From Trichoplax adhaerens (lineage: Eukaryota; Animalia; Placozoa): 64,000 nucleotides of DNA. This document shows, one piece after another, positions 1 to 64,000 of this stretch; position 1 is the first letter of the stretch, and each line of letters opens with the position of its first letter. The notes under the pieces are model-generated. The model was given only the letters and a program-made list of their open reading frames with translations, was not told where the DNA came from and made no database searches. The DNA lies in contig NW_002060943.1 of NCBI RefSeq assembly GCF_000150275.1, positions 10,572,209-10,636,208 on the forward strand, written 5' to 3'. A program made the position numbers and the translations under genes.

Positions 1-19
1 GTTGATGATATTGATACAG

Positions 20-1906
20 GACAGCGATATCGGCTTTTCAAGGTTTTCTTACATTATCAGAAGAATTTGAGGTTCTTGATGAAATTGACAAAGAGGACGG
101 CTGGGATAAAATACGTCATGATAAAGCATATTCGGATGCTATTGTGGCTATAACTAGGTCGTTAATTTAAGAACCTAGACTAGCATTACCGATTTTTTAC
201 TGATAAAGCTGTTTTTACTCTAGTGCTTTATGTAAATCCATATTACTAAGACCACATATCGCCAAGGTAATAGCATACTTGATGCCAGCATTGAACGGAC
301 CTTATGACAATCAAAGGTTAATTGTGGCAGCTTTTTTCGCTGAGGTATGATACTGTGATTACATGTAGTTCTGTAGTAGAGATTGTGCATAAAGTCTGTT
401 GTACTTCGGATTAATTATGTAACTTGATCATTAACGATATTGAATAGATTATAAATCAACGTTGTTTGGGAGAGCTTGGGCAGGCTGATATTATTATAAA
501 TTGTTTACTAAGCCGGCTGGTAGATGACAACTTAAAAGTTCGCATGTTTTGTGTTCGCGGTTTGGGTAATGTAGCCAGCGTTGGAAGGGAGCACGTACGA
601 ATACTTTATTTCTGTATTTAGTAAACAATTTTACTAGATTATTGACGCTATTTGAAATGCGTATATGTTTGAAATATCTATTTTCCAGTTCAATGCATAC
701 TCTACCACTGTTCTTTCCGCGTTGATGTCTGGTATTGACGAAAAAGACGACTCTGACTGCGATATAACTCTCGAAGCTATGTCTGGACTTAGTAGAATAA
801 TTGCTGAACTTGATGAAACTCATGTTAGATCGATACTAATTAATATCTCATTAAAGATTCGGCCATGTTTTGAGAAGGTAATTTGGAAAAGTTCATATAA
901 AACGTGTTCATGATATTGCGTAACTATGTAGTATCGTAATTTCTTGGTACTTCAGAGCGAAGAAAAAGTCAGAGCGAGAGCATTTACGCTATTTGGCCAT
1001 TTGTCGAAATTTGGTGATGGTCCTTCAAAAGTACCGTTTCTGGAACAAATTCAAGCCAATATGGTGTCATTATTGTTACATCTAAATGAGAATGAAGCTA
1101 GTGTGGTCAAGGTTGTACTATTTATTTATTATCATTTGTTATATTCCATGTTATTGGACATCGCACAGCATACTAAGATTTTACACTGCTTAATTTGCAG
1201 GCGTGTAAATTTACATTAAGAAGTATTGGACCACTGCTTAACAATTCTGAGATTGACTATATGTTTCAGAAGTATCTATTAGATGACGCAACTTTGTATT
1301 ATGGAGAATTTTTAAATAATTTGACACGTTTACTGGTAATATTTACAAGCTATATTACAACACACTGTATATATATATTTCTTAAATTCGGATTATTTTC
1401 AATTAACCTTCTTGATAGAAAATTTCGTCCTGTGCTTTTTATATGACAATGTAAAACTGTTATACAGATCTCGGAATACAAAGAAAAAACAAGCCTTTAC
1501 GTAACTGGAGCAACCAGATTTTTTAAAAGTGAATGGGAAGAGATAAGAGCTAATGCAGCCACTTTGATTGGTATAGAAATTTTAGTGTAGAATATACATA
1601 AAAGCGTTGAATGGTTAAGCTTGCTAAAAATGTATAGTATTGCATGTTTATTCATACGTAATAAAATACTCTGTTGCAGGTTATTATTTGGGTAACTTAC
1701 CTAATGAACTTCGTGAGACTATCTCTAAGGAACATGTTTGCAACGGTGAATATTAATTACTGATGTATGATATCTGTTTTCGATGTTCACGTTGCATTTT
1801 TAATTCTTAATTTTTTCTTACAGCTTTGAAAATGCTTCTTAAAGATACTTCCCCTATGGTAAGATCTGGATGTGCTACGGCGACAAGTTTATTGTATGAA
1901 TATTAA
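20..1906 (+). CDS. MROH1: Maestro HEAT-like repeat protein (MROH1/HEATR7A-like); 3' part of a multi-exon gene whose 5' end lies upstream of the window
   Basis: Spliced exons with GT-AG borders stay in frame, e.g. ALNGPYDNQRLIVAAFFAE, VRMFCVRGLGNVAS, ILINISLKIRPCFEK, FLEQIQANMVSLLLHLNE, FFKSEWEEIRANAATLIG, ending ALKMLLKDTSPMVRSGCATATSLLYEY* (TAA 1904-1906). These match the recalled C-terminal HEAT repeats of MROH1. Confidence 0.85.
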
Positions 1907-3193
1907 GGATGAAGGAATTTGACAAATCTCTAATGAAACTGATAATAATTAATTGTATATGTGGCTTTTTGAATCAGTTGTATGTTCTGTACTCTATTAA
2001 AATTCTATTATGTTTCACCTTCTGATCCTTGGTACACTATTCTAAAGTAAAAGTATTAGCTTTTTCCTGAATGGAATTCCTTCACGCTATTGAATGTAAA
2101 GTTAGATTAATTCGAGATATAAATTACTATGATTATATTTTTATTCTTAGTATAGTCTATAAAATTAAATTAGTAAGCAATAACTGCTACTTCTTATAAA
2201 TTCATGAAATAATGTAATGAGATATAAAGTGTATACTTTCACTTACCATTGGCGTTGATAGAATTGAATAAGCACCTCATATTTCTTTTGCTATTCAAGT
2301 TCATGCACAGTGGGGTGAGTAGTTAATTGCGAATTAACACGATTGTCTTAGAAATGTTCTCTGACTTAAATTAGCTAAAACGGGGATTTTCCCGCAAGTG
2401 ATTTACATTAATAAGACTAGTAGGTGTCTAAGTAGTTTTAATTAAGAATTGACGTAAAGTACATTTTGTTTATTTGGATTATATTTCTTTTCCGTAACAT
2501 TATGTTAAGTGATAAATTTGTAACTTGTGAAATGAAAAAACTATTTTAATGAACTATAATCATGAAGTGATGATATAAAAGATTTTATCACAAAAAATTC
2601 ATTGTTATGTAAGAAATAGCTCTATGATAGGGGCTGAGTGATGAAAAGTTAATAATTATATATACACACTCGTATAATGTCAGTGGAATTGGAACTGTGC
2701 TGTGTATGATATATGATTTAGTTAATTAATTATATTTAATATACAGTACAGTATATTATGCAGTATATACAGTATTTTTGGATGGGGTTCCATCTGCCTG
2801 TCTGTCCGCTACGGTTGGCCATTGACCAATGACCATTCTACTGTATTTTTCACGAATGTTATGCTTACTTGAATATCGCCAAGATATCCATGATCCATGT
2901 CATATCACATACACACATACACACACATATGTCACCAGGAACCACTAAACCCTCTCCTGCTACACCATTTTTAATTCTATTTACCTTTACAATTTTGAAA
3001 AATCGAAATTTTGATTGAGGGGCATGAAAGTAAGTTTATATGCTAACACTACTGTACAGTACAGTGATCAGTATGGGTCTGAGGCTAACAATCACTCTTA
3101 TCCTATTTATACCAGGCATGCGCATACTAGTCAACTCCAGGTTACAAGGCGCGCCATTCTTTAAATTTCCTGCAGCAGTAAACAAGTAGTAAA

Positions 3194-3216
3194 TACAGTA
3201 CAGTACAGTACAGTAC
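3194..3216. repeat. (TACAG)4 upstream of RTTN; related clusters at 2742-2775 and 3049-3065
   Basis: Direct reading TACAGTACAGTACAGTACAGTAC. Confidence 0.8.
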
Positions 3217-3543
3217 TATAGCCTGCACTTGTAGAGTTATAAAAAGGTCCGTGGTACGTACTGTACGCGTATTCGATATGCTGTACAAGCATTTCTGTTT
3301 CAATATTTGGAGTCGTGACTATGATGATTTATTTCATTGCGTAGAAATTAGAGTACGTTTAGTTTAGTGCATTTTGCAAATTTACTAGTAAGCATTTTGC
3401 AGCATGAGAAGTAAGAACAGCTTTAAGTGTTTTTACTAAACTTTGTTCAGGATACAGTATATTGTCCATTGCGTTTACAGTCGCCACAAGCCACCATTGA
3501 AACAACAGACGACAACCGCTCATTTCCGTTCAACGCCAGTTTC

Positions 3544-6500
3544 ATGGATTCACATCCGGTTCTGGAGGATGTCCAACTGACGCCCCTTATTGAGAAATTA
3601 GGTTGGTTACTAAAACTCGAAGTTACTTGTACATTATTTTATGTGTTAGTATATATATATATATACACTCCAAAGAATCTATGCTACTGTATTGTATAGA
3701 GCTGAATGACTAGAGTGTGAAAATTGTACAGTTGTACTCGTACATCGAGTATACAGCTATCAACCTTGCTCTGGTTTCAGTGTAATACAGTATTAGCTAA
3801 TTAATCCTCATAGCTCACGTGAAATAGATTCACATTTTGCTGTAGCAATGCTGACAGTGGCAGTACTGTACACGCAGAGTTACACTATACCATATGATAT
3901 ATAGATAGATAGTACATAATATCATAGGTATTAATTTAATGTACTTAACTGTGATACCCTTCGATATAGTACATCCTTTGCAAGAGGTTCGCCTCCGAGC
4001 CCTGAAGAATCTACATTTTAAGCTGGAGAATGGGTTTATACTTATTGAGGATTTGTTACATGAACGCCAATTAGTTGTAAATTTATTGCAATGGTTCAAC
4101 GTGCAGTCTACGTCTCTATTAGCAAAAGAAAACTTAATTTTACTGGAGAAATTATCACAGGTAATGTTGTCGGAATAGGGTAAAGCATAGTGGATTCACT
4201 CGCGTTGATATTGTGCAAATGGAAACCAGTTACACCCACTTATGAACTGAAATTGTTTTATGTATGCTTCTTGACGTATTAATCAAAAATTGTGGTGTTA
4301 TCTTTTTGCTATAGCATGATCCAGGCATTGATACATTGAAGTCGATAGGTGCAGTTGAATTCCTTAATCAATTAAAGTTGGAGATTGGGATTCAGTTTCA
4401 TCAAGTCATCGACAATATTTTACATAATATAAGTTCTCGTGTTTGTTCTCAGGTACTTTTTTCATAGAACAGTAGATCTATTTTAACCTTTATAATCCCT
4501 AATGATATTAACAGTAGTTGAAAGATAAAACATATTGCTTTTGCAAGTAATGTTCTAGTATTATGGACAGTCATTGAATGTCCACATTTCAATTGTTGTC
4601 TTTCTACTTTTTTATTTGGTTCTAACTTTAGCCCAATCTTTCCGTGCGTGAGCCAAACCCGAGAAGTCATAATCAAGCTGATGTCAAGAATAATCAAAAA
4701 TTCATACATCATGGTCCACGATTGCCAGATGCTACTGGAATGCTGACTACTGTCAACCTACCGAAGCAACTTTACAAGGTCGCTAAAGAAGATAAATTAC
4801 CAGACAGCAAGAATCGTAGTACTATATCGGCTCCATTACTGGTCAACGATTCATTTCATGAATCATTCACTCAAGAGACACAGCACTTCGAACCTAGGGA
4901 CATCAATCGAGCTAGTGAGTTCTCAATTATGTGTGAAATACTCTCCATAAATTTTCTGATGCGCGATAAGTTATTACGTTAAAAGGATGATTCACGACCG
5001 GATTATCGAATAATTTCACATCTGTTTTTAGGGTTACTATCCTAATTTATTACTATTATTGTGTTCAGATTTTATGAAGAAACGAAGTAATGAATTAGCC
5101 ATAATCACCTTCCCTTGGATTCATTTATATAGTAGTGATGAACACGTTTTAGCAACTACTCACAGGTAATAAAGCAATAATTGTTGAGATATGGGTGTAA
5201 AATGGTAGTGTAATACTTGCGTGTAAGTATTTCTGTATCATTAATCATTTACATTTATATGTGAATAAACATTATTGTCGTTAGTCGACTCCGAAGCCGA
5301 GACCCATCTTTAGCAGATAAATCCTGCCAGTTTTTAAGTGATGTTTTATTTAAAGACTTTCCAGCTGAAATTTTCATCCAAAGACCCGCTATAATTACGG
5401 TATGAAATTGTTCCCGTTGTCTATGCTAATCTTATGTGATGATTCATGAATAAAATTTAGTTATCGTAGCTTTTATTAAGCAACAACCATAACGAAAGAT
5501 AAATTATAATTAATTTTGATTGACTCATTTACTGGTAAAATTAATTTAATTTTAATAGGATCTACTTGATTTAACCCAAGCTTTGTCCAGTCAAGCTAAG
5601 ACCTTACCAGTTCAATCTGTTAGATGCCTAAAAGAACTCTGCGTTTATCTTGTTCAACGTATTGGCTTCTATCGTAGCACTTCTACTTATCAGGCTTATG
5701 GAGGAGCAGGTACGTTATTATATGAGGAATGCTATTTGACTGAATTGAAGCTCTCGTCGTTTCGTTCTTCGTAACTCTATTTCTAATGTTCTTTGAATCT
5801 TTTCATTAACTGTAGTTTGCAATTAAATCTTTATGATAACATTTAGCTTGTTCGGTTATTATGAACTTTAGGTCATACGGTTTCTAATTCTCGCAGCGTT
5901 ATTAGCAAATCAATGTCGTCACGTGACTCGCCTAGTGACGGTGAAGATGGCAGTTGTATATCTAGCTTTACTAAGTATGTTCAGTGATTGAAATAGTACG
6001 GTATTATCTAACCTAATTGTATCTATCAGCAATTTGAATTAAGTATCTTAGACAACTTTTTCAATTGAAGTATTACTAGCGAAATTTCCGAGTACAGAAA
6101 TAAAGGTGACATAGATGACAATTGTGGTCGATCATTGCAACACTTGAGATCTCGACAATGGACGCTGCCATACTTTTGCACGATGGTAATGACTCACACA
6201 ATTCCTTTACTAAAGGGATTTGTTGGATATAGTGGTTGGATCAATGTTCCTTCGCAGGAAGTACTTAGCCTCCTGTATGATATATCCCGTATAATTGATT
6301 TATCGATGCCTGATGAGTTATGGACAGATAATTCGATCATAAAAAATGTGGTCCGTATTTATAATGATTTGGTCGCTATATACTCGAAATTTAGCACTTG
6401 TAAATTAGGGTTTATTTGTTTGTATATATTTTACAGGCAGATGATTTACTACGAGTGTTCGACATGTTTGCTGAGGTTCTACAGTTCTATTACCACTTAA

Positions 6501-9500
6501 TATATGATGAAGTAGACGAGTCCCAGGGGCACACTAATCAACGACATGAATTAGAAGATAATGTTGTTATGTGGGCTAATATTGGAGCTTTGGCTGTGAG
6601 AATTGTGGATCGTACAGTTCCTGTGGAGTTAGTAAGTATAATCAGTATTGGCTACGGTAATTGATGATGAGCTGAGCTCATACTGATGATTTTATTATCG
6701 TGAAATACTACAACTCAGCTTCTACGGCTAACTTAGATTCACCTTGCAGGCTAACCGAGTTATTCCAAGTAGCATGAAAACTATTTTCTCCTTACTGTGT
6801 ATGGAATACGGATTTAATTCTCTATATCCTGATTACGTGACTACCGTAAGGAAATTCTTGTCTGCCTGTGATACCAAAGCATATGAGGTTGGTTCAGTAA
6901 AAGGTGCTAATTTAAATGAAAAGAGTATCACTTATAATTTTTCGATTGTTACCTTCATATTCTAGATTTACTGTGATTTTTCGCATATCTTACGATCATT
7001 CCATGCTGCTTCTATGGTCATACATACAAAAAAGGTTTGATTTATTGGTCGTAGTATTTTATATAATTCTATATAAGCATTGCAATCTGCACTTTAAAGC
7101 TTTGCACATTTTATTTTTAAACTTTCATTTAGGAATTCGATGAGCAGTTTTTTATTTCGGCGCTTGAATCTTTGCCGGGATTATTTTATCACGATTCTGC
7201 TTCGCTACTTCGTGTTTTAGTACATAGTATCATGGATGTGTTAGTATCCCCTTCAATGAAAGGAATTTATGTTGTTGCTGACTCATATCGCTAAGCTATA
7301 AAACTATGAAATTTGTTTCCAAAGCACTTATTTGTTTGGGCTATTAGTCATTCTAGGGATTGTAATAAATCGTCGGTGAGTTTAAGCCGCAATTTGCTAT
7401 TGAAATTATTATCACATCCCTTATCCGATGTTAGGAAAAATACATACCGTTGTTGTACTGAAATTGTGAAGGTATCATACATCTATGCTTTGGATTTTAT
7501 GCAGTCAAGCTTAGATACGTTAATAAAAACCTAGGAACTAATTGTATTAAATTTTTTTGATTATATAAATTTATCATTTACTAAATATCACAATCAGCGC
7601 GCATTGGGCGATGGCCAAGTTGCTACCACGAGTGCTAAAGCCTGTGGAAATTTAACTTTCCTACTCAATGATATTATTTTACGCCAATTATCACTGTATG
7701 GTCTGTACGACGAAAATGATGAAGTATGTCATTTCCAATATTCTATAGTATCTAGCGAATTTTATGATTGTTACAGTTTCGGTTACTATATTACAATTTA
7801 TGATCTGTTAAAATTTTAATTGAAATTGACGTCGTTGTTGAAAGATCGATTCTGATTAGCATTGACGAATTTGTTATGAACTAGGTATCCGCCAGTGCTA
7901 GAGAAATCATGATCACATTCTTTCAAGGACGATACTTAATGCCTGAAACTATGTGGTCTGATTACTTATCGAATATTCACGACCTGTTTCCTTTTATTCA
8001 GGTATATTTGATCCAGCAAAATTATATTAGTATAACTTAGTTTAAGCGAAATTACAATTGATAGGGCTACGCATGTAGAGATTCGAAATTTACCGATTGT
8101 CTGCTATCCGTAATTGAAAACTCCGGTGTTAAATTGGTTAATACGTCTCATCAAATGCATGAGAATGTTTTCAAAATAAGAGGTTATCTTCGTTCTCTGT
8201 TTTGTACGGATGAAAGGTAGGTCGAAATGGCACTAGAAGTAAGTCTTATCGGATTCATTTTAGTTAACTTTTGCCTGTTGGATCTGATTGACCGTAGCTT
8301 AAGAGAAATGGCTTCGAATAAAATAAGAAATATTTTGGAGGCAGATAGCTTATTCGGTCGTGAGAATTTTCAAACCTTAAACTTGACTGAGACTGACTTG
8401 CCGCATTTTAAAGATTTATTTGAAGTTGATGAAAGTGATGACGAGGTTTTTAGCGAATCTTCAATACAATCTATCTTCCAGGTATGACATCTTTTTTTGG
8501 TTGTCAGATAGGCCTATTAATTATACGCGCAAAGTCCTTTTTAACGAAATATATATAACGATGTTGATTTGTTGCATGTGTTTATAAGGCCGATAGCGTT
8601 TTGCAACTTTGGTCAATTATTACATCAAAAGAGACGGAGATTTCTTTAAAGAAATTGGCTCTTGAACAATTAGCTACTTCACTCACAGGTATATTACAAG
8701 TATTTTAACTATATCAACGCTAACTTTAATGATGCAGTTGCTATTTTTTGGATACAACAGTAATTCCCGTTTTGGTATAATTTCTGTAGATAGTTACATT
8801 TGTGACTTGTTAATAAATCGAAATGCTACGGAAGATATTGTCAACATCATCATGGAAGGTCAGGAGAGAAGTGATACTGAAAATAGTATGGAAACTGTTG
8901 TCTTGTTACCTTTCGCTTTAAGAGCATTGCATCGCTTATTGCGGTGGGATGAAAAGAACCGACTTCGAATGGCGTATGATTATGATGCATATAGGATGCT
9001 ACTGAGATGTAAGCAAACTTATATACTTAACGTTGACTTATTGCGTTAAGTCTCTTTCAGCTCTAAATTTTACCTTCATAGGTATTATAGCATCTGAAAA
9101 AAGTAGTAGCTCGTATCTTAATGCCGTTCATGCATTAGTCTACTTACTTTTTGATGAAGTATCTCCCAGTAGAGTTTCTGTCTGGTAAGTCATTGATATG
9201 TAGATTATAATAGAAACGAGTTTCAGCTGCATTAACGTTATTAGCTGTATGTCCTGTTACAATTTTGTGCTTTAATGATCTAAAAGTTATCTAAAATTGT
9301 TAAACATTTATTGATTATTCGCTCAGGATATCAGATGATTCCGAGAAGCATAAAATACGCGATTTTCGATTTCCAAGGCGTTTATCTTCCAGGTGAGTTA
9401 TGTTTAATGAACAGATTCTTGAGCGAAAAAAGCACTTGTATATCTGGTGCTTATTGCTTAGGTGTACGTTGTATTTTATGTATGTATTTAGGATGTCTTT

Positions 9501-12500
9501 ATTAGCGCGGTATCCGACGTATGAATGTAAGAATCCATATAAGGTTCAGCAGTTATCATATGCGGAAAATCTATATAGTGAACCGTCACAGACTTCCCTA
9601 AAATTGGGATGGAGTATTTATGTAGCTAATAATGTTGAAGACTTAATTAAGAAACCACAAGCCATTGAAACTGACAAGCTATCAGCTATTCCTGGATCCA
9701 ACTTATGTGATGAAAGGTATAGTTGTTTGAGTTAAATACAGCAAGCGTATTACGTTTCCTAAAAGCGCTACCAACCTTTTCTGAAAATAGTTTGCCCTAT
9801 TCCCGGCTAGCAAGGAAAGACAACTGTATACTTCTTGCAAGTCACCCTAACTATCGTATAGATTCACTTTTAAGCGATATAGAGAATGCGGTCAGCCACC
9901 ATGAAGTTCTCTATAAATTAAGTAAAATCTCTAAATATTTAAGACTCAACTGGAATTTAGGCATCGAGTCTGCGAGCAGTACGGTAATAGATTTTGATAG
10001 TAATTCATTTGGTGACAGTGCTAATACGCGTAAATTGCTAAAGGTGAAATGGTTTAAAAGCTTCAGCAGGTATAAATCTTAGTTTGTAACATTCAATAAA
10101 GGATATCGCTTACAGGTTAAAAATTTATACCTTTTTTCAGGTTTTTAAGTGTTCCGCCTTCTAGTACTGATGACCAAAATCTTTTGGCTGCGTTTTTTAA
10201 TTTCATTGCAATGCTCATCAAAAATAGCCCACAAGTTTACTGCTCCGATCTTGTCAATGATGCTGTCCATTATTTAATAGATCCTAAAATGCTATGCGTC
10301 AAAATCTTAAAGACAATGAATAATTTCATTGATACTGATCCTAATTTTAAAGGTGAACATAACATCGATACCAACAGGTAAAAATTTGGGGGAACTAATT
10401 CGCCGAAAGGCAAGATGTTAATTACAATCTCTTTCCTACAGTATAATTTAGACGAAAGTTAGGTAGCATCACAACTTCTTGCTTGCTTACTTCGATACTT
10501 ATGACATTGTATATGACCTACCTTATAGACGGCTATACAAAGAACTGCTAGGATTCATCAATATAACTTTACAATATTTACCCAGCGAATCGTGGTAAGA
10601 AAGTACGCGTTAAAATATGATGTTTCATTTCTTACAACTGACAAATCGTTTGCCTATAAAGGTCAATTAGACAGGCTCAATGTGGCGAATTAGCTAGCGT
10701 GCTAATTACTAAATTAGAAATTGGCAACTCTCTTAATTTTTACGATTTATGGCCCATACAGATGATACTTGACTGCTTAATTCACATCCTTGCTAGGTAT
10801 TATAGTGAAGGCTTTTGTTTACATAAATGATCATGTAGTAATTTTGATTTGTGTAACGTCAAAGACCGTGCTGGAGTTCTGGTTGCAACACAATGGAACC
10901 TTTTCCCCTTTGTGTGAAGTTATTGGCCTCTCTTTTACAGGTTAGAACTTTGCAACTCTTCCATAAATTGAAAGTTTCAGTTACGAATTTACATAGTATA
11001 TTCATTATGATTAAATATACTTGATTGTAATTGCTTTAAATTTCTATTTGATACCTTCGAAGATCATTGTTTCTTTCCATGGCGAATATGGGCAATTTGT
11101 ATATTCATTCATGGGTAAAGGAGTTACAAGAAGAGTTGCATTATGCTTAAGGCATTTAATGCATGAAATGCAACAGCTGATGCCAGATACGGTTAGTGGT
11201 GTAAGTACTTGTAATAATTAACGAAATCATTAATGTGGCTTTATTCGATTCCTCTGTCAGGATATTACGAGTTACTGGTTGTGCTTTGAAACTAAAGAAG
11301 AACGTTATGGATTGTCTTGGATATATTCTCTCTGGAGCGATCACGATGCATTGGTAACGTTCTTGAGCAAATAGCTCTCGCTTCTGTATAATACATATTT
11401 TTGTTAATAACTTTATAATAGTCGAATTTACGCCGTTTCAACCTAGGTACGATGGTGCGGATTAGGTATAGCAACTGATCTGGTTCTACAACCTGAGGGT
11501 CTTAAATTGCTAGATGCATGTTGCCAACATATCGATGGAGGAATCTGGAATGTGTTGTTGACACTGCTACATGATAGCTCAGAATGCAATATTATTAAGT
11601 GTCAGGTGATTAATTTTTAGTAAAGGCTATACACTGATCATTAGTTTACTAATTATAGCTACTATAACTGCTAATCTAGGCTGCCGCAATGCTAACAAGT
11701 CTCTTAACAGCTACAGACAGCGATCCATGCTCATACCTTAACATAATTGATGAAGAATTGAAGGTTAACAATGACAATTTACCTTTAGAAGAACCATTAA
11801 GTTATTAATGACGGTAATATAATGAATTACGTTGTACGGATAGGCAACTAAGAGGGGTTTGTCGGCGTTGCTGATGCTACTGGACCGTATCAATTTTTAT
11901 CAAACTACTATTACGATTATAAAGAATGTAAATGTCGTAGCTGAAATCAACAAAAATTGCTGTCAAGAGATGCCACCGGATAGCAATTTTAATATCGCAT
12001 CTGGTATCGACAAAACTGTGTAAGTAAAGTAAACCGCAAATCGAAGAATGCAACATGATTGGGTTTTTTCTAATTTAACCTTAAAAGTAGCCCTTGACTC
12101 TTAGTTTGTTAGATGGTATTAAGTAATGGAATTAATATAGTGTACTTAATTCAGGTCTTCTGGGTGCGATGGTGATTTTAAAGAGATATTGTCTCAGAAT
12201 TGGTACTTGTCTAAAGTGCATGTTGTAGCTGATGTACCTACAAATTCTAAGTTTATCTACGAAATCTGCCGTCTCATGGCGAAGTTAGTGGTATTATGCC
12301 CTAGCACCATTGTGAAGGCGCTATATAACGAAGGAGTCCTGTATCAGTTGGCAAAGTGAGTAGTTTATACTATTCATAATACAGTAAATTACACTCACAA
12401 ATGTTTGTAAAACTCTTGAATGGTCATAAACTTTTTGACGTTGCATTGTGAATATTTATTTATTAGATTGTTGGAGACGAGTGGACTAGACGAGCAGTTA

Positions 12501-15239
12501 AAGCTGCTTAAAAACCGGATGTATCGGTATGATTAGATTATAATTACAAAGAATCTTTTCTGTTTACAATGTGAAGATTGTAATATTTTTTTGATTGTGC
12601 TGAACCGCAGAGAATTCTACGAAATTCGGACTATAATACAGATGTCATCAGAAATCATAAAATTATTTACCTTAGTTTGTAATATCGATCCTAGCATTGG
12701 TTGCTATTTCATAAAGCGGAGGATGATAGTTTCAAGTCTTTTTCGTTTTTTAAGTGATAATGCTCAGGAAGAGGTTGCGTTATGTAAGTTCATAGCATCT
12801 TGTAAGCTTGTTCACACTTATTAGAACACGTTTCATTTTAATATGTAAACAAACTCGAAATTGGCTCTGATGCTATTCTATCTATAGCTACTAATGTAAT
12901 GTGCTCATTGACTCGATAGGTAGGGATTGTTATTGCTTTTGGCAAACTATCTTCCAGTTCTTTTCCACTGTTCTATCGGTTGATAGTCAAGAAAATTACG
13001 ATTGCGCACTGGAAATTTTTAAGAATAACTGGATTCTTTTTAACAGTAAGTAAAGTTAGATTTATATGCGTTCGAAGTATGTTAGGAAATCTGCAATTTC
13101 ACCGTTGTGATTATCATTCAATACAAATCAATAAAACCGATGTAGATGCCGTTGTGACAATTTTGTCTTCCGAAAAAAGTACCAATTCGCAACGAAATTC
13201 GGCCCTAAATTTATTATGTATTATTCTCGCTCGAGAGGGAAAGTATCACTATGAACATTCAAATGGGAATACAGCTTCGTTTACATCTCAAATTATAGAG
13301 TTATTAGAGATGGGAGAGGACGAGCCTAGTAAGCTTCAAAAGTCAATAATTCATAAGCCTAATTTAATTCTATTGTCTGCATGGAATTTCTTTATCTAGC
13401 TCACGGTATTACTGTGGTGTTTGGCAATTCTAATCATTTTTTTTATTTAACTTAATTAAAGACGAAAGAAAGAATGATGAAATAGGCAATTCTAAAGACG
13501 ATGCTTTGTCGCACCAAAGTTATAGCATACAACTATGTCACTTATTACTGGATTGTTACGAAGGGGCCAATGTTAGATGTCTCACTCTCACGGATAAGAT
13601 TCCTTTAATGTCTGCCTTAAAATTGATCCTCGCTTGCAGTCCTCGAGCTAAATATTTCGCTCTACAAAGTATGTGACGATGACATATTCTACATAATCTT
13701 TACCTTTATCTAACGTTTGTTTGATAATTACAACTTAGGCGGTTTCCTGGATAGTATAATTGATAGACTGAAACAGTTGCGAGCTCAGCTTTCGATATCT
13801 TTCCTCTCTGCTACAAATAAATTCGAAGCCAGAAATAAAGTTCAAGGCAATCTGTTACTAGAAATTTCGCAAATATTAAATATTTGCCGTGGATTAATGT
13901 ATCGTGATGATTCGACGAAGAATGCTGCTTTATTATGTGGACTGACTGAAGTTCTTTATCGATTATGGCCTTGGTGTTTTGTAGAATCTTCCTTTATGTC
14001 ATCAGTCTTGGCGATTATGTGTACCTATACTGCTGATTTCGAAAAGGGTATAAATTTATAGATTAACCTGTTCGATCTATCTTATGCTGATAAATGTAAT
14101 TACTCGTTGTGTAGCTGCCAAATCCTTTGCTATCAATTTTACTGGGAAGGAGTATACCTCAATAGAAACAAATGAAGTAAATTCTTCCTCTAGTAGTTCC
14201 CTGGTTTATAATATTCTTAAATTTTTAATGCAATCAAATTGGAAAAAGATGAATACTCCTTTGACATCTTCGAATGAAAGCGCTCTGTTTGCGTTAATAT
14301 CCAACCTATCATCCTCTGCTGAGTGTAGAAGCATTATGTGGAAGGTACGTGATATATATTAGACGGGACAACTTTAAATTTTCAATGTCATTAACTATTC
14401 TAGTTGCAATTCAGGCGAATTTCCTGCAAGCGTTACACCCGCAAAATGTTACGAAACAGTTTATGAAGCATAATGTAGCGCATTTGCGGCTATGGTATAA
14501 AATATTAGCGAATTTGTCCTTCTCTAGAGATGGCCAGCAAATGATGATGAAAGTGGAAGGTATACGTACTAAATTTTCAAATTAGATTGTCTGTCTTGGC
14601 TCTTATTCGATTCTGATACCCGAAATTCTCTATAATTTTAGGAATAATCCACGATCTTTGCTGCATGACTACCTCTTCTGAATTCACACTTAGGAAGAAT
14701 GCGTTATTAGTACTCAGAAATATGTGCTTTAATAGCACTCTAAAGGCTCATTTTTGGGCAAATGGTAGTACAGTATATGTCATTATTAGTTTGATTAAAA
14801 TTTGATTCATAGGCTTATTTTTATATACGTTCTACGTTGCGGCCATAGATGATGTTTTACAATGCTTTTCGAAGACGTTGGTAGCCGAATCAGATGTAAT
14901 GAAAGAAATTGCGGTCTCTGCCTTGCTTGCGATGATCTATAATTGCCAAAAGGTATTAACTGCAACTTATAGAGTGTTGGGTCATTATCGAAGTATCTTA
15001 GCTTGATTGTATGAATTTTAGGCAAAGCTTGCCGTGAAACGACTAGGAATTCTAGACAATCTCGATAACATAATTGCTAGCGAAAAGGACAGCGGTACTT
15101 CAGATTAAACATAAGACGTATCGAGTATTTAGGTAATAACTTACTTAAAAGTTATTTTTTACTACATTCAGGTAAGAATGATGCAGTACTGATACGAAAT
15201 GCGTCGGCATTGTTGGATACTTTGCGTATTGGCTATTAG
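3544..15239 (+). CDS. RTTN: Rotatin (centriole/basal body ARM-repeat protein), multi-exon
   Basis: The N-terminus LIEKL-VHPLQEVRLRALKNLHFKLENG...ERQLVVNLLQWFN matches the RTTN_N domain. Internal matches include TFPWIHLYSSDEHVL, DFPAEIFIQRP, SFMGKGVT, WIYSLWSDHDALVRWCGLG and GGIWNVLLTLLHDSSEC. The last exon ends LRIGY* (TAG 15237-15239). The start ATG at 3544 is inferred. Confidence 0.92.
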
Positions 15240-16429
15240 CAGTCGCCCTTTTATACCGAGTGTCCCAACATCACGAGATAGCGCGATATGGAGAATGAAT
15301 TGCACAATCGACATCATCGTTTTAAAAGAATTATATTTAATTTGCATGTTAATCTTAAATATTTTCGAATAATGAAATTATGTTATTAATGTAAATAAAT
15401 GAAAGTATGGAATTGAACACAAAGTCAAACGTTCTTTAGATCAAAACTGTATCTAGTCTTACTTCCTATTAACCTAATTACTCAATGTGGTATACTCGTA
15501 CAGTGTACTCTGTATCTCGTGTATTAGATGTAGCAGCAATATTATTTTATACTTGCATTAGCGTGACGATTTATAAAAACACTACTGTGTCACGATATTC
15601 TTACGGTTTTACAATTTATACGCGATATCATAGTTCACAAATTATCATCTCGCATCTGCTTCATTAGATAGAGATTAGTATATACTTTCAAGACATTGGC
15701 AAAACTTATCGATAGTGGCTTGTCATCGCATGCAGTGACCTTAATTTAATACTAAATCGTCTTGCGAACCACTGTTTTAATACTGTAAGAAAGGAACAGA
15801 ATCTTGTAAGCAAAATTGAAGTTATTCAGTAGCAGATAGAATTAAAATTGCTTATTCTAGTTGAAGTGCGGGCCTAAATGCTACATAAAGTGAAAAACAA
15901 ATCTCCCTACTACCTAATTTATTATATAACATTAAGATTACACAATGTAAATTTTAATAAAGAGCCTTCACAACCAATTTATTTTAAATGTTAATAAACA
16001 GTTCTAAGTAAATCAGTTATTTTAAATTTGTGTTGCCATGTTCCATTTCTGAAAATAACCATTCTAAATGCATCTCATAAATAGCATAAAATTAATCACA
16101 TTTTTTCACTTAGACGAGTTTAGAAAGCATCACATGAAATTACTGTAAAATAAGTAGCGCCGAATACATCTTTAGTTCATTATCATTCTGCCCAAGAGTT
16201 ATTACTCTGGCACCGATATAGCGTAGATCAAATGCAATGATAATTGTTTGTTTACCCTTTCGTAAAAAGCAGTCATAAGTATTTACAGTATAGTACTGAA
16301 GGAGAGTGCAATCTATCTTGCTGTTCATTTTTTTTACTAAATTCGGAAGCTGGTCATACCATATGCTTTTAACATAAAGAATAAAGGAAATTTTTGTACG
16401 AAAACATGTTACTTAGGCTGGTTTAGTTT

Positions 16430-22353
<5,924 letters not shown>

Positions 22354-23045
22354 CAATATTTACTTATAGATCTTTCATTGAACAATTTTTCAGTTAGTGT
22401 ACGGTAAGTCTTCAAGCGATCTTTTCTTTCATTTATTTTCAATGTTGCAAAATATACAAGGTAAATCAACTTTTACTTTCCTATACACACACTTTACTAT
22501 TCATGGCAATCTTTCTTATTCTATCTCGAGGAATATTAGTAATAGAAAAATAGAACTGGTCTTGAATTTGTTGTAAAACGTAGTAAAATTGCTAGTGCTT
22601 AAAGTTGCCAGCCAACAATTTTCAATGGAAGGTAAATTTACTAAAACGCTATCCCAGTTTGTTAGGCAATATCGAGTTGGAATTGCACCAGACCTTTCAA
22701 ATACAGTCGCACCTGGTAACGTAAACCTGACTTCCTGGAACATAGATCACTATGCTCAAAGATTCGGTAAACAAAGGATCTATTTGACTTGACAAACTAC
22801 TGTACCATACTTTATACTGTATTGTAAACCCGGTACAATACAGTACAGTACAGTATTCGAGCCAGGGGTCTACAGTACAGTACGGTACAGTACAGTGTAC
22901 AGTGTACAGTGCACAATGTACAGTACACTATTTACTCACTGTAGAGGTCTTCATGGTCCGGTCTGGTCCCCATGGCTGCCATTGACCATTAAATAGCATA
23001 GTAACCATTTGTAGAAACAGGGTTTGCAACGTTATTATTGCTCCT
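22354..23045. promoter_or_regulatory. Probable bidirectional promoter region for SPG7 and OVCA2
   Basis: Head-to-head ATGs are separated by 692 nt. The region contains an ETS-like ACTTCCTG (about 22730), the TACAG array and GCCATTGACCA (22978). Confidence 0.6.
22797..22926. repeat. (TACAG)n-type array with orientation switch in the SPG7/OVCA2 divergent promoter
   Basis: CTGTA-oriented copies lie left of about 22830 and TACAG copies right of it. There is a perfect 12-bp inverted repeat TACTGTATTGTA (22815-22826) / TACAATACAGTA (22834-22845). Confidence 0.8.
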
Positions 23046-24255
23046 ATGGCTGATGCCAAGCTCAAAATTCTTTGCGTACATGGATATCGTCAAAGCGATA
23101 AGATCTTTGCAGAAAAGACGGGTGCACTACGGAAAGGGCTTAAAAAATTAGCAACTTTCACATATTTTACAGCTCCGCATCAAGTGTTACAAGATTCTGA
23201 TGGAAACGATTGTAATGATGACGGTCAATTTGGTAAGAACTGCAGAAATGCAATGTCTTCTCATGGCCATTTCGATCTGTAATTAAAATAGTAGATCCAG
23301 TAATATCAAGTACTACTAATACAGTTCAATGGATATAGAATAACTGTCTTTTAAAAGGATGTTAAATTGGATAATTGATCAATGTACACAACTTTATTGC
23401 CCTTTTACTTTATAAAAAGTAACGAAATTTCCCTAATTGCAAATCAAAAAATGACGTGCAAATAACAGCGGTTATATTAATATTTCTTGTATGCATATAA
23501 CACATACTGAACGCGGCACGAAGAAGCCTGTGATTAAATGAAACAGAACATAATATTCAAAGGCAATTTACTCCAATTTGGTATCACGGTGTACTCATAA
23601 ATATTTTGCAATTATCCTTTATCATATGAAATAGGATGGTGGTTCTCCAAAGATAATAGGACATATAGCGCCTTGCATGTTGCGGATATTGACCTAGGAT
23701 ATCACGAATCTCTGCAAGCATTTAGAAAGTTTTGCTTAGATACCGGACCTTACGATGGTGTACTAGGTTTTAGTCAAGGTGCTTGTATGGTTTCTATTAT
23801 CTGTACTTTGCAACAACGTCAAATCCTTGATTTGCCCTTCAACTTTAAATTTGCAATCATCATGGCTGGTTTTAAATCATTACTATCTCCTCATCTGCAA
23901 TTTTTCACTGATCAGATTGTATTACCGAGTTTGCATGTTTTTGGCAAAGCAGATCGAGTTATCCCAATTGGTAGGTTAAATGGATCTCTTCATGCTCTTA
24001 AAAGTTAAATATTTATTACTTCAAACATGTAATTGTATTTTCTGTCAGCCACATTAATGAACATGACTGCTGTTAACCATACTAATAAAACGGATCGCCA
24101 TATTTCTCTCATCTCTTACATATGTAGAACTTAGCCAAGAACTAGCCAAAAATTTTAAAGACCCAACATTAATTATTCATGAAGGTGGACATTTTGTGCC
24201 TGCTGCTGCGCCGCAAAGAAAAGCTTATATGGAATTTCTTCAAAAGTTTATTTAA
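23046..24255 (+). CDS. OVCA2: Esterase OVCA2 / FSH1-family serine hydrolase, 3 exons
   Basis: Motifs LKILCVHGYRQS, GWWFS, nucleophile GPYDGVLGFSQGA, LPSLHVFGKADRVIP and HEGGHFVP (Ser-Asp-His triad). Stop TAA 24253-24255. Confidence 0.92.
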
Positions 24256-25113
24256 TAATCATGTTATTGTACCATATCAGTAGCATTCACTTCTTTCTCC
24301 TTGTTAAATCAAATAAAGTAAATTTCTATTTTATAATGTATATTTATTAGCAACTACACCCAAAAAGTAGCCCTGAATAATACTAAAGTATTTGCCTTTG
24401 ATACGCTCCATTTGCAACGAATAACGCTACGTAGATTGATTGCATGCATGAATATTGTGTATACCAATTAATTGCATTTATTGAGAATTCATGCGCATTA
24501 ATGAAGAATTTTAACATCACTCACAAATGATGAGTAAATTCACTTCTTATATCTTCGTTTATCAATATTTCATATTAGTCAATGTTGTCGATTCAAAGTA
24601 CAAAATAGAATATTCTATCCCAATATGAAACACCAATAATACAGTATAATTATAGTTGTGATATCTGTAATGTAGCAAAATATAAGTAAACTTTCTCGCA
24701 TCAGATATTCTACAATAACAATTTAAACATTGACGTCGATAAGAAATAATTGCTGTTAATACAAATTATAGATATTGCATAGCATACGATTAGAGTCCTT
24801 AATGTATAATCAGTATCGATGAGAAGCTCTGTACTTCGTTCAGAAAATAATACAATTTACGATACATTTGTAACGAAAAATTTACAGCTTGTGCTTTAAA
24901 CCATAGCAGTAGTGGCTCAAGCATCAATGGAAGACATTAATCATGTAGACCCATATACAATATGGTTTATGCAATTTTTTTAAGGTAGTAGCATAAACTC
25001 TGAATGAATATATTTCAATATGATTCTATTTCAGTATCAAAATGATATAACTGGCGTAGTTTATTACTCTTTTTACCAAAATATACTTATTTTTGTTCTC
25101 ATAAAAGTTAGTT

Positions 25114-28100
25114 TCAAACTGCAGCAGTATAGGAACGACTAGGTACAAAATATTTTTGAGACGATTGTAAAATTAATAAAGTATTGTCTTTATAGTAACC
25201 GTAATACTGAGGATCTTCATTCGCAAATGGAGCAAGTGTCATAACATTCATTCGTAGGGCTAAAGCATTTGTAAATCCTGAATGCCTTGATTCTCTAGTT
25301 GATGGCAAAACTGAAAAAAAGTATGACCGTTTTCAGTGTTTTTAATAGTGAATGAGGATCATTTACATGAAAAACAAAAATTAGATTTACCTTTGGTATG
25401 CATAGCTTCTCTATGAGGATGACAGGCACTAACATGAGTTTCGCCAATTCGAGCTAAGCATGGTTTGCTAGATAAGTTGATAAAAGTTAATAGCATATAT
25501 TTTTTAATATTTATAGGGTCGTTGCTCTATCAGATTATTACTATATGATCATAATAATCTATTCGTAAAATAATAGCTGTATCTTTAATATGGACTACTA
25601 AAATTTATTACAGCATTGGCGGTCTATGGATATAATTATTTGAGCAAAAATACGAGCATTATTAAATTTCTATTCCTTACACATTAATTTTCGGTAATGC
25701 TAATATAGCATTCTTCCTTGTTTCTTGTTCTTTCGACTTTCGCCTCGATTCTTGGCGAGATCTAGATATAAAGAATTTCTAATTTACTAAAACTATTCAA
25801 GATAGCAAATAAGAGACAAACTATCAACATGATTTAGGTATTAATTCTATATCCGAAAGTGTAGCGTATTTAGAATATACTGTAACTATATTCTACTCTT
25901 AAATATAGACATGTTGTATTCATCTTATATTTAGGCGTATCTACAGTCTGTTCGCTCTACATTCAAATATGGCTTACTACATTTAGTTATTACAGTCCTC
26001 GCTATTTTCTACAATCTTCTGCTATTCTATAACCTGTTATGGTATATGTTGTATCTAATCCTACAATCATATTCTCTGCATATGTTCTAATGCCATAGCT
26101 ATAAATACTGTCGCTTTCTACCTTAGATTTGTTAAGTTGCATTATTAGTCACAGTTAGTATTCACACTTTACTCACGGCAGCTACCACGCTGATCTACCG
26201 TAATTATCACACTGTACGTAACTACTAGCTACAATAAAGTATCCTCTTTTCGTAAGCTCCTTGTGCAATTCTCTGCATGGCAACTAAAACCACATTATCT
26301 GACTCTTCGAACCCTCCATCACAGAAAGTAACAATATTTAAATTAGCTTCGTTTTATCATATTTGTCATACTTTTCTAGCTCTTCTTCTCGAGTAAATTC
26401 ACAGAAATAATTAATTGCTTCCAGAGGTGTAATAAACGCTATATGAACGGATCAGGTAGAATTAACTTTTATATCAAGTGAGCAATATTACTTAATATCA
26501 AAAAATAATTTATACCATATCATACCTGCTATTTCTGTTGAGTCAGGAGAAATCTCAGGCCGATCCGATACATTCTCATTGTTTGGTTGAAAGTTAAGTA
26601 AAGCAGCCTAGGTAGGCAAAGTATACAGGAGTAATGAGCTTCATCAATAAGAATGAAAGAAACGTATTGAAATTTAGTTATCAAGTTAGCTGTAGTGTTC
26701 AACAAAAATTACCTTTTTCTTCAAATAATCGGTTACTATAAAACCTGTACCATCACCATAATTCATTAGTAAAAACAGCTATTAATTTAACTCAAAAATT
26801 TTTTTCAGTTTACTAGACAGGTACTTAAAAGTATGATTTAATAGACAATCACATTATACTCGCTACTTATTAACATAGCAATTATTTACCAAATGATTGC
26901 GCATTGCCTTCCTCTGCTTTATCTTTAAATTTAACTTTCGATATATCTTTGACTATTTTATTTGGATTACTTCTCTTTTTTCTAAACATAAAATCATTCA
27001 ATAGGAACATACTGTTATTCGATTGCATATAATGCTGGCTGTACAGTACAATAAATCTATATTGCATACCGCATCTATGTAAAGCATCATTATTTATATA
27101 ATACGCACAGTGATAATCCAAGTTACAATTAGCAATAAAATGTAATCATTACAATCATCATTTTTGTCAATATCATATATTTAATATATAGTACTCTAGC
27201 TTAGCTATAATCATCGTAAATTAATATCGTATACAAGGTAGAAATGAAGGTAATTATTTAGCTTAACATTATTATCACTAATCTATCTCAGTCAGAATTT
27301 TCATTGGCAGTTTTATTACCTTGATTGTTTTACTGCTTCTCTTGATGTAGTTATAGTATAGTGCTCGATATGCTTGGAAAATTTATCAATCCAAGTAGAC
27401 AGCCACGATTCAGTGAAGCTGTTGAGTTGATTTTTTCTGTCACGATTATTTAAAAACTTTTTCTAAAAGATAAGGTTAAAAGATTCCAGTTACTAATAAT
27501 ATTAGGGAAATAATTGTAAATAACAAGTATTGCTATACACTAGAGCATATTTTTTTTTTCAAACCATAATTTTATACATAAGTAAAAACGTGTGTAAGAT
27601 ATCGTTATAATAGTTTGGTCTAAATGAATTGATCTATTCTTCTAAGTTACAATTTATGTAGTATATAATCTCATGCATGAGGACTTAAGACTTGCCGAAT
27701 AAAATGTAACCTAAAAACACTGTATTGCGTGCAGAAGAAATTCACTGAATGCCTATAAATATATACATATATATATATACAATATATATTTCGTAAGTTG
27801 TTATATCATTTTATTACCTTTAAATCCCAGGAATTTATTTCCTTGATCAACATATTGTGTAGATCATATAACCCAAGTTGATAAAGAATTGTTAAGGCAA
27901 TATTTCTAAACAACGAAATAACATTAATTACCGCTGAAAGAATATTCGCACTCATGAAGAATTTTTGTGCAATTTAAGTTTATCAATGACTTCTATAAAA
28001 CGTAAAACTGATTGGAATAAACAACTTACCTAATTTCTTCATCACCACTTGCTGCTTGAACTAACAGTTCAGCAATATATGCCTTTTCCGATTCTGCTCC

Positions 28101-31100
28101 AAGTTTATGCAATGCTCTCAAGGCTGCTATAATAATCTAAAATGAAATAAACACATAAAATCACATGCATTTAATTGAAGTAATAAGAATTTGCTATAAC
28201 TAGAGCTCTTTGTAATTTTACATTAATTTAATATCTTAACACTCTCTACTAACAATGTTAACAATACTGAGCAAATCGTTTTAATTTATCTACATCGACT
28301 TCCCATATAGCAAATTAAATCGATTACTGTGAATTAAGAAGTGTCCATAATTTTTGCATTATACCTTTTTGCCATCTCGCGTATTGACGATGTCTTTTCT
28401 AAGTTCTGCTAAAAGCGCACGAATTAGAAATTGTTTATCTTCCAGTGGATCGTCCACTTGATTTAGAAGGGTACAGATGGCCTAAGATTTATAGCACATA
28501 ACGGAATTAGAAATAAAATTTTAAGGCTACCAAATTAAAATTATCGATAAAAAAACTCTTAAAGTATTATTATAATCACACATGCAGCGAATCAGATATT
28601 AATCATTCAAGGTTTATTGCATTAATCGCAATAAACTTTCTTACCTCTAGGATTCCTACTTTAGTAGAATTGTTCGGCGATTTAAGCTTGATCATTAGCG
28701 CATCTAAGAATTGCTCAATACTTTCAATTTTTGGAAATGACTATTTAAAGTAGGCATAAGAATAAATTACATTAGTTTCCTTTTAAGATACAGTTGATCT
28801 AATTGAATACTTAGTTAAAAAATCTAATTCACAGCTCATTAATAGTAATTGAAGTGTTGAAGCGAAATTTTAATAGAAAATAAAATCTTTCACCTCATCT
28901 TCAATATCAGGGAAGGCCTCTTGAAACCATTCGTCATCCTGAAATTGAGCGATAAAGTTAGGTAAGGTTCTCTTAGGCGGCTCGGGTGATGGAATTCTTG
29001 GCGGAGGGGAAGGTGATGGAGATGGTGATGGAGTCTTTTTGGTCTCTTCTTTTTTCCTGATAATGCAAAATAGAATTAAAGTACACTCATGTTAGACTAC
29101 TAAAAAATCTAACTATATCTATCATCTGGAAAGAGCTATCCCTTTTATTTTATAGCTCACTTTAAATATTGTTTTCTCAACTTGTCACGAAGTGGTCTCG
29201 ATAGATGCTTTTCTACAGGTGTTCTAGGATAAATCTCTGGGTCGTCTTCATCGCCTGATATTGGGGTATCATTTCGTGAATCGTCTGTAACATCTGGTGA
29301 ATTGCTTTCTCTTAATGCTTTCTGCAATCTTTCATAATAGCTTGTCGACTGTGGTATATCAGGAGATTCATTTTCATCTGGTGGAATTTTAGTCTATATA
29401 AGAGGCGAAAATGATAGTGTTATTTATTCATCATATTGATTTATCACCAGATTTTAATTCTGAACGCTTTACAGAAAGTATGTCATACCATAATGCTCTT
29501 GTTATATTTATCAATCATAGCAATGACTGGAGTCTATCATATAGACGTTAAAAAATAGAGCTATATTATACTATATTCTAAATACTATATTCTGAAAGCA
29601 TTCGATCTCGATCTGTACATATTAATTTAGTCAATATGACGGATTACTGTAGTACTTAGTATGTGATAGTATAACAACGAACTACGACTAATTTAAATTT
29701 CACATTTTAAAGTGTTATAATTGCCTTATTATATATATATATACGAGTATTTATCTTTCTAATCTATCGATTTCTCTTTTGGACTGTTTGATAATTTCAA
29801 ACTGAAAACTATTTACCTTTCTACTGTCTAAGAAAGCTAATTGTTCCGTCGTTAATTGTGGTAATTCCCAATTCTGATCATTCCAGAAATTCTCATCATC
29901 TGTATCATCATCTTGAAATAAAGCCCGAGCCAAAATTGAATTAGGAACATATCCATCTGGAGCAAGTGCTGCATCATCCACTAATTGATAGCGTATTAGT
30001 TGCTTTTTAGCAGGCCTGCGAAAGAATCCTGTCTGCGGATATTGAGGAATTTTGAATGATGAATCTGGAAACAACAAAAAGTTCAATTTGATATGAACCA
30101 TAAGTTAAGCTTTGGAACTTTTTCATTAGATTTAGGCATTAATTCTAATTATTTTTCAAGACTAATAATTGATTTAATCAGCAAATTTTAAATCAAAATA
30201 TTTAGTAATGAATTTATTCCTTGTTAATTAGATTTCCATAAAACTATTAAGATATCCTAGGGAAACGCAATAGCTTATAAATATGATCTACTAGTTGCTA
30301 TTATATATGTATATATTACTTTCATCTTTTGATGAGCTATCAGAATGATATGCATCTTCATCATCACTCTCAATAGTGACCTATTAAAAGCAAAAGAAAA
30401 CGTCTTTTACAATATCGCAAAATTTGACTACTCTGAATTTTTGAAATCTAATAATTAGTGTTGGATTCATCTAAAATATAGCTATGGAAGCTTGCTTTAC
30501 GCTTAAATATTTAAAATTTACAATTAACTTACTTTTGTCTTTTTATAGTAAATAGAGTTATAAAAGAGATCCAAGTATTTTTTAAGTGCTACTTTATTGA
30601 CGTTAGGTTTTGTTTTTGGTTTCTATTTCAAAGTTTTTCATTGTTAGTATGTAAATCCGTATATACGCGCCTAGCAATGTCAAAATATAGCAAATGGACA
30701 TTGCTATATTGTGTAGTGTAACTTATTATATTGACTTGAGAAAAATTAGGCTGCGGTATTAAAATTTATATCGAATCAATTAATATTCATGTGTAATTTA
30801 CCGGTGGCCGAACTGAAAGTTTGCCTTGGGTGATTGCATCTAATTCTTCTTCACGAGCTTTAATGCTAGCATAGCCCTATATTTCGTGACATAGTAAATA
30901 GAATACGGGTTGAGCATTGAAACAGCATGGAAAATCAGTTAAAAGAGAATGAAATACTGACATGCTTAAATCTTTCAACATAAATGATATTGCTTGATAT
31001 TTGAGTTTGTTTTTCTCACCTTTTCTTTCGTCTCTCGTTGCATTCGCTGCTCTAATGCTTCTTCATCATCCAGTACGTCTACATATTCGCTAGCTCTAAA

Positions 31101-34100
31101 TAATATTATCAATTAATAGATTAGAAACGCCCCCCAAAATACATACAAAGTATCGACATTAAATAAGACAGAAGCTTAAGAACTATTATAACTTACTCGT
31201 ATAAGCATAGTGAAATAAATCAATTTTAATCTGCACCTTCACTATTGATAACTTACACATGAGCTGTTGGCTTGGCGATCTGTAAACGTTTTTTATCCAT
31301 ATGGGGTAATGTTTCAATGTAATCGTAATGCTGCTTTACGTCGCGATTTTTAAGGACATTCGGAAATTGCATTACTACCATATGTCTTAGATAACTGTCA
31401 GGTAGATCTATTATATTTATTAACAAAGTTAACACGTATCAATATAATATAAAAGGTAATAAGAATAGTCAATGATCTCTTACACCCGTATAATATTATC
31501 AAAAGTCAAGCTATACCAAATCAACTAAAATAAGCACTTTAACTTTAATAAGTTTAATTACTTATACGTTTTTATTGACCTTAATTAATCTTAATCTACA
31601 ATATCAATAACTATGTTTTGACATAACAACTGAAAGTTTACCAATTATGAGTATTGCTCTTGTATATTTGAAATGGTTATAAATGATTTGAAATTAACTA
31701 TGATCAGAAATCTACGCAACACAAATTGTTCTCTTAAAAGAAATTTTAACATCGACTAATATGGAAGCCTTACAATCTTGATGACAGATTTTATGAACAT
31801 GACTTCCTATTCCTACGAGGATATCACCACGATCGCTACAAAATGTTATTCCAGTTGCTTTTGCATTTAATTTAATAACCCTGGATAATGTTAATAGTAG
31901 TTGTTTAGAGATAGACACCACCCAATTCGCAACCAGTAATGAGAATTACTCGCCAATTTAATTAATAATTTAGTTATTGACTTATAGGACAGATAATTTG
32001 TAAGTTCAAATCTATTACCGTTGTAATTGGCTATATTCATCCCAAATTCTGACTGTTCCATCCATACTAGATGAGGCAAATAGTTTCATCTTTGGACAAG
32101 CCGCCAAACCCGTAATATGTTCTGTGTGGTCATCTTCTGCATTATGATTGTTACGATCTAATATCATAAATTAGAAAATAATACAGTAAACATATAGATA
32201 ATGTTCTTATGAAGTAACAACGCTAAAGTATGGCAAAAATTTGCATCTTAACAAGTCATTTGATGTGTATGCAGTAAACTATAGGATTTGTTTTATTAGC
32301 GGAAAGAACTAAAAACACTTGAATTCTATCTAAGATTGATTTGAACTAATTAAAAATCCAATAATTTCTAGTACGTACAATCGTATTATTGAAATAGATG
32401 CCTATAGCTTACTTTTATGTATTACGTTGTAAATAACTGTCGAAAAATCGCCTTTGGAGGGTTCATGGAATGCAACCATTAATCTATGATCAATAACTGC
32501 TAAATGATGAGGTAATTGTCCACAGTAAAACAGCATAATAGGGACCAATTTTTCTTCTGAAAATGCATGTACCCGCCAAACTTTAACTGTGTTGTCTAGT
32601 CAGAATAGAATCATTCCCGTAAATTAATTTGAAAAGGAGATTGTATTTGAATTAATATTTCCTAAATACATTTAATCATTTTAAATCACGGGTGGTATTT
32701 ATAGCATAGTCTAGGCTAATGAGAAAACTGGAATTAGGATTATAATGTTTAAATATTAATTGATAATACCTTTTGCGGAAGAAATGATTTGATCTCTGAG
32801 TGGGTTAACTTCCATGCCAGTAATTTCAGCTCCATGTCCCTTTTAGGTTATTGTAGATATTAATTTAGTTTATTTATAACAATCAGTCATAAATACATAA
32901 TAATATAACATATATAGGCAACATTTACATAATGCTGAATACAAGCATGTGGTCTTAATTTAATCTGAAGATACGATAGGACATCAGTTAATATCGCTAT
33001 TATTATAATGTTGCAATTTATATACCTCTATTTCATACATAGGTGTTCCATAATCTCTAGCATCATACATAGATATTAGGCCATTTTTTCTACCACCAAA
33101 TACTAAAGAAATTGTAGGCAAAGTTTCGTTACCAGCTGTGCCAGCTTGAATGGCGGTAGCTATATAGCTCCATCCGCCTTCTTTGGATTTTTCCTAGGAA
33201 TTTAATATAGTTAACAAATGAGCCATAAGCACCTATTTCGGGCCTATCATTAACGTTGAGATGTATTTCATTCTCAATTGTAACGTCATGAAATCTAATT
33301 TTGATTATCAGCAAATTTATTGGCATTTATTGACTGAATCAAAAACTACTAAAATAATGTTTAATGAGAGGCTTGTACTCACATCTTCTGAGTAGTCATA
33401 GGCGCAAAGGCGGATAATTATATCTGTCATATCAATGTAATGAAGTTATAAATTAATAACTGAAATTGTTATTTAGAAGTGTACATAGATTGATGTTTAT
33501 AATACCCTTTAATTAATTAATAGCTAACATTCGAACAGGCGCTTCATAAAAGGGCTATGTTTTACGTTATGACAGAACATGATTTTACAAACATTTACCA
33601 TCTTTTCCTTTGCTTGTTTGCCAGCTGTCAATAATCTGGCAAGGATTAGTTGATGGTTTGCACTTGACAACTTTTCCATCACTAGTAGCTGCGAATAGTA
33701 AATCTAAAATGCAGTAAATCGAGCAATTTTTATTGACGCTTCCGTTGATCTATGTATATTGTATAATCATGTTCTGTGCACTTACCTGTTTTATGTGAAT
33801 ATCCAATATCCAATATTGCTACTGACATTGGCATCAGTAATGTAGACAGAATGTCCCCTTCATCTGTATCGATCATCCGCACTGCGCTATCAGCAGCAAT
33901 ACAGAAGGTTCGAGGAGGATACTGTGAAAGTATAGGAAAGAAATTAATACAAAAAATTATCCACTTGCATCCAAGTTAATTAACTAGATATGAGAATCTA
34001 ATTTATATAAAATATTATTCTACTCGATAACTCATCTTAGAATTCCCAACTACTATAGAATTGTAGAAGATAACAATAGACTATATTTAGTGGAGTAGAT

Positions 34101-36572
34101 TAGGTCTTAAGGATTATAATTTACTGATCTTGCTTCAAATCTGTAATACTACCTATACCGTTACTTTAGTTGATAGACTAAACGACCTCCGATTTCTTAC
34201 GAGAGTCAAAACTAACTATTGTTTAATGCTAAGCTTCAATACAGCTATAGCTTATTCTCCCTTACCTTTGGGTGAGAAAAGTATTTTATATTTTTGACAA
34301 TGCTCCTGTAAACGAATACCGTAGCAAATTAAAAATCAAACGGACCGTATTTATATTTTTTGCACAATGCAAAGGAGATATTTGACGACTTTGATATCGT
34401 ATTAAATATTAATAGTCTTAAAATGGTCTTACCCTATGGCAGCAAGAACATTATGGCAATGTTTACTTTTCCAACCATGAACACCCCAGGAAGTGAAGGA
34501 TAACATATAATCGAAACCACCCCTAGACCAAAGCCCTTCTACTGGTCCGTCATTAACAATTCTAATTTCAATTCGAAAAACAATACAGCCGTTAAGAAAC
34601 TAACGTTACTACTACTGAAATAACCAAAACCTTTAAATCTTAGTTGTTGGTAATTAATTTGTTAAATAAAGTGCTTTGCAGATACATCTAGTTAATTACT
34701 TGTCCGCTTCATCAAATGTTTCTAAACTCCATACGCGCATTGTGGTATCCCTTGAACCAGATACGATATAGGGACCAAATGGGTAACTGGACAAACATGT
34801 TACTTCGTCAGAGTGTCCAACAAATACTAAGCGTAAGTTGTAATTGTTATCCCAAACTTTGACTGAAATGTAAATTTCAAATTGAAAGTATTTATTATAG
34901 GTGTATGCAATGTACTCATATACCGTTTCATATTTTATAAAAATAGTTAGCAATTTAATTGAATAATAGTCTTTAACGTACTATATGATACTATATTGAA
35001 TGTGTACGTATATCAAAATACCTGACCCGTCTTTACCAGCCGTAACAAGGTTCTTGAGCGGGTCGTAAAATATCATGCTAAAGAAGGTAGTAACAAAAAT
35101 GATTACGTTAAACAACTACAGATTGAAAGTACTCTGATTTATATAAATACTAATAATGGAAAGCACTCAAATTCTGTGCTGAATCGTACCAAGTTATTTT
35201 CTTGATATGAATATCTTTTAGGGTTCCAATATGTTGATTCTTTCGGGTATAAAATATCTGTTGTAATACAGATGTTTTAAGGCATGACATTTTAAAACTG
35301 TAAAGGCATTATCTGATGGGAAGTCAATTTTGTCATTTCTATCCTCATTTCGCTAATTTATGCTTACCATAACAGAGTTATTAACGGCACCAAAACATCT
35401 TTGTGATCGGCTAGCAGTTTGTTCCATAGCTAGTAGTTCAACGGTATCTTTCTGATTTAATTGATCCTGGATTTTAAACGTTATTGTTAGTAGCGGATGT
35501 AATATCAAATTGTTATCTATAATATCAGAGTTATGATACAAGTACGTAGATATTACATTAAATGACTAATATTATCAATAATCGAATATTTATTACCTGA
35601 ATAACCTGGCTGGGAACTAAATGTCTAGCACTATGCCTGAATGTCCATATCTGCATGCAAGGATTATAGTAAAATAAGTTATCATAAAAGTTATAATTGT
35701 TAAGTGGAATATTTTTTTCCTTAGCATAGGATTACTGACAGTGGCGACTTTAAATAACTAACTCAGTTGTTACTGGTACATAATAAATTATTAGGGAAGA
35801 CTAATGACTTACAGTTATATTTCCTACGCCACCAGTCAATAGTTCATTAGTTGTCTCATTATATTTCGCACTATTAGATAATTGTGATTATAATACAATA
35901 TTAGAGGACAGAAAAGGTATCCGTATTTGTATCAGGGAATTTAAATAATAGACCGATATTTACCATGCAATTCTATCCGGTGATTTAGCAGTGGATATTA
36001 CTTCAAAGTTGTCATTTAAGACCTGAAGTGCATATGGTCACACAATTTTCAAATTAGAAGATATTTGGTAGCTTATTAAAAGTGAATTACTCTATAACAG
36101 ATCTAGCCGTATTCGCTCTAAGGCTGTAGACAATATCTTATCTGCTCATTAAAAATATATAATATTGGCCAATTTATTTAGGTTATAGTACCTTTAATTT
36201 TCTGTCATGACACCAGCCAACATATTGATTTACATCAGGAGCATATAAAAAGTCGGTTATAAGAGTTGGTAGTTTATAAAATTCCTTCAGTCCAGTTTTT
36301 CTGTATAAGTGAAAGCCAGTGCTATCAAGGATGATATGAGACTTTATGTTGATGTTAAATATGACTCTATATACTATATCATCGGCATATATATTTCCAA
36401 CTTGCTGAACGCCATGAACAATAGTTATATTGCTAGGTTTTGGCTTTGTTTTTGATAACACTGCTTTACGAATAACGTTCCAATAATACCATGGAGTTTT
36501 AATGATCTCACTTTCTTTCGATCTTGAAGATAAAACTGAAGTAGATCTAGATGTATCTGGTTTGTCTTCCAT
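25114..36572 (-). CDS. WDR97: WD repeat-containing protein 97-like (WDR97/WDR87 family), multi-exon
   Basis: WD40 repeats LVFVGHSDEVTCLSSYPFGPYIVSGSRDTTMRVWS and EHITGLAACPKMKLFASSSMDGTVRIWD. The family-type segments ITFCSDRGDILVGIGSHVHKICHQDYLPDSYL and DGYVPNS follow, then a Pro-rich linker before LPNFIAQFQDDEWF and a HEAT-like C-terminal part. A few late micro-exons are uncertain. Confidence 0.78.
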
Positions 36573-37433
36573 CTTCGGCTGGTTACAATATACTAGTAAT
36601 GTAGAAGTATCATGTAACTTTAAGAGTCTCGTAAGGTATTGTGATTTTATAAAGCAGACTAAACTTTATGAATGTAAGAATTGCGATATTGTATATTGAC
36701 GATCATAAATATTTACTATGTATAATATTTTTAATTAAATTAGTTAGGTAAGTTGTATTACAATCTTACTCTAGAAATGTTCTATAATTGAGATAGAAAG
36801 TTATGCATGATGTTAACAGTAATCAAATTCAAACTCCATGAGTTCCATATACTTACTAGATTAATTTCCTATCACCTATAAAACCCAAATGGACTATTTC
36901 AGTGAAATTTTGAAACTAGAATATGCTAAGCATTGAATAAGTTCAGGATTATAGGATTGTTGTCCAGTCGTGTATTTCTATGCCAAGTTATGGATTATGC
37001 GCTACCTATATAAAATGATTAAAATCTTCAATTAGGGATAGACACGGTGGGTTTACTTCAAATTAGTATAATCGTAATCATTGGCCAGTATTTACTGGTA
37101 GATACTACATAAATGAATTGTTTGTAAATTTTCCAGGTCTATACGATTCTGTTAACAATTAAATACGTTTAGTAGAATTCACTATTATCATACGGTTGTA
37201 AGACTGCTTCAGTTATACAATGTCGTATAAAATAACTTGTTTAGGCCAGCTTGATCTATTACTGTTGGTGCTTGTCGAGTATAGCTGGAAACTTATACAA
37301 TTACTATATTAATTTATTGACGTTAAAGCCATCATATAACCTACCTGGCTAAGAAATATTTATCTCAAGAGGCAGTATGAATATGCACTCCAATGGCAAT
37401 CTGTCTGTGCAGTATTATTTTGGATTAGCAAAC

Positions 37434-37447
37434 ATCTCTATGGCAAC
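37434..37447. promoter_or_regulatory. RFX X-box-like element
   Basis: ATCTCT-AT-GGCAAC fits the 14-bp X-box consensus RTHNYY-WT-RRNRAC. It lies about 860 nt upstream of the WDR97-like ATG, near a minus-strand splice donor at about 37345 (possible 5'-UTR exon). Confidence 0.55.
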
Positions 37448-40112
37448 ATCAAGTCCTTATACTGAGTCTGCGCTAATATCTACTGTTATAACAACCAATC
37501 ATCTGCGAGAATCATGGCGTCTGGATTTACCGTTAGTTTATACGCTGCAATGCTTAATTTCCACATTTTTAGCTTTCAGGATTTACTATGTCGTATCATC
37601 GATTATACACATTGGAGATTACTGTGTGGTGATCAATCTCTATACTGTAACACGTATAGCTAGGCCTTAGTTCAGTTCAGTATAATAAAATACAGCATAT
37701 CAAGTGGGTGTATCATATTTATCCAGCTCAATTGATTGTAAAATAGCAGATACTTCACTGAACTATACTGATACATGTACCGGTAGAAATGAGATGAAGA
37801 GCATTATTAAAATTATTTTGATATATGACACGTTATGTCGGTTATTAGTATGAATATATGCAACATGAATGCATTTATTTATTTATGTTCTTTTATAGCT
37901 TTCAGTACTTTTCGTGGAGTACTTGTACTATAATTTATATGTTGGCTCTACTAAATAAATGACCCATTACACAATTCGTTTATCGAGATTTTAATTCGAC
38001 GTGGTAAGGTATATATATCGTGTATATTTATTGATCCTACCCTGCTGAACTGACTGTACTATAAATATACTGAATTTATACTAATAGGGATGAGGGGTGT
38101 AGTATTATGTTAAAATTAATTTGATATTTGACCGACTATATTAGTAATTAGAATAAATAAATATACGAGTATAAAGTTTATTCGTGCATATGTACAATAT
38201 TGTATATAGCTGCACGCTACAACGAATAAAAAGAATAACAAAACCCTTTTCAGTTATATCATAATAGACAGATGATCGCTTTTGATTAATTTCTATGCTA
38301 TTGTATTCATAATACTGCATAGTAATTGCTAAAGATGATTTTTTTGGCCTGAAATTCAATAAAATTTAATTTATGTGCCATTAATTCATGAGAAATTGCA
38401 ATACTACTCATCGTTTCATAAGATAGGATAGCAATTTCATGATGTAGTGCCTATCATGATATGTATAATGACTTGCATGTTAGGATTAGTTTTCATGCAA
38501 TATGGACTATGCTATCTCGTCTCTAATATCACACAATCTTGGATAGTAACCACGACTGCAAACGATATTTACTAGTATAACAGGATTACTATCAAAACGC
38601 TGTCCTGTAGTAATTATGCCGTCCAAATGGACTCTCCGCAATAAAAGGCTTTGGTCTGCGTAAATGTAATCAAAAGTATAAATACACTAACATAGAATGT
38701 GGGTCATGGGAATTGTAGTATTAAAATCACTATCTGAAACGATAAAAATGCATATAATCGCCATTTTAAGGGCTCGCAAATCGCTTATAAATAATCACGC
38801 TACTTCTAGTCTTCACCGATCATTATAATAAAGTATTATTATTAAAAGTTTTTCATTAAACTGCAGTTCATTAGCGGATTATTTACTGTTTATTTTCAGG
38901 AGACAGTACACGGTACGGTATAAAGTTACTGAACCTCTGTTAAATGAGCACATTATCGTAAACCGTCAGTAAAGCGACGGGAGTTTGCACTAGTATTGAG
39001 TAATAACGATGCAATCCTATATATTTGTCCATATATAGTATGCCTATTTATGGAATGACAAACTGTGAAGATTTTTCTGTAGCTTCTACGTTGCTATTTC
39101 ATACAAAGTCGCTATTGAATGTCTCACACATAGCATTGAGTTTATACTATTTTAACGATAGCCCTTGTCAATATGCAATTATTATTTACGATCCGACACA
39201 GTCGATCTCATTAAAAATCAGTGTTGATCAGTGTCTTTTTTTATACTAAAACTATAGTGGATAAAATAGGAAACAATGGAATAGCGTTGGAAAACTTGCC
39301 TACTAACGTGATTAAATTAAGCGGTACATTGTGCTATCTTCTACAGTACAAATTGGCGTTACTTAATGAGTAAGTTGTCTACTACCATTGTGATAGTTGA
39401 TACAGTAGAGCTGTTGTGATCAAGCTAAGGAAACAATATACAATCTTCCCCCATATTATATATAATATACCACATTGAGTAGACTGTACTAGGAAGATCC
39501 TAATAAACACTATTATGTCAATATTAAGCCTACAAAGAATAAGACTCTACTCCTAAAACTGTTCGCAAAGCGTACTGTATTCTAATTACATAACAATACA
39601 CATTATATTGCATTGTGCTTTCAATCAAGATAAAATACCGTTAATCGATTAAAATGCATTTATACTAATTTTAATCAGTAGTAACGGTGCAGTATATTAG
39701 TTCTCGAATAAGTTAAGGCTAACCTCCTGACGATAGTAGCTAAGCGTTGCATTGGAGGTATACGCGTACAAAACTGGATTGAAGACTGTAAAGGTGTGAC
39801 ACTAGAATGAACCAGCTGACAGTATTTTAAATCTGTTTTTCTCCTTTTCTTTGCTATGACTAGTTAGTTATTCCTTGTAGGCAGATAACGTATTTATTAA
39901 TTAGTATTGATAAAAATTAGTTCTTATTATCATCGAGGGAACCGACGCTATTCCTCCTTAGAGATCTATAGTTGAAGTTAGATTTGATTACGTTAAATTA
40001 ATGGAAGCGTTCATTACAAATTATTCTACTCAGCGAATGGATAGCCTTGTAATATTTTTCATTTATTTAATCTAGTCTTTCCTTTCGGTATATCCAAGTA
40101 ATTGAAGACACC

Positions 40113-43100
40113 ATGGAGGAAGATTATCGTCAGTTTGCTGATGGCCTAGGTGAAGTGTCGCCTGACGAAGCTGGGCTAGCCGAAGAATTTCGTAATTTGT
40201 ATCAAAACCGATTGAGGTTGATGGAAAAAGTTCAGAGTGAAATGGAACAAGCTCAAAAAGTTAGTTAAATGAAATAATGTCAATATCATATTCAAATTAC
40301 TGTACCAATTGCAGATGATCATTTTTTTGCAAAATTTCTCCAAACCAACACGTAAAATTAGACTCAGACTCGATCGGGACTTAAAGTAAAGTTGAAACGT
40401 GAAAAACACGATAAAGCGACCCATGCATTCCCAATAACAGTCTAGTCGATCCTTTTTTTTTATTTATTTGTTTCCTTTTCGCTAGTAAAGCAACTTTAGA
40501 GGTCTTATATACCACGACAACAAATTTTAGGAGGAGGTTTAATATTTTTTGATGTAAGGATACTACCACGCTATAAATAGTTCAGTTGGGTAATACAGCA
40601 GTTTAATGATATCAATAGTCTCGAAGTTATCTTTTGACTCGTTGAATACGATATTTCTGCCATTATCAAACCATTTTGAAGCGTAATTTCGCCTAAACAT
40701 AACTTAAAAAGATTTAAATCACCATTTAAATTTAATGATTAATTTTTATCCCTGGCTCTAAAGTTTCACCACATTTTACTAAAATTACTCGTTGCAACTG
40801 TTCCATTGTTTAGAACTCTGCCATCAACATTATGTTGAAACACAGCAGATATTTTCCCTGCCGCTATTTGTATATATATGTTACCTGGCTGATTTCAGAA
40901 ACAGAATTTAAAAAGTTTAAATAGCTTTTAAATTACCCCTGTACAATAATTGCTATCTTGACAATTTAAGCGTCTAACAGTGTAACAGCAATATTCGATA
41001 ACGGCTTAAGCAGAGACTACTCCTACTGCCTATTGTGACAGAAATAACATCATTGCATGACATAAATAACTCCTAAATCATATCGCTTTATGAATCTGCT
41101 TGGTCTTATCGTTATTTTTGTTTTTTTTGCTAAATCAAAAATACTAACGCTCATGTAGCTAATTTATCTTTGTGCAAAGTACGTAATAAGACTTACCGCA
41201 TCGTTATATTAGAAATTACACGGTGCATTCCGTTTATGTTCGAATGGCTCTAATACGCCCTACATACATCTACTTCACTTGTTGTATGAATAGCAATCTT
41301 TTGATAATTTACTAAAAAACATTATGAATGGACTAAAATTTTTTAAATTAATTGCTTTAAATTTAACAGTATCTGATTAACACGTAGTAAATAAGGCTAT
41401 ACGTTGCGATGACCGTATCATCTGATTACGGTCAGCTCAATACAGCTCGACGTAGTACTGACATTATTCCATCCACTTAGAAAGCTTTGACATTAAATAG
41501 AATTTAGCTGAGTGAGTAAAAACTTTACTTTTATTAGATATTTATTAAATTTTAACACCAAAATTGGATTATTTCATACCCCTCAGTGCGGTAGCTGTAG
41601 CATTGTACTGATGGTTATAGGTGTTCCGTAACATGCTGATTGCAACTTAATTGCATCATTCCATCTAGGCAAAGAAGTCTTACTAATAAATTAAACCGAT
41701 AAATTACTTGAATTATAAAATTTATTGGCTTGATGACTATGCATGAAACAACGAAATACGTACTATCAAGCCCGGGTACTAATGGATGAGGAAAACAAAG
41801 GAATAACTGTATGAGAATACAACTGCACTTTTGCGATATCGATCAAGGAAGGATTTAATTATAAATCCTTATTCATAACCTTCATTTATTTATTAACGTA
41901 CATGTTGTCTGAAAATACAACAGCAGTTGGCAATATACGTAACGTTGACGCATTTTTTTGTTTTTTAGTGGATAAAATTTTAGTCAAAAATACTGTCAAA
42001 ATGGATAATGATAGATCCTGTACTAAAAGCGATGGATAACGTTAGGATGCATAGTCGAAATATTTGCACAATTGTAGTTTTCACCTAGGGCTATCCTAAT
42101 GGTAAATACTGTACAGACTGCAAAGGCTGAGAATTCTCAGATCTATCCTCATAAATATCGAGTAACTTAAATTTTTCAATTGTAATTAACTACTACCGGT
42201 TCTTTAAAGGACTCATTCTCTATTAAGTATAGAATATATAAAGAAAACCAAAACCACGTAATATTCGATTTTATGAATTCTCTTTATGTGATAGTATAAA
42301 ATTCAATTAAAATAGCTTGAGATAACTTGATCTTACAGATGTTTTATAATTAATTTGTACTGTTGTATCTTAATCTTTCGCAGAATCAGTTACGTAACTT
42401 ACAAAGCTACGTAGAAGAACTGAGCGAGCAAAATGATTCACTTGTTCATACTGTTGAAGATTTGGAAAGGGAATCTTACGATCGCATTCAATTACTAGAA
42501 AGCAACTTACACAACGTTACTATGGAATTATCGGTAAATTAAATCAAACACACATTATTTTACACTAATATAACTCGGGAAGTTATTCTCCAGCTCTATA
42601 GCTATTTTACTAAATACTCATGAATAATATTGAAGATTTTCGTCTATCTTATTATAATATTACATTGACGCTATTGCTTTCGTAATATGATAAGGAGTGA
42701 CTATAAAATTTATTAATAGCTTATAAATTAATTATAATTAAATGATAGGAAAAGTCTAAATTGATTTGTGGACTAGATACCGAGTTAGAAACCATTAAGA
42801 AACAAAGGAGAGAGGAAAATTTGGAATTGATTGTATGTTTCAAACAAAGTCTGGTGTTATTATATAAATTAAAACTTACTAAGTTGGGTATATTTTATCA
42901 TGTAAATGTATAAAAGATTTCGATTTAAGTTAAGCTCTAGATTACATAGACATATATAAATATGCAATAGTTGCAGCGTAATATGATTTATTTTGGAAGA
43001 GTATTGAATTAGCGTATTGAAACAGTTCATTCTTGAACAAAAGTTCTTCTCTAAGTACATCCGGATCATTATGATTTATCAGAAAACATATTTCTACTGG

Positions 43101-46100
43101 CAGATATGCAAAAATTTTATGCACAACATAAAATATCATCTATCAATAAAATATCTTGTCAATTGAAACCTTTATTATACTAATACGATTCCCTATTACT
43201 TATATTTAAAATGGCAATCTTGTTTTTCAGGAACTACGTGCTGCGAATCGGGAGTTAGAAGCTCCATTACAAGCACTAGAAGATAAGGTGGCAGACTATG
43301 AATACGATATCGGAATTCTAATTGATTTTATATCTGCAGCTAGAAAGTCCGGAGAATTTGATGTAAGAAATATTAGAAAATGTGTGGTTTTCGTTCTCAT
43401 TTAAATATATATATATTTGTTTCATTTATAGTAACAGTTTAAAGACGTAATTTTGAGTATATCATCTGCCTATGATTAATGTAAATTTAGATGTTATTAA
43501 ATATTAAATGATAGCAGTAAATAATTACTGAAATTCTACTTGCCTTCCTTGTGTCATTGATTGATAAATTATAGCCGTTCAGATGAAATCTTGTTGTTAG
43601 TAATCTATCGTTATTGGCTTTGTACGTAAGAATCAAAAATAATAGCAAAATTAATTCATTCTTAAATTAATAGCTAAATGCTATAGAATTACGAACCATG
43701 CCAGCTGAAATCATCCGAGCAATTCATTCAAATGTACCGAAAGACATGTAAGTTCATTTTATTACTGAATTAAATTTTAATTAGTTAGTAAATGTAGTAT
43801 TTGAAACTACAACTGTATCATTACGCGTACACCATAGAAAATAAATTTCAAGCTGTATATTTGTTTAATCATTAATATGGTCTAATACTATTTAATAAAG
43901 TAAAACATCAAGTGAAATTTTACAAGAACATATCGTAGAGCTGAAAAAACAGGTATTGCATTAATGCTTACATTATGTCAATTGGACAAGATCACTATTA
44001 TTAACAAATCTTTACTGCGATATTTGTTTCAAAGATGAAAAATTTGACAACTTTTTTGTAGTTCCTAACAATTGCAATCAATATACACTATAATGATGAT
44101 TTCTCGTTTAGCTAAACCATCGAGATGAGATCATTCAACGCTTGCAGCAGGATTTGAAGGAAAATGAAAGAAATCATCAAGAAATGGTTGATGAGGTATG
44201 ATCTATAAGCTAAAATTTATCCTCACGTTGATTTTACAATGTGGAATGTAATGAATAATAGCAATCCAGCATATTTTCGTATTAATATTAATACTATGAC
44301 GAATGAACAATTTTAAAATAGATATCAAAGAAGGGAAAAGCAGTGTCTTCCCTTGAAAGTGAGCTAACATCCATGCAGGGAATCAAAGATAATTCATTGC
44401 AAGAGGCAAGTATAATTCTAAACTATGTGTATCCTGTAACCTATTATGAAGAATGAAGTTAGCTTTATGGGAGATAGTAATGAAAATTCAACTTGTTTGA
44501 TATATTTTATTTGCAGTAGATGTAAATTTGATTAGCATTAATTAGTTATTCTTTGTGAAGAAGCTTATATCGTATATATTGTAGTTTCAGTAAATTGTTT
44601 CTAATTGATTTAGAAATTTAAGTATCATGCAAGTCAGTAATAGAATTTGTTATTGCAAATTACTACTCCAATAATAATTGCATCTTTCCAATGCTTAGTA
44701 GTAGTTTTCTCGAAGACAGAAGCTTTGTTCATGATGTGTTTTTTAATGAAATTGGATAGATGTTTATTTAATCAGTTTCTTTATTGCAAAACAAGCTGAA
44801 TTATTTTCGTGTAAAGTATATCGAAACTTTAATGAATTTTTACATTGATTTAAAATTGTAAGTAGCGTGTAGTTAATAATTGAGTATATTATTGCAGAAT
44901 GCTACTGTAATACCCTATTCCATCTTGTTAAAGTCAGTTGATTAGTCAGTCAGGAATTGGGGCTCATTTTTCCAACAGACATCCGAAATGATCGTAATTT
45001 CTTACTGATTAAATCGCAATGTACAAAAATGTTTGACTAAAAGATTGTATAAATATTATACTGACGGTGCTATCACGAATTTTTTACTATAAATAGATTT
45101 TTCAGAAAGATGCTGATATTCGAAAATTAAAATCAGAATTATTGATGGTGCAAAGTGAACGGGACGCTCTTGCGAAAAGGCTAGAAAGCCAGGATGCAAA
45201 TGTTGAAAAATTACAATCGATGCTGATAGTATTGCAAAACAAACAGAGATCGATCCTTTTAGATGTTAGTTATTTAAATGGAGTAATTTTAAATATCGTA
45301 ATTAACGAACTTGAACTGTTTAGCGATAAGGATGGTAAAAATCATAAAAGTAATCGTAATTAATAACTGCAATATAGGATAAAACAGATAATATGTTAGA
45401 AGAACAAAGAAGAAAATATGAGAAAGAGGTAACGATAATTTTAACTATATGTTGCGATAGCTAGTAAATATAACGTTGTTATTCAATATACCAAAATCTG
45501 AAAGACTGAAACTCAAATCACTACTTCAAAATTGAGCATATAGACTTTGAATTCTTATTTTATGTTGTGAAATAATGTATTATATAAAACATCGATTAGC
45601 TTGCAGATCGTGAAGAATGGATTAGACAATCAAAATCTGAAATAGATCTAATGCAGGAAAAGTCTAGTAGGTCAACTCAAGAGGTAATAAGCTTATAGTT
45701 CTCCTATATTCATTCCATATCATGAATTTTTCAATCGTTCCGCATTGTAGCTTATTTTATTATTTTAACTTAATAATTTTTCATACTTTTCTAGATTGCC
45801 GAAAATCAAACAAAAGTTCTCTCCTTGGAATCACAACTTCGCCTGTTAAAAGAACAGCATTCACTCACACTCAACGAAGTTAGACATATTACGTTTATAC
45901 TATTAGTTACTAACTACTGTAATTGCAAAATCATTCAAGATATGTAATATGTCTATGATATCGAGTATCTTTTCGATGATAAATGTGAAATTTATGTCTG
46001 GTAATACAAATAGACAAATTATGTTTACTTTTATTAATCGTTAACTGATTTCTTAGCTTAATTGAGATGATTTTTTTTATTTATCGATATAATCTTCGTG

Positions 46101-49100
46101 TAGTACTAAGCAATTCGCTCAAAATTTCTAGCTAATATTGCTCCTCTAAAGCAATATTAAACAAGTTTTTTATTTTATATTTTAAACTACAGCGTGAATC
46201 TCTACAATCTAAATTGAAAAAACTAGATTCAGAGAAGGATGAAATAGAAAGAAAGCACTCTCAAACGGTTGGCTATTTTTCACTTTTGCTTTTAATAATT
46301 AAAATTTGTTATGTCTATCTGATCTGATCACTACTAGAGACAATATAATCAGTCATTTATTTAATTCAGTAAATACTATAGAATATCGCTAGGTTATTAG
46401 AACCAGAAATGAAACTAGTAGAATCATTAATTAAACAGATTTACTTACATAGAAATTATACGTATATTACCAAAGAGTAACATGATTGAAATTAATCAGA
46501 ATTTTTCAATCTCCCAGAACACTTAATGTAGCCTGCAAAAGCCGTGTGTAGTTTCTATTTGATAAAGTAGTACACATGTAGGGATAACCAGTTTAGTTAA
46601 ATTAAATTATATTATATCAGGAGTTTTTATTTTAATCTTAATTAATAATACTAACGTACATCATCGTATCAGTAATAAATACCATATAAACATAACAGAT
46701 ATCCCTGAATCAATGAACTAGATCAAGTTGAAATCTCAGATTCTCGAAACCCTATTTAACTGCAGTATTGTATGAACTTGATACAGTTGATGCTCGCAGC
46801 CAACGATTAACACTCTAAAGGTTATATTATCTTTTGATGACTTTACAGATAAATCGCTTGGAAGTTCAAATCGAAAAGTTACAAAGTGATATGGCTTCGT
46901 TGGAAAATGCTAAAAAAGAGAGTGAAATCTCTGCTCAAGATGCTGCGGAAAGATTTTCATTACTACAGCAAGAAACGGATGAAAGTCATCGTAAGGTAAT
47001 AATCATTTAAAAAAGTAAAAAAGTTTTTTAACTTATGACTGGAGTATACGAGTATACATTATCAGTTTATCATTTGAGAACTTGGAAGAGGTTGAGCCTT
47101 TCATTACATTAATAATACAACTATAAATCATAAAGAAGTCTGTATTGTAAATTAAGAAAATTTCTGGTATATAATTAGGTAACAGATTGGCGCCTAGAAC
47201 TAAATCAGGTTAAACAAGGCTTGCAAGAGTCAAAAAATCAAAGCGAAAAATATAAGAAAGAGGTAAATTAATACTCGGATAAATCAATACGAAACTAATG
47301 AAATATAAAGTATTTACTACAGTACTCCTGTATCAAAAAGTAGCCTGATATAGAAATTATTAGAAATATAAGATGATCTCCTAACAAACAGTATGAGATT
47401 TTATTTAAAAAAAATTGTAAAACAAATGAATGAACTTTGACTTCAAATGGTTTACATCCCTAAGATTTATAAAGCTGTTATCTTGCTTACAAAAATTGAC
47501 GAAATTACCTTCGTGATATAGTTAGCAGAATATCCGGTTAAACTGAAAGAATTGGAAGAACAACGAGATGCAATCCAAGAAAAATACGATGAGAACCGCG
47601 AAGAAGTACATAATAATTTATCGACTACTTTTGATTACATTAATTATGAAGCTTATTAATTTAATTACGGCTTCCCCGTTACTACTTGTATATTTATTTA
47701 GCTGGAAAAAATTAAGACTGAACTTGAGAAATGTAAAATCAAGGCTGACGATGAACGTAACGCGCTGGCAGAAGAAGTATAATTTTAACCTTTTATCATT
47801 ACTAAAGCAGCTCATTCCTAATGTAATGCGGTAAATCATTACCTAAATACATAATAATCTATTTTAAATTATCAATATCAAGGTTGCGCATCGTCATGAT
47901 ATGCTAATCAAGACAAGACATGAAATCGTTAGTCAAGAGCAAAAAAATCGAGATTTGGTTGCAGAGGTAAATTGCAGTTTTCAAATTAAAGATAAATAGT
48001 GTTACGTGAGCTGTAAAATAATATTGAAGGCTCTAATCCTTAGTAAATATTACTGACCCACTTCTTAATAATTGAGCATTAAATTACTACTATACAGCTT
48101 GTCAGCCGTAAGGAAACAATTCATCAACTGCGCCAAGAGCAGAATCGTAAAACAGAAGATGTAAGTTGCTAGTTTCCATCGAAATCAATTTAAACCGAAA
48201 ATTTGATAACCATTACCGATGGGAACTATATCTCATTAGAATATATCTTGATCTAAAATAGTGTCTTAATGGTTATAAAGTAACAGATTTTACTATTATT
48301 CTAGTTTAATACGAAGCTAAACCAGTTCGAGAGAAAATTAGCCGAATCAAAAAATCAAAGTAACACGTACTGGGAAGAAGTTAGTTGATAGACAATCTTC
48401 TAATTTTAGCTATTATAATATTATTCTACAAATGTCTTTATCCAATACCATTGTATATCAAATTAAGTGTTATTCTATTTTGAAATTAAAGCAAATATAT
48501 AACGGGAAAATGTTGATAAATGATCTAAGATTTTAATCTTGGCATATCAGTTTAGATATAACTTTGTTTTAATATTTTTGCAAGTCAAGCTGTATTTTGT
48601 ATTCGCTTATTCTCTTATTCCTTTCCTTTAGATGACTAGAATGTCAGACCAAATTAAGAAATTTCTTGTTGAGGTTAGTTATCCTGCAGTAAGACGTAAA
48701 AAAATACTACATGTTCTAATAATAGCAACGAACGAAGGAAATTAAAATGTGGAAACGATTATTGTTTTTAATAGATTGAAAGCAAAGATGAAGCACTTCA
48801 GAAAGCCAATAATGAGATTGAATCGCTAAAGAATATCAATACTCAAACAGAGGCAAAGGTATGACACTTGTAATTAAAATAATTTACTTTCTTCTATAGA
48901 TTTGTGAATTTATTTTATTTTCGGCCTTAAGATCTAATCTAGACCTATCTTAAGCCACGTAATAATTGTTAGCATTGGTAATAATATACTTTATTACTAG
49001 TATCGGGATTATGAACAAACGATTGAAGATTATAAATTGCAACGCGATCAACACTTGGACGAAGTTAGTATTTATTGCAAGCGCTAATCTTCCGTTGAAG

Positions 49101-52100
49101 GGCAACTGTTAGTGTTGTATTGTTAATGATATATGAAACATTTTTATGATATTGTAGGTTAGCAAACGCGAGAAATCTATAGAAAAACTAGAACTTGACC
49201 TAATGATGGCCCAAGAAGAAGTTCGTAATAAATCAAATCAGGTCAGCATTTTCAATTTCATATTACGCTATTTTAATTGAAATTTTGGTCTGAGACACTT
49301 TTAACATTTGAATAATAAAGTTTTGCTATTGATAGCTTACTGTTTCACGATTGTAATATTTGCTTTGCTGGTTTAGGTTGACCGGTACGACAAAACAAGA
49401 GACGAATTAGAGCGAGAAGTTACCCTGACCAGGAAGCGAAATGATGAATTAATACAAGAGGTAAATTAGTATCATCCACATATGTGGATATGGTTCTGTC
49501 GGGCTTTACTTTTTCGTTAATCATATCTTACGAGTCAAAATTAACTAAATTGCGTCTATGATATAGTAATTTTTCTCTTGTTTATTTATGCTCTACATTG
49601 ATTCTAGAATAATAACCTATTGTCACGCATAGAAATTACAGATCTAGCAACAACCAGTGAACAAAGTACATTAATTGTCGAGGTAGGTACTATAGTATTA
49701 AGTGATGGTATCATTATATCGTACGCTGCTCATACTTTCTAATATCAAAATTAGCTTTAACAAAAGAAATATTTTAATTATGTATAAAATAGCAATTATG
49801 ATTATTAGTTAATTTAGCTATTTTATGCTAGCTGGCTATTATGATAAATCAGTTACTATTGCAGTAAAATATTTATTCTCAGCAATACAAATTACATCCT
49901 TAATTTATTTATTTCGTAATCATGTGCTTTCATGACATTAAAAATATAATAACTTTACGTTTGATGATCATTTATAGCATACAGTATTATTGCTTTTAGT
50001 GGCGATCAAATTACCTACGCAGAATTCATTCGTGATAAAATTTTTATAAATCTATCAAATACATAGGATAGGAAAGAAAATCATTTTATCGAGCATTTAA
50101 GTTTTATATTTGATTTAAGTAATGCGTAATAAGTAAAATCCAGATAATAGCACCCTGTATAATTGAAATTTTTTGTAAAACATGTATCTCCATTTTGAGT
50201 GTTGCGTTACTGACTAATTAGAACCTGATACTATTAGTTGTGTGTATTATAAAGTATTGACATAATCATAGTTGACTACATTTTATAGTAAATTTTGTTC
50301 TTGATATAAGAAAAATTTCATGCCATGACAAACTAATGCATATATTCTTACATAAATGTTAAAAATTCAAAGCTGGAAAAATCGAAATCTATTAACAATC
50401 GATTACTGAAGGAGTCGGAAATTATTAAGAATCAGCTTACAAACAGCCAAGCTAAAGTAAATAATGCGTTTCGTAGTTTAACTTCAGAACTTAATATTCT
50501 GTAGTATGGAAGTAATAAAACTTTTAATTAATAGGTTCAACAGCTCGATAGCGAAATTGATAAATTAAAGATGCAGCATCGCTCCGAGGTAAGTTTGGAA
50601 AATTACTATGCTAAATACTATACAATTGATCTATCTCGATATGGTGAATTATATCAAATCGGTTATAGTTAATAAAATTTTAAAATTTACTTCACTTAGC
50701 TGCAAGCACAAGAAAGTGATCTAAGAAATAAAGAAAGACTTCTTGAGGATACTGAAAAACGCTATTCTATTTTAAAAGAAAAGGTAGTATTATATTCCTG
50801 TCTTCGCGATCGAACATTGAACCCTATATTTAAAGTATAATTATATGATGCGATGAGGAAGACGCACAAGAACTTAACATCTGGATTACATTATAAAATT
50901 CTATTCTTTTAATGGAATCAATTAGAGTTGTTCTTGTATCGATTCTGATTCTTCCTTAGGTTAAAAATCAAGAAGAAGACATTGATCAATTACAGAATGA
51001 TTTAGATAATACATCATCTCGGGTTCGTTCTGCAGCTCATATGGTAAGGAGTTAAATAAATGAAGTTAAATTTAACTAAAGGCTACTTGCTAAAAAAATT
51101 TAGTATTTCCTACATTGATTAATCTAATTTTCTTTTCAATAAATTATAAAGATTAAAGCAAAAGACGATACGATAACTCGCTTACAAGCTGACATTAAAG
51201 CATTGCAATCTGAACGACAGAATCTTCTCTCGGAGGTGATCGATTAGCCTTTGTTAATCAAAACATTATTAGCCATATGCTAACTTGATTTCTTTACTTG
51301 TAGATTGGTCGTAAAGAGGATTCTATTAGTGAGCTAAAGAATGATCTTTACAAGATCAAGGATAGAAATGATGAACAATCGATAGAGGTTAGCTTTAGAG
51401 ATGCCTGGTCTTCTTTCATAAACATATACTTTACCTACAAGATTTGATTTGATTGTTAAAGTAATAAACAATATTGCTATTTGCGCTTAGGTTTCACATC
51501 AGCAAGATATTATTACGAAAGTGGAGAAATCATTAGGCGAGGCACAACAAGAAATTGAAAGTGTTAAGCAATCAGCCGACAAGGACGTAAGTGAAATAAT
51601 TTCTTCACGTCATTTGTAGCAGTGCTATCGATCACGATACGAGAAAAAGCCGCTAAAAATTCTAGCTGTGCTTACCAAAGAATCATCTAATTTTGTGAAG
51701 AGCTGGTTAAAACTGACAAGAATTTATTTAATTAAAGATAAAAAAAATTGATTGAAAATGTCAATCTGTACTTATTTAATGCTTTTACTGGCTAATCTCA
51801 TAACTATTTAAAATACACTATAAGAACATTGACTGTTAGTTTCTGGTATCCAACATCAATTGGAAAGATGATAAATTATCATCTTGATGTAATTAAGTCA
51901 TTGCTTAATTTGGAGAGATATGAACTAATCAATGCCATAATTAATATACAATCAACATTATCATTTAATGTCATTAATATAATAAGATTAGGATGTGTGT
52001 GAATTCAAGTAATAATGAATTAAGCAACAACTTCATCGAACATTTTATGTTGGATGAGTTAGAATCCTTCAGCTTAGGCTAGACGATCATTTTACAATCT

Positions 52101-55100
52101 TTAAAGTTGAAATTATTGACTTTTAACTTTATCAATCAGGCATTTCTTTAAGATTACAAGTAAAAGCTAATGGTACATTTATTACACCGCTAGTGATAGC
52201 ACTCGTTAACATCATTAATAGCTGCAGTATTAGTAATATCTAGACATAAAAGTTTTACTGGTTATAATCTTGATATTTAACATCCATCATTGTTTTTGGA
52301 CAGTTTTAATACTGAAATATCTTCAAAAGCTTGTTGAATTATTTTAATACTCTACTTTCATTTTGAAAAGATTATTAATATTGATTTCCATTTGGATATC
52401 ATGTTGGTGTTCTAGTTGATTTTTCACTACTTATAAACTTACTTAATTTTATTGGCTATCGTTAAGACGATCCTAATTCATATTATATAGTAATGTACGG
52501 TATTTTTCTCTGGTTTTAATCCACATCAGTAATAAATTTTCTTAGTTTTCAAGTTCTAGATACGCTGCGTAATTTCTGCGTTATACGTTATAATTTAGTG
52601 GATGGAAAACTGAAATTCTCAAGTTCAGTTATATCTCCAATGCTCTGCAACTACTGTTAAAAGATAAACGAAATTACCGATTAAAGATAATCAATTTTTT
52701 AAACTTTTTCCATAGTATAAATTGCAGTAAACTTATGAAGTAGACTACCATATCATGAAATATTATCGTTAGAAATTACAATGATGATGTACTACTGTAA
52801 TTTTGTGTTCTATATCAAATTTATGTATGAGTGATAGCGATTTGAGATCGCAATTTATGTCTAATGACTAGTTTTTCCTTCAAGCACTGATTGTTCAACG
52901 TGAGAATTCTACGATTGTAAATAATGTTAAAGATTATGGTTATGACGTTTTAGTTTTAGTTCAATTCAGTCATCGATTTTTTCATTTCAATAGCTTAGTA
53001 CCTAATTGCGGTGTCTAATAATGCTATATTGAAAAGGCACTATTTGCTGGCTGTCTTAGATAAAACATTCTCTTGATGGTGTAGTCTAATCAACAGTTTA
53101 TGAGCAGTGTTGACATTTTCTTTATTCGAGGTTACTTAGTTGTCCTAGATGAGCTATTTTAGCCACATTAATCCTTTGTCCATGGTAGTCATTTACGATA
53201 TATCATGATATCCACGTAAAAGATATTCCTACATGATTTCAATCAGGACTAACTATATACACCCATGATTTTTCTAGTTAAATCAGTGTGCGGAAACTAT
53301 TGGCAATTTAGAATCTGAATTAGCAGAATCTCGTCAAAAGTACACGGATTGCTACGAAAAGGTAATAACAATTGCAAAAGATTTACACACCTATAAGTAC
53401 CTTACAATAACTGATCCACTACTTGAGGTTGAAATGCCAGAATTAAGGAGTTCTCTGCAATAATAATTTCTCTATATAGCACCATAATAATACATGAGTG
53501 TATGCTGATTTCTTTCTCACTACAGCAGTTTGTTTCCATTTCACGGCCATGATATTGCAGTAATTCAGAAATACTTATAGGACATTAGCTATCTACTAGC
53601 GTTCTGTTACTATACTATAATAAATCTTTTTTTCCCTGCTCTTATTCGAATTTTATCTAATGATTTTAGAACTATTCGAATAATACAGTTCAGATAAGAC
53701 TCAGTTCCAGAGTATGATTACGATTGTCTACTTAGTTCAATTATTACGGTATAAAATAAATTAGCTTAAATTAAGTCAGATTACAAAATTATGATACACT
53801 GTTCGTATTAATAAGTAAGTTTTCTTTATATAGTTTTTACAATGCGAAAATGCTATCGAAAATTTAAAACGCGACAATGAAATGTTGTTGAGATCACAGG
53901 AGCAGTTAAAAGATGATGTAAGTAAATTTATTTAGAGTATATACGTATTTTTACCCTTAGTATGGGTAAATAATGGACCAGATGATCTTCATCTCTATTC
54001 ATTTAATGATAAATAAAAGAATTGATTGAATCCTTCTGTAATACGATTATTTTAGCTTGAAGAAGAAAGGAGAGAGATGGAGTTAAATTATAACTTAATA
54101 AAGGAAAAACATAAAGTTTGCCAGACCGAAGTATGTTAAACATTAAGTAAAATATTGTTTTTAATTTATTTCCAGTTATTTTATATGAATTGCGTACGGC
54201 ATTCTAAATATAGTTTACTAACAACTGGTAAATTTAACGTTACTAAATCGCTAAGGTTTCAAATCGTGATGGAAAAATAGTAGGAATGCAGAACGAGTAT
54301 AACAATCTTCAAAAACAAAATTTAAAAATTAAAGATGATGTAAGTTTGTTTCCCCTAAAGGAATACACACATATCAGATCCTTTATAACGGAAAATGCTC
54401 TGCTATTCTGTATTTGAACGCAGCTATTCAATACCCTTAAATATTTATTAAATACAATCATTTTTTTAGTTATCGCGACGTGAACAAGAGCTAAAAGTTA
54501 TTAAAGATCAATTATCGACGTTTCAACAAAATGTTGCTGAAATGAAGAAAAATTATCAGAAACAGGTATTAATAAAAATATGCAAGATGTTATTAGTTTT
54601 CTTTAATCTGCGTTACATCGACTATTTCAAACAACATATTCATTATCCAACACTTTCCTGATATGGTTATATCTATTTTAATATTTTTAATGTTAAATAC
54701 CTGTATAGCTGCATCAAAATGAGAAAACAATTCATCACCTCCAACAAAAGCAGCAAGTGGACACCAATGAGGTAAAATAAGAAATAAAGCAATTCTAACT
54801 TGCCTTACTTATCATTATATCATAACTGCATTACATGCATTTTAATTTGCTATAGATGTCCAACTTAGAAAGCGCGAATAACCAGTTACGAAAACAAGTA
54901 GAGGAGGCACAAAAATCGCTCCAATCAACGGTAATATAAGTTGTCATCCGGTGTATCTACTATCTACAGAACTTGTAACTGCTGTGATTAGATAGCGACC
55001 CAATTGAATAACAATCTCGGATTATCTTACCTCATTTTGATATTTTTCACTTATCGACTAGATTAAGAATAAAGAAGAAATAATCGATGGTTTAAAACGC

Positions 55101-58100
55101 GAAGTTGAGATCTCGGCTAATCGGGTTAATGATTTACTGGCGGAGGTACGCTCACCATTTTGCAGATACTGGCCAACTGTTAGCTTTAATCATCTTAAGA
55201 ATTAGTAGATCTGAAATCATTTTCTGTACTCATTGCGTTCGCTTTTTAGATTCCACAGATTCAGGAAAAGAATGAAGTATTAAAAGCGGAATTGCTTGAA
55301 CAACACCATCACAATATCGAAAAGGAGTCCAAGGTGGGTCAGAAATAACTATTCTGAGGACGGTTAAAATTTGATTGGTATCTGCTGTAGATTAAAAAGT
55401 CTTATTATATATCTAGATTGAAAAATTCAGAGAATCTAGCAAATTGCTAGAAGAAAAAATAAACAGCTACGAGAAACAGGTATTGAAACATTATCTTAGC
55501 ATCCAAATTAGTTTTATTTATTGTTTATCAGTTCGTAAGTTTCTTTCTTTATGATATTAATGACGTTCAGCCTAAATTATATAACAAACAAAGTAGGAAT
55601 TTAAAGATTAGCATGATTTTAGTATCATAAATTAGTTTCTATTAGTATTTTATTATTGTTTCTTTCATTCATAAAATTGATGATTTGAAAGCCAAATTAC
55701 GTGATAATTAATTCGAGGATTTACATTTCGACTGATCTTGTTATTACTAGTAATTTTCTGATGATTACTTTTTCATTTTGCTTTTCTTTCTTTTATAAGA
55801 CTAATGATATGAAAGCTAAATTACATGACAATCAATTAGAAAATCAACGTTTTGAAATTAATTTGTCAAACACGAAAGAAAAATATGTACAGTGCCAGCT
55901 CAAGGTTCGTTTAAAAATTAACGGGGATAGTACTAGTTACAAAGTGCTATTATCCTTTAATTCATTCCTCTTTGATTAGATCGAAAAGCAGGAAAGTCAG
56001 ATACATGATTTAGAGAAGAATATTGCAGATTTACGTGCACAAGTTAGAGATAAACATAATGATATTTTCATCGATGAGTTTAGGGTGGTTAACTTATTAA
56101 TACATTTTACTATTATAACTCTTTCAGATTAAGGTAAAGGATAAAGTTTATGACGATCTAAACGTAACTCTAAAGGAATCCAACGAATTTGCGCAGGAAA
56201 GACAAGAACAAGTTAGTAGAATAATAACAAAATAGCTTATAAAGAATTTTCGAACTGATTGAAGGTATGATACGCCTATCCTGTTAGATTGAGTCCTGTA
56301 CTCAAAATATTCAGAAGCTGAATAAAGAATTACAAAAACTGCAAAAACAATATCAAAAAGCATGCCAAAAGGTAAATGGACTATATATAGTAAAACGTTC
56401 AGCGATATACCGTAAAGCTGAAAGGTAGTATATAATAAAAATTCCCACTATTGCTAATTACGCAGATAACTCAATACGAAGACGCTGTTACTAATATGAA
56501 TCAAGAGCTTATTAGTAAACAAAAACAGGTAAAACTAACTCTCAAAAAGTTAATTAGAACTCTATATTCGGGCGAGAGAACAGTCTAATTCTTTAATCTT
56601 GACGACTATTTCAATATGTAGCTTCTCCAGCATGAAAATGCTATAGAAGATGCAAAAAATGACTTGTCTAAAGCTCAACGAAATCAACAACTAAGCCAGC
56701 AGGAGGTAATTGTTACGAATATTTGTCTTAGATTAAATATTTCCGTTCAGAGAAATTGTCTATAAATAATATCTGATGATTGCAAAATATTGTTCTTAAT
56801 CAGAAATTTCTTATCATTAACGTCTATTTATTGCACTAGCTCATGCAAATATATAGGCATTTAAATAGCATGGATTAAACACACTTATTTAGAGAAATAA
56901 TCAATAGATAATTTTATTATTATAATTTATTGTTAGCAGTTGTTAAGAAGTTCGCCACCATTATTATCCATTTATTTGATAATCTCACGCAAAATGCTTA
57001 CTTGTCCGAATTCACTTTAAATTTTGTTAGCTTTTGAGGATATAATGATGTGATATACGGAATGGCCGAATATGCTATATGTTGTATAAATACATATTAC
57101 AGTAAATAATTAACTGATATACTCGTATATGTACAAGATGTGATTTGCATATTGTAACTTATACGAACCTTAATAGATATTTTAATGTGAATCATTCTAT
57201 GATAATAAGTTTTGAATTTTACGCATTATACAGATTCAGAATTATGAAAGAAAGCACAAAGAATTAAGTACAGATTTTGCGGCTTTACGAGAACAACATA
57301 GGAAATGTATTGAACAGGTATGTCTCATTAGCTTGATGTGGAAGTATATTTCATTATAAAAATTTACAACTTTAAATTTATACATTGCTTCATACAATAT
57401 CGTAGAAATTGCAATTATTTGACTCAAATGGGCTAGTAATGCTGTAATTTACCAACTATTATAAATTTGTCGTTTTATAAGGTATCAGAAAAGGATGAGA
57501 TGATTCAAGAATTACGAGTGGAGCTGGTGGCAACGAAAGACCAACATGACGCTGCGAGACATGAGGTATAGATTTAAATTCATTTTCTTTAAATTTTTGT
57601 ATTAGAAAAAATCGTTGCGTTGGTGTATTATAAACAATTGACAGTTATAGCGATAAAATTAAAATGTTTCGAAAAGAGAAAATTTGATGCTTAAAATTAG
57701 TACGGTACCGTAAGAGCTCTTGTGATTGGTAAATAAGAAAGAATTTATTTTACTGGAAAAATATCAAATATTACTACATTCATTAAATGCAAATCATTAT
57801 CTGAACGATGCTAAATTTAATTTTTCATGAATTGAATTTACCAAATGTGAATTAAGTATTAATACAAACCCGTTTGTTAAAACATAATATACAATCTCAG
57901 CTGCATTAACATTTAGTTTCCTCAAACAGTATAACAGTAATGGAGTCGCTTAGTGAGTTTATTTGATACAGACTGTATAGTTTGATTAATCAAATGTTTA
58001 CTATATTGTTTTACTTTCATAGACAATGGATAAAATTAAAATGATACAAGAATTAAAGGAAGATCTTTCGTCTTTAAATCAGAAATTTATAAGTCAGGTA

Positions 58101-61100
58101 ATTGGAGAGTTGTTCTTTCACTTGGATAAAACTTTTGTAGTAAGCAGTTACTGCAGACACGGTACGTTTAGAATTATACGTACAAAGCTATTTGTTAAAA
58201 TATTCTTAAATGGGATTAAATATAGGCTGCTGATTTCGATGTTAAGCGTAAACAATTGGATGTAGACTTAAATGCACTTGAAAATCAAAGAGAAGACTTG
58301 CAAAACGAGGTAAGAGATATGGGATGTTTAGAAATGGTTATCGCACTAGTACGGTAGTTTTTAAATGAGTATTTTCTTGTATTAAACTTGTTATACGTTA
58401 GTAAATTCTATATCCAAATAAATTTTTATAGATTGTAGCTCGTGAAGACCGCATTAAACAGAACTATAATGAAATGGATTTATTGCAAGATGAAATACAA
58501 GATAGGAATCAACAGGTTAACTATAAGTCAGAATGACAGTTATTGCGATCTTTGTGATTTAGGCAAAGGCTAGTAACTTGCTAAATCTATTATTGATAAT
58601 GATTAGATTGATCAGTGTGAGCAAGTCATTGATGAATTAAAAGAAGAACTATCCAGCTTAAATAAAAAACATCGTCATGCGATTTCTGAAGTGTGTTAGA
58701 ATATATTTTTATAATAATTATCTTTCTCACATTTATTTTTCATCCATTTTATATCAATTATCCGTTCTAACCATACTCGTTGTATAGATTGCACAATCAA
58801 AAACGGATATTTTACAGTTAAAAGAAGATTTAATTAATGCTCGTCAACAATACAGAAATTGTGCCCAAGAAGTACGAATATTAGATACAATTTGAGATAT
58901 AAATTACTGATGTTACCTCGTTGAGATTATTTTGATAATTATGATTTGCTCTTTTCCTTAATATAGTTGGCTCATTACGAGGAGAAGCTTGTCATATTAG
59001 AGGGAACTTCCAACACAACGCAGCAGCAGCTAAATAATCGTTTATCAGAGGTAATAGTTCGATACATGTACATATTCTCATAATAAAATCTTATCAACAA
59101 TCTTATCCTGATATACCACGATAAGAGTATCGTGAAATTGTTATATACCAGATTATGCCAGTAAAAATGTCTATTTAACTTCTACAGATTGTAAAATTAG
59201 AACAACGATGTCAAAAATATCAAGGTGATTTACATGCTATGGAAGATCTTAAGAAAATTCAGGAGCAAAAGGTATGTTTCCGGTATTTATTTTGCTAGCT
59301 ATCGAAATTTTTTGCGAAACATATCAAGTATAAGTTGAGTAATAGAAATTTCGGGTTTTAATTTTGAAATGTGAAACGCATTTAATTTAAACCTGCTACT
59401 ACTTATATTTCGACGAGTAAGCAATCAAAGGAGATATTTAGTTACATCTTTTACCATTTGCCCAAATTTACGAAAGGCGTTTAAATTTATTCAAGCTACA
59501 CTTGTGGCCCTTTAAGTTTTGATTAAAAGATGGTAGTCGAAAGATGTAACCGATTACTGATTAAGTAATCATTAATTATTTTGTAATTTATTAAAATATC
59601 TCCCAAACGCTAACCAATTGATAGAAATATAGAGCACTAATTAAAAATATAAATCTATTCAATCTTAATATTTCTTTGCTTTATATTCTGATTATAGATA
59701 ATCGAAAAGGATAATCAGTTACAGGATATGAGACAAGAAATTGATAAATTAAAGATGATTTATAATGCTAACACGGAACAGGTTTTAAAATTTTTACTGT
59801 GAATAATTAACTCGTACGACGTATAGCATTAAATGCAGGAGTTTAAAAGTTAGATTGAAATTCAAGATATCAATAAAACAAAAAATGTGATTTTTGTTTC
59901 TGGAATAGATCAAAAAATATGAAACTGAAATAAAAGAGCTCGAAGAAAAATTAGCTAATTCACTGGAAAAGCAAGATTCTATGCGTGTTGCGGTAATAAA
60001 GTTTTCAATGATTACTTTATATGAATACCGTAGTAGCTAATTTTAATATTTGATATCAGATGAAGGAGAATAACGGATTACAACAGCAGCTCGAAATTAA
60101 TTATAAAAATGCCCTTGAAAGAACACAATCTTTGCAAAACCAGGTAAGATTTTAAAATAAACTTACTTACAAAATTGTTCTTAAACTATGATGTTGAAAT
60201 AGCTGTCTGGAAGTTATAATACCATTTCATGAAAATTTATTCAGATTAAGGATCTTACCGACGCAAATAGTGAAATGGATCAAACAATAAGCATGTTGCA
60301 GAAAGAGACTCAAGCTCAAGAAGCCGAAGTATTTTATAGATTAATACCATAGCCTAGAGTTGATGTGTTTTCCGGCTGATTATTTATACGTATTTGATTA
60401 CTGATAGATACATGAACGAAGCGAAATATTGGAACAAACGAAACAAGAACTGATTATTTTCCAGAAGAAATATGCTGATGCTGTTGAAGATGTAACTGTT
60501 ATCTGTTAAGATAATTTCGAAAACATAGGTTTATCTAACTTTTAGCGATGCGTAATAATTATCATTACAGATTGCTCAGAGAGATGGCCAAGTCGCTGTA
60601 CTTAATATGAATATTAAACAAGTGGAAGAACAAATCAAACGCTATGAAAATGAGGTAGGTTTGACATATTGGTATATATTTAACATCAATATTTTATTGG
60701 GATGGAATATCTAGTTATATCTCAGTTCTTCTCTATATCAATCTTTTCAGATCAAGCGTTATTCTGATGAAATTAAGAAATTAAAGAATGAATGTAATCG
60801 TTATGAAGAAGAGATTAAATTGATGAAAATTAAGGTAGTGCGCATTAAATAATCTGGTAAAGCTATCAGAATTACAATTAAAATTTCACATTATTTATTA
60901 GCTATCAGAAGCTACCACAGCTACCGGTAATAAGCAACAACGGTTAATTAAAACCGAAAAGCAAAAGAGAGAAGCTGAGGAGTCGGTTAGTTAATGCTCG
61001 ATGAAGCTAAGGAATGGTCCTCATATAGATAATAATTTTAATAACCTCCTCAACAGATTCAGCGTTATGCTCAAAAGTTGGATCTTATGAAGAAAGATTT

Positions 61101-64000
61101 TTCTTCACAAGTAAGCTAAAATTTCGTAATATTTCGATGATTAAGGTTTGAAATAATTATTAAACTTCATTAAAGTAAAATATATCTTTTTCAATGATAC
61201 GTATAGATGTCTTTAGCCGAAAACAAGATAAAAATGTTCCGACAAGAGCTTAAAAAGGCGCAAGATCAGAAAAATAATACTGCAGAAGAAGTATATCAGT
61301 TTACCTTATGCTTCCTAATTTTGAAAATTCTATAGAAAAGCTTTAAGAATAACTATGAGAAAATACTCAAAAGTGATCACTATAACGTAGGTATCCCAAT
61401 ACGAGAAAGTAATTCAAGAATTAAAGTCAAAGATCGCCAATATCCAGTCTGAAAGTCAAAGGAGCAACAAAGTTCTGGATGAAAAAGAAACTCAATTAGC
61501 TAATCTTAAAGCTGACTTAGTGGCTGCCAGAGACAGAGATAGCATTCACTCGACAGAGGTAATGAAAATGAATGATCTTTTCCAATATTTTTTAAAGTAG
61601 CTTCCCATAGGAACTAGTATCTCATTTACGTCGCTTGTTTCAATATTCGACACTGTTGGAATTCTAAAGGTGAAACACGTTAAAAGTGAATATGAAAAAA
61701 TCAAGAAACAGTATAAGATTACGATGGAGGAAGTAAGTAATTATTTTTAAAAGGGTTGGAAAAATAACTTTCTAAGCAATGATGTAAAACCATATTATAG
61801 CTTAAAGTTACTAGAGGATCGTTAGAAGAAGCCAGATCAAACGGTGATCGCTTGCATAAAGAGAGTGAATCAGTTGTTACGACAGTTAATCAATGGGTAA
61901 AAGAACAGAAGTGAGTGGATATAACCCGAATTTTATAGCATTTTATAATAAAATATCTTTGATTTCGTTAATTTACGGCGATAATAATTATAAACAATGT
62001 TTATTAATATTAAATTTTAGAGAAATTAATGAAAATCTTAATACTAAATTAAGGTAAGTAGATTAATAATGTCGATATTAGGACGTTATATTTTACAATG
62101 AAGAAATTTCAGCGCTCGTAGAAGATATGAGAACACTAAAAATTGTCATGATAGGACTTATTATTATTGCCTTATCAATATCTATTATCCATCTGTTAAA
62201 ACATTGCAATATAGAGAGCAAAATAGGACCATAGGATCATTAAAAGCTGAGAATGAGTAAGAGGATATAATTACGCGTTATTTCTCTAACTCACAATGAT
62301 TCACTTTAATACAATTCCAGTTAAAATCATGAGTTTAGGATATATTTGATGATTTCTATTTCATAGACGATTAATGGAAGAATTAAATCTATCCCGTAAA
62401 ACCCAAGTAAGCTATCAAAGGCAATTAGGTATGAAAATTTTTTTTTACAAATTGAAACTATTTCATCGATAAATAATTAATCGTTTATTTTTTGATTCCT
62501 AAAGATAACAGAGGCGTAGATGATGAAAGTTATAAGGTACAGGTTATGATTGTATTTGTTAATAGTTACATAGTTGATATCTCAGGCTATATTGTATGCT
62601 CATCTGTAGAATAAAGTGGTTCCAGATTCATAATGATATTAGCATAGATTTATACAGCAATTTCTATGACAGTTTTATATTCTAATCTAGTCAAGAAGAT
62701 ATTAAGACTATTATGAGAGATACTGTTAATTTAGTCGTTAAACTGCTAATAACTTAACAAGAACTATATGATATTTGTAAGAAATATAAAGATAGGTTAC
62801 AGTAGAAATCATGCATAGAACAGAAATTTATTTTATTTTTTCTTAGTCATTACAGTCCCATGCTACCCGTCAAAATCTAATGATTTCCAAATTGGAGAAG
62901 CACATTGAGCAATTACAGTAAGAACTATACATTGATAATTAATATGCTGAATAGAAGATTAAGCAATCGTGATAATTTATATTAGAAACGAACGAAAAGA
63001 TATGATTGAGATTATTGATGATTATAAGCCGCATACTAGTTCTTACCAGGACTTGAGTCAAAAGGTTAGTTGGTTGTAGCATGGAGGTGTCGTTTTAGTC
63101 TCGCTATTTTCAATTATCTTACGCTGATTTAGAATCTATGGATTACCTAATGAAATCTAATTTGTAGGTAAATGAGCTCAATCGAGAAGTTATTCGGCAT
63201 CAGTCGCTGGCTGAACGTGAACAAGCAAATCGTAAGGTATCGTATTGGAGTAGAGTGATATTCAGAATATACCCGGACCGTTTGACGGAATAAAATGATA
63301 TTTACTCCTTCGTTAATATTAATTGCGATAGCACGCAGCATAAGGAATAAAATTTGTATATAAATTTATGTATACTTTAATTTTTTATTTGATAGATTAT
63401 GGAGGATGAGATAGAGAAGAAAGACGCTATGATTGCCGATTTACGCCATCGGATCGCTGGTATCTCAAATTACGAAGAGCGTAAATTTGACAGTAGAACA
63501 TTAAATCAACCTAATCGTTATTACAAGGAAGATTTATATTCGTCGCGATATCCAAAAGACTTGTAAGTTATTCTGCTTTAACAAAAATTCCAGATATTAT
63601 ACGTGATATGAAGAAATATCTGTATATTTTAATCTAATGGTAATATTTTATTGGATTAGGGATGGGAGAGAAAAGGTTAATACTGGACACATATATAGTG
63701 AATTATCTTCTTACTGGGTTTATGTTGAATTTAACGCCATAAATTATTCATAAGTTAATAATCGCAATAATATTTCTCTCAAGATTCAAAAAGTTATGCG
63801 AGATGCGATGGAAGAGACAGGTGTCAGTGACCCCGAAATCTTAGAAAAGTCCTATTGGATTCAAAAAGTCGGAGAGGTGAAATAGATTTCTTACTTAGAA
63901 ATTGATAAGCAATTTCTAATCGTTCGTACATTTCGCAGTTTACTTTAATCAAGAAATATCAAGTAATCTGTTGACAATAAATTCAATTTTTAGTTATATT
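40113..64000 (+). CDS. Giant coiled-coil protein, PMFBP1-like; about 80 exons visible, 3' end beyond the window
   Basis: ATG 40113 gives MEEDYRQF...EEFRNLYQNRL, followed by NLQSYVEELSEQNDSLVHTVEDLERE and a long heptad rod. The C-terminal VNQWVKEQKEINENLNTKLREQ resembles the recalled [20 protein letters not shown] segment of PMFBP1, and SYWIQKVGE lies near the window end. The exons splice in frame by manual reading. The family name is from memory, not a search. Confidence 0.7.
40563..41830 (-). pseudogene. Possible spliced antisense pseudogene (about 7 exons, unknown family) in the first coding intron of the coiled-coil gene
   Basis: A chain of phase-compatible GT-AG introns on the minus strand separates less AT-rich blocks. 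Four internal exons each carry one in-frame stop. Confidence 0.3.
44406..45096 (+). other. GC-AG intron in the coiled-coil gene
   Basis: Donor GAG|GCAAGT closes an exon of exactly 84 nt (44322-44405), the modal exon size of the array. Confidence 0.8.
51830..53183 (-). pseudogene. Possible degraded F-box/LRR gene nested antisense in a large intron of the coiled-coil gene
   Basis: Minus-strand LQSIGDITELENFSFPSTKL*RITQKLRSVSRT*K (52650-52546) is F-box-like, followed by LRR-like ISVLKLSKN and LLCLDITNTAAIND. Many stops are present. Confidence 0.35.
55676..55717 (+). pseudogene. Decayed partial duplicate (pseudo-exon) of the exon starting at 55800
   Basis: 33/42 nt identical to 55800-55841 (IDDLKAKLRDN*FE vs TNDMKAKLHDNQLE). 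The acceptor ATAAG has become ATAAA and a CAA codon has become TAA. Confidence 0.8.

What the first reader, a model, noticed from the sequence alone, without database searches (positions are those of the whole stretch)
44112..61732. Heptad-quantised exon array: a ~1,770-residue coiled coil built from 64 symmetric (phase 0) exons, 40 of them exactly 84 nt
Seen in sequence: every intron across this 17.6-kb stretch falls between codons. 52 of 64 exons are exact multiples of 7 codons (40 x 28, 7 x 21, 2 x 56, and 14, 35, 49), including 14 consecutive 84-nt exons at 58226-60985. 58 of 64 exons begin with I/L/V/M/F/Y and most end in E/Q/K/D, so introns sit at a fixed heptad register. The loose unit consensus is I..(K/R/Y)(E/D)..I..L..(E/D)L......(Y/H/N)..(A/C/L)..E. 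The pattern breaks down (phase 1/2 introns) in the N- and C-terminal regions. Established: one exon per structural repeat is known for collagen (54 nt) and RI-type LRR genes, and 28 residues is also the myosin/paramyosin rod period. Inference: the rod grew by serial duplication of an 84-nt exon. Any 7n exon can be skipped without losing frame or register, so the gene could act as a splice-tunable molecular ruler (about 4 nm per exon, about 260 nm in total at about 0.15 nm per residue).
Basis: partly seen in the sequence, partly recalled or inferred. Interest (0 to 1): 0.85.

Follow-up and report, generated by a model that had tools for sequence, protein, structure and literature searches.

The report
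One exon per 28-residue coiled-coil unit
A single expressed Trichoplax gene encodes a rod-shaped coiled-coil protein about 260 nm long, built from 63-64 consecutive in-frame exons that mostly encode exactly four heptads (84 nt); this is a clear record of growth by exon duplication, but nothing yet shows that splicing adjusts the rod's length.

Summary
My own GT-AG/ORF model gives 63 firm phase-0 exons at 44112-61732 (+), encoding 1,749 aa. The lengths are 39 x 28 aa, 7 x 21, 2 x 56, and one each of 49, 35 and 14. The other 12 exons (25, 32 or 18 aa) are all 7n+4.

RNA-derived contigs from four studies confirm every junction of exons 37-63 as one continuous isoform. A related placozoan contig keeps exons 62 and 63 without indels.

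The exons share a true 28-residue unit in register with their boundaries. An exon-blind heptad decoder places all register shifts at the 7n+4 exons. The repeat occurs at no other clear locus in the 105.6-Mb genome. Two myosin-II rods and a rootletin-like gene in the same genome are not quantised.

Two decayed partial copies of exon 37 in intron 36 show that exon duplication happens here. Growth by exon duplication is therefore supported.

The splice-tunable ruler idea has no support, because no skipping joints were seen, but contigs cannot exclude minor isoforms. The protein family is unresolved. It is not myosin tail, rootletin, TMF, ELKS or BicD.

The scan had already noted the 7n+4 stutter exons and the exon-37 fossil on this same stretch, and smaller heptad-quantised exon sets elsewhere in this genome.

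The parts
40113..40259 (+). Probable first coding exon (ATG at 40113, 49 aa, ends in phase 0)
   Evidence: Open frame and donor in the model. Not verified by RNA. The upstream neighbour is a WD40 gene on the minus strand.
42384..43952 (+). N-terminal exons: 42384-42533, 42749-42832 (84 nt), 43231-43362, 43674-43747 and 43901-43952. The last two are joined by a phase-2 intron.
   Evidence: Ab initio model only. No Pfam family found.
44112..61732 (+). Core array: 63 firm phase-0 exons (1,749 aa), 39 of them 84 nt, each starting at heptad position 'a'
   Evidence: Junctions of exons 37-63 confirmed by RNA contigs.
44322..44405 (+). Exon 2 (84 nt), the only exon with a GC donor (gcaagt)
   Evidence: Sequence and model. 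A GT-only model needs implausible micro-exons here.
45097..45264 (+). 56-aa exon made of two 28-residue units in one exon (intron absent or lost). Exon 62 at 61391-61558 is the same kind.
   Evidence: The profile aligns two units 28 residues apart.
45378..45428 (+). Doubtful 17-aa exon or decayed exon relic. It resembles positions 12-28 of the unit and the 3' ends of exons 8 and 13.
   Evidence: Its acceptor score of -0.8 is below that of every firm exon.
46193..46267 (+). First of 12 'stutter' exons of 7n+4 codons. The others are 47702-47776, 48305-48379, 49608-49682, 50535-50588, 51491-51586, 54056-54130, 54470-54565, 54856-54930, 55259-55333, 58023-58097 and 61057-61110.
   Evidence: Lengths are 25, 32 or 18 aa. 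The exon-blind heptad decoder puts every register shift within 13 residues of one of these exons' junctions.
55250..55333 (+). Exon 35 with two in-frame acceptors 9 nt apart (55250 gives 28 aa; 55259 gives 25 aa)
   Evidence: Acceptor scores are 4.6 and 6.0. No RNA evidence was laid here.
55548..55731 (+). Two decayed tandem partial copies of the exon-37 acceptor region plus its 5' part, inside intron 36 (55548-55591 and 55659-55731, period about 122-124 nt)
   Evidence: 61-77% identity to 55783-55855. The nearer copy has AA in place of the acceptor AG and an in-frame TAA.
55800..61732 (+). RNA-verified part: exons 37-63, including the 14 consecutive 84-nt exons at 58226-60985
   Evidence: GT..AG joints at the predicted places in four runs from four studies. 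Contig coordinates fit the exon lengths.
61801..63876 (+). C-terminal exons with mixed intron phases (61801-61910, 62021-62053, 62215-62256, 62367-62428, 62505-62542, 62847-62917, 62986-63064, 63168-63236, 63396-63562 or -63492, 63784-63876). The gene continues a few hundred bases past the window end.
   Evidence: The 61732|61801 junction is seen in RNA. Exons up to 62542 are conserved in relative contig L003. The rest is model only.

Best explanation
This is one single-copy, expressed gene of the placozoan Trichoplax. It encodes a protein of about 2,270 residues whose central 1,749-1,769 residues form a continuous alpha-helical coiled-coil rod about 260 nm long, most likely a parallel dimer.

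The rod is made of about 60 very diverged copies of a 28-residue, four-heptad unit: I-x-x-[KRY]-[ED]-x-x-I-x-x-L-x-x-[ED]-L ... [YHN]-x-x-[LA]-x-x-E. Each unit is one phase-0 exon that starts at heptad position 'a' and ends at 'g'.

The array arose by old tandem duplications of an exon together with its intron. Later changes were limited to those that keep the reading frame: units fused where the intron is missing (56 and 49 aa), whole heptads gained or lost (21, 35 and 14 aa), and 3-residue losses at an exon end (25, 32 and 18 aa). The 3-residue losses give 12 true heptad stutters that lie at exon junctions.

The gene is spliced constitutively. The rod therefore most likely works as a fixed-length structural spacer or tether.

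Shown: the exon structure, expression, register, stutters, uniqueness in the genome and the duplication relics. Inferred: dimeric coiled coil, order of events and cellular role.
For: Exon chain and statistics.

RNA junctions for exons 37-63 in four studies, as one continuous isoform.

Conservation of exons 62-63 and the C-terminal exons in a related contig, with diverged introns.

Coiled-coil signature: a 3.52-residue hydrophobic period well above shuffles. Core columns a1, a8, d11 and a15 are 76-97% I/L/V/M/F. There is 1 Pro and 14 Gly in 1,749 aa.

True 28-residue unit: in-register mean score +13.8, against +1 to +3 for heptad shifts.

Exon-blind decoder: 53 of 63 exons start at 'a', and all 9 register shifts lie next to 7n+4 exons.

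The profile of the unit hits essentially only this locus in the whole genome.

Duplication relics beside exon 37.

Control coiled-coil genes in the same genome are not quantised.
Against: Exons 1-36 have no RNA or cross-species support yet.

No neighbour-versus-distance similarity gradient and no intron similarity remain, so tandem duplication is inferred from the pattern, not from a tree.

The homodimer test gave no verdict.

Polar residues at core positions d4 and a22 make parts of the coil non-ideal.

No orthologue outside placozoans and no domain were found, so the cellular role is a guess.
Confidence: 0.72

Rival explanations
1. Splice-tunable ruler. Regulated skipping of 7n exons, or a choice between in-frame splice sites 9 nt apart, produces rods of different length or stutter pattern in different cells or states.
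For: All 63 exons are symmetric phase 0 and start at 'a', so any 7n exon could be skipped without losing frame or register. Exon 35 has two comparably scored in-frame acceptors that would switch between 28 and 25 aa.
Against: In four RNA data sets from four studies, the 27 exons tested form one continuous chain. The number of joints equals the number of constitutive junctions: 15 shown plus 11 not shown makes 26. Only low-depth unspliced fragments of intron 51 were seen beside it. Contigs cannot show rare isoforms, so this is weak negative evidence.
Confidence: 0.1
2. Periodic intron gain. A long repetitive coiled-coil open reading frame existed first, and introns were later inserted at the same proto-splice site of each 28-residue unit (...GAG|AT...), rather than exons being duplicated with their introns.
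For: Units end in GAA/GAG and start with A/G-rich codons, giving a recurring splice-like context. Introns share no detectable similarity. The 56-aa exons could be units that never received an intron.
Against: It needs about 60 independent insertions at exactly the same codon boundary. The decayed copies beside exon 37 include the acceptor flank plus the exon, which shows that duplication of exon-with-flank units does happen here. Other long coiled-coil genes of the genome keep huge exons.
Confidence: 0.1
3. Periodic docking scaffold. The conserved first half of each 28-residue unit (about 4.2 nm) is a repeated binding site for a partner with a similar lattice spacing, in the way nebulin modules or tropomyosin periods work, and this is why the unit length is held so strictly.
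For: The position-specific pattern goes beyond simple heptads: a basic or aromatic residue at core position d4, acidic residues at e5 and g14, and Y/H/N at a22. In-register similarity is much higher than for heptad-shifted alignments.
Against: Twelve stutters and many 21/25/32/35-aa units break any long-range 28-residue phase. There is no strong 28/n periodicity of charge, even in the perfect 392-aa block. No partner is known.
Confidence: 0.08
4. Not a continuous rod. Each 28-residue unit is one arm of a helical hairpin or solenoid repeat.
For: The second half of the unit has a weak hydrophobic core: a22 is only 20% and d25 only 30% I/L/V/M/F.
Against: There are almost no helix breakers (1 Pro and 14 Gly in 1,749 aa). 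The heptad register runs unbroken across junctions. The profile matches only coiled-coil chains in the PDB.
Confidence: 0.04

Closest known systems
Titin PEVK exon array (vertebrates)
   Same: A long run of short, highly repetitive, frame-preserving exons, each encoding one unit of about 26-28 residues. PMC6469411 describes 113 annotated short repetitive PEVK exons. The 26-28-residue PPAK unit is from my own knowledge.
   Different: PEVK is a disordered, proline-rich spring with extensive documented alternative splicing. Here the units are heptad-based helices with no Pro, and no alternative splicing was seen.
Fibrillar collagen 54-nt exons and nebulin 35-residue module exons
   Same: One exon, or a small multiple, corresponds to one structural repeat. 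Introns lie between codons. Growth by exon duplication. This is established textbook knowledge, cited from memory.
   Different: The structural quantum differs: Gly-X-Y triplets or actin-binding modules rather than four coiled-coil heptads. I found no description of heptad register and stutters packaged at exon ends for any coiled-coil gene.
Myosin II / paramyosin rod (28-residue repeat)
   Same: A long coiled coil whose natural super-period is 28 residues.
   Different: No Myosin_tail_1 match at this locus. No strong 28-residue charge periodicity. The two myosin-II rods of the same genome have heterogeneous exon lengths: 3 of 27 and 2 of 28 are multiples of 21 nt.
Smaller heptad-quantised exon sets noted earlier in this genome (s1-744546, s1-785678)
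   Same: Symmetric exons that are whole multiples of 7 codons in Trichoplax coiled-coil segments.
   Different: Those have 6-8 exons of 105/147 nt or similar, and one is in phase 1. This array has 63-64 exons in phase 0, with a defined 28-residue unit and 12 stutter exons. I did not re-examine those loci.

Membership tests
Alpha-helical coiled coil (heptad repeat) | Hydrophobic periodicity of about 3.5 residues | tested here: met
   The spectral peak is at 3.52 residues with power 32.7. Shuffles give a mean maximum of 8.1 and a highest value of 14.3.
Alpha-helical coiled coil (heptad repeat) | Apolar a/d core and few helix breakers | tested here: met
   Columns a1, a8, d11 and a15 are 76-97% I/L/V/M/F. 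There is 1 Pro and 14 Gly in 1,749 aa.
Alpha-helical coiled coil (heptad repeat) | Self-association of chains (dimer or higher) | tested here: inconclusive
   Two copies of exon 62 scored 0.07 against a mark of 0.32, which the tool reports as no verdict.
Exon-per-repeat arrays (collagen, titin PEVK, nebulin type) | Each structural repeat is encoded by one symmetric exon, with introns at the same point of the repeat | tested here: met
   63 phase-0 exons, 39 of exactly 84 nt, and 53 of 63 starting at position 'a'. 26 junctions confirmed by RNA.
Exon-per-repeat arrays (collagen, titin PEVK, nebulin type) | Repeat exons are alternatively spliced to vary length (titin and nebulin only) | tested here: inconclusive
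   No skipping joints in contigs of four RNA runs over exons 37-63.
Myosin_tail_1 (PF01576) | Match to the family profile | tested here: not met
   A whole-genome search finds the family only at C1384 and C1413, not in the window. No exon matches it in Pfam scans.
Myosin_tail_1 (PF01576) | Strong 28-residue periodicity of charge | tested here: not met
   In the perfect 392-aa block, only the 28/6 harmonic of net charge slightly exceeds the 99th percentile of heptad-preserving shuffles (4.5 against 3.7). The 28/1 and 28/3 harmonics are at background.
Rootletin / CROCC (PF15035) | N-terminal Rootletin domain | tested here: not met
   The domain maps to C1409:5.67 Mb, a different gene with very large exons.
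TMF1-type golgin (PF12325, PF12329) | C-terminal TMF_TATA_bd domain above the cut-off | tested here: not met
   Exon 62 scores 20.4 bits in the Pfam scan and 18.9 bits in the six-frame search of the genome, against a cut-off of 29.1. The genome's real match, at 53 bits, is at C1397.
No Pfam model exists for it. Single exons are too short for the protein searches.

The most novel reading that the evidence does not exclude
The array is a genuinely adjustable rod. In some cell types or life stages, whole 28-residue exons are skipped, or acceptors 9 nt apart (as at exon 35, 55250/55259) are chosen. The animal would then set both the length (in 4.2-nm steps) and the local stutter pattern of a coiled coil about 260 nm long by splicing.
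Probability: 0.1. Interest if true: 0.85.

Novelty: new variant of a known kind. Interest (0 to 1): 0.6.

Why it matters
This is an unusually clean natural case in which gene architecture copies the structural quantum of a coiled coil. One exon equals four heptads, introns always fall at the g|a boundary, and every heptad discontinuity (stutter) lies at an exon end.

It gives a concrete model for how very long rod proteins can grow and be trimmed, by exon duplication and small splice-site shifts, without ever breaking frame or register.

It offers a set of about 60 natural variants of one 28-residue unit for studying coiled-coil stability and stutters.

It also defines a precise, cheap test of whether any organism uses splicing to set the length of a coiled coil, namely long-read cDNA. 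Comparing exon number among placozoan lineages could show rod length being tuned in evolution.

Tried and rejected
- Family identification failed. Pfam scans on 10, 60 and 8 exon translations gave only sub-threshold generic coiled-coil hits.
- A phmmer search of exon 62 against 1.84 billion representatives found only a 67-aa ORF from a related metagenome contig and one unrelated repeat protein.
- The search for homologous proteins with exon 3 found nothing, and a metagenome scan with exon 62 found nothing.
- The ESM Atlas gave no usable hit for either the N-terminal or the C-terminal exon.
- PDB searches gave only generic or designed coiled coils.
- Complex prediction with two copies of exon 62 returned no verdict (score 0.07). 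This is not evidence either way.
- There is no higher-order periodicity of exon types: similarity by exon lag is flat.
- There is no neighbour effect in similarity.
- Tandem Repeats Finder finds no DNA-level tandem array.
- The profile search of introns found no further hidden 28-mer exons.
- The 1.7-kb intron 26 is unique in the genome, so it is not a repeat insertion.
- 'Loose ends' of RNA contigs at 59737/59738 looked like odd joints. They are cross-alignments of exons 21 and 30, which share about 14-21 nt with exon 52.
- Loose ends at 56321 and 58947 match nothing in the window and were not explained.
- Literature searches for heptad-quantised exons in coiled-coil genes found no description.

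Full report
**Setting**

The window is G000:C1414:10572209-10636208 (+) of a 105.6-Mb assembly in 1,414 contigs. Earlier agents of this scan name the organism as the placozoan Trichoplax adhaerens. From my own knowledge, the assembly size and contig number fit that genome. The region is AT-rich, about 29-30% G+C, with short GT-AG introns.

**Checking the observation**

A blind scan for AG-preceded, GT-followed open frames between 43 and 64 kb gives 84 nt as the most common length. About 41 of the 46 such 84-nt candidates read as coiled-coil peptides.

I trained a codon and splice-site model on these candidates. I then chained exons by dynamic programming, allowing all phases, and curated the result.

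- The core is 63 consecutive exons from 44112 to 61732 on the + strand.
- Every intron lies between codons. The median intron is 118 nt, with a range of 67-1,691 nt.
- There are 62 GT donors and one GC donor (gcaagt after 44405).
- Exon lengths in residues are 39 x 28, 8 x 25, 7 x 21, 2 x 56, 2 x 32, 2 x 18, and one each of 49, 35 and 14. The total is 1,749 aa.

The statistics are strong:

- 51 of 63 exons are multiples of seven codons (p = 3e-32).
- All 12 others are 7n+4 (p = 5e-10).
- 58 of 63 start with I/L/V/M/F/Y (p = 1e-28).
- 58 of 63 end in E/Q/K/D.

The 14 consecutive 84-nt exons at 58226-60985 are exact.

- A 17-aa exon at 45378-45428. Its acceptor is weaker than that of any firm exon (-0.8, against a minimum of 1.0). 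It looks like the 3' part of a unit.
- The upstream one of two in-frame acceptors of exon 35. 55250 gives 28 aa and 55259 gives 25 aa, with scores of 4.6 and 6.0.

In control stretches, 84-nt candidates number 5-16 and the most common length is 30-39 nt.

**Transcript evidence**

One run search found runs holding 0.20-0.24 of the sampled words of 55800-61799. By my count the exon-internal words of that stretch make up about 0.245. Three other runs held 0.83-0.88 and are presumably DNA.

I laid four runs from four studies on that stretch.

- They gave spliced contigs whose GT..AG joints fall exactly at my exon ends.
- 15 joints are listed and 11 more are not shown. Together these make the 26 junctions expected for exons 37-63, so no extra (skipping) joint was reported.
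- In one 4,598-nt contig, the record coordinates of the anchor pieces fit the predicted lengths of all intervening exons.
- The contig continues into the exon starting at 61801.
- Only low-depth unspliced pieces of intron 51 were seen beside the spliced form.

**Cross-species evidence**

A phmmer search with exon 62 found a 67-aa ORF at 80% identity on a 1.6-kb metagenome contig. That contig is collinear with 61388-62539.

In alignment, exons 62 (168 nt) and 63 (63 nt) have the same splice sites and no indels. The introns are full of substitutions and indels.

**The repeat unit**

Column statistics of the 39 28-mers give:

| Position | Residues | Share |
|---|---|---|
| a1 | I/L/V/M/F | 97% |
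| d4 | R/K | 41% (Tyr and Cys also common) |
| e5 | E/D | 64% |
| a8 | I/L/V | 76% |
| d11 | L/M | 76% |
| g14 | E/D | 71% |
| a15 | L/I/V | 82% |
| d18 | I/L/V/M/F | 51% (Leu commonest; Thr, Ser, Ala also) |
| a22 | Y/H/N commonest | only 20% I/L/V/M/F |
| d25 | L/A commonest | 30% I/L/V/M/F |
| g28 | E | 20 of 39 (58% E/D) |

- Aligned in register, exon pairs score +13.8 on average.
- Shifts of 7, 14 or 21 residues give +1 to +3. Other shifts give -10 to -18.
- The unit is therefore a real four-heptad repeat locked to the exon boundaries, not just heptads.
- Copies are old: mean identity is 16% at the protein level and 39% at the DNA level.
- Neighbours are no more alike than distant exons, there is no higher-order periodicity, and there is no DNA-level tandem repeat.

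A profile of the unit hits 26 places in this locus. It gives only two weak hits (E = 0.44 and 2.9) anywhere else in the genome.

**Coiled-coil character and stutters**

The hydrophobic spectrum peaks at 3.52 residues. There is one proline in 1,749 residues.

I ran a heptad Viterbi decoder that knows nothing of exon positions.

- It places 53 of 63 exon starts at 'a'.
- It finds nine register shifts. Six are +4. Three are +1, which I read as two nearby +4 shifts merged by the decoder.
- Every shift lies within 13 residues of a junction of a 7n+4 exon.
- The 12 exons of 25, 32 or 18 residues are therefore true stutters.

Profile alignment gives a tentative picture of the odd lengths, because scores are only 2-16 bits. 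They look like the 28-mer minus 3 residues at its 3' end (exons 6, 33, 45) or its 5' end (exons 13, 29), with a heptad added or removed, or two units fused.

That the changes sit at exon ends fits small splice-site shifts. The tandem acceptors of exon 35 would be such a shift caught in the act.

The scan had already noted the stutter pattern on this same stretch (s1-786981). I confirm it independently.

**Evidence for duplication**

Intron 36 holds two decayed partial copies of the acceptor flank plus the 5' part of exon 37, spaced 120-124 nt apart, at 61-77% identity. The nearer copy has lost the AG and has an in-frame TAA. This agrees with note s1-787041.

The candidate exon at 45378-45428 resembles the 3' ends of exons 8 and 13.

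**Is this the genome's norm?**

No, in the controls I could build. My models of two myosin-II rods and a rootletin-like gene of the same genome read as good proteins. Few of their exon lengths are multiples of 21 nt:

| Control gene | Exons that are multiples of 21 nt |
|---|---|
| Myosin-II rod, C1384 | 3 of 27 |
| Myosin-II rod, C1413 | 2 of 28 |
| Rootletin-like gene, C1409 | 1 of 20 |

These genes have mixed phases, and the rootletin-like gene has exons up to 980 nt.

BicD, ELKS and other coiled-coil hits lie in open frames of 600-3,000 aa. The N- and C-terminal coiled-coil exons of this same gene are not quantised either.

Earlier notes report smaller heptad-multiple exon sets elsewhere in this genome (s1-744546, s1-785678). 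The tendency therefore recurs, but not on this scale.

**What the protein is**

The gene probably starts at the ATG at 40113. It lies divergent from a WD40 gene on the minus strand. It ends a few hundred bases past the window, giving about 2,270 residues.

No exon reaches any Pfam threshold. The loci for Myosin_tail_1, Rootletin, TMF, Cast/ELKS and BicD are all elsewhere. Atlas, PDB and protein searches gave nothing specific.

The search with the joined spliced protein was left out.

In the perfect 392-aa block there is no myosin-like 28-residue charge wave. The dimer test gave no verdict.

**Interpretation**

The best reading is a constitutively spliced, fixed-length coiled-coil rod of about 260 nm. 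It grew by old tandem duplication of an 84-nt exon with its intron. It has since been edited only by frame-keeping and mostly register-keeping changes.

The splice-tunable ruler remains possible but has no support. I put it at about 0.1.

Known analogues are the exon-per-repeat arrays of collagen, nebulin and titin PEVK (PMC6469411 for the last). I found no description of a heptad-quantised array with stutters placed at exon ends. I therefore rate it a new variant of a known kind, with interest 0.6.

Noticed in passing
window 55250-55259: Two in-frame AG acceptors 9 nt apart in front of exon 35 have similar scores. Using one or the other would make a 28-aa regular unit or a 25-aa stutter unit.
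   Followed up: partly
window 44405-44411: This is the only non-GT donor of the array, a GC donor in the consensus context GAA|gcaagt after exon 2.
   Followed up: partly
window 59252-59695: Low-depth RNA-run contigs (depth 2.6-3.3, against 44-45 for the spliced contigs) cover parts of the 426-nt intron 51. They could be unspliced precursor or DNA carry-over.
   Followed up: no
window 56321 and 58947: In all four RNA runs a contig aligns only up to these points and then continues with letters found nowhere in the window. It is probably another transcript sharing a short low-complexity stretch. This is unexplained.
   Followed up: partly
window about 30000-36700, minus strand: The upstream neighbour is a multi-exon WD40-repeat gene (Pfam WD40, E = 3.5e-10 on one exon) transcribed divergently from the coiled-coil gene.
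   Followed up: partly
window 1-18000, plus strand: This stretch has many AG..GT open-frame candidates (581 in 18 kb) and positive GC skew. That suggests another intron-rich gene on the plus strand. I did not examine it.
   Followed up: no
G000:C1414:9555294-9555494 (minus) and C1398:533394-533615: Weak coiled-coil hits lie inside open frames of 3,099 and 1,134 aa. Some other long coiled-coil genes of this genome therefore have giant exons, the opposite architecture to this array.
   Followed up: no
window 50553-50573 and 59737-59757: Exons 21 and 52 share an identical 21-nt stretch encoding EIDKLKM. This caused cross-alignment of transcript contigs.
   Followed up: yes
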